From: an uncultured Candidatus Saccharibacteria bacterium
GTDB taxonomy: Bacteria > Patescibacteriota > Minisyncoccia > Phycocordibacterales > UBA12088
Reading direction: 5' to 3'
Assembly: GCA_964411375.1 (NCBI GenBank)
Contig: CAYPKR010000001.1
Coordinates: forward strand, 40,227 to 104,226
DNA length: 64,000 nucleotides
Numbering within the stretch: the first letter of the stretch is position 1; the number at the start of each line of letters is the position of its first letter. The position numbers were made by a program, and so were the translations under genes. The notes beneath the pieces were generated by a model. The model did not search any database. It was not told the origin of the DNA and worked only from the letters and a program-made list of their open reading frames with translations. Below are positions 1-64,000 of the stretch, one piece after another.

Positions 1-1591
1 GCCGCATGATGAAATATTTGTTGCCTGATTTTTTGGCACGCGCACGAAGCTCTTCAACCGATCCGATGACAACAACTTTTCCAGTAGCAGAATTTTTCCA
101 GATCGGAAGTGGTGATGCCCAGTAGCGATTGCGAGAAATTGTCCAATCAGGCGCTGACTCGACGATATGCTTGAACCGACCGCTCTTTAGATGATCCGGT
201 ACCCAATGGATTCCTTCGTTCAATTCAAGTAATCGATTTTTTACATCCTGCACATTGATGAACCATGACGGAATCGCGTTATAGATGAGCGGCGTATTAC
301 ACCGATAGCAATGCGGATATGAATGGGTTCGATTTTCGACACTGAAGAGAAAGTTTCGATCACTCAAATCTTTTTTAATGAATGCTTCGGCATCTTCACC
401 TTTCTGAACCGGACAAAAACCGCGCTGGTGCCATTTGAAATATTTCCCTTTGATCAAATCAGGTGCGTCCGTATTGAATGTGCCATTTGGATTTAGAAGT
501 TGCACCATCGGTAAATCTACTTTTTGTCCGAGTGCGAAGTCATCTTCACCGTACATAACTGCGGTATGCACAACGCCTGTTCCTTCGTCGGTCGAGACAA
601 AATCTGCCGCAACGACATAGTGCGATTTTCTTCCGCTCGATTGAATTTTTTCAATTGCAAAGAGTGGCTCGTATTCAAGACCGAGAAGATCACGTCCTGT
701 CCAATTTTCTTTTTCCTTGTATGAAATATCGCCAAGTGCAGACAGGCGCTCCTTCGCAAGAATTACCGTTTCTCCTGAATCAGAGAGAAGTGCCGACACA
801 TATGCGATATCATTTCCAACCGCAAGCGCCACGTTTCCTGGAAGTGTCCACGGGGTTGTTGTCCATGCGAGAATGAAAGTGTTTTCAGGAATATCGTTTC
901 CAGCAATTTTTTGTCCCGGTTTCAATTTGAATTTGACGACGACCGACTCTTCGGTGACATCTTCGTACGAATTGTCTTGTGCGATTTCTGCTTTAGCGAG
1001 CGGTGTTTCGTCGTGCGGACAATACATCAAAACCTTTCGTCCTTCGTACAATTTTCCTTTCTCGTAAATCTGCTTAAGTCCCCACCACACGCTTTCGATA
1101 AACGTGTTGTCCATCGTCTTGTACGAGTTGTCGAAATCAACAAAGCGCCCGACGCGATCGATGTAGTATTTCCAATCATGTACATATTCGAGCACGACTG
1201 ATCTTGCGGCTTCGTTAAATTTCTCGATTCCGATCGCTTCAATATCTTTCTTACTTTTGAGTCCGAGTTTTTTCTCGATCATGCTTTCAATCGGAAGTCC
1301 GTGGCAGTCCCATCCCCACCTGCGCTCCACATGGAAGCCCTGCATCGTTTTGTAACGTGGGATCACATCTTTGATGACCGAGGAAAGAAGACTTCCCGAA
1401 TGTGGGAGTCCGGTTGCAAATGGCGGGCCGTCATAAAAGACAAATTCGCCCTTCGGAGAGGGTTTCTCAAGAGATTTTTTGAAAATATTGTTGTCTTTCC
1501 AGAACTTTAGTATCGCCTCTTCGCGAAGCGCTGTCTCGGTTTTTTGCTGATTTTCTGGAGTTTTTCTATCGTCTTTTTTGGGTTCTGCCAT
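1..1591 (-). CDS. ileS: isoleucyl-tRNA synthetase, N-terminal part (gene runs off the window start)
   Basis: Minus-strand ATG at 1589-1591. My own translation of the reverse complement reads MAEPKKDDRKTPENQQKTETALREEAILKFWKDNNIFKKSLEKPSPKGEFVFYDGPPFATGLPHSGSLLSSVIKDVIPRYKTMQGFHVERRWGWDCHGLPIE. This matches the eukaryote-like (type 2) IleRS N-terminus (FYDGPPFATG..H.G. region). The frame stays open to position 1. It is absent from the ORF track because there is no stop inside the window. Confidence 0.75.
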   Translation of the reverse strand, partial: MAEPKKDDRKTPENQQKTETALREEAILKFWKDNNIFKKSLEKPSPKGEFVFYDGPPFATGLPHSGSLLSSVIKDVIPRYKTMQGFHVERRWGWDCHGLPIESMIEKKLGLKSKKDIEAIGIEKFNEAARSVVLEYVHDWKYYIDRVGRFVDFDNSYKTMDNTFIESVWWGLKQIYEKGKLYEGRKVLMYCPHDETPLAKAEIAQDNSYEDVTEESVVVKFKLKPGQKIAGNDIPENTFILAWTTTPWTLPGNVALAVGNDIAYVSALLSDSGETVILAKERLSALGDISYKEKENWTGRDLLGLEYEPLFAIEKIQSSGRKSHYVVAADFVSTDEGTGVVHTAVMYGEDDFALGQKVDLPMVQLLNPNGTFNTDAPDLIKGKYFKWHQRGFCPVQKGEDAEAFIKKDLSDRNFLFSVENRTHSYPHCYRCNTPLIYNAIPSWFINVQDVKNRLLELNEGIHWVPDHLKSGRFKHIVESAPDWTISRNRYWASPLPIWKNSATGKVVVIGSVEELRARAKKSGNKYFIMR

Positions 1592-1669
1592 AGGAAAATA
1601 TTACCGCGTGTTTTCCAAATATAGCATATAAAAAGCAAGCGGCGGATCCGAGGGTCCGCCGCGATATTG

Positions 1670-1936
1670 CTAGTGCCTAGCCAGTGGCTGCACCGTGATT
1701 GGTCCCTGTCTAATCATCGATGGGAGCATGAATTCTGCAATGAGTGGTCCCGATCTCACATCTACACAATACTGTTTCTGGTGAACGTGACGCCCCAAAA
1801 ATGGTCCGCCAAACTCCGGACTATAGGAAATGACTGCCATGCAGCCGAGTGCGTGTATAGCCTCAAGCGACTCACGGGCTTTGTCCAAGTCTGTCGTCCA
1901 TACAACTCCAACCTCTCGGAGCAGGGCTGCGTGCAT
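1670..1936 (-). CDS. hypothetical small protein (possibly a gene remnant) between ileS and argS
   Basis: 88-aa ORF in the 420-bp gap. No clear ribosome-binding site and no recognisable motif. Confidence 0.2.
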   Translation of the reverse strand: MHAALLREVGVVWTTDLDKARESLEAIHALGCMAVISYSPEFGGPFLGRHVHQKQYCVDVRSGPLIAEFMLPSMIRQGPITVQPLARH

Positions 1937-2008
1937 TCGGTGTCTCCAAGAAAAGAACTGCTCTTTTTTCGAGCATACCCCTGCCCTGACGGAGATACAA
2001 GGGGATAA

Positions 2009-3691
2009 TTACATTTTTTCCGACGTTTTGATGCCGAGAAGTTGGAGTCCGTTTTGCATTGTGATTTGGAACGCACGAGTTAGGGCAACTTTGTACGGCG
2101 AAGTGGAATCATCTTTGTTTACAATCTGCTCATTGGCGTACCAAGAGTTGAATGCGCCAGCGAGTTCGGTGAGATACGTCGTCAGGTAGTGTGGCTCATA
2201 TGCGGCAGCGGCCCGTTCAACTATTTCTGGGAAACGATAAAGAAGTCGCTCGAGAATAGAAATTTCCTTAGGTGATTCACCATCCACATCTTCCCCAACC
2301 CCCTCCTTTTTTGCTTTTTCAAGAACCGAAAGCGCGCGAGTGTGTGCATATTGGAGATACGGTCCCGAATCACCTTCAAGCGAAAGCGATTTCTCAGGAT
2401 CAAACACCATGTCCTTCCCTGACGATTGGCGAAGGATTGTATATTTGATCGCCGCAACCGCAACCATTTCTGCAATTTCTTCTTTATTAGAAAGTTCACG
2501 GCCTTCCATTTTCTCTCGCGCCGCCTGCTTCATATCTTCAATGAACGATTCCCCGGTTACGATATTCCCTTTTCTTGATGACATTTTGCCACCAGAGAGT
2601 TTCATAAATCCATGAGTGATATGTCGCGTCCGTTCAGCAAGTTTAGGGAATAGCTTTCGCATTGCAGAGAGAAGTACCTTGAAATATTCAGTGATTTCAT
2701 TTGCCGTTACCACAATCGAAAGGTCATAGTTCGTCTTTTCAAACTTTATCTTCGCAAGTCCAAGTTCTTTTGCTTCGTAGGTTGGAAGTCCTTGAGAATT
2801 TAAAAAGACGCGAGTATGAAGCCCTTCGTCTTCTCCTCGATACACAACCGCACCGTCACTTTTCTCGAACACACCTTTCCCCAGCCCTTCCTCGACAACG
2901 TTCTTTCCTATCGTTCCGGTTTCACTTTCAAAAAAGTATTCGTCAAACTTGGTACCGAGGATTTTATAAATTTCTTCGAATCGGTCAAGAGACGTTTGTC
3001 GTCCGATATCGTACAGAGTATTTACCTCTGCATCACTCCGTTCATAAATTATTTTATTGAGTGCATCAATTTCTTTTTTAACATTTTCGTCACTTTCATA
3101 GTGTTCATTACCAAACGCATACGCTTCTCCAATTTCTTTGATATTTTTTGGATCACTTTGTTTCTGTTGCATTCCCCAGATTGCTTTTGCAACATGCAGT
3201 CCAACATCACCTTGATAGTTGGCACGAGTAACTTCAGCGCCACTCGTTTCATAGAGTCGCGCAATTGATTCACCGATGATATTGGTCATCAAATGACCAA
3301 TATGAAATGGTTTGAATGGATTTGGGTCGGTGTATTCAACGGTGACTCGTTCTCCACTCCATGCTTTGTTTCTTCCCCATTCCTCTTTCTTCTCTAGAAT
3401 TTCTTTTGTTTCAGTAGTGAAGTGTTCCCTATTTAAATGAAAATTGATAAAGCCAGGACCAGCAACTTCAATTTTTTGAATCATCGAGTTCTCCGAAAAT
3501 GCAGCGATTATTTCTTCAGCAAGCGCGTGCGGGCTTTTCCCTGCAACTTTTGCGAGCGCGAGCGCTACATTTGATGAATAGTCGCCACGAGGAAGTTCGG
3601 CTGGATGTTCGAGAGGAATTGAATCGAAATCAGCCGACCAGAGATCGCCAAGCGCTGACTTGATACCCTTCCGTATTTCATCCTGAATCAT
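2009..3691 (-). CDS. argS: arginyl-tRNA synthetase
   Basis: ORF 2009..3826. The conserved ArgRS N-terminus begins at an internal Met (MIQDEIRKGIK, ATG 3689-3691). Class I motifs FHIGHL and KMSSRKG are present, as is the ArgRS anticodon-binding C-terminal region. Confidence 0.95.
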   Translation of the reverse strand: MIQDEIRKGIKSALGDLWSADFDSIPLEHPAELPRGDYSSNVALALAKVAGKSPHALAEEIIAAFSENSMIQKIEVAGPGFINFHLNREHFTTETKEILEKKEEWGRNKAWSGERVTVEYTDPNPFKPFHIGHLMTNIIGESIARLYETSGAEVTRANYQGDVGLHVAKAIWGMQQKQSDPKNIKEIGEAYAFGNEHYESDENVKKEIDALNKIIYERSDAEVNTLYDIGRQTSLDRFEEIYKILGTKFDEYFFESETGTIGKNVVEEGLGKGVFEKSDGAVVYRGEDEGLHTRVFLNSQGLPTYEAKELGLAKIKFEKTNYDLSIVVTANEITEYFKVLLSAMRKLFPKLAERTRHITHGFMKLSGGKMSSRKGNIVTGESFIEDMKQAAREKMEGRELSNKEEIAEMVAVAAIKYTILRQSSGKDMVFDPEKSLSLEGDSGPYLQYAHTRALSVLEKAKKEGVGEDVDGESPKEISILERLLYRFPEIVERAAAAYEPHYLTTYLTELAGAFNSWYANEQIVNKDDSTSPYKVALTRAFQITMQNGLQLLGIKTSEKM

Positions 3692-3885
3692 ACGAGCAGT
3701 ATACGGATAAACTGCTTTTTTGACAGTGTTGCATAGTGGGGTCAAGGGCAGTACAGTTTCTTTTAGGACATGGCAAGCGGAGATGTGCCGTGCGCGTATT
3801 CTCCTTAGCACTACTCGCGATCCCAACCGTGTTTAACCCAAAGGGGTCCACACGCGAGAATCTCCCCGTCTATCCTCCACATTAT

Positions 3886-4185
3886 TTGAAATTAGTGTGT
3901 GAGAATCCTGATAACTTCAGGACGGCGGTAGACAAATTTACCACAGAGGCAAAGAGGGGGGTTATTCTAGACATTGTTGACAACACACCGTCGGAGGGCT
4001 GTGTATTGCTTTCAAAAGCCGAATACGATGTTGATGGAAACCCCTTGAGAGATCCTGGGTTCAAGTTTACCTTGAAATTTGAAAAGGATGGGTCAGAGAT
4101 TATTTTCGAAACCGTTCCCGTCCTCATGCGTAAGCTATCGCCCGGATTTCTGCTCACCGTCATCTACGTTCAAGGCTCATCATGA
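3886..4185 (+). CDS. hypothetical small ORF (non-ATG start) followed by a GC-hairpin repeat
   Basis: Open frame 3736..4185 overlaps the argS 5-prime end. The only non-overlapping starts are TTG 3886 or GTG 3895. Stop TGA at 4183-4185 lies 14 nt before hairpin repeat copy 1. Coding status is uncertain. Confidence 0.25.
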   Translation: MKLVCENPDNFRTAVDKFTTEAKRGVILDIVDNTPSEGCVLLSKAEYDVDGNPLRDPGFKFTLKFEKDGSEIIFETVPVLMRKLSPGFLLTVIYVQGSS

Positions 4186-4198
4186 AGAACTCCGAGCT

Positions 4199-4230
4199 CC
4201 CGCGGTGCAAGCCGCGGGTATCCTTTTGTC
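4199..4230 (+). repeat. GC-rich hairpin repeat copy 1 (CCCGCGG-TGCAAG-CCGCGGG, then TATCCTTTTGTC); terminator-like
   Basis: Perfect 7-bp GC stem with a 6-nt loop in an AT-richer background. About 85 percent identical over roughly 36 nt to the copy at 4672-4708. Confidence 0.7.
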
Positions 4231-4293
4231 AGAAGTTGCTGACCGTGATCGGATGACGTAGAGTGCCGGTAGAGACCGTTGGGAGAATGTGTC

Positions 4294-4950
4294 GTGAAGC
4301 AACTGATGCTACTCGTTGGTGTCGCCTTGTTGATCGGCGGTTGTGCAGGAATGGAAACTCGTGATCCCCGACCCCTCATTCAACCGTTGGCAGAGCAAAA
4401 ATCGGAGATGATCACCATTTGTGATTCAAGGATGTCGATCATTGCAGCGGTTATCGACAAGAAAAAATCCGCGAATCCTGACCTTTCCGGCGGAGATTGT
4501 CGCGAGTATCTTCGGACACTGATCACCAACAAGAAATTTGATGCCTCAATCGGTATTCTCATTCCTAGCGAGCAGACAATAATGAGTGTCATCATTGGGA
4601 AAGTAACTCTCTCCGATGGAAAAGTTGGGTACGTACTTGCTTCGCTCGAGTTTTACATACCGAACCCCACCCGAAGTCCCGCGGCGCAAGCCGCGGGCAT
4701 TTTTTATACACCTGACTTAGACGAACTTCTCCGGAATTGGAAATTTCTTGCAGAGTTTTTGAATTTCTTTGTGAATTTCTGCTTTCTTCTTTTTGTTATC
4801 TTTATTTCGAAGCGTTTCAATTATAAGTTCTGCAATCCTGGCAGACTCTTTTTCTTTCATCCCGCGAGTGGTGATCGCTGGAGTCCCAAAACGAATGCCG
4901 GATGGATCCATAGGACCTCTCGGATCATCGGCAATTGCATTTTTATTTAG
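4294..4950 (+). CDS. putative lipoprotein; C-terminal extent uncertain (no in-frame stop before 4950)
   Basis: GTG 4294 preceded by GGGAGA. N-terminus VKQLMLLVGVALLIGGCAG is a lipoprotein signal with lipobox LIGGC. The frame reads through hairpin repeat copy 2 and runs antisense across the last 78 codons of glyA. The true end is probably near 4700. Confidence 0.4.
   Translation: MKQLMLLVGVALLIGGCAGMETRDPRPLIQPLAEQKSEMITICDSRMSIIAAVIDKKKSANPDLSGGDCREYLRTLITNKKFDASIGILIPSEQTIMSVIIGKVTLSDGKVGYVLASLEFYIPNPTRSPAAQAAGIFYTPDLDELLRNWKFLAEFLNFFVNFCFLLFVIFISKRFNYKFCNPGRLFFFHPASGDRWSPKTNAGWIHRTSRIIGNCIFI
4672..4708 (+). repeat. GC-rich hairpin repeat copy 2 (CCCGCGG-CGCAAG-CCGCGGG, then CATTTTTTATA); bidirectional terminator-like, 9 nt from the glyA stop
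   Basis: Stem 4678-4684 pairs with 4691-4697. T-run at 4700-4706. The glyA stop codon is at 4717-4719. Confidence 0.7.
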
Positions 4951-5991
4951 AGTAATACCAACTTCATCAAGAACATTTTGCGCATCTTTGCCGGTTACCC
5001 CAAGTGAAGAATACACGTCTGCGAGAATGAGATGATTATCGGTACCGCCCGCAAGCATTCTAATTTTTTCTCGCTTGAATACTTTTTCCATGGCTTTTGC
5101 ATTCTTCAAAATCTGTCTGGCGTACGTTTTGAATGAAGGTTTGAGCGCTTCACCAAAACACACTGCTTTTGCGGCAATCACGTTCATATGTGGACCTCCT
5201 TGAAGGCCAGGGAAAATTGCCTTATCAATCTTCTTTGCATACTCCGCATTTTCACGAACTAAGATCATTCCACCTCGTGGACCGCGAAGCGTCTTATGGG
5301 TCGTAGTCGTAATAATGTCGAATCCGTAGTCGAATGGATTTTTGACGGCTTTCCCTGCAATGAGTCCGGCAATGTGTGCCATGTCAGCAACGGTGATCGC
5401 ACCAACTTCCTTGGCAATCGCAACGAATTTTTTGTAATCGAGTTCGCGGGGATACGCAGAAAATCCGGCCAAGATAATTTTTGGTTTTTCTCGCTTCGCA
5501 ACGCGACGAAGTTCTTCATAGTCAATTTCTCCAGTATCAACATTTTTCATCTTGTAGGTAACAAAACGAAAAATCTTCGCAGGGAATGTCATCGGATGTC
5601 CATGCGTCAAATGCCCTCCATGTGAGAGATCCATGCCGAGTACTGTGTCTCCGGGATTAAGGAGTGCGGCGTACATTGCGAGATTTGCCGGAGCGCCGGA
5701 GAGTGGCTGAACGTTTGCAAATTTTGCATTAAATAATTTTTTGGCACGCTCTATTGCGAGTGTTTCAACCGCATCAGTAAATTCCTGTCCGCCATAGTAG
5801 CGATTGCCCGGATATCCTTCCGAATATTTATTGGTCATTGCGGAGCCCAATGCTTCGCGAACCGCATATGACACATAATTTTCAGATGGAATGAGTTCTA
5901 CCCCGTCTGCCTGTCGCTTCTCTTCGCCAATCAGTGCAGAGAAAACTTGTTTGTCTTGTTTTCCAACAAATGAATATTGTTTCTGATTCAT
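4717..5991 (-). CDS. glyA: serine hydroxymethyltransferase
   Basis: 424 aa. Reads ELIPSENYVSYAVREALGSAMTNKYSEGYPGNRYYGG, with a PLP-lysine region (TTTTHKTLRGPRGG). Full-length SHMT. Confidence 0.97.
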   Translation of the reverse strand: MNQKQYSFVGKQDKQVFSALIGEEKRQADGVELIPSENYVSYAVREALGSAMTNKYSEGYPGNRYYGGQEFTDAVETLAIERAKKLFNAKFANVQPLSGAPANLAMYAALLNPGDTVLGMDLSHGGHLTHGHPMTFPAKIFRFVTYKMKNVDTGEIDYEELRRVAKREKPKIILAGFSAYPRELDYKKFVAIAKEVGAITVADMAHIAGLIAGKAVKNPFDYGFDIITTTTHKTLRGPRGGMILVRENAEYAKKIDKAIFPGLQGGPHMNVIAAKAVCFGEALKPSFKTYARQILKNAKAMEKVFKREKIRMLAGGTDNHLILADVYSSLGVTGKDAQNVLDEVGITLNKNAIADDPRGPMDPSGIRFGTPAITTRGMKEKESARIAELIIETLRNKDNKKKKAEIHKEIQKLCKKFPIPEKFV

Positions 5992-6044
5992 GATCGATTT
6001 CTAGTGTTCGGGTAATTCAGTTGTTGACTCGTCAGATCATAGGA

Positions 6045-7007
6045 TTATCCGTGAATTTTTTTATTATATCCCCCGATTACCGTTAGGTCACCTTTGATTG
6101 TTGGATGGGGCTCATACCCTTCAAGCTTCACCATTTCAGGACGGAATGTGTCGAGTGAATCGAAATCTTCAGTAAACGAAATTCGCGGAAATGCTTTTGG
6201 AGTGCGTGAAATTTGCTCCATTGCCTGCTCTTTGTGGTTTCCATATATATGCACGTCGCCAAAGGTATGGATAAACTCTCCCGGTTCGCGACCTAAGATT
6301 TTAGCAACGACCATAGTAAGAAGCGCATAACTTGCGATGTTGAACGGCACACCAAGAAAAATATCCGCGCTGCGTTGATAGAGCTGGAGACATACTTTGC
6401 CGTGTTTAATATTGAACTGAAACATGTTGTGACAAATCGGATAGCGCGCCGCTCTTCCAGGAGCCGCCATGCCGTAGAGATACTCAGGATTCCATGCGGA
6501 AAGTACCGTGTTGTGCGCAAACGGATCATTCTTGAGTTCATTTACAATCCATCCAAGCTGGTCGACTTTTCTGCCGTCAGATGCTGGCCACCGTCTCCAA
6601 AGTTCACCATAAATTTGTGGAAGCTCTCCGTGGAGTTTGGCAAATTCAGCATCTTCTTTTATTTTTTCAATAAATGCTTCCTGCGAAAGTTCGGGAACCT
6701 CTCCCTTCTCCATTTTTTCTTTGTAGTAGCGATATGGATATGCGTCCCAAATATGAACATCTCGGTCAACCAGATATTTGATATTGGTCTGCCCTGAAAG
6801 AAACCAATAGAGTTCTTCGATTACTCCCTTCCAGTAGACGCGCTTTGTCGTGAGAAGCGGAAATCCTTCGGACAAATCAAAGCGCATTTGTCTCCCAAAC
6901 AAACTGTACGTGTGTGCGCCAACTCCAGCATCAACCTGCTCTTCCCCTTTATCGAGGATTTCGCGAATGATGTCGAGATATTGTTCTTCAGGGTGGCGCG
7001 CGTTCAT
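6045..7007 (-). CDS. thyA: thymidylate synthase (ThyA type)
   Basis: The conserved N-terminus starts at an internal Met (MNARHPEEQYLDIIREIL, ATG 7005-7007). Active-site region PICHNMFQFNIKHGKVCLQLYQRSADIFLGVPFNIASYALL. Confidence 0.93.
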   Translation of the reverse strand: MNARHPEEQYLDIIREILDKGEEQVDAGVGAHTYSLFGRQMRFDLSEGFPLLTTKRVYWKGVIEELYWFLSGQTNIKYLVDRDVHIWDAYPYRYYKEKMEKGEVPELSQEAFIEKIKEDAEFAKLHGELPQIYGELWRRWPASDGRKVDQLGWIVNELKNDPFAHNTVLSAWNPEYLYGMAAPGRAARYPICHNMFQFNIKHGKVCLQLYQRSADIFLGVPFNIASYALLTMVVAKILGREPGEFIHTFGDVHIYGNHKEQAMEQISRTPKAFPRISFTEDFDSLDTFRPEMVKLEGYEPHPTIKGDLTVIGGYNKKIHG

Positions 7008-7008
7008 A

Positions 7009-7569
7009 TTATTTTTTCTTTCCTGGTCGCTTTTTTGCGGCAACAAAATTTTTGAAATTATCTTTTGAGTAGCGACCGGTGTCTTTGTAGCTTTGACGTG
7101 GCGGAGACGTGAGGCGAGCAAATGTTAACTGCGCAATCGCCATGTTTGGACGGAGAATAATCGGCACATTATTGAGATTACAAAGCTCAAGTGCGACATT
7201 CAAAAAATGTCCGGGGTTAATCAGCGCGGCAGAATTGTGCACAAGCAGTCCGATTCGTGCGAGTGATGATTTTCCATTTACTTCGATCAGATACTCATCG
7301 CTTCCAAAAAAATCTTTCGAGTAGCCGAGGATTGAAACGCCTGGATGCAGGACGAAAATATCATCGTTACCAATTTTGATTTCTTTTGTCTTTGGAAAAA
7401 TCTTTTTAACTGGATCAATGAAGGTCGACGAGTGCGCATCGTTTACGAAAAAAGTATTACCGAGAAGAATGTCATAGCTCGCCGGCTGTAAACGTTTTTC
7501 ATCAAACGGCTTCAGTACGATTCCGCCGGCGGAAACTGCTTTTTTAATATCGACATCAGAAAGAATCAT
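7009..7569 (-). CDS. dcd: dCTP deaminase (dUTPase superfamily)
   Basis: MILSDVDIKKAVSAGGIVLKPF...QPASYDILLG, a typical Dcd N-terminus. Its stop lies 1 nt before the thyA start. Confidence 0.88.
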   Translation of the reverse strand: MILSDVDIKKAVSAGGIVLKPFDEKRLQPASYDILLGNTFFVNDAHSSTFIDPVKKIFPKTKEIKIGNDDIFVLHPGVSILGYSKDFFGSDEYLIEVNGKSSLARIGLLVHNSAALINPGHFLNVALELCNLNNVPIILRPNMAIAQLTFARLTSPPRQSYKDTGRYSKDNFKNFVAAKKRPGKKK

Positions 7570-7587
7570 AGGAAGACTGGTTATCTA

Positions 7588-8259
7588 TTATTGAACGGTA
7601 AATACTTTTTCTGTCCCGTAATAATCTGGCCAATTGTTGTTATAAAACTGAAACATTCGTTCCAATCGATCCTGCGGAAGCTCCACGACTCCCATTTCGT
7701 CCATAATGGAACGAAGATCCTTTTTGGTTTGCTCCGCCTTCGACTGATCGTCAATCATTCGCTCGAATTCCGCTAAATACCCGTAGCCTGCATTTTTATC
7801 GATACATACTGTTACGTCCTTGAACACGTATTCTTCGCGATCGCGCGACCATTTTGCTTGGTAGCGAAATCCGGCGGAAAGAATTTTTGCGTCCAACTCG
7901 TCGAGCGAGAGCGGGACTTGCTCTTCAAACTCAATACGTGCGGTACCATTTTCGCTTGTCGTATCATCGATTGTCGCTTTTATGATGAAGAGCACTCGGT
8001 GATCGCGGTCTGCGGTTCTGATTGAATACGATTTGGCGTATGAAACGATATTTTCAAGTTTTTTCTGCTGCTCTTCGTTCAAAACATTCTTGAAAACTCC
8101 CGGCAGATTAAGAATGTCGCCTTCTTCGAAGTAGTGATTTTTTTGGGATGTTTTCTTCGGCGCTACTTCAGGATCACGAAGATGTAACCTTTTCCGAAGC
8201 TCTTCCGCCTTGTACTGATCGTCAAGCAGGCTTTTTATCTCGATTTCGTAGGAATGCAT
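7588..8259 (-). CDS. CYTH-domain protein (CyaB / thiamine-triphosphatase-like)
   Basis: ORF 7588..8424. The CYTH-like N-terminus MHSYEIEIKSLL begins at an internal Met (about 8259). The upstream 55 codons have no support. Confidence 0.55.
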   Translation of the reverse strand: MHSYEIEIKSLLDDQYKAEELRKRLHLRDPEVAPKKTSQKNHYFEEGDILNLPGVFKNVLNEEQQKKLENIVSYAKSYSIRTADRDHRVLFIIKATIDDTTSENGTARIEFEEQVPLSLDELDAKILSAGFRYQAKWSRDREEYVFKDVTVCIDKNAGYGYLAEFERMIDDQSKAEQTKKDLRSIMDEMGVVELPQDRLERMFQFYNNNWPDYYGTEKVFTVQ

Positions 8260-8534
8260 TCCGGCAATTATACCCTGGGGCAGTGTCCGCAAAAAAGGAT
8301 TGCCTTCTTTCTGTTTCGTGGCGTAATCAAACCAGTTGCAGATATATAGACTTGTGATTAGATTCAAAACAGCGAGGTCAGTAATCGGACTGCTTGAGGG
8401 TGGGCAAACCTGTGTCCGACCCACGGGACTAATCGAAAGTAGGGTGCCAAGGTCCTACTGAATCCGGTGAATGGGGGTGTTCAACGAATGCGACCCTTGG
8501 TCCAACATGTTGACCCACACCTCGCCACTTTTAG

Positions 8535-8560
8535 GAAGGCCTTCGGGCCTTTTTCTTTTT
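8535..8560 (+). terminator. plus-strand intrinsic terminator-like hairpin (GGCC-TTCG-GGCC plus T-run) 29 nt upstream of folA
   Basis: GAAGGCCTTCGGGCCTTTTTCTTTTT. There is no plus-strand gene upstream. It lies at the end of a 330-bp noncoding region. Confidence 0.55.
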
Positions 8561-8588
8561 GATAGCGTGAAAATGCTACAATCCCTGT

Positions 8589-9110
8589 ATGGAAAAATGG
8601 AATGGAAAAGTCTGCATTACTGTTGGACTCGGCAAAAATGGCGCTAACAATAACGCGATCGGAAAAGATGGCGGCCTTTTGTGGCATATTCCAGATGATC
8701 TGAAGCGATTCAAGGCGCTTACCCTCGGGCACCCGATCATCATGGGGCGGAAAACCTTTGAATCGATTGTAAAAATGATTGGCAAACCGCTTCCGGGACG
8801 CACGAATATTGTCGTCACGAGAGATCCGGTCTGGGCATACGACGACGTCGCGGTGTTTCATTCGATCGAATCAGCACTTGAATATGCAAAAACGCTCGAC
8901 GATGTGGAAGTTCATATCGGCGGAGGGGGTGAAGTATATAAAGCAGCACTTCCCTACACGGACAAGCTCTATCTCACATTAATCGACGGAGAAAAAGAAG
9001 CGGATTCTTTTTTCCCAGAATATGAAAAAGAATTTACGAAGAAAACATTCGAGGAGGAGCATGAATTTGATGGACTTAAATATCGGTTTGTAAATCTGGA
9101 ACGGGAATAA
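8589..9110 (+). CDS. folA: dihydrofolate reductase
   Basis: GGLLWHIPDDLKRFKALTLGHPIIMGRKTFESI matches the DHFR signature. Confidence 0.9.
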   Translation: MEKWNGKVCITVGLGKNGANNNAIGKDGGLLWHIPDDLKRFKALTLGHPIIMGRKTFESIVKMIGKPLPGRTNIVVTRDPVWAYDDVAVFHSIESALEYAKTLDDVEVHIGGGGEVYKAALPYTDKLYLTLIDGEKEADSFFPEYEKEFTKKTFEEEHEFDGLKYRFVNLERE

Positions 9111-9164
9111 AAAAAGAGCGCGACTCCTGCGGTACACAGGTGTCGCGACTCACGATGCAAGATT

Positions 9165-9737
9165 TCATGCTGCAGATACGGTATCAAGACTCCACATGCC
9201 GAGCTTTATGATAGCAGCGAGAAAGGCTGCTCGACGGTCAGGAGGCGTATGAGAACTGCTTAGTCCGTGATGAAAGGATGTTGGACACCCAACCCATCTC
9301 GGATTGCGAATTTCTTTATTGCATTTGGGTATAAATGCATGAGTTGCCTGTACCGACACCAGAAACATATGCGTCCACGAGTAATCGCTTCTGGTTGATG
9401 CAATAACGCACGAATGCAATAATACTGACTCAGAAAAATCGAGATGTTGGAGTGTACCCTTACCGCATTCCTCACGGAGTTCTCTTCGAAGCACGGCCTC
9501 AAGAGAGACATCTTCTTCTTCCGGAGCACCTCCGGGAAATGTGAGTCGCGGAAATCTTTTTGGGCTATTTCCGCTATCGCACATGAAAATTGAGTCTTCG
9601 TGGCGAATGACTGCCTTGACACTGGCACGAGTGCCGGGTAGCGGTTTGCGAATCGACCTCCAGAGATCTCTTGGTATTGCTGTGAGTGAAATTGGGAGTT
9701 GGAAGTTAGAAGGGTTCTCTCTAGACTTCTTCGTCAT
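9165..9737 (-). CDS. NUDIX hydrolase
   Basis: Nudix box GGAPEEEDVSLEAVLRRELREECG. N-terminal start uncertain. Confidence 0.75.
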   Translation of the reverse strand: MTKKSRENPSNFQLPISLTAIPRDLWRSIRKPLPGTRASVKAVIRHEDSIFMCDSGNSPKRFPRLTFPGGAPEEEDVSLEAVLRRELREECGKGTLQHLDFSESVLLHSCVIASTRSDYSWTHMFLVSVQATHAFIPKCNKEIRNPRWVGCPTSFHHGLSSSHTPPDRRAAFLAAIIKLGMWSLDTVSAA

Positions 9738-9802
9738 TACCGCCTTCCTCGTTTGTGTTCAGATCTGAAAAAAGCCTACGTCTCATTTGGAGATGAGTCA
9801 AG

Positions 9803-9840
9803 AAACAGCCGCGGCGCCAAAGGCGCCGCGGCTGTTTCTT
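9803..9840 (-). terminator. perfect GC-rich palindrome (AAACAGCCGCGGCGCC-AAA-GGCGCCGCGGCTGTTT), terminator after rplK
   Basis: 16-bp arms with the same CCGCGGCGC core as the 4.2/4.7-kb hairpins. T-rich on the plus-strand side. Confidence 0.7.
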
Positions 9841-9859
9841 ATTTATATTTTGAAGTCTC

Positions 9860-10282
9860 TTATTTAACCTCAACCCCCATCGATCGTGCCGTACCTGCGA
9901 TCACATTCATTGCAGCATCGACATCGTTTGCGTTAAGGTCAGGCATCTTCTTCTCTGCGATTTCGCGTAGCTGGGTCTTGTTCAATGTTCCAACCTTTGA
10001 AACCAAGTTTTTTCCAGAGCCCTTGTCCTTGCCGAGTGCTTTGAGGATCAAGGTCGATGCAGGAGAAACCTTGAGTATGAAGTCGTAGGTTCGGTCTTCG
10101 TATACCGTGATTTCAACTGGCGTGAGGTCGCCCATATTTGGACGTGTCGCTTCGTTAAATTTATTAACGAAGTCGCCAATGTTGATTCCTGCCTGTCCAA
10201 GTGCCGGACCAATAGGAGGAGCCGGGGTTGCCTTCCCCGCAGGAATGATAAGTTTGAGTTTTTTAGTGATTTTCTTTGCCAT
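9860..10282 (-). CDS. rplK: 50S ribosomal protein L11
   Basis: [35 protein letters not shown] is a near-universal L11 sequence. Confidence 0.97.
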
Positions 10283-10306
10283 ATTTTCTAGCTCGGTTAC
10301 CGTACC

Positions 10307-10852
10307 TTATATTCGCTTAACCTGCAAGAAGTCGAGCTCAACTGGGGTCTCGCGACCGAACATCGGCACCAAGACCTTGACTTTGCCGCGCTCTTCGTCG
10401 ATTTCGCCGACCTTTCCTTCAAGTTCCTTGAATGGGCCGTCAACGACAATAACTGGATCATCAATCTGGAGTTCAATCTGATGCTTCACCGTGTCAGACG
10501 ACATGCGCTTCATCAAAATGTCCACCTCCTTTTCTTCCAAAGGGACCGGATGCACGCCGGAGCCGACGAAACCGGTGACGCGCGGCGTGTTTCGAACCAA
10601 GTACCACGAATCATCGGTAACGATCATGTTGACCAAGATGTAACCGGGATAGACTTTCTCCTCTTCTTCTGCGCGCTTGCCGCCTTTAATCTTGATTTTC
10701 TTTTCAGTTGGAACAACGACTTCAAAAATTTTATCTTCCATTCCAAGCGATTCGATGCGTTGTTTCAAATTGCGCTCGACTGCTTTTTCATAGCCTGCAT
10801 AGGTGTGGATCGCGTACCACCGTCTCTCTCCCGTTGTTTCTTGTTTTGACAT
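10307..10852 (-). CDS. nusG: transcription termination/antitermination factor NusG
   Basis: RWYAIHTYAGYEKAVERNL NGN domain plus C-terminal KOW (VGEIDEERGKVKVLVPMFGRETPVELDF). Confidence 0.95.
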   Translation of the reverse strand: MSKQETTGERRWYAIHTYAGYEKAVERNLKQRIESLGMEDKIFEVVVPTEKKIKIKGGKRAEEEEKVYPGYILVNMIVTDDSWYLVRNTPRVTGFVGSGVHPVPLEEKEVDILMKRMSSDTVKHQIELQIDDPVIVVDGPFKELEGKVGEIDEERGKVKVLVPMFGRETPVELDFLQVKRI

Positions 10853-10878
10853 ACCAGTTCAATACAAAGATGAATAAT

Positions 10879-11064
10879 TTAATTCAAAATAAATGTCGAG
10901 AGAATGCGGGAGAATCCGAAGTCAGCAAATCCGAGGAAGAGTGCGGCGATCAAAGAAATGGTGATAACAAGCGCGGTGTAGGTAATCGCCTGTTTCTGTG
11001 TTGGGAAAGTAACGTGTGCCAATTCTGCGCGCGTATCTTTGAGGTAATTGATGAGTCGATTCAT
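10879..11064 (-). CDS. secE: preprotein translocase subunit SecE
   Basis: 61-aa single-TM protein immediately upstream of nusG-rplK (conserved operon order). Confidence 0.8.
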   Translation of the reverse strand: MNRLINYLKDTRAELAHVTFPTQKQAITYTALVITISLIAALFLGFADFGFSRILSTFILN

Positions 11065-11144
11065 ATGTTTTCTCGTTATAAAAAACCGCCCCGGGGGGCT
11101 GTTCGATACGAGTAAAGATACAGGGGATTTAGGAACCTGTCAAG

Positions 11145-11180
11145 AAAGCAAAACCCCGACTTCAATCGGGGTTTTGCTTT
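11145..11180 (-). terminator. hairpin terminator (AAAGCAAAACCCCGA-CTTCAAT-CGGGGTTTTGCTTT)
   Basis: Perfect stem flanked by A- and T-runs, between secE and the SIMPL-domain gene. Confidence 0.7.
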
Positions 11181-11195
11181 CTTTGAGTACGTTTT

Positions 11196-12002
11196 TTACC
11201 AGATCTCGTACGTGATAGTAACGTAGGAAGTAATTTGATTTTGCCCAGTCTGGATTTCGGGAGCTGCCTGTAAAGCAACCGCCGAGTCCACGGTCTTCCC
11301 TCCCATTCCCATCGCATAGTATGGCATTGGTTGATTGCCGTTTTCGCTAAAGGCGAGAACTTTACCGAGACGAACACCGAGTTGTTTTGCAAGCGCCGCT
11401 CCTTTTGTTTTTGCATCAGTGATTGCTTTCTCACGCGCATCTGCCTGAAGCTTAGTATCATCATCAATCGTAAACTGGAGTCCTGAAACTGATGTTGCAC
11501 CTTTAGTCGTTGCCCCAGCAAGCAAGTCTCCTGCTTTTTCAGTATCGCGTACCTTTACCATCACGGTGTGAGATGCGGTGAAGCCTTTCAGCACCTGATT
11601 TCCTGGACGACACTCGGAAGCCGTACAAATTCCCTGTACGTATTCATAGCGAGGAGAAACATCGTAGCCAACCGTCTTGATATCTTTCTCATCGATGCCG
11701 GCTGATTTGAAATATGCAATGACTGCGTTCATTTTTTCCGTTGCAGCCTTTTCTGCTTCGGCTGCAGTTGGCTTATCTTGTGAGACGCTTGCGCTAAATG
11801 TAGCGATATCAGGAACCGCAAATACTTCGCCCGTCCCAGAAAGCGTAATCGAATGCTCCCCAGTTTCTGATCCAATGTAGTGGTATCGCTTGAGGGCGTT
11901 AATCGTAAGCACGATCAAAAATGCGGCAAGCGCAATAAGGACGAGCGTCACCATTTTGCCAAAACGGCTGGTCTGCATAAACGACGGCGATTCGCTATTC
12001 AT
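11196..12002 (-). CDS. SIMPL/DUF541-domain periplasmic protein (BP26-like)
   Basis: N-terminal TM/signal, then a pattern resembling DUF541 (GEVFAVPDIATFSASV ... TVGYDVSPRYEY ... LQFTIDDDTKLQADAREKAITDAKTKGAALA). Confidence 0.65.
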   Translation of the reverse strand: MNSESPSFMQTSRFGKMVTLVLIALAAFLIVLTINALKRYHYIGSETGEHSITLSGTGEVFAVPDIATFSASVSQDKPTAAEAEKAATEKMNAVIAYFKSAGIDEKDIKTVGYDVSPRYEYVQGICTASECRPGNQVLKGFTASHTVMVKVRDTEKAGDLLAGATTKGATSVSGLQFTIDDDTKLQADAREKAITDAKTKGAALAKQLGVRLGKVLAFSENGNQPMPYYAMGMGGKTVDSAVALQAAPEIQTGQNQITSYVTITYEIW

Positions 12003-12086
12003 AGGAGATAGTTATTGTTAATTGGATACGGTTAAGTATACCAGACACCCTCTCTGACGAAGTTTGTCCCCTGCTATTACAACCAA

Positions 12087-12497
12087 TCACAAAAGTAGAC
12101 TTGCGATAGAGAACGCCATCAAGGAAACCGTGAGTGAGGAGATCGTACCCCAGACCATATCGACAATGACGACTCGAAGCGGCCAATCGCGGAGCGTGGC
12201 TAAATTGGTGAGATCATACGTCGCGTACGTGAAAAATCCGAACAGACCCCCGAGAATCGCGGCACCGAGAAATGTGTGCGCAATAATCGAAGGCGAGATT
12301 GCAAAAAACATAAGGCCGATAACATATAGTACATAAAATACGATACCCGCCTTCCAGTGCGTACGATCACTCATCAAATGCCCGACTCCTTGGCGATAAA
12401 AATCACGCATCACCACACCGATCCATAGCAAATCGAGAACCGCAAATAAGGCAAGCGTGCTGAGAAAGACAATAATGTACGGAAAGATTGAGGGCAT
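12087..12497 (-). CDS. DUF2177-like small membrane protein
   Basis: 4-TM protein. Paralogous to 12955..13353 (shared motifs YGTYDFTN / YATYDLTN and VDILWG / VDMVWG). Confidence 0.5.
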   Translation of the reverse strand: MPSIFPYIIVFLSTLALFAVLDLLWIGVVMRDFYRQGVGHLMSDRTHWKAGIVFYVLYVIGLMFFAISPSIIAHTFLGAAILGGLFGFFTYATYDLTNLATLRDWPLRVVIVDMVWGTISSLTVSLMAFSIASLLL

Positions 12498-12508
12498 TCA
12501 ATAAATCA

Positions 12509-12946
12509 TTACGCGTTTTTCTTAAGCAAGTCTCTGATTTCTTCGAGCAATTTTTCTTCGCCTGATTTTTCGGGAGGGAGTGTCGGCTTCTCTTCTTCCT
12601 TGCGACGGAGACGCGTAATTAATTTAACCATGAGGAAGATTGCGATTGCAGTGATGGTGAAATCAAAAACAGTCTGGAGAAAATTTCCGTAGGTCAGCAT
12701 AATAGGCTGCGACGTAATTGCGCCTGATGCATCGAGCTTTACTCCACGAAGCGGTATCGAGAGTTCCTTGAAATTGACGCCACCGGCAAATATACCAACC
12801 AAAGGAGTAATGACGTCAGTTACCAAAGAGCTTACGATCTTACCGAACGCTGCGCCGATCACCACACCGACTGCCAAGTCGACAACATTTCCTTTAATCG
12901 CAAAGGCTTTAAATTCAGTGAAAAATCCTCGTACTTGTTTTTTCAT
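12509..12946 (-). CDS. mscL: large-conductance mechanosensitive channel
   Basis: Starts at internal Met MKKQVRGFFTEFKAFAIKGNVVDLAVGVVIGAAFGKIV, the canonical MscL N-terminus. Confidence 0.9.
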   Translation of the reverse strand: MKKQVRGFFTEFKAFAIKGNVVDLAVGVVIGAAFGKIVSSLVTDVITPLVGIFAGGVNFKELSIPLRGVKLDASGAITSQPIMLTYGNFLQTVFDFTITAIAIFLMVKLITRLRRKEEEKPTLPPEKSGEEKLLEEIRDLLKKNA

Positions 12947-12954
12947 AGTAGGTT

Positions 12955-13353
12955 TTATTTTTGAGCTACAGTTACTGCTATGGTTGCAGCGGCAGCAGTG
13001 AGCGTCATACCCCATAGTATATCAACAATCGTTACTGAAAATGTCCAACCAAGTAGCGTTGTTTGGTTGGTAAAATCATACGTTCCGTAGGCAACAAACC
13101 CGAGCAGTGCGCCATAGCGGGCGGCATTTTGTATAGATTTTTCCCTCAATGCAGGACGCGTTGCAAAAAAGAATATCCCGAATGAATAGCAAATATAAAA
13201 CAGGACGGCGCCAAGCACATTGATCGACGGCGCCATGATCGCAAAGAGGTGGCGCTCGTAAAACGCGCTCATGAGGTAGCCAACCCAGGTAATATCGCCA
13301 ACTACCAGAACCAGAAGGCCCACGAAGTAGGCCAGGAAATGCGATCTCTTCAT
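12955..13353 (-). CDS. DUF2177-like small membrane protein (paralog)
   Basis: Starts at internal Met MKRSHFLAYF (ATG 13351-13353). Similar to 12087..12497. Confidence 0.5.
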   Translation of the reverse strand: MKRSHFLAYFVGLLVLVVGDITWVGYLMSAFYERHLFAIMAPSINVLGAVLFYICYSFGIFFFATRPALREKSIQNAARYGALLGFVAYGTYDFTNQTTLLGWTFSVTIVDILWGMTLTAAAATIAVTVAQK

Positions 13354-13360
13354 GTGACAA

Positions 13361-13912
13361 TTATACCCCTCCTTCCGATGTTTCAAATGGTGCGTACGTA
13401 TTTGGCATACCAAATGGTTTCGGGGAGAGGATAAGCATCCAATTTTGCTCATCGGTAATCTCACTACTCCACCGCGCAACAAAATCTTTGCGCGGCATTT
13501 TGACGAGTCCAAGCCATGGATCATTGATGATCACATGAAAGCGCGTGAGTCCGGTCACCACTACATAGTGGAATTGATCCCACGCTCCCCACTTCCCTTG
13601 CGGCCAATCAGGCATGAAGAGATGCACAATCGCAGGATAGCCTTTCTTTAGAAATGATCGAAGTTCATCGATCGTCGCATTCTTGTCCGCATACACCCAA
13701 AAGCCAGACGCTCTCGCTGCGTTCATCATGTTGCGATGCCAGGTGCCAATTGCTTCGTTCGTATCAGCCAACTTGGCAAGATCTTCAGCGGACTTCCGCA
13801 CGCCGAAATAGGCCAAAACCATCTGAAGCGCTGTTGGCCCGCAATAATATTCCGCCGGCTGTTTGTAGTACGGCACGGGGAGCGTATTCGTTTGTATCTG
13901 TTTCGTGGTCAT
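13361..13912 (-). CDS. papain-like cysteine peptidase (peptidase C39-like)
   Basis: YYKQPAEYYCGPTALQMVLAYFG matches the C39/C39-2 Cys motif. A later His region is also present. Confidence 0.6.
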   Translation of the reverse strand: MTTKQIQTNTLPVPYYKQPAEYYCGPTALQMVLAYFGVRKSAEDLAKLADTNEAIGTWHRNMMNAARASGFWVYADKNATIDELRSFLKKGYPAIVHLFMPDWPQGKWGAWDQFHYVVVTGLTRFHVIINDPWLGLVKMPRKDFVARWSSEITDEQNWMLILSPKPFGMPNTYAPFETSEGGV

Positions 13913-14034
13913 GATAAAAAGTTGCCGCGAATAACGGAACGTCGTCGTTCTCCGATGTAAAAATATTTTCGGACATGAGGAAAGTTTGTCTGAATATTTT
14001 CCTATATTCAGAATGGAACTGCAACCAAGATAGG

Positions 14035-15825
14035 TTACTCCCCTCCTCGCTTTGCCTTTGCTCGTCCTTGTTCAGTGAGAACTTGTTTACGTAGACGCAC
14101 GTTTTTTGGAGTGACTTCGAGGTATTCGTCACCATGCATGATTTCAAGTGCGCGCTCAATAGTAAGTTGCCATGCAGGAACCAAATCAATGGCTTCGTCC
14201 GCACCACTTGAGCGAACGTTCGTGAGTTGTTTTCCTTTAGTTGGATTAACGGTCATCTCTTCTCCTTTCGATGAATTACCGATAACCATTCCTTCGTACA
14301 CTTCAGTTTGCGGAATGATGTAGAGCATTCCACGATCTTGAAGATTCCAGAGTGAGAATGCGACCGCGGTTCCTGTCGCCATCGATGTCATTGAGCCAAC
14401 GTCTCGCTTCTCAATATTTCCAACATATGGACGGAATCCAATGACGCGACTTGCAAAGATTCCTTCACCTTTCGTATCAATCACAAACTGGTTCCGGTAG
14501 CCGAGAATGCCGCGCGTCGGTCCTTCAAACACCATTCGAACAGTATTTCCATGCGTTTTCATGTTGTTCATGATTGCCGCACGCTTTCCGAGTTTTTCGA
14601 TCACCACTCCCTGCGATTCACTTGGTACGTCAATGGTAATTTCTTCAAACGGCTCTGATTTAACGCCATCAATTTCTTTGATGATAACCTGTGGCTCGGA
14701 TACTTGGAGTTCATATCCTTCACGTCGCATTGTTTCAAGCAAAATTGAAATGTGGAGTTCGCCGCGACCGTACACTTTAAATACATCGTTTTGCGAAAAG
14801 TCGACTTTAAGTCCGACGTTCACTTCGAGTTCGCGCTCAAGTCGATCGCGAATTTGGCGAATGGTGACAAACTTACCGTCTTTCCCAGCGAACGGAGAAT
14901 TGTTAACGAGGAAATTGAGAACGATGGTTGGCTCATCCACCGTGATTGCGGGAAGTGCTTCGAATTCTGTTCCAGAGCCAATAGTGTCGCCAATAAAAAT
15001 TTCTGGAAGACCAGCAAGCATGATGATGTCACCTGCCGATGCTTCGTTTGTTTCAACACGTGAAAGTCCTTTGAAAGTAAACAGCTTGGTGATCCTGCCA
15101 GAAAAATTATTTCCTTGCATTCCTTTCACATTCACGACTTCACCCATTTTGATCGTACCTTCGTAAATGCGACACACTGCCATGCGTCCGAGAAAATTGT
15201 CGTATGCAAGATTAAACGGCTGCGCGCGAAGCGAAAGTGTTTCCTTCCCTGCTCCCGCATCGGGTACTTTTTCAAGAATAAGATCGAGAAGCGGTGTGAG
15301 ATCTTTTGATTCATCAGTCAAATTTTTCTTTGCAACACCGTCACGACCGATTGCGTAGATTACGGGGAAATCGCTCTGTGCATCATTCGCACCAAGATCG
15401 AGAAACAGTTCCAATACTTCTTCTTCCACGCGATCAGGATCAGCTGCTGGTTTATCGATCTTGTTGATGACAACAATTGGATGAAAGCCGAGTTCGAGTG
15501 ACTTTTTGAGAACAAAGCGTGTCTGAGGCATTGGACCTTCTTGTGCGTCCACCACCAAAATCACATCGTCAATTGAGCGAAGCACGCGCTCAACTTCCGA
15601 TCCGAAGTCTGCGTGTCCAGGCGTGTCGACAATATTTATCTTTGTTCCTTTGTATTCAACTGACGCATTTTTTGCATAGATAGTAATGCCGCGCTCTTTT
15701 TCGAGTGCATTCGAGTCCATCGACACGCCTTCAGACACGGCACCAGTCTGACGCAGGATTGCGTCAGTCAGAGTTGTCTTGCCATGGTCCACATGGGCGA
15801 TGATTGCAATGTTTCGGATTTCCAT
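14035..15825 (-). CDS. typA: translational GTPase TypA/BipA
   Basis: [27 protein letters not shown] and NKIDK G-motifs. 596 aa, full length. Confidence 0.95.
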
Positions 15826-15886
15826 AATGTAAACAAAAAACGCGCGAGCGGCGTAGATGCACCATACAACATTTTACATATTTTAG

Positions 15887-16456
15887 CTATAGCACGGCAG
15901 CAAGAGTGCCGATTGCGAGTATTCCAATGACGTTGAAAAAATACGACATCAAAATAAATTGATATGTTTTGATTCCCGAAAAACCAAGCATCGTGAGACC
16001 GAGTTCATCCGGTAAGGGAGAAGCGATAATGAGCGCGCCAAAAAGTGGAAGCGCCCATTCAAAGAGTTCGGTATGAAAGAGATGGAAAAGACGCTTGTAT
16101 TTTTTCTTTTCAAAGAGAAACGCCACGTCTTTGGTGACATCGGTATGAATGAAGTGAAACAAGAAAAGATCGCCTATGACCGAACCGAGCCCGCCAATAA
16201 TTGCTACTTGCCAAAGCGGTGCTTGTTGGGAAATTTCATAGAGTGCCGCAATTGCAGGTGCAGTCGTGAAAATCGAAGTGAAAAATACTCCTGCAATGAA
16301 ACTTGCGAATATCGGTGCGTTGGCAAAATGCGCAAGAAGGTCGTGGATGACGCCACTCGTAATAATCCAGTCCCCCACCAAAAGTCCAAGTATCAAAAAG
16401 AGAAAATCGCGCTTCACACGCCTCCACGCCTCTTTCTTTCGAGGAACTCCCCGCAT
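15887..16456 (-). CDS. hypothetical integral membrane protein
   Basis: 189 aa with multiple hydrophobic segments. No recognised motif. Confidence 0.45.
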   Translation of the reverse strand: MRGVPRKKEAWRRVKRDFLFLILGLLVGDWIITSGVIHDLLAHFANAPIFASFIAGVFFTSIFTTAPAIAALYEISQQAPLWQVAIIGGLGSVIGDLFLFHFIHTDVTKDVAFLFEKKKYKRLFHLFHTELFEWALPLFGALIIASPLPDELGLTMLGFSGIKTYQFILMSYFFNVIGILAIGTLAAVL

Positions 16457-16543
16457 CAGGACTTTAGTATAGCAGTCTGTGGAAAGAGGAAGTGATGACT
16501 TTTCCTCATCATGCTATCGTTTTAGGGAAGAAATTACTCATTA

Positions 16544-17152
16544 ATGTCGAATATGAAGGTATATTACGTCGAAGCGTTTGGTACTTTTACGCTCTCACTC
16601 ATTGTTGCGCTCTCGCTTGCTGGCATGTTTCCAGTTTCAACGCCGGTGCTTGCGGCAATGACGCTCGCACTTTTTGTGTATACCGTAGGGCATGTTTCCG
16701 GTACACATATCAATCCAGCAGTAACGATTGGACTTTGGTCGATCGGAAAGATGGAAGCACGGGAAGCTTTAATGTATATCATTGCGCAATTCCTCGGTGC
16801 CGCGGCAGCATTTTTTCTCGCACAATATTTTATTCCAAGCCTCGCATACTTCCATGGTGGACCTGGACGGATTGAAGCGGCGCTCGCAGAAGGACTTGGC
16901 GCAATCTTATTTGGATTTGGTATCGCGTCAGTTGTATACGGCAAAGTATCGGATGAAATGAAAGGACTCGTTATTGGGGGTTCCCTCCTTCTTGGTATCT
17001 CACTCGCGTTTTTTGCGGGGTCCCTTGGAATTCTAAATCCTGCAGTTGCGCTCGCAGTCAATGCATTCAACTTAATGTATCTTCTCGGCCCGATTGCAGG
17101 AATGGTAATCGGTATGTGGATGTACAAACTCTTCGCGACAAATATCAAATAA
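16544..17152 (+). CDS. MIP-family channel (aquaporin / glycerol facilitator-like)
   Basis: Two NPA motifs (HINPAVT and LNPAVAL). About 6 TM helices. Confidence 0.85.
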   Translation: MSNMKVYYVEAFGTFTLSLIVALSLAGMFPVSTPVLAAMTLALFVYTVGHVSGTHINPAVTIGLWSIGKMEAREALMYIIAQFLGAAAAFFLAQYFIPSLAYFHGGPGRIEAALAEGLGAILFGFGIASVVYGKVSDEMKGLVIGGSLLLGISLAFFAGSLGILNPAVALAVNAFNLMYLLGPIAGMVIGMWMYKLFATNIK

Positions 17153-17168
17153 AGAGATGCACTCCCAA

Positions 17169-17202
17169 ACAAAAAACGGCAGTCGCCGTTTTTTGTTTTT
17201 TT
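17169..17202 (+). terminator. intrinsic terminator after the aquaporin gene
   Basis: AAAAAACGGCAGTCGCCGTTTTTTGTTTTTTT. Confidence 0.75.
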
Positions 17203-17208
17203 GGTAGC

Positions 17209-17448
17209 TTATATATTCCCTATCGCGCCGTACGTGGAGATAAATGATGGTATCGCAAAAAGCAAACCGAGTAGCGGCAGAATAAATAACGCTGCGCTTC
17301 CAATCAGCATCCACAAAAAATACTTTCGCATTCGCTCAGACGATACATATACCTTGTCGAGCTTTTCAGAAAGCTCATCAAACTTTTTTTGGAGTTCTTG
17401 GTCGTTCATAAAATATAGTATAGCAAAAACAGGTACGTATCCTTTCAA
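17209..17448 (-). CDS. hypothetical small membrane protein
   Basis: 79 aa with a C-terminal TM segment. Confidence 0.35.
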   Translation of the reverse strand: MKGYVPVFAILYFMNDQELQKKFDELSEKLDKVYVSSERMRKYFLWMLIGSAALFILPLLGLLFAIPSFISTYGAIGNI

Positions 17449-17460
17449 AAGAAAGACATA

Positions 17461-18042
17461 TTATTTCGTATTCAGATACAAAATACTTGTTTGAAGTACG
17501 GTTGCAAACGCGCCCCAGAGTAAGTACGGAAGGAGGAGTATGAAAATAAGCGGATATGTTCCCCACACGAACCATTCAATATATAGAACCGTCAGTAACA
17601 CGACATATATGTCGAGGGTTGCTCCGATAAATGGGCTCACGCGAAGCTGGATAGGAGTATAGACAACATTCGCGATCAAATTGAGAACAAATACGAGAAA
17701 GAGCGAAAGCGGTGCGAAGCCTACCCACACCAAATAGCCGAGCCGAAGAAAGGCAATTCCAATCAGCGGATAAATAATGCTCCACGCAAGACCAAAGAAC
17801 CATGGAGGTGGAGCGAAAAATGGTTTTTTTATTGAGGAGTAGAAAGTTCGGTAGTCCACTTGCCTATTGTAATGCAGAGAAAGAAGTGGAGACAGGTACT
17901 GGGAATCGGTCACCAGTATTTTTCCTAGCGGAAAAATCTCGCGACCTCGCCTCGCCGACAAGTCTCGCTGCGCTCGCTTGTGTACCGGCTGCGGCTTCGA
18001 TTCCCGGACATAAGGCGCGCAGGCGCTTTGCTTAGTCGCCAA
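17461..18042 (-). CDS. tspO: TspO/MBR family tryptophan-rich sensory protein; N-terminus uncertain
   Basis: KKPFFAPPPWFFGLAWSIIYPLIGIAF matches the TspO signature. The upstream part of the ORF is not obviously membrane-like. Confidence 0.6.
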   Translation of the reverse strand: MATKQSACAPYVRESKPQPVHKRAQRDLSARRGREIFPLGKILVTDSQYLSPLLSLHYNRQVDYRTFYSSIKKPFFAPPPWFFGLAWSIIYPLIGIAFLRLGYLVWVGFAPLSLFLVFVLNLIANVVYTPIQLRVSPFIGATLDIYVVLLTVLYIEWFVWGTYPLIFILLLPYLLWGAFATVLQTSILYLNTK

Positions 18043-18074
18043 AAGAAAAAACGGCTTGCGCCGATTTTTCTTTT

Positions 18075-18150
18075 TGGGGCGACTACCGGGAATCGAACCC
18101 GGATTGAGAGCTCCACAAGCTCCAGTGTTGACCGTTACACCATAGTCGCC
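18075..18150 (-). tRNA. tRNA-His (GTG), with encoded G-1 and CCA
   Basis: Reverse complement GGCGACTATGGTGTAACGGTCAACACTGGAGCTTGTGGAGCTCTCAATCCGGGTTCGATTCCCGGTAGTCGCCCCA. Cloverleaf with anticodon GTG and an extra 5-prime G pairing with discriminator C. Confidence 0.9.
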
Positions 18151-18237
18151 ATGTAGCGACAGTTATAGCAGAACTACTGATAAAAAAGAAGACGCGCTGC
18201 AGTTTCTTTGAAACTGCAGCGCGTATACCCTCTCATG

Positions 18238-19440
18238 CTACGTTCCCGCAGTTGCAGGATCACGTGAGAGAAATGCTTTGAATGAAGGCCAAATATCTTC
18301 TCGGCGTTCGATTAAAACTGCTTGGAAGTTTTTTTCGTCGAGCTTGCGGAATCGCTCAAGCATCGAACTCTCGTAGTAATGAGAGCCCATCGGCTTTATT
18401 TCGCCATAGCCGAAGAGATTGCAGATTGCACAGAGTTCTCGGGCAAGCTTCATTGCCTCGTCGTTGTCCGACTCAAAATTGTCGCCGTCTGAACAATGGA
18501 AGGCATACACGTTCCAGTGATCGGGATGGTAGCGGTTCTCGATAATCTCCAGCGCTTTTTTGTATGCCGAGGAAATTAGTGTACCGCCTGACTCACCCTT
18601 GTGGAAGAATTCATCCTCATTCACTTCCTTCGCTTGCGTGTGATGCGCGATAAATACGAGCTCTATTTTGTTGTACTTAGTGCGAAGGAACCGATATAGC
18701 AGGAAAAAGAAAGCGCGGGCGAGATACTTTTTCAGCCGATCCATCGAGCCCGACGTGTCCATCATGCAGATGACGACCGCGTTCGACTCTTCCTTTTCGT
18801 CGAGGATGAGGCGTTTGAAGACTTTATGTCTCTCACGGAACGGGGAGGGACTCTCACCCTTACATCCACCCTTTTTCCACTCCCTCTGTTCATCCATTTT
18901 TCCTGCGGCCACCGTTTCTCGAACATGAGCTCTCACCGTATCCATGCGCCGCAAGCGAGCCGGGGTACCTCGTCTGGCTCTGCCTTTTACTCTTGCGAGG
19001 GTTTCAGCAACCGCCTGCTTCAAGATTTTCCGTTCGAGATCGGGAAGCTCCAGATCCTCGAACATGATATCGATGAGATCATCGAGGGTGATCTCGGTTT
19101 CGTAATAATCAACACCGGGATCATTTCCAGCAGGACCTTGACCTTTATCACCCTTACCTTTCGCATTGCCTACAACTTGGCCGGGTTTGGTGTTGCCGTC
19201 ACCCGTACCAACGCCCCCAGCGTTATCGCCAAAGACGAATCGGAATTCCCTCACGCCGCGGACAGGGACTTTAATGATCCTATCGCCCTGCTTGCCAACA
19301 ATGCCTTGTTCGGCAATGACGTCGGCAATATTTTCGCGGATTGACCTGCGAAGTTTCTCACGATGTCTCTTACGGTCGCCTGCACTCCGGTCGGAACGCA
19401 GAGCCTCTGATTCCGAATACGGTCGGAAGACAGTACTCAT
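18238..19440 (-). CDS. DUF444 family protein (YeaH/YhbH-like, vWA-containing)
   Basis: 400 aa. VVICMMDTSGSMDRLKKYLARAFFFLLY matches the vWA MIDAS-like region typical of YhbH/YeaH. No prkA or spoVR partner in the window. Confidence 0.75.
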   Translation of the reverse strand: MSTVFRPYSESEALRSDRSAGDRKRHREKLRRSIRENIADVIAEQGIVGKQGDRIIKVPVRGVREFRFVFGDNAGGVGTGDGNTKPGQVVGNAKGKGDKGQGPAGNDPGVDYYETEITLDDLIDIMFEDLELPDLERKILKQAVAETLARVKGRARRGTPARLRRMDTVRAHVRETVAAGKMDEQREWKKGGCKGESPSPFRERHKVFKRLILDEKEESNAVVICMMDTSGSMDRLKKYLARAFFFLLYRFLRTKYNKIELVFIAHHTQAKEVNEDEFFHKGESGGTLISSAYKKALEIIENRYHPDHWNVYAFHCSDGDNFESDNDEAMKLARELCAICNLFGYGEIKPMGSHYYESSMLERFRKLDEKNFQAVLIERREDIWPSFKAFLSRDPATAGT

Positions 19441-19590
19441 GATTCTCTCCTAGGAGTAAGTTGTCAGTGTGCGTCTTCGGTCAGAGTATAGAAAATGAGG
19501 AAAAGCACAAGGATTTGGTCGCGACCCGAAAAACAGTATTTAGACACTGTTTTTCCAAAAAAAGGTTTCCCAAACCTTTTTCTTCCGGCC

Positions 19591-19670
19591 GTTCAAATCC
19601 AGTCCTGCGCACAAAAACAAAAAATCCCCAAAGGGATTTTTTGTTTTTGTGCGCAGGACTGGATTTGAAC
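19591..19670. repeat. perfect 38-bp inverted repeat with a 4-nt loop; the right arm contains the 3-prime 21 nt of tRNA-Leu(GAG)
   Basis: GTTCAAATCCAGTCCTGCGCACAAAAACAAAAAATCCC-CAAA-GGGATTTTTTGTTTTTGTGCGCAGGACTGGATTTGAAC. Confidence 0.9.
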
Positions 19671-19733
19671 CAGCACGCCGTTGCCAGCGCTACCACCTCA
19701 AGGTAGTGCGTCTACCAATTTCGCCACCTGCGC
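19650..19733 (-). tRNA. tRNA-Leu (GAG), long variable arm
   Basis: Reverse complement GCGCAGGTGGCGAAATTGGTAGACGCACTACCTTGAGGTGGTAGCGCTGGCAACGGCGTGCTGGTTCAAATCCAGTCCTGCGCA. Anticodon loop CTTGAGGT. Confidence 0.88.
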
Positions 19734-19745
19734 AGTCCTCCTATA

Positions 19746-20333
19746 TTACTTATCTTCAGAAACTTCGCCAACTTCTTCTGCCTTCACTTCTTCAAGTGGC
19801 ATTTCCTCAGCGGCAGCCTTGGCTGCGGCTTCGGCAGCTGTCTTTGCTTCTGCAGCAGCCGCTTCAGCTGCTTCTTTTTCTGCCTGAATAGCAGCCTGTG
19901 CTTTTGCTTCTTCTTCGGCAGCACGCTTTATCGCTTCCTTATCTTCAATATCGCTTCCAGTTGAAGTCATTTTACCGAGAGCACGAGCGTGCTTCATTTG
20001 CTTACGAATCTCCTTCGCTGCCTTTTCGCGGATGTAATAGAGCTTCGCACGGCGAACCTTTGAGCGCTTTACGACTTCAATCTTGTCGATCATTGGAGAA
20101 TAGAGGGGAAAGGTCTTTTCAACTCCAACTCCGTCAACCACGCGGCGGACAGTGAAAGTTGCACCCGCCTGCTTGCCGCCTTTGTGGGTCAAAACGAGTC
20201 CCTCAAACATCTGGAGACGAGTCTTTCCTTTTTCCTGAATTTTCTGATGCACGCGAACAGTATCCCCCGCTTTGATTTCGAGGGTTTTGCGCTTTTCGGT
20301 ATTGATGGGCGATATGACTGCGGTCGATTTCAT
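19746..20333 (-). CDS. rplS: 50S ribosomal protein L19 with Ala/Glu-rich C-terminal extension
   Basis: [48 protein letters not shown] is the L19 core. About 80 extra residues of AEAAAK-like repeats follow. Confidence 0.9.
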
Positions 20334-20352
20334 AGTGGTGAGACTGTACCAC

Positions 20353-20390
20353 AAAGAAAAAGGAGGTGCAACGCGCTATGGTGCACCTCC
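20353..20390 (-). promoter_or_regulatory. hairpin plus U-run immediately 5-prime of rplS (terminator/attenuator-like)
   Basis: Minus-strand RNA GGAGGUGCACCAUAGCGCGUUGCACCUCCUUUUUCUUUG ends about 20 nt before the rplS start. The GGAGG is sequestered in the stem. Confidence 0.4.
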
Positions 20391-20412
20391 ATCCATGCCG
20401 AAAGATCTAGGC

Positions 20413-20643
20413 CTACGTTGTGGTAAGTGGCGTACCATACAACCCAGTACCATCAGGCTCGTCCGGTTTCCATTGGAGAAGAGGAAAAGAGGCTGCTTCG
20501 GGCTTTGGATGCGGAATCAATGTCCCGATAACCTGCCCATCAGCGATTAATGTAACCTCCTCTGTCAGAGCTATACCGCCACTAACTCGAGCAACAAGCG
20601 TGTCTAATCTGAGACAATGAGGGCCAATCTCGCCGTTCGCCAT
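20413..20643 (-). CDS. hypothetical small protein
   Basis: 76-aa ORF between rluD and rplS. No motif recognised. Confidence 0.3.
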   Translation of the reverse strand: MANGEIGPHCLRLDTLVARVSGGIALTEEVTLIADGQVIGTLIPHPKPEAASFPLLQWKPDEPDGTGLYGTPLTTT

Positions 20644-20685
20644 CGGAATTCCTCCGCATGAGTTCGAACCTCACAATACCATTCA

Positions 20686-21414
20686 CTACGCTTCATGCAA
20701 TTCGTTAAATTGGGTGAGCGCGTTTTGAAAATCTTCTGGAAGTGGTGCTTCGAATGTTCTCACTTCTCCGTCGGGGAGAGTAAGTGTGAGAGAACGCGCA
20801 TGAAGCGCGAGTCGTTCAAAGCCGAATGCAGTGGGCATGTTGGCTGCATAGAGTTTGTCGCACACGACCGGATGATTGATCGCTTTCATATGAACGCGAA
20901 TCTGATGCGTGCGTCCTGTTTTTGGTCTTGCTTCAATACATGAAAATCCTTTGATTGATTTAAGTACGGTGTATTCGGTAACCGCTTCGCGCATTTCTCC
21001 TTTTGCGCCACGCTGTGCCGACCATCTGCGGAAATCGCTTGCTGAACGACCGATCGGTCGATCGATTACTCCTTCCGTTTCTTTGAAGTTTCCGTATACG
21101 AATGCGTTGTAGATTTTCTTCGCTTCACGATTTTGAAATTGTGATTTAAGAAAAAGAAATGCGTCTTGGTTTTTTGCAATCACCATAACCCCTGATGTTT
21201 CGCGATCCAAGCGATGGACAATGCCCGGACGATCGATGACTTCTCCGCTTTGGAGTGTGAGTGGTTCGCCGACTCCTTTCATTTCAGGATGCGTCTCAGT
21301 TATCCAATCAACAAGTGTTCGCTCATCAGTACGGCCATCGGGATGTACGACCAGGCTGGCGGGTTTGTTGATAATAATGACGTTGGTGTTTTCGAAGAGG
21401 ATTGTGGGAGACAT
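20686..21414 (-). CDS. RluA-family pseudouridine synthase
   Basis: Catalytic motif GIVHRLDRETSGVMVIAKN and KIYNAFVYG. The upstream in-frame part of the ORF (to 21609) is unsupported. Confidence 0.85.
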   Translation of the reverse strand: MSPTILFENTNVIIINKPASLVVHPDGRTDERTLVDWITETHPEMKGVGEPLTLQSGEVIDRPGIVHRLDRETSGVMVIAKNQDAFLFLKSQFQNREAKKIYNAFVYGNFKETEGVIDRPIGRSASDFRRWSAQRGAKGEMREAVTEYTVLKSIKGFSCIEARPKTGRTHQIRVHMKAINHPVVCDKLYAANMPTAFGFERLALHARSLTLTLPDGEVRTFEAPLPEDFQNALTQFNELHEA

Positions 21415-21607
21415 GATGAGTGCACTATACATTGAAGCAGTGATTGCGGAAATAATCGTCGATGTGTATTGTGGCGCAAGTACATCATCTATAAGGAGGA
21501 ATGGCGTGAGTGAGTCTACCGAACCGCATGTCGATGGAAATGACTGGAATATCTTTGCCACATCGCCACAAGTGAGCAATCCTGAGCGATATTCCGATGT
21601 CGCACTC

Positions 21608-22069
21608 ATGAACTTGCTTTCGATGCATGTCAGCCAGCTTAATTCGGTTCGTCAGGCGATCTGGGCGAGATTCACGGCATTTCTAATCGGCAATTCCATT
21701 CTCTTTGCGTTTGCAGGAGGAGCGAATCGCCCCGCTGTGCAACAAGCCACTGGTACAATTTCTGGGGTAATCTTGTGCACCATATGGCTTCTGATGCTTC
21801 GACGGGATAAAAAGTTTTTCCTGTTTCTTATCGAGAGAGCCGCAAGATTCAGATTACTTGCCTTACCAGCGGCAGAAGCAAATCCTGCAAATATATTTCT
21901 CACACGACGAAGTCTTCAGTTTGGAGATTCAATTTATCGTCTGGCGTTTATGGTAGTGTGGATTTTTGTCACCCTCCACTTCATAGTTTTGTATCCAAGC
22001 GTTGAGGAATATATTCAAAAATGGGGAGCTGAGGCATACCAAGGAATATGCCGGCCCATACATTGCTGA
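21608..22069 (+). CDS. hypothetical membrane protein
   Basis: ORF 21221..22069 overlaps rluD antisense. A plausible start is the internal Met at 21608 (MNLLSMHV). The sequence is hydrophobic. Confidence 0.3.
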   Translation: MNLLSMHVSQLNSVRQAIWARFTAFLIGNSILFAFAGGANRPAVQQATGTISGVILCTIWLLMLRRDKKFFLFLIERAARFRLLALPAAEANPANIFLTRRSLQFGDSIYRLAFMVVWIFVTLHFIVLYPSVEEYIQKWGAEAYQGICRPIHC

Positions 22070-22373
22070 AATAGAATCGAGCCGTCGGGATTACCGACGG
22101 CTCTAATTATTAGGAAGATTGGTCTTCCTTTGGTTTTGGATATGTCCAACCATCTATGGTTGCCCATAGCATTATTATTACCAGGACCACAATGATGACC
22201 AAAAAAACCACCGGAAAATTCATTACAGATCTCCTCAGTCTGAGTGGAACCGATTACCCGCGCATTTGCGAGCAATTCTACCTGGGATTTTACCACAAAA
22301 ATTGGAATTTGCAATGGAGATTGTGTGTTGCGGGGTTTGGTCGCGATATTTAAAGACTTGATCCTTACAGGAT

Positions 22374-22431
22374 CAGTACACCTTGCGGATTTTTTCTTCG
22401 TCCTAGCGGACTCAAAAAAGTCTCGCAAGGT
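22374..22431. repeat. 58-nt direct repeat copy 1 (internal palindrome CCTTGCG...CGCAAGG), 3-prime of tRNA-Val
   Basis: CAGTACACCTTGCGGATTTTTTCTTCGTCCTAGCGGACTCAAAAAAGTCTCGCAAGGT is identical at 23010-23067. Confidence 0.9.
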
Positions 22432-22498
22432 TTTCAAGTCCCTCCGCAGAGTGCCCCGCACTCTGCTAGCGCACACTCTTCGCTCACTGTCGTTCGCT

Positions 22499-22574
22499 TG
22501 GTGCGCGCTGAGGGACTTGAACCCCCGACCTTCTCGGTGTAAACGAGTTGCTCTACCAACTGAGCTAAGCGCGC
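22499..22574 (-). tRNA. tRNA-Val (TAC), CCA encoded
   Basis: Reverse complement GCGCGCTTAGCTCAGTTGGTAGAGCAACTCGTTTACACCGAGAAGGTCGGGGGTTCAAGTCCCTCAGCGCGCACCA. Confidence 0.9.
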
Positions 22575-22683
22575 AAATTCGATTCTCGATACTTATCGCG
22601 ATTAAGTCGTTGGGTAAACGGCGAGGCCGCCTCCACCAATAACCTACGTGCGACATAAAAATTGAATGATTTTCAGTCTACAG

Positions 22684-22712
22684 AAAAGTAAGCGCCCCGT
22701 CCACCATTACAG
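22684..22712 (-). terminator. perfect hairpin GCCCCGTCCAC-CATTACA-GTGGACGGGGC about 165 nt downstream of tRNA-Leu(TAG)
   Basis: 11-bp perfect stem. T-rich on the minus-strand 3-prime side. Confidence 0.5.
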
Positions 22713-22879
22713 TGGACGGGGCTCGGATCAGCGTTGCTAATCGTCAAGCGGGTGGTATTGCAAAGGCGAGTCCACGGACGCCAAAACGCCGCTTCGTTCT
22801 CTCCCACCTATCCTACGCACTCGACGTGCGACACAGTCCTGGGTGGACAATATAGGAATTATTGAATTGCATCAAGTGT

Positions 22880-22964
22880 TGGTGCTGGGGAGAGGACTCG
22901 AACCTCCACGCCTTGCGGTGCCTGCTCCTAAGGCAGGTGCGTCTACCAATTTCGCCACCCCAGC
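22880..22964 (-). tRNA. tRNA-Leu (TAG), long variable arm, CCA encoded
   Basis: Reverse complement GCTGGGGTGGCGAAATTGGTAGACGCACCTGCCTTAGGAGCAGGCACCGCAAGGCGTGGAGGTTCGAGTCCTCTCCCCAGCACCA. Confidence 0.9.
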
Positions 22965-23009
22965 ATTTTGTAAATTGTAAGTCGGCAGGAGTTTCGAAGC
23001 TTACAGCTT

Positions 23010-23067
23010 CAGTACACCTTGCGGATTTTTTCTTCGTCCTAGCGGACTCAAAAAAGTCTCGCAAGGT
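23010..23067. repeat. 58-nt direct repeat copy 2, between tRNA-Arg(TCT) and tRNA-Leu(TAG)
   Basis: Identical to 22374-22431. Preceded by hairpin GAACAGTCC-CCC-GGACTGTTC (23082-23102), just as copy 1 is preceded by GCAGAGTG-CCCC-GCACTCTGC (22446-22466). Confidence 0.9.
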
Positions 23068-23127
23068 CTTCGAATCCTGACGAACAGTCCCCCGGACTGT
23101 TCTCCGGGGCAAAGCGCTTCGCGCTTG

Positions 23128-23199
23128 CGCCCCTGGCAGGATTCGAACCTACATCAACGCCTTAGAAGAGCGCTGCTCTATCCATTGAGCTACGGGGGC
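23128..23199 (-). tRNA. tRNA-Arg (TCT)
   Basis: Reverse complement GCCCCCGTAGCTCAATGGATAGAGCAGCGCTCTTCTAAGGCGTTGATGTAGGTTCGAATCCTGCCAGGGGCG. One acceptor-stem mismatch. CCA not encoded. Confidence 0.75.
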
Positions 23200-23313
23200 A
23201 AAAAAGCCCTGGGAGTGTAAAGCTCTGGGAGAGCTTTACACGAATTCCACCGCAACGGCAGATGCAACCAGAACTTATTCAGCAATCTACCATGCAGTGA
23301 AAAAAATTTCCTG

Positions 23314-23643
23314 CTATCTCGATGGGTCAGAAGGAGTTTGTGGAGTCGAACTACCTCCGCCAAAATTAGCGCCTCTTGCTTGTATGTTGGTGAGTGTCGT
23401 ATTCAATACTTCCCGATTCACTGCAGGCGGTGGAGTAGTAATCGAAGATTGTATTTTATGCTCACCATTTGTCGCAAGGAAAAGTGTTACGTGATACACG
23501 ACAAGCGCGATAATTAAGACGACTATACTTCCAAGCACAATCAGCCAATCACGAACTGGATGCCACAATGCACGATCGGTTTTATTCCCTCTTTTCAGAA
23601 GTTTTTGAAGCGATGCTTTGTCGATGGAGAAATTAAGTTTCAT
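23314..23643 (-). CDS. hypothetical membrane protein, last gene of the pilMNO operon
   Basis: 109 aa, single TM, Pro/Thr-rich tail. Confidence 0.4.
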   Translation of the reverse strand: MKLNFSIDKASLQKLLKRGNKTDRALWHPVRDWLIVLGSIVVLIIALVVYHVTLFLATNGEHKIQSSITTPPPAVNREVLNTTLTNIQARGANFGGGSSTPQTPSDPSR

Positions 23644-23645
23644 AG

Positions 23646-24164
23646 TTATTGTGGCAAATGCGGCGCAGTAAAATCAATCAACTCTTGCCAGTGTGATTGA
23701 TCACCTCCCTGTCGATCAAGTCGTACCGAAGTCACGATGAGCGGCACGGGAGAGTGTTCGATGTAATTCAACACCCGATACGTACCTTGCCACGATCCTT
23801 CAGCAGAAATACTAAAGCGATACGATTGCTTGTCAGTCGAACTATCGACAGAGAGTACGCGTACTTTTGATCCGGTGGTCGTACCGAGTCCTTCAATCTG
23901 CTCCAAAAACCCAACCAATTTATCATCATCGAGAAATGCGCCTTCAAGTGTCGCTCGCTCTCCGGAAAGTTCAACAAGAAGTGATTCTGCATTTTTTGCA
24001 TTCTGATCAGACGCTGCGGAGACGGCGAGATCAGCGGCAAGCGCATCAGCCCGAGTTGATTCTTTTTGAATCTGCATAGAGAGCAGTACATACGCGCCGA
24101 TAGCGACGAGTAGTATCGCTCCTGCGACCAGTGCACTCTGTAATGTCTTACCTATCTTGTTCAT
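23646..24164 (-). CDS. pilO: type IV pilus assembly protein PilO-like
   Basis: N-terminal TM then coiled-coil. Sits in pilM-pilN context, with ATGA overlap with pilN. Confidence 0.5.
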   Translation of the reverse strand: MNKIGKTLQSALVAGAILLVAIGAYVLLSMQIQKESTRADALAADLAVSAASDQNAKNAESLLVELSGERATLEGAFLDDDKLVGFLEQIEGLGTTTGSKVRVLSVDSSTDKQSYRFSISAEGSWQGTYRVLNYIEHSPVPLIVTSVRLDRQGGDQSHWQELIDFTAPHLPQ

Positions 24165-24718
24165 GGTTTTTTCGAGGTGTCTGGCGCGACCGTTAATCCC
24201 AGGGTAAATGGGATATGGTCGGCATCAGCAAGATCAGAAACCGGAAGATCAACTTTTGAAAAAGTTGGAATGCTTCGAAGACCAGAAATAAATGCAACCA
24301 GATTGTTTCTTGTCTCCGCAATACCGTTCACCGAAATCGTAATCTGTTTTGGTGATGTCGCTTGATAGTTGATGAGAGAAAAAGTGATGCCTGAAGTTCT
24401 CGCACGAAGAAGCGCTTCGATGTGATCGGTTGGCGTTACCGGATTTGCGTATTCTACGGCGCGATCAAGAAGTGCTTGAATCTTTTTCAGTGATTCCGCA
24501 ACATTCCCTTCCGTTGCACGCGCCGCTGATCCTTCCGCAATTGCTTTTTGTTTTTCAAGCACACTTCGACGCGCACTCGCCGAAATATACGAAGGCAGTG
24601 CCGCGACAATACTAATGATGACAATGCCGATCAGTGCCACTTCGGATACGAGAAGCAGGCGTGCGAGATATTCTCTCGTGAGTCGCTTTTGTGATGACGG
24701 AGGAAGTAGGTTGATCAT
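24161..24718 (-). CDS. pilN: type IV pilus assembly protein PilN
   Basis: Characteristic MINLLPPSSQKR start followed by a TM segment. Confidence 0.75.
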   Translation of the reverse strand: MINLLPPSSQKRLTREYLARLLLVSEVALIGIVIISIVAALPSYISASARRSVLEKQKAIAEGSAARATEGNVAESLKKIQALLDRAVEYANPVTPTDHIEALLRARTSGITFSLINYQATSPKQITISVNGIAETRNNLVAFISGLRSIPTFSKVDLPVSDLADADHIPFTLGLTVAPDTSKKP

Positions 24719-24721
24719 AGA

Positions 24722-25777
24722 TTATTCTCTTCCGGATTGCAGTGAGCGGAGCGCAAGTCCGAGTGCAGTTGCATATTGCAGTGATTCTTTTTCTGAAATC
24801 GGCGGTACGTAATCGGACGCAAACGTAACATTCGTCCATACGTTTCCCCGACCGACTGGCATTTTAAGAGACGCGCTCATATATTCAGCGATACCCACAA
24901 TGTTTGCGTTACCGCCGCAGAGTGTTATGTAGTCGATCGACGCACCTTTTTTTGTTTTGTCTGCATCGGTATGCATCGGATGTTGTTTCCAATATTCCGA
25001 GTGGCGAAGTATTTCATCGCGAAGCACCGACATTGCGGAGAGTAGCGCGCCGGAGACACTCTGCTTCCCTTTCAAAAATCCCCGCTCCTGTTTCAGTTGC
25101 TCTGCTTCTTCAAATGATAGCCCTGAATCTTTTTGAATTGCTTTCGTGAGATCGTCGCCACCAATATCCAAGGTTGCAGTGAAGAGAACTGATCCACCCC
25201 CGACAATCGAAATGCCTGCTTTTGTTTTTCCAATATCAACAATGATGACGGTTTCGGTGCCGTCTATCGGAGTGAGTGCGCGAGCACTTGCTTCACCTTC
25301 GATTTCAAGCGAAAGCGGTTTTATACCGGCACTTTGAAGTACGTTTAGATAATCCGCGACTACCTTGCTCGGATATACCGCAACACTTACTTTTTTCATT
25401 CCTGGAGGAGCCGGCAAGACTTTAGGCATTTCATAATCAAAAACCGCATCCGACGGAGAGATCGGCACGTTCTCTTTCATTTGAAACTCGATGATGGTTT
25501 GAATTTGTGCAGGCGTTGATCCTTCAGGAACGTCCGTTTGAAATACGTATGCGTGTTCTTCAGGAAGCGAAATATGCGCGAACTCAAATCCAAGATCGCG
25601 ACGAAACTTTTTTAGAATGGCGCTGAGCTTGTCGCCTTCTTTGATAGTACTTTCGGTGATGATTCCTGCCGGAATTGCGATTTTTCCGAAGTGAGAAATA
25701 GTGGTGCCGCCTTTTCCTTCCGTCAGCCCGATATATTTGATGCTTTCTTCCGAAATATCGATGCCGATCCCGTTCAT
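24722..25777 (-). CDS. pilM: type IV pilus assembly protein PilM (actin-like ATPase fold)
   Basis: Starts at internal Met MNGIGIDISEESIKYIGL. The C-terminal sequence pattern (DIGKTKAGISIV ... ATALGLALR) looks actin-like. Confidence 0.8.
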   Translation of the reverse strand: MNGIGIDISEESIKYIGLTEGKGGTTISHFGKIAIPAGIITESTIKEGDKLSAILKKFRRDLGFEFAHISLPEEHAYVFQTDVPEGSTPAQIQTIIEFQMKENVPISPSDAVFDYEMPKVLPAPPGMKKVSVAVYPSKVVADYLNVLQSAGIKPLSLEIEGEASARALTPIDGTETVIIVDIGKTKAGISIVGGGSVLFTATLDIGGDDLTKAIQKDSGLSFEEAEQLKQERGFLKGKQSVSGALLSAMSVLRDEILRHSEYWKQHPMHTDADKTKKGASIDYITLCGGNANIVGIAEYMSASLKMPVGRGNVWTNVTFASDYVPPISEKESLQYATALGLALRSLQSGRE

Positions 25778-25911
25778 ACTAAGAATGCTCGGCGGTGGAA
25801 ATACCGCGAGGATTCCTGGGAGGAAGGAACTGTGTGTTTGCGTCTGTCTCATGTGAGCAAATGCGTGACTATTATATCACGCATGTACTTCGCTTCTCTC
25901 TGGAAAACTGT

Positions 25912-26253
25912 TTATTTGACTCGTGTGCCGGGTGGAATCTCGGAATTACCTGCTTCAAGAAGAGAAAAAACTCCGTCCGCAGTCGACGCGGCAAGAATCA
26001 TGCCGTTCGATTCAAGTCCACGAATCACTCTCGGCTCCAAATTTACGAGAAACGGACACTTCTTTCCGACGAGTGTTTGAATGTCTTCAAAGTATGTGCG
26101 GATTCCGGATACAATCTGTCGTACTTCCTCTTCTCCAAAATCAACCGTGAGAAGAAGCAGCTTGTCGGCTCCTTCGACAACTTCCACGGTTTTGATCTCG
26201 CCGATCGCGATATCCATTTTTGACCAGTCATCGACATTGATTCTCTCTTTCAT
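25912..26253 (-). CDS. tRNA-binding protein (CsaA/Trbp111-like EMAP domain)
   Basis: DIAIGEIKTVEVVEGADKLLLLTVDFGEEEVRQIVSGI matches the OB-fold tRNA-binding domain pattern. Confidence 0.8.
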   Translation of the reverse strand: MKERINVDDWSKMDIAIGEIKTVEVVEGADKLLLLTVDFGEEEVRQIVSGIRTYFEDIQTLVGKKCPFLVNLEPRVIRGLESNGMILAASTADGVFSLLEAGNSEIPPGTRVK

Positions 26254-26269
26254 ATTGATGTATTGAAAA

Positions 26270-26665
26270 TTATTCTGTGTCTTTCCGCAAACTGTCCAAG
26301 TAATTTTGGAGAATTAAAGCGGCGGCTGATGCATCGACAAGCGCACCCTTCTCACTCCCCTCTCGACGCGCATGCGCGCTCGAAAGTATCTCACTCCAGA
26401 GAATAACCGGAACATCCAGAAGTTCTTCAAGTGCTTTCTTGAATGCGGCTATCTCTTTCATTACTGGATTTTCGTTCCCCTTAAAATCCCGCGACTCGCC
26501 AAGAATGATTTTTTCAGCCTTCTTCTCAATTACCAGCTTGCCGATTATTCCGAGCGACTCTTTGTTGGTGTCGATAATTGCTTCGGGAAACGCAATAGAG
26601 CCATCTTCATCTGAGATAGCGATGCCGATTCGTTTGGTGCCGTAGTCGATTCCAAGGTAACGCAT
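26270..26665 (-). CDS. ruvX: Holliday-junction resolvase-like protein YqgF/RuvX
   Basis: MRYLGIDYGTKRIGIAISDE matches the RuvX signature. Confidence 0.9.
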   Translation of the reverse strand: MRYLGIDYGTKRIGIAISDEDGSIAFPEAIIDTNKESLGIIGKLVIEKKAEKIILGESRDFKGNENPVMKEIAAFKKALEELLDVPVILWSEILSSAHARREGSEKGALVDASAAALILQNYLDSLRKDTE

Positions 26666-27173
26666 ATCGCAGTATGCCTAGTATTTTGAAATGATTCAAT
26701 TAAAAACGCCAGATGCGCGGCGCAGGCGAAGCCCGAAGCGAGTCGTATGAATAATACGACGAGCGAGGACTGGAGACTGCAACAAAGCAGGTGGCGCTTT
26801 TAATGAATCATCGATGCGTACAAATATGGAATCCAGAGGATTAGTGCGCCCAAAATAAAGGCGGCGGAAAGGAGGAGGGTCGTTTTCAGTATCTTTTTCA
26901 TAGATGATAATCCGAAGAATATCACACTTCACGCAAGAAACCTGTGGAAATGCGCGTTTCAATGGAAATTATGATGGACTTGCTGCAACCCTGATAATTC
27001 CATTGTCTTCTTGTTCACTAAACCCCTGGTTTACTTGGGTTCAAAGTTGCCAATCTGGCGGTGCAGGTGGGTTAAGTGCCCACCAGTGTCAATCACTGTA
27101 AGGGTTTTTGAGCAATTTTTCCACCTCACGTTTTGAGGCACGCGGGTCGGGCTAAGACTTTGAAATGTGACAA

Positions 27174-27210
27174 AAGTGACACCATTTGCACTTCTTTGGC
27201 GTGTCACTTT
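27174..27210 (-). terminator. hairpin AAAGTGACAC...GTGTCACTTT overlapping the stop codon of the NACHT gene
   Basis: 10-bp perfect arms 27174-27183 and 27201-27210. Stop TGA at 27204-27206 lies inside the right arm. Confidence 0.5.
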
Positions 27211-30200
27211 TTGCCTCGCACTCCGGAGCGTCGACGGACAGCGTGCGACGAAGTCTTCTTTTTTGGTCTTTTTGCAGTATTTTTGACAGTCTTGCGCTTT
27301 GGCGCTGTTGGGCTGTTATAGCAATCGAAGGACATGACCGAGACCTTATTGATTTTCTGAAACGCCTCTTGAATCGTCGAGAGATTTTTAGCGTCCGTGT
27401 TCTTAACTACGAGGAAAATGCCATGCGAGGCACCGTACCCTTGCATGTACGCATCGCGCATCGTTACGTACGAGTCGGACTTCTCAATCGTCTCGACCCG
27501 AGGACTTTGAATGTCACTATTGGAGGTTAGCTTAACTTCAATGACGATCGGACCCGTAAAGCCATATCTCACGAGCAGGTCTGTGCGCTTCTCATTAAGG
27601 AGCTGTGCTTCGCGGGTGATCTCAACCTGAAAACCACGTTTGAGGAGAATGTTTTCAATTTGCATCTTGAGAGTCTTTTGAACCAGCTTTTCGTCATCAC
27701 GACGTTCGCCCGGAGACTTTTTCCTGAGAAGAATATCGTATGCACCCTCTCCTTCGATCCAGCGACGAAGGTCAGTCTCCAGCGCATCCTGAACCTGTCG
27801 GAACAAATCTTCGGAGTTGCGGACTTTCTTGTCACTAAATTCACGAGCATCGTTGTACTTTGTGATGGCTTCGGCAATAGTCTGCGGTTTGCCCAAGTAA
27901 CCAAGATACGACTTTCTTAGATGCGCGAGTCGTCCCGCGAACCAATTCACGCCATCTTGTTCGGACACATTCGCAACTGCAGTCTCCAATTGTTGGAGTG
28001 AATCATACGATCGGCCCTCTTTAAGGTTATCGAAGTAGGCGTAGACGACCTCCCACATGTATTGACCGTATGCATGGAATTGTGGACCGCGGGCCCATAT
28101 CTTAAAGGCCTCATTCAACATATCGAGATAGTCTTGCTCGAATCCCGAATATTTGAGTTCCATCAAGGGCTTGGCAAACGTCTTGCTGTGCGAAATCTCG
28201 TCCTCAAAATCTCCGACGCTATGAACGCGTGCGCCATAGACCTGAGTGAATGGACCGGCTCGTTCAACAATTTGCTTGAGACGCCACCGTATCGCATCAG
28301 CATCGGCATGCGACGTAATGAGTAATCCGCTTGCGATATGCGCGAGCTTTTGGTCACCTGCATCCTTGCTGTCTTTATACTTCTCAAACACCTCCTTCAA
28401 AAAAGAAGCATCTGGAGCCAGCGAATCAAATACAGGCAATGCTTCTTCGCGCACATACTTTTCAATCTGCTCTTCCATAATGAGACCCTTGAGTATGGGA
28501 GCGGCTGCCGTGATGTGGTATTGCTTGGCAGCTTCCACAAAACTCTGCGGCATATGACGCCAGAGATCCGAACTCTTGTTCGTGTACACCTCGAATACTC
28601 TCGTCATCTCCTCTGGCTTGATGTCCTTCACGAGGTCGAAGATGGTGCGTAAATCCTCGTTATACGCGAACGGAATGAGGTTAATGATTTGCTGACGATA
28701 CGGTGATGTATCGAACCCAAGCCGTTTTGCGGCAACAAGTGCATCTCTGAAAATATAGATCGCGGATGCAGTCGTGTATGTTTTTGATCCGTCATGTTGT
28801 GCCGTTATTGTAAGATCAAACTTCCCAGGATCCATGAATTTGAAGACCGTGCCCGACAGCAACTCAAATATCCGCTTTTTGTCATCATTCGAGAGTAGCG
28901 GATCGAGCATATCTGCGTGGTCCGTGTAGAAATCAAAGACATTGGTGCTGTATTTGCCTTCTTCAGGCTCAAGCAAAACTCTAAACTCCTGAAGTAAGCC
29001 CTGACCTCGATCGTCTTGTGGATTCGCCGCGGCTTTTGCCTGTCCCTCCTCCCATTTTTGGTAATCATCCGCAAGGAGCGATCGGCAAGCCTCATAGAGT
29101 TCATTCGCGTTCTTCCTCCTCGAGAACTTGATACGCGTCATTACGGTAAACGCTGAGTACTTCTCTCCCGTATTGAGAAGTGCCTGCACGAAGGGTTGCA
29201 CGTCTTCCAGTTTGATCGTACGGGCAAAGAAACTGTGCGCGAAGTAGAGACCGGTTTTTCCGTCCTCGCTTTCCTTAATGCGACGCACCATATCCATGAC
29301 AAAGCTAGGATCACCTTCGCTCAGAAAATCCCAGAGCCCTTGGAGAAAGACCGATTGCTCGGTGTTATACGCAACACTGTGGTGCACCGATTTCACGAGA
29401 ACTCCTTTAGATAGTTCACGAATCTCGTTATCAGCAACCGCCTTGATACGATCAACAATCACATGATCTTTATCTCGGAAGATCCTCGTGTCGTCGAGGA
29501 ACTCGCGTCGGAAGTTTTCATCATCAATAAAGCGCCTCAAGAAAGCCACCACCGACTCGCGCTTTTTGAATTCAAACAAGCCATAGCGTCCGTGGAAATC
29601 GTCCCGCGCTACTGCTTCGAATACGTGCTGGAGCGTTTTCGGATGATCAGGATCGAGCGCAATACATGCCGAGAGGAATGCCTGCGATACCAATTCATCG
29701 CCCTGCGTCTGGGTGAGCACATCAATGACAGAAGGGTCGCCTAAATCTTCCAGCGCCTCCAGCGCGTGGCGTTGGAGCACGCCGTTTTCATCCTTATCTT
29801 GCGCATACGCGATGAGCTTTTCGCGCCAGTATGGTTTATCAACCGATATTTTATTGCGGAGCAAGTACGCGACCACGTAGCAAATGTTGCCGAGCGGCAC
29901 ATATCGAAACGCATCTTTCTGCGACTCAGCCTCTGTTACCCAAACTTTGAGTTGAGACTCTAGCGAAGGGTCGTAAAAATCCGGGAGAGCCTGCGTAATC
30001 TGACCAGATATCCATTGTCGCGTGCGTCGGTGGTATTCAATGACATCCTTAAAGAGGGCTATGCGGAATGCAGCAGGAACATTGCGCGGATCAACACGAC
30101 TGAGGAAGTGAAAGAAATTTTCATCGAGTACCTTGAACTTGTTACCGCGCAACCCTGAAAACTCGACAAACTGCTCAAGCAGATTGGGCTGCATGTCCAC

Positions 30201-31301
30201 GAGGAACGTAAGCGCGTTAAACCATGTGGGATAGATTTCTTTTACATTCGGATCAACGGCGAATGCAAACGCGGCGCGATTCGGGTCTGCGAAGCGCGTA
30301 ATTTCTTTCGCTGCGAGGTATTCTTGAAATTCTGTGTTCTCAAACTCAATCTTGTCGAGATTTTCATGACTCACTTTGAGCAAGGAATACTCATAGAAAA
30401 CATCTATGCCAATGCTCGAGAGTGCGGCGGTTTTTAGATCGGATTTCAGATCATCGAAAAACGTCATAAGCTCATCTTGCGTAATGACATTCGTTTGGTA
30501 GATCTCCATTCCAAGCGCGAGCTTCTCAAGCACGCGCTTGGTGATGGCTCGCTTGTCCTCATTCAGCTTTTTCTCCTCGAGTTCGAGCTTCTTGTAGATG
30601 AAGTGCTCGAACAGCTCATTGCGGGAGACCTTTGCCGCAGCATCCAAACCCTTCACTTTCAAGTAGTCATCGAGATAAAAGAGATATCGCGGAATCTGAA
30701 TCACGAGCATGCGGTGGCTGAACGACATCATTCGGTTGAGAAGTGTGTCGACATCGCGTTCCGCTCGTCCGGCAGAAATAAGGTACTCGCGTATCTGCGA
30801 GCGCGTAAAAGGTGAGATACTTATGAACCGAAATTCAGGAAAAGAATTCGCGTAGCGGCTGACGAAGACCCAGCGTCCCGAAATGAAAAGCTGAAGTTCA
30901 GGATGCGCTTTTGAAATCTCCTCGATTTTTTGTAACACCGCAGGGAACGTGCTCGACTTTACCTCATCGAGCGCGTCGAGTAACAGGGCTTGCGGCTTTT
31001 GCTCTGCGCCAAGAGCGCTATCTATTTGCTGCAGGGCATCATTGTCTCGTAAGCTAACGAGAACAGTGGTCGTGCCTTGAGCTTCCAAATGCTTATGGAT
31101 TTTTTGCAGAAGAAGGGTTTTGCCGATTCCTGGCTCCCCAACAATTAGGCTGCGGTTACCTTGGGCGAGCCCGTCGATGGCGGTTATTTCCTCATCTTCG
31201 AAGATAGCCAGGCCACCGAATTTATCAAAAAACTCCTTCGCTTCGGCGAAGGTGGTATGCACTTTCGTAATGGGCTGGATATAGATGTCTTTGGGGTTCA
31301 T
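27204..31301 (-). CDS. giant NACHT-type STAND P-loop NTPase with C-terminal PD-(D/E)xK-like motif and Lys/Arg-rich tail (candidate antiphage protein)
   Basis: ORF 27204..31367. The likely start is Met 31301 (MNPKDIYIQ), because the first Met abuts the divergent gene. Walker A LIVGEPGIGKTLLL. NACHT-style Walker B ALLLDALDEV. More than 1000 aa of helical-looking sequence. Near the C-terminus KRTDLLVRYGFTGPIVIEVK fits D-x14-E-x-K. It ends KRKTVKNTAKRPKKKTSSHAVRRRSGVRGKK. Confidence 0.8.
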   Translation of the reverse strand: MNPKDIYIQPITKVHTTFAEAKEFFDKFGGLAIFEDEEITAIDGLAQGNRSLIVGEPGIGKTLLLQKIHKHLEAQGTTTVLVSLRDNDALQQIDSALGAEQKPQALLLDALDEVKSSTFPAVLQKIEEISKAHPELQLFISGRWVFVSRYANSFPEFRFISISPFTRSQIREYLISAGRAERDVDTLLNRMMSFSHRMLVIQIPRYLFYLDDYLKVKGLDAAAKVSRNELFEHFIYKKLELEEKKLNEDKRAITKRVLEKLALGMEIYQTNVITQDELMTFFDDLKSDLKTAALSSIGIDVFYEYSLLKVSHENLDKIEFENTEFQEYLAAKEITRFADPNRAAFAFAVDPNVKEIYPTWFNALTFLVDMQPNLLEQFVEFSGLRGNKFKVLDENFFHFLSRVDPRNVPAAFRIALFKDVIEYHRRTRQWISGQITQALPDFYDPSLESQLKVWVTEAESQKDAFRYVPLGNICYVVAYLLRNKISVDKPYWREKLIAYAQDKDENGVLQRHALEALEDLGDPSVIDVLTQTQGDELVSQAFLSACIALDPDHPKTLQHVFEAVARDDFHGRYGLFEFKKRESVVAFLRRFIDDENFRREFLDDTRIFRDKDHVIVDRIKAVADNEIRELSKGVLVKSVHHSVAYNTEQSVFLQGLWDFLSEGDPSFVMDMVRRIKESEDGKTGLYFAHSFFARTIKLEDVQPFVQALLNTGEKYSAFTVMTRIKFSRRKNANELYEACRSLLADDYQKWEEGQAKAAANPQDDRGQGLLQEFRVLLEPEEGKYSTNVFDFYTDHADMLDPLLSNDDKKRIFELLSGTVFKFMDPGKFDLTITAQHDGSKTYTTASAIYIFRDALVAAKRLGFDTSPYRQQIINLIPFAYNEDLRTIFDLVKDIKPEEMTRVFEVYTNKSSDLWRHMPQSFVEAAKQYHITAAAPILKGLIMEEQIEKYVREEALPVFDSLAPDASFLKEVFEKYKDSKDAGDQKLAHIASGLLITSHADADAIRWRLKQIVERAGPFTQVYGARVHSVGDFEDEISHSKTFAKPLMELKYSGFEQDYLDMLNEAFKIWARGPQFHAYGQYMWEVVYAYFDNLKEGRSYDSLQQLETAVANVSEQDGVNWFAGRLAHLRKSYLGYLGKPQTIAEAITKYNDAREFSDKKVRNSEDLFRQVQDALETDLRRWIEGEGAYDILLRKKSPGERRDDEKLVQKTLKMQIENILLKRGFQVEITREAQLLNEKRTDLLVRYGFTGPIVIEVKLTSNSDIQSPRVETIEKSDSYVTMRDAYMQGYGASHGIFLVVKNTDAKNLSTIQEAFQKINKVSVMSFDCYNSPTAPKRKTVKNTAKRPKKKTSSHAVRRRSGVRGKK

Positions 31302-31369
31302 GCAGGTACATTTTCTCACTTTGGACGGTGAGCAGCAAACAAAGGCATATCTTGCTAAAATCGTCATAT

Positions 31370-31999
31370 ATGAGCCAATTCTCCAGACACACCATCGCTG
31401 AATACCTTCCTGAAATTAAGGGCATTTGTGCCTCTGTTGAAGTGGAAATGGCAAGACATGATCTGGACGGTCTCCTCCAGCTGCAACCCCTCCCCGCCAT
31501 TGAGCAGTACGGGCGCTCAAAGATTGTCTACGCCATGATGCTTGTTGGCGAATGGCTTAAGGACACCCCTTTCAGCACGCACTCGACCTATCTTAAGAAA
31601 AACGACAAAGGTGCAAGATGGGCAGACATGCTCAAAATCCTGAACGCCAAAATCCTTGAGTATCAGAATGACGTGCCCGTGATCGTTCTCAATCTATCCC
31701 GAAGCGGACATATCACGCGCACGGTCGACGGTAGTACGTTCGAGCATGATTTTGAAAGCGACGGCTTCAAAAAAGAAATACTTGTTATGCTTCACGAGAA
31801 CGACGGTTATGTGCAAACAAAAGATTTGAAACAACGCACTGGCTCAAAGAGCACTGAATCTGTGGCAAAAACGATTGCAGCTATAAACAACGTACTGAGA
31901 GCAAAACTTCAGCTTCCTGTAAAAGAAAAAGTAATTGGGAGCAAACGTGCTTCTGGGTATCGTCTCAACCCGCTGTACAACATAGTGATCAAAAATTGA
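31370..31999 (+). CDS. winged-helix DNA-binding protein (OmpR/CadC-type C-terminal domain) with unknown N-terminal domain
   Basis: C-terminal SVAKTIAAINNVLRAKLQLPVKEKVIGSKRASGYRLN resembles the trans_reg_C wing (..LR.KL......I.T.RG.GYRL). Divergent from the NACHT gene by about 68 bp. Start could be later (31448). Confidence 0.45.
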   Translation: MSQFSRHTIAEYLPEIKGICASVEVEMARHDLDGLLQLQPLPAIEQYGRSKIVYAMMLVGEWLKDTPFSTHSTYLKKNDKGARWADMLKILNAKILEYQNDVPVIVLNLSRSGHITRTVDGSTFEHDFESDGFKKEILVMLHENDGYVQTKDLKQRTGSKSTESVAKTIAAINNVLRAKLQLPVKEKVIGSKRASGYRLNPLYNIVIKN

Positions 32000-32119
32000 T
32001 ACTTCCCACATCCGGAGTGGAAAAGTGGCTCTATCGTCCCGAAGCTACGGGATTTTTTGCTGATGCCATTCCAGATGCGTTCCATGTAAATATGGTGCCG
32101 CTTGCGCCATTGTTATTAC

Positions 32120-33394
32120 ATGGCTACAAAATTGCGATGGCACACCGACGAACGCAGAGTTAGCGACCTTGTGCCAAATATTAAAAATCCGCGCAAGATG
32201 TCCCCGAAGCAGATTGAGGACTTAAAGCGTTCGCTTAAGAAATTTGACCTCGTCGAGCTACCGGTCGTCGATACAGACAACAAAGTCATCGCGGGACATC
32301 AGCGGCTCATGGTTCTCAAACTCCTTACCCGCGAAAATGATCTCATTCCTGTACGCGTCCCAAATCGCAAACTTACCCAAAAAGAGTACGACCAGTACCT
32401 CCTTGGGAGTAACCGCATCCATGGTGATTGGGACTGGCAGGCGCTTGCGGACAATTTCGATATTGAGACGCTCCTCTCCTCCGGCTTCGACGACATCGAC
32501 ATGGTGCATATTTTTGACGACCTTGAAGTTGAGGATGACGAGTTCGATGTCGAAAAAGAACTCGAGAAAATCAAGAAACCGAAGTCTAAGACCGGCGAGC
32601 TGTATCAACTCGGTAACCACAGAATCATATGTGGCGACAGCACTGACCCCGGAGTTCTGAAAAAGTTGATGGGTGACAAGAAAGCAAGCTCAATTCTTCA
32701 AGACCCACCATACAACATCTCCCTCGACTACAACAAAGGCATCGGCGGCAAGCGCAACTACGGCGGTACAGTTGACGACGCGAAGCCCGACAAGGAGTAC
32801 AAAAAGTTTCTGAAATCGGCTCTTGAGAATGCACTGTCAGTCTTAGAGAAAGACGCACACGTATTCACATACTGCGATCAGAAGTACATCTGGCTCTTGC
32901 AGACCCTCTACGCCGAGCTCGGTATCGCTAACAAGCGCATGTGTTTGTGGGTAAAGAATAATTCCACTCCCACGCCGCAAGTTGCGTTCAACAAGCAGTA
33001 CGAGCCGTGCGTATATGGCACGGTTGGCAAACCGTATCTGAGCGAGAAAGTACTCAATCTCTCGGAAGTGCTCAACAAAGAAATCGGCACGGGCAACCGC
33101 ACACTGGAGGACATCTACGACATGATCGACATTTGGATGGTTAAACGCCTCAACGGCACAAACTATCAGCACCCTACCGAAAAGCCCCCGATGCTCCACG
33201 AGAAAGCCCTGCGCCGTTGCACGAAGCCTGGCAACATCGTGCTGGATTGCTTCGGCGGTTCAGGATCTCTTTTGATTGCATGCGAACAACTTAAGAGAAG
33301 TGCGTACTTGGTCGAACGCGAGCCCATATTCGTTGACTTGGTAATACGTCGCTATGAAAAACTCACTGGCAACAAAGCGAAAAAGCTCAACTAG
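32120..33394 (+). CDS. ParB-like nuclease domain fused to N6/N4 DNA methyltransferase (phage-type)
   Basis: N-terminal sequence pattern resembling ParB-N (NPRKMSPKQIEDLKRSLKKFDLVELPVV). Methyltransferase motifs LQDPPYNIS (motif IV), HPTEKP and DCFGGSGS (motif I). Confidence 0.85.
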   Translation: MATKLRWHTDERRVSDLVPNIKNPRKMSPKQIEDLKRSLKKFDLVELPVVDTDNKVIAGHQRLMVLKLLTRENDLIPVRVPNRKLTQKEYDQYLLGSNRIHGDWDWQALADNFDIETLLSSGFDDIDMVHIFDDLEVEDDEFDVEKELEKIKKPKSKTGELYQLGNHRIICGDSTDPGVLKKLMGDKKASSILQDPPYNISLDYNKGIGGKRNYGGTVDDAKPDKEYKKFLKSALENALSVLEKDAHVFTYCDQKYIWLLQTLYAELGIANKRMCLWVKNNSTPTPQVAFNKQYEPCVYGTVGKPYLSEKVLNLSEVLNKEIGTGNRTLEDIYDMIDIWMVKRLNGTNYQHPTEKPPMLHEKALRRCTKPGNIVLDCFGGSGSLLIACEQLKRSAYLVEREPIFVDLVIRRYEKLTGNKAKKLN

Positions 33395-34118
33395 GTGCTG
33401 GCAGCTTGGCGACCATCGCCTAGTGCAGGGTGACTCCACCGATCCCGAGATCGTGCGGATGGTCATGGGCATCGAGAAAGCGAATCTCATCTGCACTGAC
33501 CCACCATACGGCGTGGCAGTCGCAGAATCAAAACGCAACTTCCGCACGCTCTCAAAAGACAAGAACATCGCCAACGATCACTTGCAGTCTGATGATGAAT
33601 ATCACCAGTTCTCGCGAGCGTGGCTGGAAGCCATCGCTCCGCACCTCGCCAAGAAAAACAGCGTGTACATCTTTAACGCGGACAAAATGGTGTGGTCTTT
33701 GCGCGATGGTATGGTCGATGCGGGATTCAAGGTGGCACAACTTCTCCTCTGGGTGAAGCAACAATCGGTTATCGGACGCTTGGACTATGCCCCGCAGCAC
33801 GAACTCATCGTGTATGGGTGGTTCGGTACGCACCACTTTAGACGCTCTAAAGATAAGTCGGTGTTGTTCTACCCACGTCCGAACAAGTCTAAGCTCCACC
33901 CGACGACAAAGCCGCTCGGGCTAGTACGTCGCCTTATTCTCAACAGCACGAATATCGGTGACGTTGTCTTTGACGGCTTCCTCGGGAGCGGCACCACTCT
34001 CTTGGCATGTGAACAAACGAAACGCCGATGTTTTGGCATTGAACTGGATTCCGAGTACTGCCAGACCATCATCAAACGCTGGGAAAACATGACCGGCAAA
34101 AAAGCAAAACAAATATGA
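33354..34118 (+). CDS. N6/N4 DNA methyltransferase (second, ParB-less)
   Basis: CTDPPYGV, HPTTKP and DGFLGSGTT motifs. Overlaps the upstream gene by 41 nt. Confidence 0.85.
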   Translation: MKNSLATKRKSSTRCWQLGDHRLVQGDSTDPEIVRMVMGIEKANLICTDPPYGVAVAESKRNFRTLSKDKNIANDHLQSDDEYHQFSRAWLEAIAPHLAKKNSVYIFNADKMVWSLRDGMVDAGFKVAQLLLWVKQQSVIGRLDYAPQHELIVYGWFGTHHFRRSKDKSVLFYPRPNKSKLHPTTKPLGLVRRLILNSTNIGDVVFDGFLGSGTTLLACEQTKRRCFGIELDSEYCQTIIKRWENMTGKKAKQI

Positions 34119-34531
34119 AAAAGACCGATCAAACCAAAGAAGCGCTTCTCGAACAGCTACGAAAAACACCTATCGTGCAGATTGCATGCGAGAAGCTCGG
34201 TATCAGCCGCTGGACCTTCTACCGCTGGAAGAAGGAAGATGCTGACTTTGCCAAGAAAGTCGACGAGGCACTTCTGGAAGGATGCCTGCTGGTAAACGAC
34301 CTCGCGGAATCACAGCTCATCTCCGCCATCAAGGATCGCAATATGCACGCGGTCATGGCATGGCTCAAACACCACCATCCTTCGTACAAAACCAGAGTGG
34401 AGATCGAAGGAAAACTTGAGACGGTGCAGGAAATGACCGACGAACAAAAAGAGTTGGTGCAAAAAGCTTTAGAGTTAGCAAATATTCAGCTAAAAGAACA
34501 TGGAAACGATCAGGGACACTGCGACGTTTGA
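34115..34531 (+). CDS. phage terminase small subunit-like HTH protein
   Basis: HTH IVQIACEKLGISRWTFYRWKK, typical of TerS-like HTH_23/terminase_2 proteins. Immediately upstream of TerL. Confidence 0.6.
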   Translation: MKKTDQTKEALLEQLRKTPIVQIACEKLGISRWTFYRWKKEDADFAKKVDEALLEGCLLVNDLAESQLISAIKDRNMHAVMAWLKHHHPSYKTRVEIEGKLETVQEMTDEQKELVQKALELANIQLKEHGNDQGHCDV

Positions 34532-35996
34532 GGCCATTGCGCAGGATCGTCTCGTGCGGCGTACGGTGACGCGCGAGAGTCACCTCATGTTTTTCTACGT
34601 GTATTTCTCCCACTACGTCACGTATCCAATTGCTGAATTTCAGAAGGACATCTTTCGTATCACCGAGGATCAAAGCAACAAACTCGCGGTCATTGTGGCA
34701 TTTCGTGGATCCGGTAAGTCAACCCTCGTTACCTTTTCATATTCCCTCTGGGCCATGCTCGGCGTTCAACAGAAGAAATTCGTACTCATTATTTGCCAAA
34801 CGCAAACCCAAGCCAAGCAACATCTCATTAACCTCAAGCGGGAGCTGGAGAGTAATATGCTGTTGCGTAACGACCTCGGACCCTTTCAGGAAGAGAACGG
34901 TGAATGGGGTGCTTCCGCTTTAGTGTTCCCACAACTGAAGGCTAAGATCATGGCCGTCTCAACTGAGCAGAGTATCCGCGGCCTCCGTCACAACCAGCAC
35001 CGTCCCGACCTCATTATCTGCGACGACCTTGAGGATATGGCGTCAGTAAAAACATATGAGAATCGTCAGAAGATATACAACTGGCTCTGCGGCGAAGTGA
35101 TGCCGCTCGGAGATCGCAGTACTCGGTTTGTAGTGGTGGGCAACCTCCTTCACGAGGACTCGTTGGTCATGCGGCTACGGAGAGACATTGTCGAAGGACA
35201 GCGCAATGGCACTTTCAAGATTTTCCCTCTAATCACCAGTGACGGAGCGATCGCCTGGCCGGGCAAATATCCGACACCGGAGGCTGTTGCCGAGGAAAGG
35301 ATGAAAAGCGGTAATGAGTATGCGTGGCAGCGAGAGTATCTCCTCAACATTATTCCTGATGAGGATCAGGTCATTCAGAAAGAATGGATCCATTACTATG
35401 ATGCCCTGCCCACTCGGCGCGATACCTACCATGGCATCTTTACGGGAGTTGATCTGGCAATTTCTCAAAAAGAAACTGCGGACTATACCGCCATAGTGAG
35501 CGGACTCATTAGCCACGACGAGAATTTCTGCGTGTATATTCTTCCCAACATGGTGAACCGGCGCATGAACTTTCCGGAGACAATCAAACAACTCAAAGAG
35601 ATTAATGCTGCGAACAAGAAAATGTACTCATCGCATATTTTGGTCGAGGAGGTCGGCTATCAAAAGGCGGTAATCGATCAGCTTGCGCATGATTCTCTGA
35701 ATGTCGAAGGCGTCAAAATCAGCACCGATAAGCGCTCGCGTCTTATATCCATCTCCGCCATGATTCAAAGTGGCAAGATAAAGTTCCCTCGGCATGGCGC
35801 GGAAGCTCTCATACGTCAGATTGTCGGCTTCGGAGTTGAGCGACATGACGATCTTGTGGATGCGTTTACACTCCTTGCCCATCATGCTATTCAATTCGAC
35901 CGAGAGGCTCCTCAATTCTTAGTTATAGACCTCACTCCAAACAGATGGGACGATGGGGAGGGTTGGTTTCCGCTGAGTCTCAACACTCGTTTTTAA
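34500..35996 (+). CDS. phage terminase large subunit
   Basis: Walker A VAFRGSGKSTLV. ATPase and C-terminal nuclease-type architecture. DHGAEALIRQIVGF...DDLVDAF resembles the TerL nuclease C-terminus. Confidence 0.85.
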   Translation: METIRDTATFEAIAQDRLVRRTVTRESHLMFFYVYFSHYVTYPIAEFQKDIFRITEDQSNKLAVIVAFRGSGKSTLVTFSYSLWAMLGVQQKKFVLIICQTQTQAKQHLINLKRELESNMLLRNDLGPFQEENGEWGASALVFPQLKAKIMAVSTEQSIRGLRHNQHRPDLIICDDLEDMASVKTYENRQKIYNWLCGEVMPLGDRSTRFVVVGNLLHEDSLVMRLRRDIVEGQRNGTFKIFPLITSDGAIAWPGKYPTPEAVAEERMKSGNEYAWQREYLLNIIPDEDQVIQKEWIHYYDALPTRRDTYHGIFTGVDLAISQKETADYTAIVSGLISHDENFCVYILPNMVNRRMNFPETIKQLKEINAANKKMYSSHILVEEVGYQKAVIDQLAHDSLNVEGVKISTDKRSRLISISAMIQSGKIKFPRHGAEALIRQIVGFGVERHDDLVDAFTLLAHHAIQFDREAPQFLVIDLTPNRWDDGEGWFPLSLNTRF

Positions 35997-36045
35997 GTTA
36001 CCAACTCCGCATATATAGGCCTACGTGTCATCCCTTGAGGAATGA
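35995..36045 (+). repeat. imperfect direct repeat copy A (AAGTTACCAACTCC...TAGGCCTACGTGTCATCCCTTGAGG), starting in the TerL stop codon
   Basis: 14/14 identity plus about 20/26 in the second block with copy B at 43009-43075. A third 10-mer GGTTACCAAC occurs at 37138. Confidence 0.6.
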
Positions 36046-36186
36046 AGTCTGTGGACGTTGGAAATCTGAGGTACGTGCAGAAACTCTTGGGTATCTGTAT
36101 ACAGCTATTGCGAAAGATCGAGAAAGAATCAGCAAAGCCCAAGAACCAGCCATCGCTCCCGTTTCGAAATAGTCGAAAACGAAAAC

Positions 36187-37065
36187 CTAGAAGCCGGTAG
36201 CAGCCGTCGTAATATCTGTGCCGTATCCGAGATCCTTGAATACCATGGTGTAGCCGCTTGAGCCTGTGGGTATCTCAAAGCCAAGGCTGCCTGTGACGGT
36301 TGCATGAGGCTGAAGCGTGAACGTTGGCATTTTCGCATCGGTGAGCACCATGGTGTATGTGGCTCCGGCAGCGTCTTTGAGGTAGAAGAAGAATTCACTG
36401 CACTGTGTTTCTCCACCATCGAGCGCATGACACGTGAGAGGTTTGTCGCCATTGTTGGTGATTGAGACATCGACACGAACTCTCTCGTGTCCTTCTTGAG
36501 GAGTCGAGCCATACTTTTCAGTGTATGGACGTTTGTACCCAGTTACCTTGAGAGAAATGTTCTCGAAGTTCTTTACCTGCGAGATAACGTTGGCGATACT
36601 CGAGCGGAAACACCAGCTGGTGCCAGATTTCTCGAGTGTCATGAGTTGAGTTTCGCTTTTACCGTCAGAGGTATTTTCAACGAGCTGAACCGATGCACCA
36701 TTGTTTTCTTCCAGAACACTCTTGATTTCAAAGTTGGTAAGACGCGTTGCACCCCATATGTTGGTGAGAGCTTTTACATATTCAGTCTTGGTTGCACCCG
36801 TCCTGTCTTGCGGACAGACGAGGTCGTACATCTTGGCGAAATCGCGCTGCTGCGTGTACCGCTCTACCTTGGTTGCGAAGGCAGAAGCGGATGACTGTTC
36901 ACTGTCGGTCAGCTCGCCATCTTGCACCTCTCTGGCAGCAACTTCAGAGTTAGTGGTATCGGTAACTTGATCAGTACGTGAGGCGCTATTGGACCACCAA
37001 TACACACCTCCGCCAAGAACCATAATTGCAACAATTACTGCTGCTATCCAATGGGCTTTATCCAT
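36187..37065 (-). CDS. membrane-anchored DUF4352-like protein
   Basis: N-terminal TM (WIAAVIVAIMVLGGGVYWW), then Ser/Thr/Glu-rich linker, then a beta-rich C-terminal domain (VRVDVSITNNGDKPL). Confidence 0.55.
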   Translation of the reverse strand: MDKAHWIAAVIVAIMVLGGGVYWWSNSASRTDQVTDTTNSEVAAREVQDGELTDSEQSSASAFATKVERYTQQRDFAKMYDLVCPQDRTGATKTEYVKALTNIWGATRLTNFEIKSVLEENNGASVQLVENTSDGKSETQLMTLEKSGTSWCFRSSIANVISQVKNFENISLKVTGYKRPYTEKYGSTPQEGHERVRVDVSITNNGDKPLTCHALDGGETQCSEFFFYLKDAAGATYTMVLTDAKMPTFTLQPHATVTGSLGFEIPTGSSGYTMVFKDLGYGTDITTAATGF

Positions 37066-37229
37066 AGTTTAAAGGGTTTTTATTGACTAATAACGGACCC
37101 TAGTGTTCCTAGCTTAGTTTCGGAGAGTTGCGAAGGGGGTTACCAACAGCGCCCTTTTGAGGCGCAATTTGAGCATAACATAAATATCTAAAGTTTGGAT
37201 ATTCAGTTCTTGGATAGACGCTTAATGGT

Positions 37230-37448
37230 ATGGGAAAGTCTATCCATACCAAGGAGTACAAAATATTTGTTGAGCGTTTGAGAAAGGCACGACTTGAAGC
37301 AGGTCTTACGCAGGTAGAAGCCGCAAAGAAATTAGGTCGCCCTCAATCTCATATCTCCAACGTTGAGACCGGACAGCAACGGGTAGATATCGTGGAGCTT
37401 AAACGGTTCGCGAACCTCTACGGAAAGAGCGTCAGCTATTTCCTCTAA
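37230..37448 (+). CDS. XRE-family HTH transcriptional regulator
   Basis: LRKARLEAGLTQVEAAKKLGRPQSHISNVETGQQ matches HTH_3. Confidence 0.8.
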   Translation: MGKSIHTKEYKIFVERLRKARLEAGLTQVEAAKKLGRPQSHISNVETGQQRVDIVELKRFANLYGKSVSYFL

Positions 37449-37469
37449 ACAACCGCCCCTCTAAGGGGC

Positions 37470-38000
37470 CTAGGCCTCTTTGATTGAAAGCCGTGGCAAT
37501 GCACTAAGCGCACGGATGCTCTCAAATACCGCAACAAGAGCGGTTGTGTACAACACATCGCCAACAAGCATATTTCTTAAAAATGGAAGTCCCAGTTCAT
37601 ACGAGTATAGAAGTCCAGAAATGGACTTCTCATACCATGGAGAGAACGCCCACACCGCACCGTTGGTAATTAAGAAGAAGATAAGTGAGGCTCCGATTAT
37701 TGATAATCCGACGGGCAATAAAGTTCGATATCTTGCAGCAACAAAACTAAGAAGACCAATCAAGACAAATGATCCGTACACTGAGAACAATATTTTCCAA
37801 TCGTAGAATCCGATGAGCACATCAGAGAGAAGAAGCATGAGTATTGGCAGTAGAATCGCCCATTTCCTGCCGAGGTACAAACTCCCAGTAAATGCTATTG
37901 CTGTGATCGGCGTCATATTCGGCGCATGAGGTAAAAGTCGCACGACAATACCGAAGAGAATAAGGATGCATGTTGTTATGATGATATTGTTCTTATTCAT
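37470..38000 (-). CDS. integral membrane protein, possibly ECF-type S component
   Basis: 176 aa, 5-6 TM. Adjacent to DUF4430 and a B12 adenosyltransferase. Confidence 0.4.
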   Translation of the reverse strand: MNKNNIIITTCILILFGIVVRLLPHAPNMTPITAIAFTGSLYLGRKWAILLPILMLLLSDVLIGFYDWKILFSVYGSFVLIGLLSFVAARYRTLLPVGLSIIGASLIFFLITNGAVWAFSPWYEKSISGLLYSYELGLPFLRNMLVGDVLYTTALVAVFESIRALSALPRLSIKEA

Positions 38001-38007
38001 AATTTGA

Positions 38008-38451
38008 CTAGAACTCTGATTTATCGAAATACCATTCGATTGCGTCTCCGCCTTTGACCTGCAATTTGTCCGCCCCGACTTGCGGCATTACTCCGTTCAC
38101 TCTGTACTGCCAATACTCATCATTCACCCCATTCGTTTTATTGCCGATGCTTTCGACAAGTGTTCCGAGCCCGGAATACTCTTTTGTTATGAGTCGTACT
38201 TCTTCTTGCTGAGTATCGAGTTGTTGTAGTATCTCAAGCACAGTTTTAGGAGAAGAAAACTGGACGCTCTTATCAACATAGAGCCCATCAATCGTTACGG
38301 TAACGGTTTGTGTTTGCGTCTGCGTCTGTGAAGATCCTTGTTCTGGCCCCTTGGCAATCTCAATACGGTCTATGGTTGCAGAAATCCCAAAAAGAAGCGC
38401 TGCAACAATAGCTCCTACCCCTACTATTTGCCAAATTGTTTTCTTGCTCAT
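38008..38451 (-). CDS. DUF4430-domain protein (B12-associated)
   Basis: N-terminal TM plus a C-terminal pattern resembling DUF4430 (EYWQYRVNGVMPQVGADKLQVKGGDAIEWYF). Confidence 0.55.
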   Translation of the reverse strand: MSKKTIWQIVGVGAIVAALLFGISATIDRIEIAKGPEQGSSQTQTQTQTVTVTIDGLYVDKSVQFSSPKTVLEILQQLDTQQEEVRLITKEYSGLGTLVESIGNKTNGVNDEYWQYRVNGVMPQVGADKLQVKGGDAIEWYFDKSEF

Positions 38452-38464
38452 AATTTTATAGATA

Positions 38465-38998
38465 CTAATAAGATGGCGATGCCTCTTTTATTTCTTCTTT
38501 TGCTGCCGCATACCGTGCAAGTGTGTACAGAAGGCTTGAGAGACGATTTAGGTATGCGAGCGATTCGCGGGACACCTTTTGTTTTGTAGCCAATGCAATC
38601 ACGGACCGCTCTGCACGTCGCGTAACTGTTCGGGCATAATCAAGAAAGGCCGATATCGCTGTTGCGCCCGGAATCACAAAAGCATGCGGATTGCCAATAA
38701 TGGTTTCAATGTGATCGATAACATTCTCAAGAGCTCCTACACGCACTTTATCAATTTGCTTGTCTGATCCGGCAAGCTCCGCTTGGATGATAAAAAGTGC
38801 TTCCTGCGCATCTCGAATCTCCTTCTGGAAAGATATCTCGCCAGTTGTTCCAGCCGCGAACAGCCTGCATATGCCCAAAAGGGAGTTAAGTTCATCGAGC
38901 GTACCGAGGGCGTCATACACGAGACTGTTCTTTGGAAGTCGTTTTTTGGTTCCAAAGAGTCCTGACGCTCCATTGTCTCCTTTGCGAGTGTACAGCAT
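38465..38998 (-). CDS. ATP:cob(I)alamin adenosyltransferase, PduO type
   Basis: MLYTRKGDNGASGLFGTKKRLPKNSLVYDALGTLDELNS matches the PduO/MMAB N-terminal signature. Confidence 0.85.
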   Translation of the reverse strand: MLYTRKGDNGASGLFGTKKRLPKNSLVYDALGTLDELNSLLGICRLFAAGTTGEISFQKEIRDAQEALFIIQAELAGSDKQIDKVRVGALENVIDHIETIIGNPHAFVIPGATAISAFLDYARTVTRRAERSVIALATKQKVSRESLAYLNRLSSLLYTLARYAAAKEEIKEASPSY

Positions 38999-39003
38999 GT
39001 TGT

Positions 39004-41340
39004 TTAATGCGCCGCAACGGCTTCAGACACTTCAATTGGTAGTGTGATGTCGATCTCGCATGTGCCACCAGCACAAGCAAGTTCGCGCTTTTGTTCCGTC
39101 TCGTCGGCATGTTCATATACAAGCAATTTCGAGTAATCAACGGTGGGTAATTTTGCTGCCATCTCGTCGTGTTGCTTTTTAGTAATAGTCTCGTATGGTG
39201 CAAGACGGTAAATGTGGTCAAATCGCGGAAGGAAGGAAAGTCCGCCAATGATGTCCCAATTCTTTTGTATCCAATCAACGACGCCGATCCACTCATCTTC
39301 ACCCACGGATATTGTCGCGGAAGGGTTGTGTTCTGTGTAATTAAGTTTTACCGTTTTCCAATATTCCAGTTGCTCAAGCGCAGAGAAGTCATCCTTAAAT
39401 TTGGCATCCCCGGGAGACTCAATTGGGAATTCTAGAACGAACGTCGTTGCGGTCTCTTCTGTCTGTCCAACTTCGGGGTGGTATGGAATACCTTGGTCTT
39501 TCAGCATTTTGAACAAAGAGTCGGTCGCCGATATGCGTACGCGGCGAATGTAGTATTTTGCGTGGCGCGGGTGGATGCCGGAAGAGCAATTGAATGTCTG
39601 TGAGACGGTGCCCGAAGGCTTTACGGCAGTAACCGAAAGAGAAGGTTTAATCCCAAAACGTTGAGCATATACTACGTTAGTTTTGACAGCCATATCACGC
39701 ATGGCTCGCATGGTCTCTGGATTGCGTGCGGCTTCAGAATCCCATTGACCTGTTACGGAAACGCCCAAAAGACGCTCCTCCTCACAATGCTTCGTCCAAT
39801 CTTTAGAGATGTAGTTAAAGCGGGATAATGAGGATTGATACGTTCCAAGGAGTGACGCCAAGCGCGCCTTTCGCACTAGACTCTCGTGAGTATCGTTTGC
39901 ACGAGCAATGATTTCTGAGAGATTGCAGAATTGTTTCGATTGCAGGATAATCTCGCCGCACGGGTTTGTACCAATGGGACCTTGCACCACGCCGCCTTCG
40001 TCGATAAATCCAACACTCTTAAAGTATTTTTCTCGCCGCTTTGGCAGGGTGTTTATAAGTGATCCACGATTAAAGATACCTCGCTCTCCGGAACCGCTCT
40101 TCATGAGAGCTACCCACTCCTCCATAAGCTCGTTGCTCGTTGGTCTGGTTCCATACACGGCAGAATTATTGGCGACGGAGCGATGAGGCTCGGTAAGGAA
40201 AAACTGGCCCTTTTTCGCGTCACGCATGTCTGCATCATCCAAGTCAGAGAGGCTAATCATGGCAGTTCGACGTACGCCCCCCGACACCACACATTCGCCG
40301 ATCTTGCAGATAATGTCGTGGACATCTATCGAGCGTAGCCGCCTACCTTGCCGTTTCAATATCTTTTCTCGTGCAAACGCAAGGAGCGACCGAAGCGGTT
40401 CTGGACCAGATGCCTTGCCTCCCATGGTTTTAAGTCGTGCACCTGCAGGACGGACGAGGGAAAAATCAAATTCGATATCCTTTCCTGCGTACCATGTCTT
40501 GAGTCCTAGAGTTAATGCGTCACACCAGCCCTCCTTCGAGTCTGCCACGACGTGAGCTGGTAATTTTTTCTGGATTTGCTTTTGTATCTGCGGCAGTTGT
40601 TCAATATTCTGGCTTTCAACCGCGAACCCCACGCCACATCCTTGCATAGACAGGTACATGATCTCCGCGAAATCCCCTAAAGCCGTTGGCGCGATAAACG
40701 TGCAGTTATACGCACAGGTATTACAGCGTCGTGCAGGTTCGCCTGCAAACTGCATAAGACGCATCGATGGCATAACTTCTTGCTTCAAAACTGCCTCCCG
40801 CACCTCTGCGTATTCTCCCTCTGAAAGTTTCTCCCCAATATTTTCGCGCATAAATGCCATGTATCGGTCAACTGTTTCGAGCCATGTCTCGCGGCGTTTT
40901 TCAGTGTCAATCCAACGGGCATAGGTACGGAGATAGACAAACTCGCCAAGAGGGTTCCCCTCAAAATATTTCTTGCTCTCGACAGTGAGAGCGCGAACAT
41001 GGTCAGGAACCTCACCGAACTCAGATCGTTTCTCCGCTCGTTCCGCTCGGTACAGGATGTATGCCTTAGCAGATTTAAGAAAGCCCAAAAGCATCAGTCC
41101 TGTCTCCACTTCATCCTGCACCTCCTCAACAGTTGGGGTAAAGTGCTCATCTGCAAGTCTCTTTGCGTCGAGTCTTTTTTCAACTGCCCGAGCAACTGTC
41201 TCAGCAGCACTTTCTTCAAACTCGCCAACCGATTTCATTGCCTTGCCAACCGCAATTACAATCTTTCCTCTTTCAAAGGGAACGGTAGCGCCGTTGCGTT
41301 TTATGATGGTAGTAAGTTTGGGAGAAGTGGATTGCGACAT
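39004..41340 (-). CDS. nrdJ: ribonucleotide reductase, class II (adenosylcobalamin-dependent) with N-terminal ATP-cone
   Basis: ATP-cone VIKRNGATVPFERGKIVIAVGKA. Active-site TNPCGEIILQSKQFCNLSEI. C-terminal CxxC (CAGGTCEID). 778 aa. Confidence 0.85.
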   Translation of the reverse strand: MSQSTSPKLTTIIKRNGATVPFERGKIVIAVGKAMKSVGEFEESAAETVARAVEKRLDAKRLADEHFTPTVEEVQDEVETGLMLLGFLKSAKAYILYRAERAEKRSEFGEVPDHVRALTVESKKYFEGNPLGEFVYLRTYARWIDTEKRRETWLETVDRYMAFMRENIGEKLSEGEYAEVREAVLKQEVMPSMRLMQFAGEPARRCNTCAYNCTFIAPTALGDFAEIMYLSMQGCGVGFAVESQNIEQLPQIQKQIQKKLPAHVVADSKEGWCDALTLGLKTWYAGKDIEFDFSLVRPAGARLKTMGGKASGPEPLRSLLAFAREKILKRQGRRLRSIDVHDIICKIGECVVSGGVRRTAMISLSDLDDADMRDAKKGQFFLTEPHRSVANNSAVYGTRPTSNELMEEWVALMKSGSGERGIFNRGSLINTLPKRREKYFKSVGFIDEGGVVQGPIGTNPCGEIILQSKQFCNLSEIIARANDTHESLVRKARLASLLGTYQSSLSRFNYISKDWTKHCEEERLLGVSVTGQWDSEAARNPETMRAMRDMAVKTNVVYAQRFGIKPSLSVTAVKPSGTVSQTFNCSSGIHPRHAKYYIRRVRISATDSLFKMLKDQGIPYHPEVGQTEETATTFVLEFPIESPGDAKFKDDFSALEQLEYWKTVKLNYTEHNPSATISVGEDEWIGVVDWIQKNWDIIGGLSFLPRFDHIYRLAPYETITKKQHDEMAAKLPTVDYSKLLVYEHADETEQKRELACAGGTCEIDITLPIEVSEAVAAH

Positions 41341-41397
41341 ACAGATAGATGCGTTATATTGATAATGGTCTATGCATTTTAATATAGATGACCATCT

Positions 41398-41769
41398 ATG
41401 AGTAAGAAAAAACTGGGGAAAAGAGTCGGCGGAAAGAATAGCGACACGAAAAAAGATGAGCGTACATACCCTCGGCCTACATGGGTGCCCAAAACCGTAT
41501 CAGGCGAGGAGGAATTGTGCCCAGATTGCTTCAAAGTCGTCGGGGAAAGGAGCCGCTACAATCTTGTGTGCATGCTCGGCAAGGCCAAAGAAGGCATGAC
41601 TGTGACTGAACTGACTGAAAAAATGAACCTGCGCCAGCCTACCATTACGCACCACCTTCAGACGCTGCACTCCGTTGATGCCGTTGAAATCGAGCCGCGG
41701 GGGCGGGAGCGAATCTATAAGCTCAACCGGGACGCACACTGCTTTGAAGAGTGTAAAATTCCTTATTAA
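41398..41769 (+). CDS. ArsR/SmtB-family transcriptional regulator
   Basis: ELTEKMNLRQPTITHHLQTLHSVDAVEIEPRGRERIYKL matches the ArsR HTH. Upstream CPDC pair. Confidence 0.75.
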   Translation: MSKKKLGKRVGGKNSDTKKDERTYPRPTWVPKTVSGEEELCPDCFKVVGERSRYNLVCMLGKAKEGMTVTELTEKMNLRQPTITHHLQTLHSVDAVEIEPRGRERIYKLNRDAHCFEECKIPY

Positions 41770-41774
41770 GGTCT

Positions 41775-42995
41775 ATGGAAATTCTTTCGTTTCTTTGGCA
41801 ATATCTCGTTGAAGGTTTTGGACTCTTAATAGCCTATGTCTTTGCAGGTGTTTTTATCTTTCTCGTGTTGCGCCAGTTCCACTCATGGAAAATAACAGCT
41901 GCACTGGTTGCAATCTTTATTGGTGTCTCTATTGCTTTTTATGTGCCGAATGGCATTCCGCATGCGTTTGAGTATCCGTTCGGCTTGCGAACCTTCGGTC
42001 CCTCTACTGGACCTGTGCTCCCATTCACAAACGTAATTGGGTTCTTGAGAAACTTCAACTCATTTGAAAGTGTAGCGAATGTTGCTCGCGACCCTAACGA
42101 TGTGTCACAGATAGCTGCGCGTGATGCTGAAGGAGTAGTTGAAATCAATCTCACTGCCAAGGAGGTCATTGGCGAGATGGCTGATGGGGTGACTTTCAAC
42201 TACTGGACCTTTGATGGATCGGTACCGGGCCCGTTTCTGCGCGTACGCGAAGGAGATACTGTCCGTCTTACACTCACGAACGATCCAACAAGTTTGCACC
42301 ACCACTCTATAGACCTTCACGCTGTCACTGGTCCTGGGGGCGGCGCAGCAGCTACTATTGTTGCTCCGGGAGAGAGCAAGACAATAACGTTCAAGGCGTT
42401 AAACCCGGGAATCTTTATCTATCACTGCGCTCATCCGAACGTTGCCAACCACATGGCGCATGGGATGTACGGGCTCATCCTTGTTGAACCTGAAGGAGGG
42501 CTACCCCCCGTCGATAAAGAGTTCTACGTTGTACAGGGAGAATTCTACAGTTCCGGCTCTCTCGGACGCAAAGGCTTGCAACTTTTTGACCCGCAAGCAA
42601 TGCTCGACGGTAAGCCGCAGTATGTGGTTTTCAATGGGAAGACCGGCGCACTTGTTGGGAATATGAATGTGGACGTCGGCGACACAGTACGTTTCTATGT
42701 CGGGAACGGCGGCGTCAATCTCATTTCCAGTTTCCATGTCATTGGTGAAATCTTCGATCGGGTTTACCGAGAGGGAGATTTAGTGAGTGTTCCCGCCCAA
42801 AGTGTGCAGACCACCCTTATCCCTGCAGGAGGCGCAGCAGCGGTTGAATTTAAGGTCGATTACCCCGGCAATTACATCCTTGTCGACCACGCGCTTTCCC
42901 GGCTTGATCGCGGGGCGTGGGGAGTGCTGCAAGTGAAAGGCGAGGCAAATCCGGCTATTTTTGAGGGGGAGATACAGAGCGGCCACGGACATTAG
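41775..42995 (+). CDS. copper-containing nitrite reductase-like multicopper oxidase (NirK-like), membrane-anchored
   Basis: Type-1/type-2 Cu ligand pattern LHHHSIDLHAVTGPGGGAA and IYHCAHPNVANHMAHGMYGLILVEP. N-terminal TM helices. Confidence 0.7.
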   Translation: MEILSFLWQYLVEGFGLLIAYVFAGVFIFLVLRQFHSWKITAALVAIFIGVSIAFYVPNGIPHAFEYPFGLRTFGPSTGPVLPFTNVIGFLRNFNSFESVANVARDPNDVSQIAARDAEGVVEINLTAKEVIGEMADGVTFNYWTFDGSVPGPFLRVREGDTVRLTLTNDPTSLHHHSIDLHAVTGPGGGAAATIVAPGESKTITFKALNPGIFIYHCAHPNVANHMAHGMYGLILVEPEGGLPPVDKEFYVVQGEFYSSGSLGRKGLQLFDPQAMLDGKPQYVVFNGKTGALVGNMNVDVGDTVRFYVGNGGVNLISSFHVIGEIFDRVYREGDLVSVPAQSVQTTLIPAGGAAAVEFKVDYPGNYILVDHALSRLDRGAWGVLQVKGEANPAIFEGEIQSGHGH

Positions 42996-43008
42996 GGAAT
43001 CAAGGCTA

Positions 43009-43075
43009 AAGTTACCAACTCCAGGGGTCTCGGGACGCTCTGGACTCCTAGGGCGGTCTGCGTCATTCCTTGTGT
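43009..43075 (+). repeat. imperfect direct repeat copy B (AAGTTACCAACTCC...TAGGGCGGTCTGCGTCATTCCTTGTG), 62 bp upstream of the serine recombinase
   Basis: See copy A at 35995-36045. Contains a 26-nt insertion relative to copy A. Confidence 0.6.
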
Positions 43076-44410
43076 TGTATGGAAAACATAGCAACATCAA
43101 GGGTGAACCTCGGCGTGAGGCAGGCTGGGCCAGCACCCATTATCAAGTACTGCCTCTATGCGAGAAAAAGTACGGAGTCAGAGGAACGCCAAATCCTCTC
43201 AATAGACAGTCAGATTAAGGAGATGATTCAGCTCGCCGAGCGCGAGGGCCTTGAGATAGTCGAAATCAAGAGAGAATCACATTCGGCGAAAGAGACAGGA
43301 CAACGTCCAGTCTTCAACGAAATTATCGACGAAATCCGGCAAGGTAAATTCACAGGAATACTCACTTGGGCACCAGACCGTATCAGTAGAAATGCTGGAG
43401 ACCTCGGAAAAATAGTCGACCTCATGGACGCCAAGCTCTTGATAGAGATACGCACCTTCGGGCAACGATTTACGAATAGCCCGAGTGAGAAATTCTTACT
43501 GATGATATTAGGAAGTCAGGCGAAACTTGAGAATGATAACCGAGGTATCAACGTAAAGCGTGGATTGCGAACGAGAGTTGAGATGGGATTGTGGCCTGGA
43601 GTCGCACCGCTTGGATACCTGAATCAAAAGTTGATGGACAAGAAGTGTCAGATTGCGGTCGATACAGCACGGGCACCGATAGTGAAGAAAATGTTCGAGA
43701 AGGTCGCCTACGAACATTACTCAGGCAGAAAGATTTACAACTGGTTAAAGTTTGAACTGAACTTTCATACACGAGGAAATAAGCCACTGACACTCAGTGG
43801 TGTGTATCGTATGCTCGACAATCCGTTCTACTACGGACCATTTGAATATCCACGAGATAGCGGAAACTGGTATCAAGGAAGACATACGCCACTCATCACT
43901 CAAGAGTTATTTGAGAAAGCTCAAGCACAACTAAAGCGTGACAAGATAGTGCGCGAGAATAAAGAGTTCGCCTTCACTAAATTATTTACCTGCGGATACT
44001 GTGGGTCAGGGATATCAGCGGAAGAAAAATGGAAACCGCTCAAAGATGGAACGTCAGCACACTATATTTACTACGGCTGTAGTCGAGCGAGAGACCGTAA
44101 CTGCAAAAATAAATACATTCGAGAAGAAGAACTCATTGACAATCTTCTCAAGATTATGGATGTAGTGAACATCAACGAGCTTGGCATGAGACAGAAGCTT
44201 GAAGATGAAATACGGCGATTCAACAAATTGCAGAAGATAGTGAACGGAAAGAGTGGTAACTCACTAGTGGAAGAAGACGACGTAAACATCAGACAATATG
44301 CTAAGTACCTACTCAAAGAAGGGAGTACATCAGACAAGCGAGAATTACTGGCAAATCTACGAAGCAGACTGAACTACAAAGACAAAAAGATAACGATGAT
44401 TGAGGAGTAG
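43070..44410 (+). CDS. large serine recombinase (resolvase/invertase N-domain, recombinase domain, zinc ribbon)
   Basis: Catalytic YARKSTESEERQ(S), ILTWAPDRISRN, and C-terminal CGYCGS...YYGCSRARDRNCKNK. Confidence 0.9.
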   Translation: MCCMENIATSRVNLGVRQAGPAPIIKYCLYARKSTESEERQILSIDSQIKEMIQLAEREGLEIVEIKRESHSAKETGQRPVFNEIIDEIRQGKFTGILTWAPDRISRNAGDLGKIVDLMDAKLLIEIRTFGQRFTNSPSEKFLLMILGSQAKLENDNRGINVKRGLRTRVEMGLWPGVAPLGYLNQKLMDKKCQIAVDTARAPIVKKMFEKVAYEHYSGRKIYNWLKFELNFHTRGNKPLTLSGVYRMLDNPFYYGPFEYPRDSGNWYQGRHTPLITQELFEKAQAQLKRDKIVRENKEFAFTKLFTCGYCGSGISAEEKWKPLKDGTSAHYIYYGCSRARDRNCKNKYIREEELIDNLLKIMDVVNINELGMRQKLEDEIRRFNKLQKIVNGKSGNSLVEEDDVNIRQYAKYLLKEGSTSDKRELLANLRSRLNYKDKKITMIEE

Positions 44411-44413
44411 AGA

Positions 44414-44448
44414 AAACAAAAACAGCGAACAAAATTCGCTGTTTTTGT
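44414..44448 (+). terminator. intrinsic terminator after the recombinase
   Basis: AAAAACAGCGAACAAAATTCGCTGTTTTTGTT. Confidence 0.8.
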
Positions 44449-44518
44449 TACAACTTTTTAGGCACTCGGGTCACAGCTTACTCGCTATTACTCGGGTCAT
44501 GCCGATAAGAAATTGTCT

Positions 44519-44606
44519 TGGCGGAGGGAGAGGGATTCGAACCCTCGGTACCTTGCGGCACTCCTGTTTTCAAGACAGGTGCACTCGACCACTATGCGAT
44601 CCCTCC
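44519..44606 (-). tRNA. tRNA-Ser (TGA), long variable arm, CCA encoded
   Basis: Reverse complement GGAGGGATCGCATAGTGGTCGAGTGCACCTGTCTTGAAAACAGGAGTGCCGCAAGGTACCGAGGGTTCGAATCCCTCTCCCTCCGCCA. Confidence 0.9.
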
Positions 44607-44688
44607 TCTTTTCTTTGTCTCGACAGACTATCGGAGACTGGCAAACTATGCAACATTCGTATATTTCCAAGTCTGCTAAAATAGCCGA

Positions 44689-46386
44689 ATGACCCAATCC
44701 GAAGTGCTCGATATCCTCAAAACTGGCGCGAATGTATTCCTGACTGGCGAGCCAGGTTCTGGAAAGACGCATACGACGAATGAATACATTCGCTATCTTC
44801 GCGAACACGGTATTGAACCTGCGGTTACTGCATCAACCGGCATCGCCGCAACGCACAGCGGCGGACAGACAATTCATTCGTGGAGTGGAATCGGCATCAA
44901 GTCTTCCCTCTCTCCGTATGATCTCGATCAGATTGCATCAAACGAAGGTCGTGCCAAAAAAATCCGCCGCACGACAACACTCATCATCGACGAAGTGTCG
45001 ATGCTCTCTGCGGCAACGCTTTCGATGGTTGATGCGGTGTGTCGCGAAGTAAAAGGTCGCGATGAACCGTTTGGTGGACTACAGATTGTACTCGTCGGCG
45101 ATTTTTTCCAGCTACCACCAATTGAAAAAGGCGGGAGCGACCTTTTTGGTGCACCAAATCCATCCGGTGAAAAAAACTTCGCGTATCGTTCCCCTTCATG
45201 GGAGAAGATGCGCGCGGTTGTCTGCTATCTCTCTGAACAGCATCGCCAAGAAGATGATTCGTTTCTTGGGGTTTTGACGGCGATTAGAAATGGTTCGGTT
45301 GGCGCAACGCATCACAAATTGCTTCGTGAGCGAAAGATTGAAAAAGAGAACGAAAATGCAACGCAACTTTTTTCACACAATATCGATGTTGATCGAATCA
45401 ATGATGCGGAACTCGCGAAACTTGCGGGCAATCCGCGCACGTACACCATGACCTCACGTGGTGCGACCCATCTCACCGAACAGTTGAAGCGCGGCTGTCT
45501 CTCTCCTGAATTTCTTTCACTCAAAATCGGCGCACGAGTGATGTTCACCAAAAATAATTTTGAAGAAGGATATGTAAACGGCACACTCGGTATTGTTGAG
45601 TCATTTTCAGACCAAGGACCGGTCGTCAAAATCCGATCAGGAAAAGTAATCACGGTGACGCCGCTTGAATGGACGGTGGAAGACTCGGGGAAAATTCTCG
45701 CAAAGATTATTCAGCTGCCGCTCCGCCTCGCATGGGCGATCACTGTACACAAAAGCCAAGGAATGTCTTTGGATGCCGCGCATATGGATCTCTCAAAAGC
45801 ATTTGAATACGGACAAGGGTATGTGGCGCTTTCTCGCGTGCGCACATTATCTGGTGTTTCCTTGATCGGTATTAATGAACGCGCGCTCCAGGTGCACCCA
45901 ATGATCGCAAAGCAGGATGTGGCGTTTCGCAGTGAATCGAAGGAAGCGGTGGAAGCGTTTGGAGGAATTTCAAAAAAAGAGTTGGGAGAAATGCATGCCA
46001 ATTTTATTAAAGCTTCTGGTGGAACACTGACCGCAAAAAAGATTGCGCCGAAGAGCCTGAAGGAGAAAAAGATGCCGAAGAAGGGTGACACCATCGCGGC
46101 GACCAAAACGTTTGTTGATAAAAAACTTCCGATTGAAGCAATCGCAAAAGAGAGAGGGGTGACACTCGGAACAATACTCGGTCATGTCGAATCGCTCTAC
46201 GTTGATGGAAAAATTGGAAAGACAGAACTTACTGCACTCTTCAAAAACCAACGGAAGTCATTTTCCGATATAGAGAAAGCGTTCTACAAACTTGGTGCTG
46301 AAAAACTCAAGCCTATTTTTGAGTATTTCAAAGGAAAGGTCTCGTACGATGAGATAAAGATGGCGCGAATGCTCTTTGAGAAGTAG
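44689..46386 (+). CDS. PIF1/RecD-family ATP-dependent DNA helicase with C-terminal extension
   Basis: Walker A FLTGEPGSGKTH. Walker B LIIDEVSM. C-terminal helicase motifs VHKSQGMSLD...ALSRVR. About 150 extra C-terminal residues. Confidence 0.85.
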   Translation: MTQSEVLDILKTGANVFLTGEPGSGKTHTTNEYIRYLREHGIEPAVTASTGIAATHSGGQTIHSWSGIGIKSSLSPYDLDQIASNEGRAKKIRRTTTLIIDEVSMLSAATLSMVDAVCREVKGRDEPFGGLQIVLVGDFFQLPPIEKGGSDLFGAPNPSGEKNFAYRSPSWEKMRAVVCYLSEQHRQEDDSFLGVLTAIRNGSVGATHHKLLRERKIEKENENATQLFSHNIDVDRINDAELAKLAGNPRTYTMTSRGATHLTEQLKRGCLSPEFLSLKIGARVMFTKNNFEEGYVNGTLGIVESFSDQGPVVKIRSGKVITVTPLEWTVEDSGKILAKIIQLPLRLAWAITVHKSQGMSLDAAHMDLSKAFEYGQGYVALSRVRTLSGVSLIGINERALQVHPMIAKQDVAFRSESKEAVEAFGGISKKELGEMHANFIKASGGTLTAKKIAPKSLKEKKMPKKGDTIAATKTFVDKKLPIEAIAKERGVTLGTILGHVESLYVDGKIGKTELTALFKNQRKSFSDIEKAFYKLGAEKLKPIFEYFKGKVSYDEIKMARMLFEK

Positions 46387-46451
46387 TAAATTGCTCTAGG
46401 GAATGTGGATGATTCATTTTGTAGTATTTGTGTCGTGATACACTACTAGGA

Positions 46452-46934
46452 ATGGCTGAAGAGGTTCCTCAATTTGAATGGAGTGCATACGAGCACGAAC
46501 ATATGGAGCGCTCAAATGAGTGGTTCTGGATCGTTGGCATCATTGCGGTTGCACTCGCAATTGCGGCTTTGATTCTCGGTAATCCCCTCTTCGCGGCACT
46601 CATCGTCATCTCGGCATTTCTTCTTGCGATGTTTGCGGTGAAGAAGCCGGAAGAAATACTCTACCAACTCACCCCAAAAGGCGTGCGCATTAATAACGCA
46701 CTCTATCCATACCGAACGCTCAATTCATTTTTCGTAACGCATGGTGATCCGCGTCTTGATATGATTCCAAAGTTGCTCCTTGAATCAGAACGTCCGCTGA
46801 TGCCGCTCATGTCCATTCCACTTGCACCGGGAATGGATCCGGATGATGTCCGAGAATTCATGCTCCAATTTGTAAAAGAAGAGGAACACAAGGAACCAAT
46901 CGCTCATCACCTTCTGGCGATGATTGGACTCTAG
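46452..46934 (+). CDS. hypothetical membrane protein
   Basis: Two adjacent TM helices (WFWIVGIIAVALAIAALILGNPLFAALIVISAFLLAMF). Start taken at MAEEVPQ. Confidence 0.4.
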   Translation: MAEEVPQFEWSAYEHEHMERSNEWFWIVGIIAVALAIAALILGNPLFAALIVISAFLLAMFAVKKPEEILYQLTPKGVRINNALYPYRTLNSFFVTHGDPRLDMIPKLLLESERPLMPLMSIPLAPGMDPDDVREFMLQFVKEEEHKEPIAHHLLAMIGL

Positions 46935-47005
46935 TGATCTGGAAAAAATCGACGTTTCTTGCTACAGTGCCTCGACAAGGCGCTTTTCCGTTATCGCCTC
47001 AATAT

Positions 47006-47077
47006 CCTCTCGTAGTTCAACGGATAGAACGCGGGATTGCGGATCCCGTAATGTAGGTTCGATTCCTGCCGAGAGGA
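47006..47077 (+). tRNA. tRNA-Arg with apparent GCG anticodon
   Basis: CCTCTCGTAGTTCAACGGATAGAACGCGGGATTGCGGATCCCGTAATGTAGGTTCGATTCCTGCCGAGAGGA. Good cloverleaf with anticodon loop TTGCGGA. Followed by a strong terminator. Confidence 0.72.
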
Positions 47078-47082
47078 CAAGA

Positions 47083-47125
47083 AAAACGAAAAATGCCCCG
47101 AATTTCATCGGGGCATTTTTCGTTT
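47083..47125 (+). terminator. strong bidirectional terminator hairpin
   Basis: AAAAACGAAAAATGCCCCGA-ATTTCA-TCGGGGCATTTTTCGTTT. Confidence 0.85.
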
Positions 47126-47172
47126 GCACAGAAGCTGGTAACCGAGTAAGGTACTGGCGGGTTAGTAAAGGT

Positions 47173-47892
47173 ATGGGAAGGGATAAAGAGATGCTACAGG
47201 CAGTGATTCTCGCCGCAGGCGAAGGTACACGGATGCGTCCCCTCACTATTGAGAAACCGAAACCGCTTATCAATGTCAGCGGCACGCCAATTTTGTCCCA
47301 CATAATGGGGCAACTTCCGCATTCGGTGAATGGAATCGTTCTAGTCATCGAGTATAAAGGCGGAATGATTCGCAAATATTATGGCGATGAATTTGAGGGT
47401 CGCCCCATAGAATATGTAGAGCAACGGGAAAGAGGAACATTCGGCGCGCTCGCATCAGCAGAAGAATATCTGACCGAGCGATTCCTTGTACTGAACGGTG
47501 ACGATCTTGTTTTCGAAGCCGATCTCAAAAACCTACTTCGCAAACGCACCGCAATACTCGCCGCAAGACACAGAGAGGCGCAGAATTTTGGGGTCATTTC
47601 GAAAACAGTCATCGGTGCAAAACTCCTCGGGATCGAGGAGCAACCAGAACGTCCGAGAAGTAATCTCGTGAATACTGGCGCCTATGTACTCACAAGGGGG
47701 ATCTTCGAATATCGCCAGTACGCTACACGCCGCGGCGATGAACTACTTTTGACGCCAGCGATAACCGCCTATGCCAAGGATCACCCTATGGATGTTGTCG
47801 AGACAAATTGGTGGTGCCCCATCGGCACACCCGAAGCAATTCCAGTTGCCGAACAGATGCTCCTCAGGCGAGAGCGACTCGATCTCGATTAG
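47173..47892 (+). CDS. sugar-phosphate nucleotidyltransferase (NTP_transferase family)
   Basis: LQAVILAAGEGTRMRPLTIEKPKPL matches the G-x-G-T-R motif. The upstream part of the ORF is accounted for by the tRNA and terminator. Start at 47173 or 47191. Confidence 0.8.
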   Translation: MGRDKEMLQAVILAAGEGTRMRPLTIEKPKPLINVSGTPILSHIMGQLPHSVNGIVLVIEYKGGMIRKYYGDEFEGRPIEYVEQRERGTFGALASAEEYLTERFLVLNGDDLVFEADLKNLLRKRTAILAARHREAQNFGVISKTVIGAKLLGIEEQPERPRSNLVNTGAYVLTRGIFEYRQYATRRGDELLLTPAITAYAKDHPMDVVETNWWCPIGTPEAIPVAEQMLLRRERLDLD

Positions 47893-47956
47893 TCAGAGCA
47901 CATGAAAGCGAAAACACCCCCGAACAGATCGTTCGGGGGTGCCTTCATTTTGATTT

Positions 47957-48214
47957 TTATTTCTTGACCATTGCGGCTACCTGCGACTTCTTTCGTGCGG
48001 CGTTGTTCTTTTTGATAAGTCCGCGCTTTGCTGCCTTGTCGATTGCTTGGTATGCAGCAGGAAGGAGTTTTTCTGCACCAGCCTTGTCCCCTGCGGCGAC
48101 CAACTTCTTAACCGCCTTAATAGACGTATCAAGAGCTGTTTTGCGGCGAAGGTTGAAGACGCGCTTTCGGTCGGAAACGCGAAGTGCTTTTTTGGCTGAT
48201 GTCGTAATCGGCAT
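47957..48214 (-). CDS. rpsT: 30S ribosomal protein S20
   Basis: MPITTSAKKALRVSDRKRVFNLRRKTALDTSIKAV. Confidence 0.9.
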   Translation of the reverse strand: MPITTSAKKALRVSDRKRVFNLRRKTALDTSIKAVKKLVAAGDKAGAEKLLPAAYQAIDKAAKRGLIKKNNAARKKSQVAAMVKK

Positions 48215-48284
48215 TCCGGTAATCTACCACAAGCCTATAAAAAGGCAAATGGGCGAATACCGGTCGGGACGGTATGATGGAGGA

Positions 48285-48848
48285 ATGATCGCAAGTATTA
48301 GAGGTACGGTTACGGGAGTAAGCAAATCTTCACTCATTATTGATGTTGGTGGCGTTGGCTACCGAATCTACACAACCGAAGCAACAGCGCTATCCTATTC
48401 CGTCGGCTCCCCTGCAGAATTATCCACCTACCTTGCCGTTCGAGAGAATGCACTCGATCTATTTGGCTTTGAAAATACCGCGGAACTTTCCTTCTTTGAA
48501 CTCCTTCTCGAAGTTCCCGGAATTGGTCCGCGCTCAGCACTCAATATATTGTCGATCGCTGACATAAGAACACTTCGCGAAGCAATTGCTTCAAAAAATG
48601 CAGGATACCTCACTCGTGTTTCTGGTATTGGAAAGAAGAGCGCTGAAAAAATTGTTATCACGCTCCAAGACAAGGTGACAAAGGGTACGCCGATCGGCAA
48701 TCTCGATTCTGAAGCCGATGCACTTGAAGCACTGCGTGCACTCGGATACTCTCCAAAAGAAGCGCGCGATGCGCTTCAAGAAGTGCCGCGGGAAATTACT
48801 GATGTCGGCGAGCGTGTTCGCGCAGCACTCGGACTCCTTGGAAAATAA
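48285..48848 (+). CDS. ruvA: Holliday junction DNA helicase RuvA
   Basis: Starts at internal Met MIASIRGTV (GGAGGA ribosome-binding site upstream). HhH motifs LLEVPGIGPRSALNIL and LTRVSGIGKKSAEKI. Confidence 0.9.
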   Translation: MIASIRGTVTGVSKSSLIIDVGGVGYRIYTTEATALSYSVGSPAELSTYLAVRENALDLFGFENTAELSFFELLLEVPGIGPRSALNILSIADIRTLREAIASKNAGYLTRVSGIGKKSAEKIVITLQDKVTKGTPIGNLDSEADALEALRALGYSPKEARDALQEVPREITDVGERVRAALGLLGK

Positions 48849-48860
48849 TTAAATCGACTA

Positions 48861-50135
48861 ATGCATAGTTTGCGTAGAGTAATAAAAAGTCTCGTTCCGA
48901 AAGGAATGCTTGATGCCATACTTCCCCTCTATCACCGTACCCTCGTTTTTCTGGGCGCGGTTCGCTATGGCTTTCCTTCGAAAGATATAAAAGTCATTGG
49001 CGTCACTGGAACAAAAGGCAAATCAACAGTCGTTGAACTCATCCGCGCAATCTTCGACGAAGCAGGATATATGACTGCGTCCGCCGGAACCATTCGATTT
49101 ACAATCGGCGAAGAAGAGCGGCCAAATCTCTTCAAGATGACCATGCCAGGGCGTTTTTTTATGCAGGAATTTCTCCATGACGCGAAAGTTGCCGGCTGTC
49201 AGTATGCGATTATTGAAATGACGTCTGAAGGTGCGAAACAATTTCGCCACAAACATATCGAGCTTGATGCGCTGGTCTTCACCAACATCGCTCCTGAACA
49301 TATCGAATCGCACGGTTCATTTGAAAACTATTTGGCAGCTAAACTCTCACTTCGTGATTCTTTGAACGAATCGACAAAGTCGTCACGCTTCATGGTTGCC
49401 AATCGCGATGATCAACACGGTGCTGATTTTCTTTCAGTTCAAAAAGGAGTAACGCCGATTTCGTTTTCTCAGAAAGATGCTGAACCGTATGCAGTAAATG
49501 ATCGTGGTATTCTCTTCACGATTGACGGAGTAACACTCCATTCTCCCCTTCTTGGTACATTTAATCTCTACAATCTTCTTGCGGCAGTGAAGATTGCTCG
49601 TGCGTTTGGCATTTCGTATGAAGCGATCAAATCTGCGCTTGCAAAAACGACCGAAGTTCAAGGACGCGTACAAAAAATTGAAGCGGGGCAAAAATTTCAA
49701 GCAGTAGTGGATTATGCGCACACGCCAGAATCGCTTGAAGCCTTGTACCGCGCATTCACTGGAAAGCGAATCATTGCGGTTCTTGGAAACACTGGCGGCG
49801 GACGCGATACGTGGAAAAGGCCGGTGATGGGAGCGATCGCCGAAAAATATGCGAGCCATGTCATTCTCACCAATGAAGATCCGTATGACGAAAATCCAGA
49901 TGCGATCATTGCAGAAATGGCAGCAGGCATGAAAGAAAAAATTCCCGAAATAATTCTTGACCGACGTGAGGCGATCAAGAAAGCACTCTCGCTCGCAGAA
50001 CCGCGCGATGTGGTTTTGATTTCCGGCAAAGGCACTGATCCATACATCATGGGACCAAATGGTACCAAAGAGAGGTGGAGTGATGCGGAAGTAGTGCGCG
50101 AGGAACTCTCGGCACTCCTCAAAAAGACGCTATAA
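48861..50135 (+). CDS. Mur ligase family protein (MurE-like, lacking N-terminal domain)
   Basis: P-loop IGVTGTKGKSTV. Central and C-terminal sequence patterns typical of Mur ligases (DYAHTPESL, ISGKGTDPY). Confidence 0.65.
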   Translation: MHSLRRVIKSLVPKGMLDAILPLYHRTLVFLGAVRYGFPSKDIKVIGVTGTKGKSTVVELIRAIFDEAGYMTASAGTIRFTIGEEERPNLFKMTMPGRFFMQEFLHDAKVAGCQYAIIEMTSEGAKQFRHKHIELDALVFTNIAPEHIESHGSFENYLAAKLSLRDSLNESTKSSRFMVANRDDQHGADFLSVQKGVTPISFSQKDAEPYAVNDRGILFTIDGVTLHSPLLGTFNLYNLLAAVKIARAFGISYEAIKSALAKTTEVQGRVQKIEAGQKFQAVVDYAHTPESLEALYRAFTGKRIIAVLGNTGGGRDTWKRPVMGAIAEKYASHVILTNEDPYDENPDAIIAEMAAGMKEKIPEIILDRREAIKKALSLAEPRDVVLISGKGTDPYIMGPNGTKERWSDAEVVREELSALLKKTL

Positions 50136-50142
50136 TCTCGCT

Positions 50143-51042
50143 ATGGAAAAGGGCAACGGCGATATCGTATTTTTCATACTCATATTTATTGCAATCGGTA
50201 TTGGATGGTTGGTATCAACGAACACGCCAACCACTTCAACCAATTTTTTTAGCGCACTTGTTCCTGTTTCGTCGCAAAGCACCAGCTCGGGCGCAACTAT
50301 CCAAAATCCGGGAAGCAGTACTTCAAACACTTCTTCCGGTAGTACAGCAGGAACAAATACCAAACCTCCAGTCTTCAAAGTGACAATCGATCGATCGTGG
50401 TCAAATCCGAAGACAACCACGATTGATACAGAATATGTCGTCGTGTACGCGGATTACCAAAACACCGGACCGGTGTCTCTTGCGGGTTGGAAAATCCAAA
50501 GTGCAGTTTCTGGTGCTTCCTACATAATTCCCCAGGGAGTACGAGTACCGACTGCCGGACAAGTAGGTACGGTTGAATCAGTTTCTCTTCGCCCAGGAGA
50601 CCGAGCGATTATCACGAGCGGTCGCTCTCCCATCGGACAATCATTTCTTGAAAATAAATGCACGGGATATTTAGGACAGTTTCAAAATTTTTATCCAAGC
50701 CTAGGGAGAAGTTGTCCGCTCCCAAGTAGCGAGCTTCCCTACAGTATTGATAACGCTCGAACCTACGGTGATGCGTGCTTCGACTATTTGAATCGAATAG
50801 ATCAGTGCACCGTGGCAACAAGCGGCTCGATTCCGAATACTCTGCCGCAAGCGTGTCAGATGTTTATCTCAACGCGACTCACGTACAACGGATGCATGAA
50901 TGCACACCGAAATGATTCTGATTTTTTTGGAACAACGTGGCGACTCTATTTGAATCGTGAAGGAGAAATTTGGCGCGACCGACGCGAAGAAATTGATCTC
51001 ATCAATGCGAGTGGTGTAATTGTCGACAGCTACTCGTACTAG
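50143..51042 (+). CDS. secreted/anchored protein with Ser/Thr-rich linker and lamin-tail-like domain
   Basis: N-terminal TM, low-complexity STS linker, then YVVVYADYQNTGPVSLAGWKIQ resembling a lamin-tail domain. Cys-rich C-terminus. Confidence 0.4.
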   Translation: MEKGNGDIVFFILIFIAIGIGWLVSTNTPTTSTNFFSALVPVSSQSTSSGATIQNPGSSTSNTSSGSTAGTNTKPPVFKVTIDRSWSNPKTTTIDTEYVVVYADYQNTGPVSLAGWKIQSAVSGASYIIPQGVRVPTAGQVGTVESVSLRPGDRAIITSGRSPIGQSFLENKCTGYLGQFQNFYPSLGRSCPLPSSELPYSIDNARTYGDACFDYLNRIDQCTVATSGSIPNTLPQACQMFISTRLTYNGCMNAHRNDSDFFGTTWRLYLNREGEIWRDRREEIDLINASGVIVDSYSY

Positions 51043-51054
51043 CTACTCTGGAAC

Positions 51055-52074
51055 TTAGAAATCTTCTGGTCCGCCCTCCACATGATCAGCGGCCGTGTAT
51101 TCCTTGATAGAAACTCCTGATTGCCGAGCTTTCTCTCGATTTGCCTGATCAAGAAATATGAGCTGGCCACCAGCACTCAATTTTCTCTTAAATTCATTTT
51201 CGATTTCATCTACATATTGCACATGTTTTGCTTGTGCCTCTGGCGAGGTGAATGATCTTTCGTCCCACCTACTATTCCATTGGTAAAAAGCCTGCACCGC
51301 CTTGAAAATTGCTTCTTTAGTGGGAGTGTGTGGACCGAAACTATCTACCATAAAATGTTCGGCGGCTTCACCAGCATTTTTGGCAGGTGCTCCTGTCTCT
51401 ACATCAAAATCAAGTGCAGGTTGTACATACTCAACTTCAGAATATGACTTCTTATCATCTCCTTCTGCGATATATGCGCGCTTCCATCCGACAGTATTCC
51501 AAAATTTCTCCGACGTCGAGGTGCATTCACCAGCGGCAAAGACTAGTTCTTTTCCTTCTGCTTTTGCAGATTTCGCAGCATCCAGGATTGCTGATATATA
51601 TGCTTCACGTGCCAGACCACCCTGTCTCGCATTTGGATCAGTGACTGCATATGCGACCATAAACATCAACTTGTTGGTCGGGAGCCCTTCTTCGTCCATG
51701 AGATCAAGTAGGCCACCAGTAACGGTCGAAACAACTACCCCTTTTTCATCCTTAATTACATGAATACGTTGGGGAATGTCTTCAAATCCCTCTGGAGTTT
51801 TCCCTTCAACGGAACTGCGTAAGATTTCTTCCGGATCAACTTCTGCAGCGCCGAATGTTTTCTCGAACAATCCCTGAACCTGGGAGAGATCTGGATGATC
51901 AGACTGTTCGAGTGATTCGATCGTAAACCGCCTTTCCCCTACTTCGATCTGTGTACTGGGAGAGTCCGGATGCAGTCTTTTAAATTTGCTTTGTGCAATA
52001 AGACGCTCAATATCTTGTTCTGCAGGTGTCTTTTCAGGGGCGGCTTCCTGGGTAGGAAATTGTTCGAGTTTCAT
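51055..52074 (-). CDS. hypothetical protein
   Basis: 339 aa, acidic, no motif recognised. Bounded by good intergenic gaps. Confidence 0.45.
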   Translation of the reverse strand: MKLEQFPTQEAAPEKTPAEQDIERLIAQSKFKRLHPDSPSTQIEVGERRFTIESLEQSDHPDLSQVQGLFEKTFGAAEVDPEEILRSSVEGKTPEGFEDIPQRIHVIKDEKGVVVSTVTGGLLDLMDEEGLPTNKLMFMVAYAVTDPNARQGGLAREAYISAILDAAKSAKAEGKELVFAAGECTSTSEKFWNTVGWKRAYIAEGDDKKSYSEVEYVQPALDFDVETGAPAKNAGEAAEHFMVDSFGPHTPTKEAIFKAVQAFYQWNSRWDERSFTSPEAQAKHVQYVDEIENEFKRKLSAGGQLIFLDQANREKARQSGVSIKEYTAADHVEGGPEDF

Positions 52075-52090
52075 ACAGCCATGATAGCGT

Positions 52091-52582
52091 CTAATTGTTA
52101 GGACGGGAATTAAAAAGTATTACCCCAGCCGATACTGATACATTAAGCGATTCTTTTTTCCCGTACATAGGAATTTCGGCAATAACATCTGCCTTCTCTA
52201 AAATTTCAGATGGAATCCCCGTAACTTCGTTTCCAAATATAAACGCCGCACTTTCTTTTATAGTGATTGATTTATAGTCGACAGAATTTTCTGCCTGTTC
52301 AACGGCAATAATCTGAACTCCGTCTTTTTTGAGTTTTTCAATGAGTGCCACAATGTCAGGATGTTGTTCCCACGATACGGATTCTTCAGCACCAAGCGCT
52401 GCCTTGGCAACATCCTTTCGTTTTCTTCCAAATCGATCGAGTGGAGTCGGGGTGTAGCCGGTTAGATATATTTTCGAAATTCCTGCCGCGTCAGCAGTGC
52501 GAAAAATGGCGCCGACATTTTCTGCGCTTCGTATATCGTGGAGAATGACTATATGTTCGGTATCCATAATTCCCATGTTCAC
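52091..52582 (-). CDS. SpoU/TrmH-family RNA 2-prime-O-methyltransferase
   Basis: HDIRSAENVGAIFRTADAAG and FGNEVTGIPSEI SPOUT motifs. Confidence 0.8.
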   Translation of the reverse strand: MNMGIMDTEHIVILHDIRSAENVGAIFRTADAAGISKIYLTGYTPTPLDRFGRKRKDVAKAALGAEESVSWEQHPDIVALIEKLKKDGVQIIAVEQAENSVDYKSITIKESAAFIFGNEVTGIPSEILEKADVIAEIPMYGKKESLNVSVSAGVILFNSRPNN

Positions 52583-52613
52583 ACGCGCGTCCGCACCATG
52601 CTAGAGTGTCTTC

Positions 52614-52991
52614 ATGTTTACCATATTTCCCGATCTCTTAACATTTAGTTTCTTTGCGCCAACTATTTTGCGAATCTTTGCTGGCACCTTTTTTCTCTTT
52701 GCTGCATTCACATTAGTCGCACGCACGAGACGACACACTGCTGAATCAACGCCGTTTACGTGGTACTGCATTTTGGCTGAAACAGTTGTCGGAGTGTTGC
52801 TTCTTGTAGGAGCGTGGACACAGATCGGTGCAATTCTCGGTTTTTTCTTGTCCGCAAAATTATTGTATTTCTCAAAGAAACGGTCACATCTCGCACCAGA
52901 ATCGGCAGGTGCCTATATTCTCCTCATCGGTATCTGTCTCTCAATCCTTATATCAAGCGCGGGCGCACTTGCGTTTGATTTGCCCCTCTAA
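52614..52991 (+). CDS. DoxX-like small membrane protein
   Basis: 125 aa, 4 TM. Confidence 0.35.
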   Translation: MFTIFPDLLTFSFFAPTILRIFAGTFFLFAAFTLVARTRRHTAESTPFTWYCILAETVVGVLLLVGAWTQIGAILGFFLSAKLLYFSKKRSHLAPESAGAYILLIGICLSILISSAGALAFDLPL

Positions 52992-53053
52992 ACTTATTTC
53001 TTATTTATGATATATTGTCGCCACGTTGGATTGCGGTGGCGATCTAATGAAAT

Positions 53054-53126
53054 CCGCCCATAGCTCAGTCGGTAGAGCGGCTCCCTTTTAAGGAGATGGT
53101 CCCAGGTTCGAATCCTGGTGGGCGGA
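53054..53126 (+). tRNA. tRNA-Lys (TTT)
   Basis: CCGCCCATAGCTCAGTCGGTAGAGCGGCTCCCTTTTAAGGAGATGGTCCCAGGTTCGAATCCTGGTGGGCGGA. C1-G72 pair. Terminator follows. Confidence 0.85.
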
Positions 53127-53141
53127 CAAGCGTTAAGAAAT

Positions 53142-53164
53142 CCTGACCTGCGTCAGGTTTTTTA
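53142..53164 (+). terminator. intrinsic terminator after tRNA-Lys
   Basis: CCTGACCTGCGTCAGGTTTTTTAAT. Nested in the outer inverted repeat GGACAAGC...GCTTGTCC. Confidence 0.8.
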
Positions 53165-53299
53165 ATGCTTGTCCGCGGCGGAGGCATATCGCGAAGCGAT
53201 GCCGAGCCGGGGTCGCGACCACTTAGTTTTTGAGGAGCAGAGCGACGAATAAAACTTAGTGAGTCGTGACGACAAAGTCAATTTGAGAACACATTTTAT

Positions 53300-53947
53300 T
53301 TAAATCCCAAGTACAAATTCCTCTACTCCTTCCTTCATCTCCCCCCTTCCTCGCCGCGCTTCGTGGTAGACCGTTACTAATTTTTTGAGAAACTCCCGAA
53401 GTTCGCTTTCAGAAAATGCGCCAAATGTTTTCCTCTGGAGCATGGTTTTCAGTTTCCAAAACACCATGCCATGCAAAGCTTCAGGTGCTGATCCTCGATC
53501 AATCGCTTCGAGATACAAAACCCATGCAGATTTTTTGTCACGACGTCCTACTGCGTCAGCAAGGGCGAAATCATTCGGTCGAACTGTTTCTTTGGAAGCC
53601 GTAAATTCAAAAAACTTCTCCGCATATTTTTCTACTGCAGTTTTCGGTTTTTTGAGAAGTGCACCTTCTTTGAAGATAAAAATATTTTCTGATCCCTTGA
53701 AATCAGTAAGCCTGTGGGAAATCACTTCAAACGATTCTGTGTCATCAAATATATGCTCAAGAACCGCAATAAGCTTCCGCTCAAACAATCCTTGGCCGCC
53801 AACTAACTCGTCGATAAGCGTGTCAGTGATTTCCTCCGATACATGAACGATGCTTGCATCTGGTTTTTTAGCACGAAGAGTCGCGACAAGTGTGTTTGCT
53901 TTCTCCGCCACCTTTCGTGTATCTGTTCCTGAAAATACGTACAGCAT
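53300..53947 (-). CDS. holA: DNA polymerase III delta subunit-like (short)
   Basis: MLYVFSGTDTRKVAEKANTLV N-terminus and overall HolA-like pattern, but only 215 aa. Confidence 0.45.
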   Translation of the reverse strand: MLYVFSGTDTRKVAEKANTLVATLRAKKPDASIVHVSEEITDTLIDELVGGQGLFERKLIAVLEHIFDDTESFEVISHRLTDFKGSENIFIFKEGALLKKPKTAVEKYAEKFFEFTASKETVRPNDFALADAVGRRDKKSAWVLYLEAIDRGSAPEALHGMVFWKLKTMLQRKTFGAFSESELREFLKKLVTVYHEARRGRGEMKEGVEEFVLGI

Positions 53948-54311
53948 GCACGCATTGTATCAAAAATGACGTAATGAATGGAAAGGGCGGCCGAAGCCGC
54001 CCTATTCGTCGAATTCAGCTCCTCTCACTGCAGGAGCGACTCGTTCTGATTGTTGCTGGATCGAATAGTGGCTGGCTCACTCGAGCGAGCCACGAGAGAA
54101 AAACGTCCATTAAGTTATCAAGCATCCTGGTTTCTCCTCATTTCAGCGTCTGATCTCCCCGAGGAGAAACTCTTCTGATTAGCAGGTCGACGACCACAAT
54201 GAGAATCAAGAAAGCCAAACCAACTTTGACACATGTTCCTAGATCGGGCATCTTTCACACCTCCACATTTCAAAAATCGAGTGTACTCCCTTTTTAAAAA
54301 TTGTCGAGAAA

Positions 54312-56717
54312 TTACACCGCCTTCATCTCTCCCCAATTTTTACCAACTTTCGCCTCGGCTTTAATCGGAACACCCTGCGTCTCTTTCGAAGTGAGGACTG
54401 ATTCCATGATTTTTTTTATTTTTGGAATGATAGTATCGGCATCTTTTGCAGGTAATTCAAAGACAAGTTCATCGTGTACCTGAAGTAAGATATGTGCATC
54501 TACTATTTTTTCTTCTTTGAAGAACTCGACGATGCGCGCCATTGCAATCTTAATCATGTCCGCTTGGGTACCTTGAATCGGTGCATTGATCGCCATACGC
54601 TCTGCCGCTGCGCGAATAAATGGAAGAGATGAGCGGATTCCCTCGAATCGACGCTTCCGCCCAAAATAGGTCAGCGTGTATCCATGCTTCGACGCAAACT
54701 GTTTTGTTTCTTCGAGATAATTTGCGAGGCCAGAAAATGTTTTAAAGTATTCGTCATAAAATACCTGGGCATCGGCGCGCGATGTACCGAGGTTATCTTT
54801 GAGCGCTGTCACACCCATCCCGTAGAGAATGCCGAAGTTAATCACCTTCGCACGGCGACGCATTTCGGAATCTACTTTCTCAGGCGGCACGCCAAACACC
54901 TGTGCCGCGACTGCGCGATGAATATCACCACCCTCTTTAAAAATCTCAATCAATTTTGTATCTTTCGAGAGAAACGCTGCGATGCGAAGTTCGACCTGCG
55001 AATAGTCGATTGAAGCAAGTATCGATCCTTTCTTTGCGATAAATGCATTTCGAATACGACGACCCAGTTCGGTTTTTATTGGAATATTTTGGAGGTTGGG
55101 ATTCAATGATGCCATTCTCCCGGTTGTCGTTCCCGCTTGAATAAAGTCAGCATGGAGACGATTATCTCCACCGAGTTGTTTCGGAATCGTATCAATGTAG
55201 GTGCCCAAGAGTTTTTGATATTCGCGATAGAGAAAAATGTCTTCAATTATCGGATGCATGTCACGCATCTTCTCAAGTTCTGATTCTTTGGTTGATTTTT
55301 GTCCGGTGCCCGTTTTTTTCTGATTTAGCGGTTTGAGTCCGAGTTTATCAAATAGAATATCGCCGAGCTGTTTGGGCGAGCTTACATTAAATTCCTGTCC
55401 TGCTGCCTTGAAGATGCGTTTTTCAATTGCACGGAGTTCCGCATGATATTCCTTTGCGAGCGCAGTGAGATACGGAACATCGATTAGCACACCGACATCA
55501 TGCATCTCTGTAGTAATCGGAATGAGTGGAAGTTCAATATCACGATAGACCGAATCTAATCTTTCTTTCTTAAGTTCTGCTTCAAGTTTTTCTTTTGCTT
55601 CAGAAACCGTGTCGGCTTTTGCATATTCGAGTACATCCATCCTTGTGGGATTTGTGAAATCAGATCGTAAGAGCCACAGTGCAACACTTGCTGCGTGGAG
55701 GGTTTCAGGATCGTAGGAATCTTCGACTGCTGGTTCTTGCTCTTGAATATTTTCAAGCAAACTATTGGTGCCAAACATTTCTTTGACGCGGATCGTAAGC
55801 GAACGAAATGCAAGCTCTGCAAAAAGTGTCGTTATTTTTTCGATACTAATTGCGTCGCGCCACCGATCTTTCGGAAGTGAAAAATCAATTGGCGCATCAC
55901 GGCGGATTGTTGCAAGCGCCTTTGAAAAAACCGCTTCTTCTTCGTGCTCACGAAGCAGTTCAAGTATGCGAGGTTTTATTCCCTTCTCAAGAAATCCTTT
56001 GTCACTTTTTTTCAGTTGCTTGTAGATAGTTTCAATCGATCCAAACTGCGATATCAAATCCGTTGCGGTTTTTTCACCGATTCCTGGAATACCAATGATG
56101 TTGTCAGATGGATCACCCCGAAGTCCTTTGTAATCAGGGAGAAGCTTGGGAAGAAATCCAAATCGTCCAAGCACTCCTGCTTCGTCATAAATAATGGTGT
56201 CCTGAATCCCCTTCTTTAGGGTGTAGACGCGCACCTTGGTGCCCTCAACGAGCTGAAGCGTATCCATGTCGCCTGATGCGATCAAGACTTCCAAATCTTT
56301 TTCTTTCTTTACTCGCTCGACGATGGTCCCAAGAAGATCATCGGCTTCAAACCCTTCGAGCGCGTAGAGTGGAATATTGAATGCTTCAAACACATCTTTT
56401 GAGCGCGTAATCTGAACCGAAAGTGCGTCATCTGTTTTTGCACGCCCTGCTTTGTAACCGTCATACACTTCATGGCGATAGGTTGGTTTCGGTAAATCGA
56501 AACACGCGATTATATAATCTGGTTTGAGTTCTTCCGAGATTTTTAAAATCATCGCGGCAAGTCCATAGAGTGCACCAGTCGGCTCACCTTTATTTGACGT
56601 AAAGTCTGGAAGCGCATGATATGCGCGGTGGAGAATCGCATGCGAATCCAAGAGGACGAGACGTCGCTTCTTTGCATTTTTGCCTTTTGATTTTTCCGTT
56701 TTTTTCTGTGCGGACAT
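54312..56717 (-). CDS. polA: DNA polymerase I
   Basis: 5-prime nuclease domain (LVLLDSHAILHRAYHA), polymerase motifs A (DYSQVELRI) and C (QVHDELVFE). Start at internal Met MSAQKK. Confidence 0.93.
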   Translation of the reverse strand: MSAQKKTEKSKGKNAKKRRLVLLDSHAILHRAYHALPDFTSNKGEPTGALYGLAAMILKISEELKPDYIIACFDLPKPTYRHEVYDGYKAGRAKTDDALSVQITRSKDVFEAFNIPLYALEGFEADDLLGTIVERVKKEKDLEVLIASGDMDTLQLVEGTKVRVYTLKKGIQDTIIYDEAGVLGRFGFLPKLLPDYKGLRGDPSDNIIGIPGIGEKTATDLISQFGSIETIYKQLKKSDKGFLEKGIKPRILELLREHEEEAVFSKALATIRRDAPIDFSLPKDRWRDAISIEKITTLFAELAFRSLTIRVKEMFGTNSLLENIQEQEPAVEDSYDPETLHAASVALWLLRSDFTNPTRMDVLEYAKADTVSEAKEKLEAELKKERLDSVYRDIELPLIPITTEMHDVGVLIDVPYLTALAKEYHAELRAIEKRIFKAAGQEFNVSSPKQLGDILFDKLGLKPLNQKKTGTGQKSTKESELEKMRDMHPIIEDIFLYREYQKLLGTYIDTIPKQLGGDNRLHADFIQAGTTTGRMASLNPNLQNIPIKTELGRRIRNAFIAKKGSILASIDYSQVELRIAAFLSKDTKLIEIFKEGGDIHRAVAAQVFGVPPEKVDSEMRRRAKVINFGILYGMGVTALKDNLGTSRADAQVFYDEYFKTFSGLANYLEETKQFASKHGYTLTYFGRKRRFEGIRSSLPFIRAAAERMAINAPIQGTQADMIKIAMARIVEFFKEEKIVDAHILLQVHDELVFELPAKDADTIIPKIKKIMESVLTSKETQGVPIKAEAKVGKNWGEMKAV

Positions 56718-56727
56718 GTCTGGGAAA

Positions 56728-57180
56728 TTACAACGTATCACTGATCCGAATTCCACGCACATCAGGACCTTCGTGTGAAAAAGTAATTCGAACGGCACTC
56801 GGAGGTAGGAGCGATTCTACTCGATCTGCCCATTCAATAAAAATAAGATTCTTAGGATCGGCGAGATCGTCCCCAAACTTTAATGTCGTGAGTTCTTTTG
56901 GATCTTCAATTCGATACGCATCGATATGAATGAGTGTGGTAAATGGCTCTTCGAGAAGCGGGTACCGACGCTCAATCACAAAGGTTGGACTCTGCATCAA
57001 ATCGGAAATTCCAAGCACTTCCCCACATTTTTGTACGAAAGTAGTTTTACCAGCACCAAGGTCTCCAAGAAGTGCAACAACAGTCGCTTCATTTGTATGT
57101 GCACCTTGCGCCAAAAGCGTCTGTATAAAAACATTGGCGACTTTTTTTGTTTCCGCGACGCTTTTTGAAATTACCTGCAT
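56728..57180 (-). CDS. tsaE: tRNA threonylcarbamoyladenosine biosynthesis protein TsaE
   Basis: Starts at internal Met MQVISK. P-loop LLGDLGAGKTTFVQ and SPTFVI matching the TsaE signature. Confidence 0.8.
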   Translation of the reverse strand: MQVISKSVAETKKVANVFIQTLLAQGAHTNEATVVALLGDLGAGKTTFVQKCGEVLGISDLMQSPTFVIERRYPLLEEPFTTLIHIDAYRIEDPKELTTLKFGDDLADPKNLIFIEWADRVESLLPPSAVRITFSHEGPDVRGIRISDTL

Positions 57181-57192
57181 CGCTCTATTGTA

Positions 57193-57246
57193 GCAAAAAG
57201 AAAAATCGCCCGCGGGATCGGCTCGACTGATGGTCGAACCGATCCC
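57193..57246 (-). terminator. minus-strand intrinsic terminator (GGGAUCGGUUCGACC-AUCAG-UCGAGCCGAUCCC plus U-run) just upstream of tsaE
   Basis: 13-bp stem followed on the minus strand by GCGGGCGAUUUUUCUUUUUGC. Confidence 0.7.
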
Positions 57247-57249
57247 AAA

Positions 57250-57620
57250 CGGGACGATTAATATGATGGCACCCGAAGATGGGGTACCGAGAATTGAGGA
57301 ACTGAATCTTGGGGTACCGATTGGTAACCGGCTGCCCCGCCTCGATATCGACCTGGAGGATTTCCGAAGTCGATGGAGAGATTTACGCTTTCGCTGTACG
57401 TCGCGTATCCACGAGGTGAAATAGTGGTCCGTAGCGAATGCCTGGCGACAATCTTGCGATTGCCGTTTGTGCATCCGGCCTGCGCTTGGCCGGTAAACTG
57501 ACCGCCGTAGACCGACGTTGTTGACCGAGCCTTAGCTTCTACACGGTAGTCGCTGTCCGCCGCCTGCTGACTGCAGAGAGCGGACGCGGCCTTGAGTGTT
57601 TCCTGCGGCCTGCCAGTGCA
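57250..57620 (-). ncRNA. candidate structured noncoding RNA (unclassified) between the lipoprotein gene and the terminator
   Basis: About 370 nt, GC-rich relative to surroundings. The only coding frames are Arg-rich junk. Ends at a strong minus-strand terminator. RNase P, tmRNA or SRP identity could not be confirmed by eye. Confidence 0.3.
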
Positions 57621-57624
57621 GGCG

Positions 57625-58188
57625 TTAGCCGTTAGGCACAGAAGTATCAGGGTACAGATTTGCGCATATCCCCTGAAGCTGCGCCAAATCCGAAGGGGAG
57701 TAGTTGCTTGCGTGCTGTTTGACGTCGAGGCAGATGTTCTCCGCAACGTCCTTACTCCCTGTATGAGATTGATCGGCATGACTTGTCTCCATACCGTCAC
57801 CGCCAAGAGCGGCACCAGTCTTTGCCTGAGTGGGAGTTGTTGGGTTCGGCGCAGCACGAGGGGCGCCCTGTGCTGCTGGGGCAGGAGGTGCGACTGGAGC
57901 GAGCCCGACAGACCGCTGTCCATTGAAAGCGCTTGCCTGCCCAAGAGCACCTCCGGTACCCTGCTTACCAGTTACATCGAGACCGAAACCGGTCCCGCTG
58001 CACTGGTATTCCGGCGGACAAAGGCTCGGGTCAGAGCCAGCCCGGACATAGGTAGCGGCATTGCGTGCGTCGCTCGGGTCAAGCAGATTTGACTGATTTC
58101 CGCTCTGGTCCACCGAAGAAGCGGCCGAGGAGCAAGCGCCGAGCGCGAGAAGTCCTAAGACTACCCAATGCTTACCTAGATTCAACAT
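57625..58188 (-). CDS. Gly/Ala/Pro-rich lipoprotein
   Basis: Start ATG 58188 with GGAGAT upstream. MLNLGKHWVVLGLLALGACSS lipobox. Confidence 0.55.
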   Translation of the reverse strand: MLNLGKHWVVLGLLALGACSSAASSVDQSGNQSNLLDPSDARNAATYVRAGSDPSLCPPEYQCSGTGFGLDVTGKQGTGGALGQASAFNGQRSVGLAPVAPPAPAAQGAPRAAPNPTTPTQAKTGAALGGDGMETSHADQSHTGSKDVAENICLDVKQHASNYSPSDLAQLQGICANLYPDTSVPNG

Positions 58189-58332
58189 GTCGAAGATCTC
58201 CATGTACACGGCTGACCGAGAGGTCAAAGCCATAGGTTTCAGAAAAACGCTTTCGGGACTATAGCATATAAAATGGTCATTTGTCAATAGCCTGCTTCCC
58301 TGCGCTAGGCGGCTAGTGGTACTATTGAACAA

Positions 58333-60000
58333 ATGTCCCAAATCCAAGAAGGCAAACAACGCGCGAGACTCGACGAAATCCGCGGTCGCGAGGAAGAAGA
58401 GCTTGCCAAAGTACTTTCAAAAAAATACGGCATCGAGTATGCCGACCTTTCGCAGCAAGTTATCGAGACTGATGCGCTTCGCCTTGTTGAGGAACAGGAA
58501 GCAAGACAAGCAGAACTCGCGACATTTCTCCGCGCCGGAAAAAAGGTGTCGATAGCGCTTCGGAGTCCAAATAATTCCTACGTCAAAGAAATTCTCGATC
58601 ATCTGAAAGAACTCGGCTACATTCTCTCAATCTACATGGTCTCACGCGCAAGCCTTGAGCGTGCGTGGTCACGGTACAAAGAAATTTCATTCGCGATGGA
58701 GACACGTGCCGGAATGCTTGATATTTCTGCAGATGAAATTCGGGAACTCATCAAAAGCATTACTACATTTCAAATCGCCCAAGCAAAAATTCGCGAAGTG
58801 CTCGGCCTGAACAAAGCACACCGACTTTCTAAAATTCTTGAATCGATTCTTGGCGCTGCGCTTGCGCTGAACGCGTCCGACGTTCATATCGAGCCGGAAG
58901 AAACGTTCGTGCGCGTGCGCGTGCGCCTCGACGGCGTTTTGACCGACTTGGTTGAATTTGATCGCGAAACATTCGGCCTTCTCGATTCACGCATCAAATT
59001 GCTCTCGGGACTGAAACTTAACGTCAAAGACGAAGGACAGGACGGAAGATTCTCCGTCAAAATTGATAATGCTGATATTGAAATCCGTACCAGCGTTATC
59101 CCAGGCGCATACGGTGAAGCGCTCGTTATGCGTATTTTGAATCCGAATTCTATTTCGGTTCCAATGGAAGAACTCGGCATGGATCCACATCTCTTGGCGA
59201 TTTTGGAAGAAGAAATTGGAAAGCCGAACGGAATGATTCTGAACACGGGTCCGACTGGTTCGGGAAAAACGACGACGCTGTACGCCTTTCTCAAAAAAAT
59301 TCACAAACCAGATATTAAGATTATTACGATTGAAGACCCGATCGAGTATCACCTGCCTGGCGTCGTACAAACTCAAACAGAAAAAGAATATACGTTTGCC
59401 TCGGGACTCCGCTCTGCACTTCGTCAAGACCCTGACGTCATCATGATCGGCGAGATCCGAGACGCGGAAGTGGCAGAAACGGCGATGCATGCCGCGCTCA
59501 CTGGTCACTTGGTGTTCTCAACACTTCACACCAATAACGCGGCGGGCGCATTCCCTCGCATGGTGGACCTCGGGATTAATCCGAAAGTGATTAGCTCGGG
59601 CGTCAATATTGTGATGGCACAGCGCCTTGTGCGAAAATTGCGCAAGGATGTCGCAAAGCAGGTACCGCTCGAAGGCAAAGAAAAAGAGTTCGTAGAGAGC
59701 GTCCTCGCTTCAATCACCAACAAAGATCTGATTCCTCCGAATCCCACGATGAAATGGGAGCCAGATGAGACTAAAGCGGAGGCAAATGCGGCATTTAGAG
59801 GTCGAATTGGTATCTTTGAAGCAATCAGAGTGGACGATGCGGTCGACCGATTGGTGGTTGGCGGCGCAAGCGAGCGAGAAATTGCCGAAGGAGTGAAGAG
59901 TCAGGGCATTCTTACGATGGTTCAGGATGGCGTCGTGAAAGTTCTTCAAGGTACGACAACGATCGCCGAATTAGGCCGCGTCCTCGATCTCGGACTGTAG
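58333..60000 (+). CDS. pilB: type IV pilus assembly ATPase PilB (GspE family)
   Basis: Walker A GPTGSGKTTTL. Asp box, Walker B IMIGEIRD, His box TGHLVFSTLHTNNA. Confidence 0.9.
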   Translation: MSQIQEGKQRARLDEIRGREEEELAKVLSKKYGIEYADLSQQVIETDALRLVEEQEARQAELATFLRAGKKVSIALRSPNNSYVKEILDHLKELGYILSIYMVSRASLERAWSRYKEISFAMETRAGMLDISADEIRELIKSITTFQIAQAKIREVLGLNKAHRLSKILESILGAALALNASDVHIEPEETFVRVRVRLDGVLTDLVEFDRETFGLLDSRIKLLSGLKLNVKDEGQDGRFSVKIDNADIEIRTSVIPGAYGEALVMRILNPNSISVPMEELGMDPHLLAILEEEIGKPNGMILNTGPTGSGKTTTLYAFLKKIHKPDIKIITIEDPIEYHLPGVVQTQTEKEYTFASGLRSALRQDPDVIMIGEIRDAEVAETAMHAALTGHLVFSTLHTNNAAGAFPRMVDLGINPKVISSGVNIVMAQRLVRKLRKDVAKQVPLEGKEKEFVESVLASITNKDLIPPNPTMKWEPDETKAEANAAFRGRIGIFEAIRVDDAVDRLVVGGASEREIAEGVKSQGILTMVQDGVVKVLQGTTTIAELGRVLDLGL

Positions 60001-60278
60001 CAAAACAAAAATCCGGCAGATAACCCTCTAAGCAACACTTTCAATACAAGTACTGAAAGCCGAGTGATTATTCTAAGGAGATTCCCAGTGATTCTTCTGT
60101 AGGAAGGGACCAGGAAATCCTCGAAAAATCCCCGCAGCCTTATACAGGCCTCGTCGCTTAGAGGGTTATACGCCGGATTTGGCGCCGCACGTGTCCTTGG
60201 GGAAACTGAAGGACAAATAAAAATACCCGTGGTGCGGGTGCATGCGGGCTTCGAGAAAACTAGCACGAAAAGAAATAT

Positions 60279-61304
60279 ATGTCAAGCTCTACCCCCAACG
60301 CTCCCCTTGCTGACCAGTCGCTCGACCGGACACTCCGCCCGAGTTCCTGGGACGAATATATCGGACAATCTGGCACTAAGGAGAACCTTCAGATATTGCT
60401 CTCGGCGGCAAAGGAGCGTGGCCATGCTCCTGAACATCTTCTCTTCTATGGCCCCCCAGGTCTTGGAAAGACAACGTTGGCGCATTTGATTGCGCGAGAG
60501 TTAGGCGTACAGATGAAAGTTACTTCGGGCCCCGCAATCGAACGAGTCGGCGATCTTGCTGCGCTTCTTACCAACCTTTCGAAAGGTGACATTCTATTTA
60601 TTGATGAGATTCATCGATTGAATAAAGCGATTGAGGAAGTTCTCTACCCTGCGCTTGAAAGCGGCGTACTCGATATCATCATCGGTAAAGGTCCGTCAGC
60701 GCGCACCATTCAACTCGAACTCCCCCCATTCACCTTAGTTGCAGCGACAACAAAAATTTCGGGACTCTCCGCCCCGCTTCGCTCGCGTTTTTCCGGTGGC
60801 GTCTTTCGTCTCGATTTTTACACTGAAGAAGAGTTAGGAAAAATTTTACTTCGCTCATCTCGAGTACTACAAACTGAAGCGAGTTCGGATGCGATTAGAA
60901 TGATTGCAGAGCGAAGTCGCTACACTCCAAGAACCGCAAATTATCTTTTGAAACGTGCGCGTGATTTTGCACAAGTAAAAAAACTACCACTTGAAGCGGC
61001 GGCCGTTTCTGAAGCGCTTCGACTGCTTGAAATTGATGAGCTTGGTCTCACTGCCGCTGACCGTGCGGTTCTGGATATTTTAATTCGAAAATTTAATGGT
61101 GGACCTGTTGGACTCGGCACCCTTGCTGCAGCGACTAGTGAAGAAGACGGGACCATTGAAGATGTGTACGAGCCGTATCTGCTTCGATCAGGACTTATCG
61201 AGCGAACGCCACGTGGACGAGTTGCAACAAAGCGCGCATACGAACATCTTGATCTCATGGATGAATGGCGCGGACAGGAAGAGTTACCAGTATCGTCAGA
61301 ATAA
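60279..61304 (+). CDS. ruvB: Holliday junction DNA helicase RuvB
   Basis: LLFYGPPGLGKTTLAHLIA, DEIHRL, plus sensor motifs. Confidence 0.95.
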   Translation: MSSSTPNAPLADQSLDRTLRPSSWDEYIGQSGTKENLQILLSAAKERGHAPEHLLFYGPPGLGKTTLAHLIARELGVQMKVTSGPAIERVGDLAALLTNLSKGDILFIDEIHRLNKAIEEVLYPALESGVLDIIIGKGPSARTIQLELPPFTLVAATTKISGLSAPLRSRFSGGVFRLDFYTEEELGKILLRSSRVLQTEASSDAIRMIAERSRYTPRTANYLLKRARDFAQVKKLPLEAAAVSEALRLLEIDELGLTAADRAVLDILIRKFNGGPVGLGTLAAATSEEDGTIEDVYEPYLLRSGLIERTPRGRVATKRAYEHLDLMDEWRGQEELPVSSE

Positions 61305-61308
61305 ATAT

Positions 61309-61839
61309 ATGTCAGGTCACAATAAGTGGAGCAAAATTAAACATAAAAAAGCAGACTCTGATGCAAAGAAAAGCAAGGAGTTTTCAAAAGTAGCGAGTTT
61401 GATCGCCGCAGAATCAAAGCGCGTGAAGGGTGATCAGACCGCAGCGACCCTTCGAGTTCTCATCGACAAAGCACGTTCAATTAATATGCCAAAAGAAAAT
61501 ATTGAACGGGCAATTTCAAAAGGCCGCGACAACCCAAACGCGTCATACGATACCGTACTCTACGAAGCATACGGTCCTGGAGGTGTTGCAATAATCATTG
61601 AAGGGGTTACGGACAATAAAAATCATGTCGCCTCAGAATTAAAGAAGGTGTTTTCAAGACACAACGTTGCACTTGCCGCTCCAGGAAGTGCCATTTGGGC
61701 ATTTACCAAAACGGAGGAAGGCTACGAGCCGAGCGTTACTGTACCGCTTGAAGACGCCGACATTGAGAAGCTAGAAAAAATTGTGGAAGAAATTGAAGAA
61801 GTACAAGATATCAATGACGTCTACACCAACGCGGAGTAA
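61309..61839 (+). CDS. yebC: YebC/PmpR-family transcriptional regulator
   Basis: MSGHNKWSKIKHKK start (ATG 61309). Lies between ruvB and ruvC, as in many bacteria. Confidence 0.9.
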   Translation: MSGHNKWSKIKHKKADSDAKKSKEFSKVASLIAAESKRVKGDQTAATLRVLIDKARSINMPKENIERAISKGRDNPNASYDTVLYEAYGPGGVAIIIEGVTDNKNHVASELKKVFSRHNVALAAPGSAIWAFTKTEEGYEPSVTVPLEDADIEKLEKIVEEIEEVQDINDVYTNAE

Positions 61840-61984
61840 TTTCTAGTAAAATCTCCACTTGCTTTGTTACGGAGCCTCTGCGTTTCGTTGCCGTACTATT
61901 CTATACGTCTCCTCAACGCTTTCTCCGTGCCGCGCAGGTGGAGATTTTACATACGAAATTGTGATTTAAGAGTATACTTCGCTC

Positions 61985-62485
61985 ATGCGAATACTTGCGC
62001 TTGATCCCGGATACGGACGTCTCGGCATTGCCATCGTTGAAAAAAAAGAAAACAAAGAGCACGTTCTTTTCTCCGATTGCATCGAAACAAGCTCAAAGAC
62101 ACCCTTCCCTGAACGTCTACATACTCTGGGGATAGCGATTGAAGCAGCACGGAACAAATATGATCCAGGTGCGATTGCACTTGAGCGATTGTATTTCACC
62201 AACAATCAAAAAACGGCAATGCATGTGGCGGAAGTTCGCGGCATGATTATTCATCTCGCGAGTACATTCGCACTTCCAGTCTTTGAATATACGCCGGGTG
62301 AAATCAAGGTTGCCGTATCCGGAAGTGGTCGAAGTGACAAACGACAAATGATGAGCATGGTCCAAAGACTCGTCCATGTCCGAGACGGAATCAAACACGA
62401 TGACGAGTATGATGCGATTGCGGTTGGACTTACCTGTATTGCCAGTGAGCGAAATCTGTTTTTGAATGTGAAAAAGGGGGCTTGA
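61985..62485 (+). CDS. ruvC: crossover junction endodeoxyribonuclease RuvC
   Basis: MRILALDPGYGRLGIAIV. Catalytic D/E/D/D pattern. Confidence 0.9.
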   Translation: MRILALDPGYGRLGIAIVEKKENKEHVLFSDCIETSSKTPFPERLHTLGIAIEAARNKYDPGAIALERLYFTNNQKTAMHVAEVRGMIIHLASTFALPVFEYTPGEIKVAVSGSGRSDKRQMMSMVQRLVHVRDGIKHDDEYDAIAVGLTCIASERNLFLNVKKGA

Positions 62486-62574
62486 AAAAGATTTAGCTTC
62501 TGATACAACTATGGCAATCTTTGCCCGCAACTATTTTGAGCGAAGAGTTTATAAAAAAGTAACGTTGAAGGCAC

Positions 62575-62745
62575 ATGGTTTCGGATACTGATTTTAAATC
62601 ATTTCGAGTGTCTGATGATGACGCTGATCCAGACGGAGTAGTCTTGGGTGACGATGCGCTTCCTGAAGCGATAGATCCCCTCGAAGAGGAAGAAGGAATG
62701 GGATGGGGTTCGAAAGAAGGATCGGCGGATGACGACATGGAATAA
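62575..62745 (+). CDS. hypothetical small acidic protein (56 aa)
   Basis: MVSDTDFKSFRVSDDDADPDGVVLGDDALPEAIDPLEEEEGMGWGSKEGSADDDME. Below the ORF-track size cutoff. Followed directly by a terminator. Confidence 0.3.
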   Translation: MVSDTDFKSFRVSDDDADPDGVVLGDDALPEAIDPLEEEEGMGWGSKEGSADDDME

Positions 62746-62758
62746 GCGACAATCAAAC

Positions 62759-62789
62759 CAAAAAAGTGCAGGACATCCTGCGCTTTTTT
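62759..62789 (+). terminator. bidirectional terminator between the small acidic ORF and tyrS
   Basis: AAAAAAGTGCAGGACATCCTGCGCTTTTTTG. Confidence 0.8.
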
Positions 62790-62790
62790 G

Positions 62791-63987
62791 TTAGCTAATT
62801 GTTATTTTCAAAAAACGCTGTTTACCAATACGGAGAATCATTTCTCGTTCAACATGAAGAGTGGGGTCATCCATTTTGATGCCAGCTTCTTCGGGAAGTG
62901 AGATTGCACCCTGTTCAAACAGTCGACGCGCTTCAGATTTTGATTCAATGAGTTTGCTTTCCATGAGCGCATCAAGAAGCAACGTACCTCGAGAGACGGA
63001 AACTTCCGGAATATCTGCCGGCACCTCCCCTTTTGAAAAAGTCTCTACCCAAAAATCTTCCGCATCACGCGCAGCATTTGCATCGTGATACATCGATACA
63101 ATCTCTCGTGCTAACCGCATCTTCGCGTCTTTTGGATGCTCAAGGAGGATCTCTCTAACTTCGTTCATTGGAACTCGGGTCGTGAGTTCAAAATATTCAG
63201 GGAGGAGCGAATCGGTAATACTCATTACTTTGCCGTACATGTCCCGCGATGAATCAAGAAGATTGATGACATTTCCCCAACTCGAACTCATTTTTCGTCC
63301 ATCAAGTCCAGCAATGAGCGGATTTAAAATAATATCTTGTGGTTCCTGTCCGTACTTTACTTGGAGCGGTCGACCTGCGAGCACATTAAATTTCTGATCA
63401 GTGCCACCAAGTTCGACATCTGCTTCTACCGCAACGGAATCATACCCCTGCATCAACGGGTACAAAACTTCACGAAGCGAGACACGCTTTCCTTCATCGA
63501 GTCGTTTTCGAATATTTTCACGTGCGGTAAAATCAGCGACCGAAAAAAGATCTGCGTGTTCGCCAATTTCACGATACGAAAGATTTTCAAGCCATTCACT
63601 GTTATAGCGAAGCTCGACTTTTGAAAGATCGAGAATCTTCCCCGCCTGATCAAAATAGCTTTGCTTGTTTTTTTCAATAATTTCTCGCTCGAGCATCGGC
63701 CGTTCGCTGTCTTTGTCGGACGTGTCCCCAATAACTGCAGTAAAATCGCCAACAATAAGAACAACTTGGTGTCCGAGTTCTTGAAAATCTCGAAGCTTCA
63801 GGAGCGGAATCGAGCGGCCAATATGGAGATTGGGGCTGGTTGGGTCAATTCCAAGCTTCACCCGAAGACGCTTGCCCTCACGGAGCTTCTTCTCGAGGGA
63901 GTCTTTCTGTATCACTTCAGCAACACCACGCGTAAGGAGTTCTGCTATTTTTCCGTCATCAGTATTGATTTCCCCGCCGATTTTCAT
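62791..63987 (-). CDS. tyrS: tyrosyl-tRNA synthetase
   Basis: HIGR (HIGH-like), KMSSS (KMSKS) and C-terminal S4 domain. Confidence 0.93.
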   Translation of the reverse strand: MKIGGEINTDDGKIAELLTRGVAEVIQKDSLEKKLREGKRLRVKLGIDPTSPNLHIGRSIPLLKLRDFQELGHQVVLIVGDFTAVIGDTSDKDSERPMLEREIIEKNKQSYFDQAGKILDLSKVELRYNSEWLENLSYREIGEHADLFSVADFTARENIRKRLDEGKRVSLREVLYPLMQGYDSVAVEADVELGGTDQKFNVLAGRPLQVKYGQEPQDIILNPLIAGLDGRKMSSSWGNVINLLDSSRDMYGKVMSITDSLLPEYFELTTRVPMNEVREILLEHPKDAKMRLAREIVSMYHDANAARDAEDFWVETFSKGEVPADIPEVSVSRGTLLLDALMESKLIESKSEARRLFEQGAISLPEEAGIKMDDPTLHVEREMILRIGKQRFLKITIS

Positions 63988-64000
63988 CTGCTCACTCTAG

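Follow-up and report, generated by a model that had tools for sequence, protein, structure and literature searches.

A duplicated terminator-like hairpin and an orphan, predicted lipoprotein frame without a stop codon ahead of it, in an insert between glyA and argS of a CPR bacterium

The window, which is the whole 64-kb stretch of DNA that was analysed, carries about 1 kb of lineage-specific DNA between glyA and argS. Two plus-strand ORFs lie in this insert, opposite to the flanking housekeeping genes, and each is followed by one copy of a near-identical hairpin, as the preliminary description had stated. The second of them, ORF2, encodes a predicted lipoprotein and reaches its hairpin with no stop codon in between. 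ORF2 is most likely a young gene that is probably decaying, and not a new mechanism. Recent stop loss or 3′-end truncation in a young, fast-evolving orphan gene with a locally duplicated terminator has somewhat better than an even chance of being the explanation, as against a designed device. As it stands, the locus represents ordinary biology: an intrinsic terminator present in duplicate and an orphan gene that is probably in decay, at a variable spot of a streamlined CPR genome. The features of the locus are as follows.

2009 to 3691, minus strand: argS (arginyl-tRNA synthetase), divergent from ORF1, with TATACT 6 nt ahead of the ATG at 3691
3692 to 4716: the lineage-specific insert (about 1 kb), bounded by the stop of glyA and the start of argS
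3790 to 4185, plus strand: ORF1, an orphan gene coding for 131 aa, the N-terminus hydrophobic and signal-like, with the stop TGA at 4183-4185
4192 to 4226, plus strand: repeat copy 1, predicted intrinsic terminator of ORF1, with the stem-loop at 4199-4218 and the tail TATCCTTTT
4294 to 4950, plus strand: ORF2, predicted orphan lipoprotein gene, with a credible coding part from 4294 to about 4656 and an antisense overlap of 234 nt with glyA
4671 to 4705, plus strand: repeat copy 2, predicted intrinsic terminator inside the ORF2 frame, with the stem-loop at 4678-4697 and the tail CATTTTTT; the copy ends 11 nt away from the stop codon of glyA
4717 to 5991, minus strand: glyA (serine hydroxymethyltransferase), convergent with ORF2, with the stop codon at 4717-4719

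The two copies are 35-nt direct repeats with 83% identity, close to the roughly 85% first proposed, and their hairpin parts are identical at 19 of 20 positions. The flanks outside the hairpin also agree, at 10 of 15 positions (P about 0.0015). The copies described earlier are real, with coordinates that were 1-2 nt off, and so is their GC stem, although an 8-bp G+C stem (copy 1 having one U-G pair in it) closed by a GCAA tetraloop fits better than the 7 bp with a 6-nt loop given at first. The 20-nt hairpin, CCCGCGG(T/C)GCAAGCCGCGGG, has exactly two occurrences in the window, where 0.01 would be expected. Folding gives -17.5 and -21.1 kcal/mol for copies 1 and 2, with z = -2.3 and -4.7. Both hairpins score as terminator-like, and their T tails are on the plus strand, which is the strand of the upstream ORF; the stable folds and the tails bear out the terminator look noticed at first. 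On the minus strand, copy 2 has an A tract ahead and no U tract, the sequence after it being ACTTCGGG. Both hairpins thus have the anatomy of a textbook intrinsic terminator, and termination at them is predicted. Rho-independent terminators with GNRA tetraloops share with both copies the short G+C stem, the GCAA loop, and the U-rich tail. The usual place of intrinsic terminators in E. coli is shortly after the stop codon (PMC6060812). Copy 1 has this usual position, the TGA of ORF1 being 16 nt ahead of its stem, whereas copy 2 lies inside an open frame.

The hairpins had also been assigned to a small family of GC-rich palindromes, with a related member serving as the rplK terminator at 9803-9840. 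A hairpin is indeed present there, and is listed here as a separate feature.

9800 to 9840, downstream of rplK, a minus-strand gene: predicted rplK terminator, a 19-bp perfect palindrome with a 3-nt loop

This palindrome is different from the repeat, however, and the 9-mer CCGCGGCGC is the sole part that the two stems have in common. The family itself was not recovered. No further copy of the repeat is found beyond the two, which lie 479 nt apart, in the approximately 70 kb read (the window and 6.3 kb of extra contig). The hairpin 20-mer has no copy in the relatives' loci, and its flanked forms are likewise missing, the 30-mer from the JGI metagenomes and the 24-mer from the viral contigs. A dispersed family of palindromic elements of REP or MITE type is consequently held to be highly improbable, even though a GC-rich palindrome in a 45% GC genome, flanks that are alike above chance, and the 9-mer in common with the rplK hairpin would be in line with one. 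REP and BIME elements resemble the repeat: they too are imperfect, GC-rich palindromes of some 35 nt that lie at gene ends and between convergent genes. In contrast, they are dispersed in tens to hundreds of copies.

The bare 20-mer is present in at least 120 unrelated genomes, which are mostly GC-rich (mean 65% GC among the matches listed) and comprise, among the matches listed, Bradyrhizobium, Bosea, Paraburkholderia, and Acidobacteria. Of 121 instances among the matches listed, 59 have a T tract behind the 20-mer, and an A tract often precedes it; the host genome itself is not among these matches. This spread over unrelated genomes indicates a generic, convergently reached terminator core and not a marker of a mobile element. 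Within the window, every other clear terminator has a stem sequence of its own. Since the hairpin occurs exactly twice while each of the other terminators differs in its stem, the most fitting explanation of the pair is local duplication or short-patch conversion, and not convergence. An integron cassette array, in which small ORFs would each carry an attC palindrome, was considered and rejected on reading the sequence, as the repeat is just 35 nt long and no attC-like core sites were seen.

The best start of ORF1 is GTG at 3790, with GGAG at 3779-3782, 7 nt upstream, and replaces the start at 3830 of the preliminary description. The best start of ORF2 is GTG at 4294, with GGGAGA at 4281-4286, likewise 7 nt upstream. 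The lipobox rule of PROSITE PS51257 comprises a basic N-terminal region, a hydrophobic core, no charge in the six preceding positions, and the motif [LIVMFWSTAG](2)-[LIVMFYSTAGCQ]-[AGS]-C. The N-terminus of ORF2, MKQLMLLVGVALLIGGC, has a basic residue near the start, an uncharged hydrophobic core, and a lipobox; it conforms to this rule, with Cys at position 17, read directly. Family matches of ORF2 are very weak and N-terminal, and all of them are lipoproteins (QoxA, TraV, and phage Cor). The lipoprotein signal reported at the outset is thus upheld.

Coding potential was scored with a 3-periodic Markov model trained on 21 long genes of the window. Real genes score 0.138 +/- 0.068 in leave-one-out windows, and the means of non-coding frames range from -0.17 to -0.53. 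ORF1 scores 0.071 in frame (3790-4182), versus -0.2 to -0.63 in other frames, and ORF2 scores 0.081 over 4294-4671. On these scores both ORFs look like genuine, if slightly unusual, genes, although the values lie about 1 sd under the gene mean. For ORF2 the coding signal ends at about the repeat: the score is -0.019 over the hairpin and tail (4672-4716) and -0.054 in the ORF2 frame over glyA (4717-4947), where the glyA frame on the opposite strand scores 0.132.

Neither ORF has a recognizable relative in the collections searched. In a word-indexed search of 5.8 billion clusters, ORF1 matched itself alone and ORF2 matched nothing. Full HMMER searches with both over 1.84 billion representatives gave three matches, all to repetitive stretches of long proteins; these were judged spurious, the one that was aligned being a eukaryotic formin with WH2-type repeats. 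ORF1 has no Pfam, NCBIfam, or PHROG family, and ORF2 has no real family match in Pfam, NCBIfam, and PHROGs. Relatives of both were absent from the viral contig scans, and those of ORF2 from the JGI metagenome scan. Structure prediction for the two ORFs gave pLDDT values of 42.6 and 39.2, which are too low for a fold search; in the low-confidence model of ORF2 (pLDDT 42.6), the last strand ends at residue 121, with coil beyond. Paralogy of ORF1 and ORF2 was also rejected, with a BLASTP E of 0.78: the shared part is the 35-nt unit alone, and a longer alignment is unconvincing.

The ORF2 frame, which reads ...LEFYIPNPTRSPAAQAAGIFYTPDLDE... at this point, is open through the hairpin, and its first in-frame stop is at 4948-4950. 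The absence of a stop ahead of the hairpin and the open frame to 4950 are therefore as first described. Elsewhere in the window, clear hairpins at gene ends have the stop beginning 7-25 nt ahead of the stem, and ORF2 is the sole exception. The two other frames also cross the hairpin and stop at 4713-4715 and 4718-4720. As these stops also lie beyond the hairpin, a simple indel error cannot put a stop ahead of it. Codons one substitution away from a stop are TAC at 4654 (residue 121, to TAA or TAG), CGA at 4672, CAA at 4687, and TAT at 4705. Farther downstream, ORF2 enters glyA in the codon-aligned antisense frame, where stops arise only opposite TTA, CTA, and TCA codons. Because these three make up 2.3% of the codons in the genes of the window (mean open run, 44 codons), the probability of a frame open for at least 77 codons is 0.17. 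The 234-nt extension over glyA is no separate anomaly, and the real oddity is the absence of a stop in 4654-4716.

The missing stop could be an artefact of the consensus or assembly, or the product of a strain mixture, with the true stop near 4654-4716, for example TAA for TAC at 4654 or TGA for CGA at 4672. The genome is metagenome-derived and several of the last 25 codons are one substitution from a stop, so that this is conceivable, but it is considered unlikely. Over window positions 1-6345, an independent Logan assembly of run SRR12487045 agrees at 100% identity, although the two assemblies may share reads. A shift of +/-1 would be no remedy either, with the other frames stopping at 4713 and 4718, past the expected transcript end. 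A frameshift around 4650-4720, which the preliminary description had proposed to look for, is accordingly unlikely as the cause. Alternatively, ORF2 and perhaps ORF1 might not be genes at all, the insert being non-coding debris and the hairpins insertion remnants or insulators of glyA and argS. The lack of homologues among several billion proteins, the low confidence of the structure models, and the fact that the gene callers behind the searched collections skipped ORF2 point in this direction. The chance of this is nonetheless rated as low: the coding scores are plainly above zero in frame and far below zero in each of the five other frames, a Shine-Dalgarno motif precedes the start of each ORF, the lipoprotein signal of ORF2 is complete, and the T tails of both hairpins are on the ORF strand. 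Read-through is about as doubtful. Here the ribosome would block the hairpin, transcription would enter glyA antisense, and a protein of 218 aa would end at 4948-4950. A closely trailing ribosome could suppress an intragenic terminator in ORF2, the frame is open as required, and a hydrophobic part of the tail (FLNFFVNFCFLLFVIFI) might be taken for a membrane helix. Against this, the extension scores as non-coding and its openness is within chance, the Phe-rich tail is the antisense of the Lys/Glu-rich C-terminus of glyA, and neither of the annotations represented in the databases calls the long ORF2 a gene.

Natural and engineered systems exist in which a terminator inside an ORF yields a non-stop mRNA. 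This arrangement leads to tmRNA tagging and degradation for brfA of Bacillus subtilis (PMC6881298), for arfA of E. coli, and for engineered constructs (PMC3989581). ORF2 is similar to brfA and arfA in having an intrinsic terminator or stem-loop within the ORF, ahead of the stop. A regulated non-stop gene of the brfA/arfA design, whose lipoprotein would accumulate only once the capacity for trans-translation is exceeded, would account for an ORF that leads into a strong terminator with no stop between, as in brfA and engineered tmRNA substrates, and for the intact coding signal of ORF2. This is nevertheless very unlikely. The products of brfA and arfA are small cytoplasmic ribosome-rescue factors that are functionally tied to trans-translation, whereas ORF2 is an orphan whose predicted product, an exported lipoprotein, resembles neither ArfA nor BrfA nor any other family. 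No homologues were found in the searches above, so the arrangement is not conserved, and ORF2 is located in a variable, lineage-specific insert. In addition, the stop of brfA comes soon after the terminator, a few codons on as in arfA, while the ORF2 frame has no nearby stop and runs 84 codons beyond the hairpin stem. By analogy with these genes, ORF2 would be a natural non-stop lipoprotein gene of a CPR bacterium with an output dependent on spare trans-translation capacity, for which the chance is very slim. If true, it would extend the regulatory logic of brfA and arfA to a gene unrelated to ribosome rescue, and trans-translation as a control on an exported protein would be something new if the non-stop layout is functional. 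The engineered non-stop reporters of Keiler et al. 1996 (as cited in PMC3989581) have the same layout as ORF2, with the coding sequence running straight into a terminator. Those reporters are artificial, in contrast to ORF2, which is a natural locus, known here from sequence alone, and shows in nature the exact layout of the classical engineered tmRNA substrate.

The favoured reading, recent loss in a decaying or barely expressed young ORF2, follows from the orphan status of the gene, the variable locus, and the many single-step routes to the present state. About 1 kb has been inserted between glyA and argS with two orphan genes for small exported proteins, each closed by one copy of the locally duplicated intrinsic terminator. 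Copy 2 may act as an insulator that blocks ORF2 transcription from running antisense into glyA. The stop of ORF2 may then have been lost through a single substitution, which would be enough, or by short-patch copying in which the terminator unit overwrote the original 3′ end of ORF2. If copy 2 terminates, the ORF2 mRNA would end in the U tract near 4703-4706 with no stop codon. Ribosomes on this mRNA would run to the 3′ end, where trans-translation would have to free them, with tagging and degradation of the product. The earlier suggestion of a non-stop transcript, possibly a tmRNA substrate, is thus legitimate in view of the missing stop and the terminator anatomy, with termination being predicted from the sequence only. 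The host is assumed to have tmRNA and SmpB, as both are nearly universal among bacteria (Keiler et al. 2000, as cited in PMC6514570). Neither tmRNA nor smpB is found in the 64-kb window, which is uninformative for a piece of that size.

In the ArgRS search, the host genome groups with CPR/Paceibacteria-type bacteria. The named matches are Candidatus Taylorbacteria, Pacebacteria, and Kaiserbacteria, at 57-59% identity, and the matches leave a gap in the database between 79% and 100% identity. In L123, the closest relative (ArgRS 79%), glyA and argS lie on one strand, with 19 nt from stop to ATG and no gene between. This spacer of 19 nt indicates that 3692-4716 is a lineage-specific insert. The insert has no match to the relatives' loci or to the remainder of the window, no support was found for a phage or mobile origin, and no known RNA families were found in 3600-4900. 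Among the more distant relatives, a JGI contig (ArgRS 76%) has an 82-aa ORF on the opposite strand between glyA and argS. L127 (ArgRS 69%) has a divergent ORF with a signal peptide upstream of argS, on a contig that ends before any glyA. L125 and L126 (ArgRS 61%) have a 154-aa opposite-strand ORF and a DUF2914 gene between glyA and argS. None of the small ORFs at the relatives' glyA-argS gap resembles ORF1 or ORF2. This suggests that the junction has repeatedly gained unrelated small opposite-strand genes for exported proteins in the clade, each sealed by a strong terminator against glyA.

The terminator of the 154-aa ORF in L125 has a 10-bp stem, a GAAA tetraloop, and a U tract (-23.4 kcal/mol), and is unlike the hairpin of ORF1 and ORF2. 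It abuts the glyA stop, and the TAG stop of the ORF lies inside the 3′ arm of the hairpin. The position of this TAG indicates that overlap of coding sequence and terminator at a squeezed glyA junction occurs in the clade. The present state of ORF2 is one substitution away from the kind of arrangement seen in L125.

The glyA–argS junction is a variable spot in the clade. It was compared at window 3692-4716 and in three relatives' loci, L123 (600-660), L125 (2290-4000) and L127 (1-214). In the closest relative, L123, the junction is empty, with 19 nt between the genes. Others carry unrelated small ORFs there, either opposite-strand or divergent. Signal-like N-termini are present in at least ORF1 and ORF2 of the window and the L127 ORF (L127 1-214). 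On the minus strand of L125 (2297-2330), an orphan ORF of 154 aa has its stop codon within the 3' arm of its own GAAA-tetraloop terminator, whose U tract reaches to 2 nt from the convergent glyA stop.

Within residues 44-81 of ORF2 (window 4420-4540), two segments, DSRMSIIAAVIDKKK and DCREYLRTLITNKK, loosely repeat each other. They draw weak matches to a eukaryotic formin, in its WH2-type tandem repeats; these matches were judged spurious.

The start of argS has a TATAAT/TATACT box conserved in three genomes, just 6-7 nt 5' of the ATG:
window 3692-3720, minus strand
L123 629-648
L127 190-213
No Shine-Dalgarno motif was seen on reading the sequence between box and ATG in these genomes. This spacing and the lack of a visible motif suggest that the argS mRNA may be leaderless or near-leaderless and have its own promoter, even with glyA adjoining.

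A thymidylate/folate gene cluster flanks the ORF1/ORF2 locus (window 4717-9110):
from 4717, minus strand, glyA (Pfam support)
6045-7007, thyA (Pfam support)
7009-7569, putative dCTP deaminase-like gene (translation reading)
8589-9110, putative DHFR-like gene (translation reading)

Further along, in the nusG–rplK region (window 9165-10852), a very strong terminator, a 19-bp perfect palindrome of -39.9 kcal/mol, comes after nusG and rplK. The usual gene after rplK is rplA; here it is a 190-aa ORF, Nudix-like as we read it.

The isoleucyl-tRNA synthetase has a length of 1185 aa:
window 1-1591, minus strand, extending past the window edge
L122 4299-7856
It has a histidine-phosphatase (His_Phos_1) match flanked by two tRNA-synt_1 matches, a pattern also found in relatives L123 and L126.

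Follow-up and report, generated by a model that had tools for sequence, protein, structure and literature searches.

Kibby et al. (PMC12169576) defined a D[GAS]hDE signature for NACHT domains and described C-terminal effectors in bNACHT proteins. The bNACHT proteins include bNACHT25 (Kibby et al., 2022/2023; PMC12169576), whose effector is an Mrr-like restriction endonuclease (REase). NCBIfam contains models for two further antiphage proteins with an N-terminal NACHT and a C-terminal nuclease, NF058534 ("NACHT domain-containing antiphage protein HyoA", 1430 profile positions) and NF058535 ("EruA", 1318). Avs2-4 and Avs7-21 (Gao et al.; PMC13601566; PMC13581612) couple a large helical-repeat sensor for a conserved phage protein to STAND oligomerisation and activation of a nuclease-type effector. 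Upx, a large single-protein antiphage PD-(D/E)xK nuclease with a C-terminal catalytic core (PDB 9wuf; PMC13099982; PMC13601566), senses a phage protein, the terminase (PMC13099982; PMC13601566).

The window (the whole 64,000-nt stretch of DNA analysed) comes from a tiny-genome (Patescibacteria-type) bacterium and contains a gene for a 1365-aa protein composed of four parts: a NACHT module, a HEAT/ARM-like solenoid, a C-terminal PD-(D/E)xK nuclease domain and a Lys/Arg-rich tail (Table 1). This protein is probably a single-gene (single-polypeptide) antiphage sensor of the NACHT clade of STAND NTPases, with the PD-(D/E)xK DNase as its effector. With bNACHT25-type systems it shares a NACHT module with a D[GAS]hDE Walker B, a HEAT-like repeat region as presumed sensor, a restriction-endonuclease-fold effector and the single-gene organization. 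Unlike in bNACHT25-type systems, the effector is C-terminal and only ~45 residues lie ahead of the NTPase; no sequence-level or PADLOC match to the tested bNACHT proteins was found, and the bNACHT study (PMC12169576) does not mention Patescibacteria, the host phylum here. The Avs proteins follow the same logic and are likewise associated with defence islands and prophages, but they come from different STAND clades and have their effectors at the N-terminus. PADLOC Avs models gave no match, and the 50 fold matches listed include no Avs structure, the top ones being NLR-type NACHT proteins. Upx is likewise a large single polypeptide with its catalytic core in the C-terminal domain, but it has a second, N-terminal nuclease and no STAND/NACHT NTPase, and the similarity does not go beyond the generic nuclease fold.

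The original prediction placed a protein of about 1365 aa at 27204-31367. The length is retained, since homologs and public gene calls use the start MNPKD, but the 31367 end belongs to the longest ORF, which counts 1387 aa from its first ATG.

Table 1. Coordinates of the NACHT gene, its parts and its neighbours in the window
Feature	Residues	Position	Strand	Remark
Complete CDS	1-1365	27204..31301	-	1365 aa + stop; likely true start MNPKD at 31301
NACHT nucleotide-binding domain	46-165	30807..31166	-	Five-stranded P-loop core
Walker A LIVGEPGIGKTLLL	52-65	31107-31148	-	
Walker B ALLLDALDEV	105-114	30960-30989	-	D-A-L-D-E = residues 109-113
R143	143	within 30867-30887	-	Invariant, sensor-1-like
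Helical domain and winged-helix part of NACHT module	166-400	30102..30806	-	
EFQEYLAAKE		30303-30332	-	Near-invariant; in helical/winged-helix region
Alpha-solenoid	401-1160	27822..30101	-	Presumed sensor, ~760 aa
HEAT-repeat match	about 489-600	29502-29837	-	
PD-(D/E)xK (restriction-endonuclease-fold) nuclease domain	1161-1330	27312..27821	-	
E1204	1204	27690-27692	-	Invariant
E1231	1231	within 27609-27614	-	Invariant
Motif DLLVRYGFTGPIVIEVK	1241-1257	27531-27581	-	D1241-x13-E1255-x-K1257
Lys/Arg-rich tail	1331-1365	27207..27311	-	Probably disordered; K/R = 15/35
Conserved non-coding hairpin and motif		27160..27206	-	Directly 3' of stop codon; GTGACAC-N17-GTGTCAC TTTT GTCAC, core 27167-27182
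Divergent gene		31370..31999	+	209 aa; conserved in L001/L002 (76% identity)
Phage-like operon		32102..35996	+	Co-travelling
ParB_N-N6/N4 methyltransferase		32102-33394	+	Phage-like operon
Second methyltransferase		33354-34118	+	Phage-like operon
Small terminase (TerS)		34115-34531	+	Phage-like operon
Large terminase (TerL)		34500-35996	+	Phage-like operon
Large serine recombinase		43070..44410	+	
tRNA-Ser		44519-44606	-	After recombinase

Pfam NACHT and NPHP3_N both match the N-terminal part above their gathering scores (28.7 against 26.7 bits and 31.4 against 24.8 bits, respectively), and D109-A-L-D112-E113 fits the D[GAS]hDE signature. The AlphaFold model of residues 1-1130 (pLDDT 87.5) finds its best PDB fold matches in NLRP14, NLRC4, NLRP7, NOD2 and NLRP3 (E 5e-8 to 1e-5), with HEAT solenoids ranking next. 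The NACHT-type STAND NTPase proposed from the original sequence reading is thus borne out in family match, signature and predicted fold, as are its Walker A about 55 aa from the start and the assignment of ALLLDALDEV as a NACHT-type Walker B. The core residues are intact across the family: D112, E113 and R143 are kept in 120/120 homologs, and G55, D109 and K61 in 119/120, K61 being replaced by R in one. Residues 166-400 are the best-conserved region of the protein (66% mean identity). In structure, the NBD-HD-WHD plus repeat solenoid arrangement is matched best by animal NLRs (NLRC4, NOD2, NLRP3 and others); however, these have LRR sensors, N-terminal CARD/PYD adaptors and no fused nuclease, and share ~10% sequence identity with the protein.

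The long helical region expected after the NTPase is a HEAT/ARM-like solenoid, all-helical except for one beta-hairpin. Identity is 46-52% in the solenoid compared with 54-58% in the NTPase and nuclease; so slight a difference gives no strong indication of arms-race diversification.

The AlphaFold model of the C-terminal part (pLDDT 85.8, mostly >90 within the domain) has the order alpha-beta-beta-beta-alpha-beta, and its fold matches are BamHI, BstYI, Can2, NucS and McrC. The first helix carries E1204, D1241 is placed where strand 2 begins, and strand 3 holds E1255-x-K1257. D1241 is invariant in a 65-sequence alignment, E1255 and K1257 are present in 120/120 homologs, and E1204 and E1231 are further invariant acidic residues. 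The model, the restriction-enzyme-like matches and the invariant residues all identify a PD-(D/E)xK fold, as had been predicted; the D-x14-E-x-K motif was also correctly recognized, except that its spacing is x13. Only 308 carriers of this nuclease domain were found among 1.84 billion representative proteins; full-length carriers are essentially all 1310-1400 aa long and have the domain at their very C-terminal end. The basic tail, also noted originally, is kept by composition and not by sequence across the family (median 27 aa, 37% K/R, 4% D/E).

Kibby et al. (PMC12169576) noted small C-terminal domains that may tether bNACHT proteins to endogenous components. The nuclease-fold domain and tail could by analogy serve in DNA binding or sensing and not as the killing effector (a "hybrid" C-terminus, as Kibby et al. 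use the word), which would make the protein a DNA-anchored scaffold or regulator with its output elsewhere. The basic tail suggests nucleic-acid binding, and the protein has no other effector domain. We regard this reading as improbable: E1204, D1241, E1255 and K1257 are unchanged even in relatives from other phyla with 25-39% overall identity, and such invariance of metal-binding and catalytic residues is not expected of a degenerate binding-only domain. Moreover, with just 45 residues before the P-loop domain, there is no N-terminal effector.

The antiphage role, trigger, oligomerisation and DNA cleavage of the proposed NACHT sensor are modelled here on Avs3/Avs4 and bNACHT25. At rest, the NACHT module would be monomeric and ADP-locked. 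The ~760-aa solenoid would bind a phage-derived, or phage-perturbed host, protein, licensing the protein to exchange its nucleotide and to oligomerise by way of the NACHT module. Oligomerisation may gather the C-terminal nuclease domains into active dimers or tetramers that would cut DNA indiscriminately, with the basic tail serving as a putative non-specific DNA clamp. Such cutting would halt replication of the phage and probably sacrifice the cell (abortive infection).

Full-length homologs number at least 461 and are conserved along the full length of the protein; most are from Patescibacteria, while distant ones come from Bacteroidota, Nitrospirae and Gammaproteobacteria. The family is Pfam DUF8371; it is new, and its kind is already known in bacteria. 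PADLOC v2 and PHROGs did not recognize the protein. HyoA and EruA give colinear matches at both of its ends (residues 1158-1305 to HyoA positions 1249-1383; residues 36-133 to EruA positions 12-100). Their scores, 30-52 bits here and in every relative tested, are far below the curated cut-offs (1200 for HyoA, 1000 for EruA), indicating that these proteins of similar length are separate, remotely related families. A literature search for both names did not find the primary papers. The "inverted" domain order of the original prediction is correct as to the C-terminal nuclease but is not new, because Kibby et al. describe C-terminal effectors and HyoA/EruA have the same layout.

The contexts of homologs are variable and repeatedly include Gabija, type I/II restriction-modification (R-M), PDC-S06/S53, serine recombinases and transposases. 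L007 lies near GajA (648 bits) and GajB (406 bits), near a C5 methyltransferase and a type II REase, and also near a transposase and a serine recombinase; L005 near type I R-M and PDC-S53 (1329 bits); L019 near PDC-S06 (870 bits); L022 near an HKD-Snf2 helicase and a type IIG enzyme; and L020 near a Dsr2-like protein. No conserved partner gene was found across 101 loci. Recurrence in defence and mobile contexts therefore agrees with the original prediction. Recognisable defence neighbours are absent at L003, L008 and L012, and no second recognised defence system is adjacent in the window, where the gene also abuts RuvX, a tRNA-binding protein and PilMNO. These neighbours, the merely ordinary ones at L008 and L003, and the full-length conservation would suit a STAND protein with a housekeeping or regulatory role in Patescibacteria, e.g. 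in DNA repair or in controlling transcription, and with no part in mobile-element conflict. This is extremely unlikely, however, given the repeated proximity to R-M, Gabija, PDC systems, recombinases and transposases, the patchy occurrence in unrelated phyla and flanks that differ even among 99.8%-identical strains; 308 representative clusters worldwide also fall far short of what a universal gene would give in so large a phylum.

The island in the window is a mobile or prophage-like remnant, and all of its predicted components were located: two N6/N4 methyltransferases, both terminases, the serine recombinase and tRNA-Ser. The NACHT gene recurrently travels with such a serine-recombinase, methyltransferase and terminase module without capsid genes. 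ParB-methyltransferase, TerS, TerL and serine recombinase recur beside homologs (window, L001/2, L010, L011, L103, L045, L099, L041 and L007), and the window recombinase shares 53-68% amino acid identity with the NACHT-linked ones in L007, L010, L011, L041, L045 and L099.

The protein might be a weapon or maintenance factor carried by a satellite-like integrative element and not host immunity in the strict sense, acting either in inter-element conflict (e.g. by destroying DNA once it senses a helper phage or a competitor) or as an addiction/exclusion module. We consider this unlikely, although the recurring genes share 46-68% amino acid identity, a divergence similar to that of the NACHT protein, and their two layouts can be converted into each other by circular permutation of a single gene ring. 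Between the window and L001, TerL (89.6%) and ParB-methyltransferase (88.8%) are better conserved than the NACHT protein (81%). The NACHT stop is followed by a DNA motif conserved in the module lineages, and the shared block stops 44 bp beyond this stop. However, module genes occur at only ~10-15% of loci in unbiased sampling, the module is missing from many homologs, among them the Bacteroidota branch, and 2.9 million viral contigs yielded no family member and no close TerL relative. This reading also differs from an antiphage sensor mostly in the beneficiary, not in the mechanism.

The ParB-methyltransferase is the most frequent single neighbour, always upstream and divergent (9/101 loci), and the window methyltransferases have no cognate REase nearby. 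An R-M-like pair, in which N6/N4 methylation marks self and the NTPase-driven nuclease cuts unmodified (or modified) DNA like NTP-dependent restriction enzymes, is nevertheless a poor prospect. An obligatory partner would strictly co-occur, but ~90% of loci lack such a methyltransferase within 4 kb (many contigs have short flanks). ParB-fused methyltransferases ahead of terminase genes are typical orphan phage methylases, and the NTPase belongs with the NACHT switches, unlike McrB and the type I/III motors, which are translocases.

Two smaller features flank the gene. The original prediction of a divergent winged-helix regulator is right about the divergent 209-aa gene; the winged helix is plausible but unproven, because the HTH_11 match is sub-threshold (E 0.025). 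The hairpin and motif after the stop codon, also found 3' of NACHT homologs in four other lineages, looks terminator-like and could alternatively be a putative protein-binding site.

The long ORF described in the original prediction is present on the minus strand and encodes 1387 aa when counted from its first ATG. Homologs and the public gene call share the start MNPKD (31301), giving a protein of 1365 aa. Direct translation recovers both NTPase motifs that had been reported. The Walker A segment contains GEPGIGKT (residues 55–62), which fits the GxxxxGK[ST] P-loop, and in the Walker B segment D109-A110-L111-D112-E113 fits the signature D[GAS]hDE, by which the NACHT clade is defined (Kibby et al., PMC12169576); position 110 is A or G in homologs. 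The nuclease motif was also located, with D-x13-E-x-K spacing and not the D-x14-E-x-K read earlier, a difference of one residue, and the lysine- and arginine-rich tail was recovered. Among 120 full-length homologs, G55 and D109 are each kept in 119, K61 in 119 (R in the remaining one), and D112, E113, R143, E1231, E1255 and K1257 in all. In a 65-sequence alignment, E1204, E1231, D1241, E1255 and K1257 are invariant. Judged from this near-complete conservation, the NTPase and nuclease motifs are not chance matches.

Coordinates of the features discussed (window positions unless a locus is named; residues refer to the 1365-aa protein, or to P0012 in its own row)
Feature	Locus	Nucleotides (strand)	Residues	Remark
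Long ORF	window	27204..31367 (-)		from first ATG
NACHT gene	window	27204-31301 (-)	1-1365	
Walker A	window	31107-31148 (-)	52-65	LIVGEPGIGKTLLL
Walker B	window	30960-30989 (-)	105-114	ALLLDALDEV
D-x13-E-x-K motif	window	27531-27581 (-)	1241-1257	DLLVRYGFTGPIVIEVK
Last 35 residues	window	27207-27311 (-)		15 Lys/Arg
NACHT module	window		~46-400	
HEAT/ARM-like solenoid	window		401-1160	
PD-(D/E)xK nuclease	window		1161-1330	
Block shared with L001/L002	window	27160-36900		9.7 kb
ParB_N-N6/N4 methyltransferase	window	32102-33394		
TerS	window	34115-34531		
TerL	window	34500-35996		
Metabolic genes	window	36187-42995		between TerL and serine recombinase
Pif1-family helicase	window	44689-46386		just past tRNA-Ser
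Recurrent module	window	31370-35996 and 43070-44410		small gene to TerL, and serine recombinase
Hairpin and motif	window	27160-27206 (-)		GTGACAC-N17-GTGT(C/A)AC TTTT GTCAC TTTT
Downstream motif copy	L001	14092-14105		
Downstream motif copy	L002	12059-12072		
Downstream motif copy	L011	14165-14178		
Downstream motif copy	L045	7181-7194		
Downstream motif copy	L091	11-24		
Direct repeat, first copy	window	27127-27148		CACGTTTTGAGGCACGCGGGTC
Direct repeat, second copy	window	44451-44472		CAACTTTTTAGGCACTCGGGTC
Five tRNA genes	window	18075-23199 (-)		
P0012 C-terminal extension	L003	10001-14356 (gene)	~1331-1451	
Split relative, NACHT part	L013	5480-7957		825 aa
Split relative, nuclease part	L013	7993-9525		510 aa

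The protein consists of a NACHT module, a HEAT/ARM-like solenoid, a PD-(D/E)xK nuclease and a basic tail. The Pfam matches to NACHT (28.7 bits, gathering score 26.7) and NPHP3_N (31.4 bits, gathering score 24.8) are marginal and lie mainly over the P-loop region, and a weak HEAT_2 match covers residues 489–535. An AlphaFold2 model of residues 1–1130, built from 65 homologs (mean pLDDT 87.5), contains a five-stranded P-loop domain, a helical domain and a winged-helix region, which is the NBD, helical domain and winged-helix fold of NLRs, followed by a nearly all-helical solenoid. The top Foldseek matches in the PDB are NLRP14, NLRC4, NLRP7, NLRP2, NOD2, NLRP3 and NLRP9 (E 5e-8 to 1e-5); nearly all of the top 30 are NLR NACHT proteins (best E 4.7e-8), with karyopherins and CAND1 next. 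Searching the PDB with sequence and profile yielded nothing beyond generic P-loops and a stretch of HEAT repeats, the latter being designed HEAT repeats matched by the family profile at about positions 503–600. On P-loop, Walker B, profile and fold, the NACHT-clade tests that could be run, the window protein is a NACHT protein. Mean amino acid identity to it is 66% in the helical/winged-helix part of NACHT, 58% in the nuclease, 54% in the P-loop domain and 46–52% in the solenoid.

The C-terminal domain has the alpha-beta-beta-beta-alpha-beta core fold of the PD-(D/E)xK superfamily, with E1204 on the first helix, D1241 immediately preceding strand 2 and E1255-x-K1257 on strand 3, which are the canonical positions, and it belongs to this superfamily on both fold and catalytic residues. 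It is very unlikely that the domain binds DNA without being catalytic, because its catalytic residues do not vary, either within the family or in distant relatives. These folds and motifs, like the architecture and the genomic context, were established computationally. The structure was modelled in two parts, split at residues 1100–1130. The last ~35 residues are basic and of low confidence in the model. Tails in the family are 27 aa long at the median and contain 37% K/R and 4% D/E, and their sequence is not conserved. A basic tail peculiar to the window protein was rejected, the composition being family-wide, though absent in some distant branches. In one homolog (P0012), an extension of ~120 aa follows the same nuclease domain in place of the tail and matches HAD-family phosphatases, including a weak match to DNA 3'-phosphatase.

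A search of 5.8 billion clusters retrieved at least 461 relatives. The best 120 of these are 1210 to 1451 aa long and share 44–100% identity with the window protein at a query coverage of 88–100%, nearly all at ≥93%. Relatives are named hypothetical protein in their sources or carry misnomers (RadA, SAR1 GTPase, guanylate kinase). Where organism labels are given, they are Patescibacteria, Pacebacteria, Gracilibacteria and Saccharibacteria; the Dormibacteraeota and Nitrosopumilus labels on a few relatives are probable mis-binnings. Precomputed Pfam labels assign part of the protein to DUF8371 (PF28130), a match marked weak for the window protein and unmarked for the homolog P0035. In an exhaustive HMMER search, the nuclease domain alone matches only 308 of 1.84 billion representatives. 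Complete matches are nearly without exception proteins of 1310–1400 aa with the domain at the extreme C-terminus, so nuclease domain and architecture are tied to each other. Full-length relatives with 25–39% identity occur in Nitrospirae, Gammaproteobacteria and Bacteroidota, including the cultured Chitinophaga arvensicola DSM 3695. These relatives, and a split version from Arcobacter, all keep the nuclease core E...QK...RE...D...ExK.

The split version lies on an Arcobacter plasmid (CP134847.1, 133 kb), where the first gene encodes the NACHT part and the second carries the nuclease domain at its end, with genes for a dGTPase, a DUF3800 protein and an AAA ATPase nearby. It is a natural two-gene form or else the result of a gene disruption.

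The original prediction could not match the protein to a described defence family, and PADLOC v2 has no model for it: the scan of the window protein returned only mad8 (P-loop) and a weak HEAT-ARM match, and none of the Avs models matched. Neither the PADLOC nor the PHROGs scan yielded a meaningful match. Against HyoA (NF058534) and EruA (NF058535), NCBIfam families named antiphage, the window protein scores 43.7 bits (cut-off 1200) and 37.5 bits (cut-off 1000), respectively, and was rejected as a member of either since these scores are far below the cut-offs. The distant relatives were likewise rejected as bona fide HyoA or EruA, those tested scoring ≤52 bits, and the Arcobacter plasmid match was discarded as HyoA and taken as a distant relative that is split or encoded by two genes. 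The two models match in colinear order at the N-terminal NACHT (profile positions 12–100 and 35–150) and at an extreme C-terminal nuclease-like block (1140–1242 and 1244–1383) of a protein of ~1300–1430 aa, so the NACHT plus C-terminal nuclease layout exists in antiphage-labelled families. The label is that of NCBI, and no primary papers behind the two names were found in the literature searched, including the 2026 STAND survey.

Bacterial NACHT (bNACHT) proteins have the same tripartite make-up of effector, NACHT and sensor; the order in the window protein is NACHT, sensor, effector. Kibby et al. recognised this order as a rarer arrangement and predicted that C-terminal effectors fold back to the position normally held by the N-terminal one (PMC12169576). 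The putative effector is C-terminal, as originally predicted, and the inverted order is a recognised minority arrangement and not a novelty, because such effectors have been described. Upx (PDB 9wuf) resembles the window protein only in acting as a single protein and in the generic nuclease fold of its C-terminus and, unlike it, has no NTPase. The 2026 survey comprises 589 STAND clades, 198 of them defence-associated, and shows how densely STAND space is already mapped. Earlier records already include STAND sensor-nucleases, C-terminal effectors and named families of similar build (HyoA, EruA), and the protein does not constitute a new category.

The finding itself is real and the protein had been read correctly. 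The uncharacterised family of NACHT-solenoid-nuclease proteins (DUF8371 in precomputed Pfam labels), concentrated in Patescibacteria, most likely represents single-gene antiphage sensors. We consider it probable that the protein acts through sensing by the solenoid, oligomerisation of the NACHT module and DNA degradation by the nuclease. The solenoid would bind a protein of the phage, or one of the host that infection has perturbed. The NACHT module would then exchange nucleotide and oligomerise, and nuclease domains that are inactive as monomers would come into proximity and degrade DNA, helped by the basic tail, which would raise non-specific DNA affinity. Trigger binding, oligomerisation, cleavage and phenotype are modelled here on Avs and bNACHT sensors. 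The STAND immune-sensor mechanism is taken from Avs3/Avs4 and Avs2 (PMC13601566), Avs7-21 (PMC13581612), and bNACHT proteins including the REase-bearing bNACHT25 (PMC12169576). A defence function for the NACHT-solenoid-nuclease family is not named in the literature searched. With 308 representative clusters and a fixed architecture, the family is a compact and clean natural case of an effector placed after the sensor, suited to testing the fold-back prediction of Kibby et al. If confirmed, it would provide an NLR-type immune sensor from Patescibacteria (Candidate Phyla Radiation), and the 4.1-kb gene is a large investment in a genome represented by a 514-kb contig. Patescibacteria are, to our knowledge, an episymbiotic phylum without known satellites and with almost no experimentally supported defence systems.

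One flank of the NACHT gene in the window contains RuvX, a tRNA-binding protein and PilM/N/O-like genes. On the other flank lie, in order, a divergent 209-aa gene, the ParB_N-N6/N4 methyltransferase (ParB-methyltransferase), a second methyltransferase, and the small and large terminase genes. These are followed by DUF4352 and DUF6580 genes, a PduO-type cobalamin adenosyltransferase, a class II (B12-dependent) ribonucleotide reductase and a multicopper oxidase. Next come a large serine recombinase and tRNA-Ser, beyond which are a Pif1-family helicase and the housekeeping genes RuvA, Mur ligase, PolA, RuvB and TyrRS. The island of phage methyltransferases, terminase, serine recombinase and tRNA-Ser described in the original prediction is thus present, all on the divergent-gene side. 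The proposed winged-helix regulator is divergent as stated; the only match pointing to a regulator is a sub-threshold one to HTH_11. PADLOC detected no second complete defence system in the window island, and the methyltransferases look like phage-type orphans. The metabolic genes may have come as cargo or been inserted later in the window lineage, because the recombinase directly follows TerL in one homologous locus (L011). The Pif1-family helicase carries a C-terminal HTH_40 domain and shows partial PADLOC matches to PDC-S68 and RecD-like (~60 bits).

Homologs recur next to defence and mobile genes: Gabija, R-M systems of types I, II and IIG, PDC-S06 and PDC-S53, recombinases, transposases and a Dsr2-like protein are among their neighbours. 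L005 combines PDC-S53 (1329 bits) with type I R-M genes, a resolvase and an HTH gene. In L007, Gabija (GajA 648 bits, GajB 406 bits) is accompanied by a serine recombinase, a transposase and a type II REase with a C5 methyltransferase. PDC-S06 (870 bits) was found in L019, an HKD-Snf2 helicase and a type IIG enzyme in L022, and a Dsr2-like protein in L020. No recognisable defence genes surround the homolog in L003, L008 and L012, and the defence or mobile association is one of example loci and not universal. Clustering of all flanking ORFs within 4 kb at 101 loci revealed no conserved partner gene. The commonest neighbours are the ParB-methyltransferase (9 loci, a lower bound, as many contigs have short flanks), TerS-like genes (7), type I specificity subunits (4) and serine recombinase (3). 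A restriction-like enzyme paired with the methyltransferase is highly improbable, since co-occurrence at 9 of the 101 loci is too low; the methyltransferase does not strictly accompany the nuclease and is missing from the long loci L003, L008 and L012. The context pattern is that of a self-contained accessory gene moving with mobile DNA, not of a housekeeping gene. Given that contexts are not conserved and the family is small, a housekeeping role is exceedingly unlikely. In L035, L038, L062 and L115, two unannotated ORF families (~303 aa and ~220 aa) lie immediately upstream of the homolog on the same strand and may form a lineage-specific accessory pair.

Some homologs share a recurrent module. 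In the window, L001/L002, L010, L011 and L103, the NACHT gene is divergent from a small gene, which is followed by ParB-methyltransferase, TerS and TerL (TerL not in L010), and in the window, L010 and L011 the serine recombinase closes this methyltransferase-terminase operon. L045 and L099 have a second arrangement, in which methyltransferase, TerS and recombinase, in this order, precede a convergently oriented NACHT gene, the stops of recombinase and NACHT gene being ~45 bp apart in L099; the same recombinase-NACHT pairing is seen in L041 and L007. Circular permutation of a single gene ring converts one layout into the other. The divergence of the module proteins (46–68% identity) keeps pace with that of the NACHT protein. 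The NACHT proteins of L001/L002 share 81% identity with that of the window, and L001 shares 89.6% in TerL and 88.8% in ParB-methyltransferase, both better conserved than the NACHT protein. L001/L002 have only the 9.7-kb block in common with the window. L001 and L002 are 99.8% identical to each other up to a point 148 bp past the NACHT stop, where they diverge.

TerL is intact and no capsid, portal or tail genes lie nearby, suggesting that the module is a capsid-less integrative element, possibly satellite-like. This terminase-bearing element is a lead and not a result, because the family-specific motif EFQEYLAAKE had no match in 2.9 million viral contigs. Searching the viral contigs gave a single relative (28% identity) and no close TerL. 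Alignment scans of genome and viral contigs were saturated by the generic P-loop pattern and are unusable for prevalence. The NACHT-nuclease could be a weapon of the mobile element rather than of the host, with unchanged chemistry and a different beneficiary; we regard this as unlikely. It also seems unlikely that the protein is the signature cargo of an undescribed class of satellite-like Patescibacteria elements, mediating satellite-phage or phage-phage conflict. Taken jointly, this reading supposes small integrative elements (~9–17 kb) that would hijack helper virions, carry a large serine recombinase, a ParB-fused methyltransferase, TerS and TerL and no capsid genes, and use GTGACAC...GTGTCAC-TTTT-GTCAC as their cis site (att, pac or operator). 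What most merits follow-up is the Patescibacteria setting, together with the possible satellite-like carrier.

The motif GT[CA]ACTTTTGTCAC, also written GTGTCACTTTTGTCAC, lies just 3' of the NACHT stop with an upstream inverted partner GTGACAC in the window, L001/L002, L011 and L045. Its distance from the stop is at most ~75 nt in the window, L001/L002 and L011 and ~600 nt in L045; in L091 a single copy sits at the end of the contig, ~9.6 kb from the gene on its 3' side. No further matches were found in 1.14 Mb of fetched sequence, where ~0.7 are expected by chance. The motif-bearing lineages are only 46–81% identical in the NACHT protein. The hairpin looks like a terminator, yet its sequence is too conserved for a terminator alone, and the motif could be an operator, a pac site or an att arm. 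No partner copy was found near the recombinase ends. The 17.3-kb interval between the 3' ends of the NACHT and recombinase genes carries an imperfect direct repeat (18/22 bases) at its two putative ends, the second copy lying shortly ahead of tRNA-Ser; in a 19-base comparison, its score of 16/19 was reached by 1 of 200 shuffles. Element boundaries are not claimed, because nothing above chance was found as an equivalent flanking repeat in L010 and L011.

Elsewhere in the window, five tRNA genes (His, Leu-GAG, Val, Leu-TAG and Arg-TCT) lie within 5 kb, which fits a compact, streamlined genome.

Follow-up and report, generated by a model that had tools for sequence, protein, structure and literature searches.

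A candidate phage-satellite-like island family of Patescibacteria that encodes its own terminase and DNA methyltransferases and no capsid genes

Overview of the island

A 64,000-nucleotide stretch of DNA from an uncultured Candidatus Saccharibacteria bacterium (hereafter, the window) contains an operon for two DNA methyltransferases and the small and large terminase subunits (TerS and TerL), which is best explained as the conserved core of an integrative island family restricted to the ultra-small Patescibacteria (CPR). We put at roughly 0.5 the probability that these islands represent a new family of phage-satellite-like elements with their own terminase and methylases and without capsid genes. 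The island, which extends from about position 27056 to about 44472 of the window, is most likely packed into helper phage capsids. From left to right, it comprises a conserved block, a minus-strand cassette, a winged-helix regulator gene followed by a hairpin, the four-gene operon, genes for a small membrane protein and an XRE regulator, cargo, and a large serine recombinase gene adjoining a tRNA-Ser gene (Table 1). No published description of such terminase-methylase islands was found.

Table 1. Features of the island identified in the window
Feature	Position	Strand	Basis or remark
Conserved bipartite block of ~160 nt, left end	27056..27212	+	nhmmer E=5.7e-24, sole copy in window
Direct repeat, left copy TTTTGAGGCACGCGGGTC	27131..27148	+	imperfect
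STAND/NACHT-like P-loop NTPase with HEAT repeats, 1365 aa, swappable cargo	27204..31301	-	Pfam NPHP3_N, NACHT, AAA_16 (N-terminus)
DNA-binding regulator, 209 aa, C-terminal OmpR/PhoB-type winged helix	31370..31999	+	AlphaFold2
ParB-N domain fused to beta-class (DPPY) N6/N4 DNA methyltransferase, 424 aa	32120..33394	+	Pfam, PHROGs
Second DPPY-type DNA methyltransferase, 254 aa	33354..34118	+	Pfam N6_N4_Mtase 4.4e-34
Terminase small subunit TerS (HTH), 138 aa	34115..34531	+	PHROG TerS families
Terminase large subunit TerL, 498 aa, ATPase and nuclease domains intact	34500..35996	+	phrog_38 3.5e-81, Terminase_6C
Membrane-anchored DUF4352 protein, convergent with TerL	36187..37065	-	Pfam DUF4352
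XRE-type HTH regulator, 72 aa	37230..37448	+	PHROG transcription regulators
Island cargo block	37470..42995	mixed	Pfam
Large serine recombinase (Resolvase + Recombinase + Zn-ribbon)	43070..44410	+	Pfam, PHROG integrase phrog_95 5.7e-64
Direct repeat, right copy TTTTTAGGCACTCGGGTC	44455..44472	+	45 nt past recombinase stop

The four-gene operon

The two methyltransferase genes, terS and terL form one overlapping, co-directional operon in which all four ORFs are intact, as the initial annotation had described, and its identification of the products (ParB-N methyltransferase, DPPY methyltransferase, TerS, and Walker-A TerL) agrees with the Pfam and PHROG matches. The ATGA overlap between the second methyltransferase gene and terS (34115-34118) and the 32-nt overlap between terS and terL (34500-34531) can be read directly in the sequence. 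The first ORF (32102-33394) matches Pfam N6_N4_Mtase (1.7e-28), its N-terminal residues 14-159 correspond to ParB-like PHROGs (phrog_620, 3e-21), and the alignments of homologues begin with the ATG at 32120, which makes the product 424 rather than 430 residues long. The two methyltransferases are paralogues (31% identity), both containing DPPY and FxGxG motifs and both matching the MTase_II models of PADLOC. A type II restriction-modification system was considered and rejected, as these MTase_II-type methylases have no conserved endonuclease partner.

TerS, which matches PHROGs 4044, 309, and 4102 (1e-8 to 3e-10; range for the PHROG TerS families, 3e-10 to 7e-8), is a small HTH protein encoded directly 5' of TerL, as in Caudoviricetes. 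TerL has the predicted domain structure of Caudoviricetes large terminases, i.e. an N-terminal ASCE ATPase and a C-terminal RNase H-like nuclease with acidic residues, and its remote PDB matches are T7 gp19 and a TerL chain of 8dgc. The Walker A (FRGSGKST) and Walker B (DLIICDD-ED) motifs and the nuclease residues D318, E383, D451, and D454 are invariant in 23 diverse homologues. With dS saturated, dN/dS ranged from 0.02 to 0.08 for the regulator, both methylases, and TerL (0.03-0.05 for the ParB-N methyltransferase, 0.05-0.08 for the second methyltransferase, and 0.024 for TerL). These data indicate that none of the four genes is spurious or damaged and that all are under strong purifying selection.

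Island ends and integration

In addition to an inverted pair (GTGACAC/GTGTCAC) and a T-run, the left-end block contains AAAGTGACAAAAGTGACAC at 27164-27182, and its left half terminates in the left copy of the direct repeat. The block lies 2.6-9 kb upstream of terL, always on the plus strand, in 43 of 131 TerL loci, and was found in 99 of the 126 metagenome contigs carrying the 18-mer. It matches no Rfam family, and neither strand gives a consensus RNA fold. Half-blocks were also seen, and block arrays are present in four loci (L197, L220, L239, and L181).

The two copies of the direct repeat agree at 16 of 18 positions, a value reached in none of 2000 shuffles. The right copy is located 47 nt before the 3' end of tRNA-Ser(UGA) (44519-44606, minus strand), at which homology with an island-free relative resumes. 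Locus-specific equivalents of the repeat were identified in L091 and L071; a general search across loci for repeats shared by the left and right ends gave no significant result, the repeat being found in three loci only, each of which has a clear tRNA junction.

The serine recombinase, the probable start codon of which is the ATG at 43079, contains the catalytic YARKST motif, and its gene is followed by a terminator hairpin (44415-44449). In 70 of 130 loci, a member of a single family of these proteins is encoded 3' of TerL in the same orientation, directly adjacent to it in 24. Recombinase and TerL distances are correlated (Mantel test, r=0.48, p=0.001), part of which host phylogeny could account for. 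Both the recombinase gene and the left-end block had been missed in the initial annotation, as had the affiliation of the organism with the Patescibacteria (CPR).

L258, the closest relative, shares synteny on either side of the 17.6-kb island but lacks the block and the segment corresponding to 26932-44521; the PIF1 helicase gene (44689-46386) lies outside the island and is kept in this relative. The location of the operon in a recombinase-bounded island absent from the closest relative bears out the earlier proposal of a satellite-like module. Flanks vary between genomes, DNA similarity to L020 being limited to 27160-36900, and one MAG holds two diverged copies. No excised or circular form was detected (terminal overlap in 0 of 131 loci), and no recombination directionality factor was identified, a small HTH_17 gene being present in only about 10 loci. 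With a recombinase at one end, an empty site, and defined ends, the island has the features of a serine-recombinase integrative element, and its predicted mobility is supported by recombinase co-occurrence, differing flanks, the empty site, and the flanking repeat.

Cassette, regulators, and cargo

The NTPase gene call is likewise 1365 aa in an identical contig (L259). This gene adjoins the operon in divergent orientation, and its product carries a D...E-x-K pattern at the C-terminus, for which a nuclease role is putative; both features fit the suggestion, made in the initial annotation, that the two methyltransferases are the modification arm and the adjacent NTPase the nuclease arm of a restriction-like system. 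However, no nuclease domain was detected in the NTPase by Pfam, PADLOC, or PDB sequence search, and among about 130 loci it is found with the operon in just two, the window and L020. Between the same conserved flanks, the nearest relatives (L010, L011, and L012) carry unrelated defence cassettes in its place (TIR/PDC-M50, CBASS-type E2, 2TM, and reverse-transcriptase), whereas in 114 of 120 loci TerS/TerL are accompanied by the methylases. The NTPase is swappable cargo and not the restriction partner of the methylases, and we attach almost no weight to the two-arm arrangement. Across loci, the defence genes around the operon include PDC-M50/TIR, CBASS E2, 2TM effector, DRT reverse transcriptase, type I R-M, and STAND NTPase genes.

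The regulator upstream of the operon was modelled by AlphaFold2 with a mean pLDDT of 87, and the best, although weak (E about 0.03), PDB folds were the DNA-binding domains of ArlR, CovR, and PhoB; its homologues contain HTH_11 or Trans_reg_C. This position is filled in most loci, by several unrelated families. A terminator-like hairpin (32036-32053) is located 3' of the regulator gene.

A repeat that had been reported at the end of terL (35995) was not found by a repeat search. Cargo does lie beyond terL, as had been noted, but it is not unrelated to the operon, since the inserted island also takes in everything from there to the serine recombinase gene. The DUF4352 protein is encoded within a segment conserved with L020, L010, and L001, and many loci have a small membrane or zinc-ribbon protein gene on the minus strand at this position. 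DNA shared with L010 and L012 ends with the XRE regulator gene, where blastn similarity stops (37448/37449). The cargo block, absent at the same locus in L258, encodes DUF6580, DUF4430, cob(I)alamin adenosyltransferase, and class II ribonucleotide reductase proteins on the minus strand, and an ArsR regulator and a multicopper oxidase on the plus strand. No replication initiator or primase was found among the island genes of the window or in the recurrent gene clusters of 130 loci.

Distribution of the operon and phylogeny of TerL

The same four- or five-gene architecture is present in at least 119 Patescibacteria species representatives (GTDB) from many CPR classes, with TerL identities of 50-93%. 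More than 3830 TerL homologues were obtained, of which the best 120 share 55-93% identity; nearly all come from Parcubacteria/Paceibacteria-type MAGs. TerLs of cultured phages reach at most 28% identity. The ParB-N methyltransferase gene directly precedes terS/terL in the 114 loci mentioned above, and a second one is found in roughly a third of loci. TerS forms one cluster, always encoded directly 5' of TerL (93 loci). TerL-less variants (block-MTase-TerS-recombinase) also exist, and a LexA/S24 repressor is encoded in 32 loci.

Neighbour-joining places the 119 island TerLs in a single clade that excludes portal-linked phage TerLs. Their sisters (38-43% identity) belong to true phages (L123-L125), in which portal, protease, major head, and tail genes lie directly 3'; the putative TerS of these phages is unrelated to island TerS. 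The sister relationship and the tree support the probable phage origin that had been assumed for the operon.

In agreement with the initial annotation, no portal, capsid, or tail gene follows terL or occurs anywhere else in the window, in which the genes outside the island are housekeeping genes; nor was a portal or capsid gene found in the flanks (up to 10 kb) of the 119 island-type TerL genes. A complete or defective prophage was rejected, as portal, capsid, tail, and lysis genes are not contiguous with the terminase genes. A prophage remnant that is decaying and no longer functional, the other origin put forward earlier, would leave phage-type genes without structural genes near a serine integrase, and 37 related contigs are classed as viral in IMG/VR. 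It is nevertheless very improbable, given that at least 119 species share this reduced gene set, that all catalytic residues are kept under the low dN/dS described above, and that the island TerLs constitute one clade, whereas products of independent decay would be scattered.

A terminase serves no purpose without a procapsid, and yet TerS and TerL are complete and conserved, which could be accounted for by a split, GTA-like or prophage-like system whose head and tail genes reside elsewhere in the same small genome; inspection covered 64 kb here and at most 10 kb to either side of each locus. We regard such a system as quite unlikely: structural genes are missing from all of this DNA, the operon moves with the recombinase and changes location, as a chromosomal GTA would not, and only some species carry it, the closest relative lacking it at this locus.

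The block and/or the recombinase gene is present in 39 of the 44 loci having at least 9 kb on both sides. Rare naked copies (L005/L006 and L052) have no recombinase, block, or LexA gene within 10 kb and retain intact operon genes, and would thus fit a cell-level function instead of a satellite. In a domesticated anti-phage module, TerS/TerL and self-protecting methylases would act within the cell, where they might cut or mis-package phage concatemers or occupy procapsids, and island transfer would not be their purpose. The naked copies, the embedding of the operon among known defence genes, the strong purifying selection, and an obligatory methylase-nuclease pairing that resembles restriction-modification logic are all consistent with such a module. 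We consider it unlikely, however, as neither TerS nor TerL has a PADLOC match, no terminase-based defence system was found in the literature searched, and the tight link to a recombinase, a terminal block, and insertion sites that vary suggests a function at the level of the element. Satellites also disturb helper packaging, so that an anti-phage activity would not exclude a satellite.

Comparison with known elements

The island resembles PICIs/SaPIs in being integrated, in carrying an integrase gene, repressor or regulator genes, phage-origin packaging gene(s), and defence and accessory cargo, and in lacking tail and lysis genes. The PICI regulation module (alpA, merR, or stl-like) has its counterpart in the winged-helix and XRE regulators, and in LexA/S24 and HTH_17 genes in relatives. 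The island terS gene might permit packaging redirection of the TerS-based PICI type, a strategy that the TerL-less variants look like. By analogy, the defence cargo, the LexA/S24 repressor, and these variants resemble satellite traits. PICI core components include a primase-replicase module and a capsid-morphogenesis gene (10.1101/2022.09.14.508007), both of which are absent from the island. Other differences from PICIs are the large serine recombinase in place of the usual tyrosine-type integrase, the obligatory one or two DNA methyltransferases, and the host phylum. A full TerL is common to the island and cf-PICIs, but the island lacks the capsid, portal, and protease genes that the latter carry along with head-tail connector genes.

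PICMIs of Vibrionaceae are small islands without capsid-remodelling genes that rely entirely on the particles of a helper and bring anti-phage cargo; terS and all other packaging genes are missing from them, and their three core proteins function in excision and replication (PMC10803314). The island is likewise small, lacks capsid-remodelling genes, and carries anti-phage cargo, but its gene set is reversed, consisting of packaging and methylation genes with no recognisable replication gene. Compared with PICI, P4, PLE, and PICMI, only the island lacks a recognisable replication initiator or primase.

The start of the late operon of temperate siphoviruses shares with the island the methylase-TerS-TerL order, translational coupling, and a Terminase_6/T7 gp19-like TerL, but the portal gene and everything beyond it are missing in every island member, whereas L123-L125 have portal, protease, and capsid genes after terL. 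In staphylococcal SCC elements (SCCmec and composite islands), CcrAB large serine recombinases insert a cargo island flanked by short direct repeats into one site, and recombinase-less cassettes pile up in tandem with att-like sequences between them. The island is similarly associated with a large serine recombinase and direct repeats, and the block arrays resemble tandem cassettes. SCC elements, however, are not known to carry terminase or phage packaging genes and use a 15-18 bp repeat inside a housekeeping gene, whereas the repeated unit of the island is the bipartite block of ~160 nt; taxon and cargo also differ.

Proposed behaviour of the island

We infer that the island is inducible, excisable, dependent on a helper, and packaged into capsids. 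Induction would be brought about by phage infection, or by SOS in the many relatives with a LexA/S24 repressor at a divergent promoter, whereupon the serine recombinase would excise the island and the methylases would modify its DNA. The island's own TerS may then recognise a site on the island, and its own TerL would cut the DNA and pump it into procapsids of a helper phage, possibly of the lineage whose portal-linked TerLs form the sister clade. Through such excision, methylation, and self-packaging in helper procapsids, the island would behave as a phage satellite. It would bring a complete terminase and anti-restriction methylation, but has no genes for capsid, tail, or lysis and none recognisable for replication, and it may ferry defence and metal/nucleotide cargo.

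Genomic context and the terminase operon

The window represents part of a Patescibacteria (CPR) chromosome; its tRNA genes are single and scattered, and it contains small housekeeping genes for ArgRS, SHMT, ThyA, BipA, L19, RuvX, RuvA/B/C, PolA, TyrRS, PilB/M/N, and a Mur ligase. The best relatives of its proteins are found in Parcubacteria/Paceibacteria MAGs, and a Logan contig (run SRR12487045) is 100% identical to positions 23166-36665. All four genes listed in the initial annotation, i.e. those for a ParB-methylase, a second methylase, TerS, and TerL, are present, and the ATGA overlap at 34115 and the 32-nt overlap between the TerS and TerL genes can be read directly in the sequence. For the ParB-methylase, the ORF list gives a TTG start at 32102; every homologue aligns from ATG 32120. 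The reported absence of structural genes was also confirmed, as the entire 64 kb contains no portal, capsid, tail, or lysis gene, but the repeat claimed at the end of TerL (35995) was absent in a repeat search. A terminator-like hairpin that includes a T-run (32036-32053) separates the gene for a winged-helix regulator from the methylase-terminase operon and is a possible control point of the operon, e.g. via antitermination.

Coordinates of the principal genes of the island and of block arrays and split blocks in other loci
Feature	Position	Strand	Remark
STAND/NACHT-like NTPase	27204-31301	minus	1365 aa; HEAT repeats; C-terminal D...E-x-K pattern; encoded beside a TerL gene
ParB-N domain + DPPY-type N6/N4 methyltransferase fusion	32120-33394		
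Second methyltransferase	33354-34118		31% identical to the first
TerS-like HTH protein	34115-34531		
TerL	34500-35996		498 aa
Class II (B12-dependent) RNR, cob(I)alamin adenosyltransferase, DUF4430, DUF6580, ArsR, multicopper oxidase	37470-42995		Inside the inserted segment
Block arrays	L197:136-2695; L220:1634-4543; L239:6979-9500; L181:691-1376; L026:4287-6145; L249:8-4172; L203:6195-9070; L062		
Half-block or split loci	L197:2195-2289 and 2636-2695; L140; L219; L253; L191; L246; L231; L193		

Boundaries of the inserted segment

The closest available relative of the window, the island-free contig L258 (RuvX 85% identical), is collinear with it on the left from PilN/PilM/RuvX as far as a small ORF that ends at 26932 and on the right from tRNA-Ser(UGA) at 44521 through PIF1, RuvA, a Mur ligase, and an LTD protein to a SpoU methylase. 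Between these collinear parts lie 17.6 kb in the window versus 1.85 kb of other genes in L258, which lacks there the block, a conserved DNA piece of ~160 nt found at the left end of the island. An imperfect direct repeat is present at both island ends (27131-27148, within the block, and 44455-44472), matching at 16 of 18 positions, a value reached in 0 of 2000 shuffles; its right copy is located 45 nt past the stop codon of the recombinase gene, and 47 nt separate it from the 3' end of the tRNA gene. The cargo genes at 37470-42995 are missing at this locus in L258. The comparison with L258 and the flanking repeat thus place the B12/class II RNR and ArsR-multicopper oxidase genes within the inserted segment.

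Locus-specific equivalents of the repeat were identified in L091 and L071, the other loci with a tRNA-fixed right junction, and a repeat shared by left and right ends across loci generally was not significant. A targeted 16-mer test (at least 14 of 16 matches) was weakly positive, yielding 12.5% for own-locus versus 2.9% for cross-locus comparisons, with second blocks supplying part of the excess. The tRNA was rejected as a general target, since the recombinase is followed by a tRNA gene in only 6 of 64 loci. Terminal overlap, sought as a mark of circular or excised forms, was seen in no fetched contig.

DNA similarity to L020, the TerL of which is 90% identical, is limited to 27160-36900, and the flanks are unrelated. 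The window shares with three further loci (L010, L011, and L012) a ~157-bp piece (27056-27212) and the stretch 31353-37449; the intervening 4.1 kb encodes the STAND/NACHT-like NTPase in the window and L020 and a TIR/DUF2188/LexA cassette in L010, L011, and L012. The element is demonstrably inserted and variably located.

In L258 (reverse complement), differing small inserts (3861-5709 and 5794-6932) lie on either side of the same tRNA-Ser, with genes for proteins of 392 and 78 aa on one side and genes for a GDSL lipase and a 126-aa protein on the other; the neighbourhood of this tRNA-Ser is therefore a variation hotspot. The RuvA ORF (47808-48848) encodes 346 aa in the window versus 187 aa in L258, with DNA similarity only from 47981, and its N-terminal 160 aa are probably an ORF-calling artefact.

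Conserved gene organization

ORF calls in all fetched loci, combined with protein clustering, revealed a stereotyped gene order. It starts with at least one minus-strand gene, the last often encoding a LexA/S24-type repressor (32 loci), followed by a plus-strand gene for a protein of 120-330 aa from one of several unrelated families, the ParB-methylase gene (114 of 120 loci), an optional second methylase gene, and the TerS and TerL genes. After TerL there are zero to seven variable genes, often with one for a small minus-strand membrane protein first, and the order ends with the gene for a large serine recombinase of one tight family, which was found on the same strand in 70 of 130 loci and adjoins TerL directly in 24. 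The recombinase and/or the block is present in 39 of the 44 loci having at least 9 kb on both sides, and loci with more divergent TerLs tend to have more divergent recombinases (Mantel test on pairwise distances, r=0.48, p=0.001). At the regulator position, the window contains a gene (31370-31999; AlphaFold2 pLDDT 87) whose product has a C-terminal OmpR/PhoB-like winged helix, with weak fold matches; a plasmid-type Rep was rejected because the fold search returned solely this winged helix.

Two loci (L028:1235-7590 and L083:5016-11491) carry two island-type TerL genes in tandem, in which the first copy is only ~47% identical to the window TerL and the second comes with upstream genes of its own for a regulator, a methylase, and TerS. 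A single MAG, SO_2017_GW1_93, contains two diverged copies (L025 and L031; 68-88% DNA identity) of a ~14-kb island comprising genes for type I R-M, HTH_17, a regulator, ParB-methylase, TerS, TerL, recombinase, and a NucS-like protein.

Distribution and ancestry of TerL

More than 3830 TerL homologues were identified; the best 120 are 55-93% identical and derive almost entirely from CPR MAGs, and the closest TerL of a cultured phage is only 28% identical. A scan of one genome per GTDB species yielded 119 TerL relatives, which span Paceibacteria, Zambryski-, Moran-, Staskawicz-, Kaiser-, Taylor-, Nomura-, Andersen-, Buchanan-, Gracili-, and Peribacteria. The Walker A (FRGSGKST), Walker B (DLIICDD-ED), and acidic nuclease residues are invariant in 23 diverse TerLs. 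Against the four closest loci, dN is 0.05-0.2 with synonymous sites saturated, and dN/dS is 0.02-0.08 for the regulator, both methylases, and TerL. The earlier description of an operon without structural genes as a prophage remnant is contradicted by the breadth of TerL across the 119 species representatives, its invariant catalytic residues, and these dN/dS values, and we regard a decaying remnant as highly improbable.

An alignment-based scan of IMG/VR returned 43 loci, 37 of which have the same island architecture. These 37 loci came from predicted-viral contigs (L089-L122) with no structural genes in the fetched stretches, and the TerL gene may be what triggers their viral call. Three of the 43 (L123-L125) encode TerLs that are 38-43% identical to that of the window, directly followed by portal, protease, major head protein, and tail genes; phages of this type probably infect CPR. 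In a neighbour-joining tree rooted with distant TerLs, all 119 TerLs of islands group in a single clade and these phage TerLs fall outside; the island terminase is therefore a distinct lineage sharing a common ancestor with the terminase of genuine phages. A relationship between the TerS proteins of these sister phages and those of the islands was rejected, as no similarity was detected. A GTA-like system with its structural genes located elsewhere could also be considered; up to 10 kb was inspected on each side of each locus, and this possibility appears quite unlikely.

The conserved block

The block, which is the ~157-bp piece at 27056-27212, includes the sequence AAAGTGACAAAAGTGACAC as well as a GTKACA palindrome. 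Exactly one copy was identified in the window with an nhmmer profile (E=5.7e-24). The profile also detected the block in 43 of 131 TerL loci, where it is invariably plus-strand, lies 2.6-9 kb upstream of TerL, and abuts the 3' end of the minus-strand cassette. An RNA gene was rejected: no Rfam match was found at E up to 10, the single-sequence fold z-scores are only -1.2 and -1.5, and RNAalifold (30 sequences) predicted no common fold for either strand. The covariation between the two conserved sub-segments is that of direct rather than complementary repeats and points to a protein-binding DNA site. The block is also not in general the 3' end of a recombinase gene, since an ORF reads into it only in L070. 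At that locus (3637-5413), a serine recombinase ORF of 551 aa extends into the left portion of a full-length block; a complete island without its own downstream recombinase comes next, and this may represent a tandem or circularly permuted arrangement. One further locus, L132, was discarded because the motif lies inside a coding sequence of an unrelated phage-like contig.

Arrays of same-orientation blocks occur in several loci, with copies 0.4-4 kb apart and minus-strand genes after each copy, a cassette-array layout that recalls integron attC sites or SCC composite islands. SCC composite islands are characterized by a serine recombinase, flanking repeats, and tandem arrays, and the island resembles them in these features. 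The smallest units, found in L138, L159, L211, L227, and L229, consist of a block and a serine recombinase gene 110-160 nt downstream, with no intervening cargo, and the block is directly downstream of the recombinase gene in L070, L256, L230, and L203. The block is bipartite: 29 matches comprise the left half only and 17 the right half only, and several loci contain the left half, an insert of 0.1-1 kb, and the right half, with the break just after the direct-repeat sub-segment. This suggests that insertion occurs where the direct-repeat segment ends, and the block resembles a recombination site that receives cassettes.

As a tentative extension, which we consider possible but well short of probable, the block may serve as the recombination site of a serine-recombinase cassette platform that captures and shuffles defence cassettes, the built-in methylase-TerS-TerL operon making the platform self-packaging into helper-phage capsids. 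Such a platform would be comparable to integrons and SCC composite islands without being related to either, and would explain the block arrays, the insert-split half-blocks, and the cassette swaps between identical flanks.

Cassettes and defence genes

In other loci, PADLOC detected block-adjacent cassettes encoding a CBASS-type E2, 2TM effectors, PDC-M50A/B (TIR), and DRT-type reverse transcriptases, all of which belong to known or candidate systems of defence; genes for type I R-M are frequent as well. One minus-strand operon recurs (LexA/S24 - DUF2188 - PDC-M50A - TIR [PDC-M50B/ThsB-like] - CBASS-type E2-like protein), and is located between the block and the terminase operon in ~8-10 loci (e.g. 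L001:4240-6815 and L055:4608-5926).

The NTPase of the window is one of these swappable cassettes. Known STAND sensors of the Avs type recognise phage terminases, and this NTPase is encoded next to a TerL gene. Its assignment to a known Avs or a nuclease was rejected, because PADLOC, Pfam nuclease, and PDB sequence comparisons gave no support and no Avs similarity was detected. NTPases of this type lie beside the operon in only two loci and the methylases stay with TerS and TerL almost everywhere; the NTPase is therefore not an obligate methylase partner. The suggestion that the two methyltransferases are the modification arm of a system with the adjacent NTPase-nuclease does not hold against this distribution and is extremely improbable. 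An intracellular anti-phage role of the terminase/methylase module itself has to be weighed; neither TerS nor TerL matched a PADLOC model, and we consider this role unlikely, although it is compatible with a phage satellite.

Proposed mechanism and relation to known satellites

The island encodes a repressor/regulators, methylase(s), TerS, TerL, and an integrase, without capsid, tail, lysis, or replication genes. A temperate siphovirus stripped of every function except regulation, anti-restriction, packaging, and integration would retain this gene set. As a mechanism, a phage satellite is the most economical, and we assign it a probability of about 50%; the satellite-like module proposed initially is favoured by this gene set in an inserted, variably located element. 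We infer every functional step, i.e. excision, induction, helper dependence, and encapsidation: the island would excise and methylate its own DNA, and its own terminase would package this DNA into procapsids supplied by a helper phage akin to L123-L125.

Compared with the published definitions (10.1101/2022.09.14.508007, PMC10803314), the island shares the integrase and regulator genes of PICIs and encodes a TerS, which may redirect packaging as in PICIs, but lacks their primase-replicase and capsid-morphogenesis genes, and it does not have the own capsid genes of cf-PICIs. PICMIs possess excision and replication genes and no packaging gene, and the island is the inverse. Compact TerL-less variants (block-MTase-TerS-serine recombinase) are present in the metagenome contigs L217 and L173; in encoding TerS only, they resemble classical PICIs in strategy. 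Full-text literature searches retrieved no account of a CPR island that combines methylase, TerS, TerL, and serine recombinase, and we classify the island as a phage-satellite-like integrative island, a variant apart from those described.

Implications

This would be the first satellite-type family of the phylum, and it is widespread, occurring in no fewer than 119 species representatives, with metagenomic TerL homologues numbering in the thousands. Its minimal gene set is unusual, combining a full terminase and methylases without capsid or replication genes. The sister TerL clade points to the putative helper phages and offers a route to finding them, and the block, recombinase, and island TerL clade are markers by which the horizontal spread of genes for defence and metal resistance could be followed in groundwater and sediment communities. 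The recombinase and block may also constitute a new serine-recombinase/att pair, the site of which is conserved and easy to recognise. TerL-based virus-detection tools will misclassify such islands as viral. CPR bacteria are largely devoid of CRISPR, and if the cassette platform is real, immunity would spread among these ultra-small bacteria by way of a defence-cassette array that is transducible and self-methylating.
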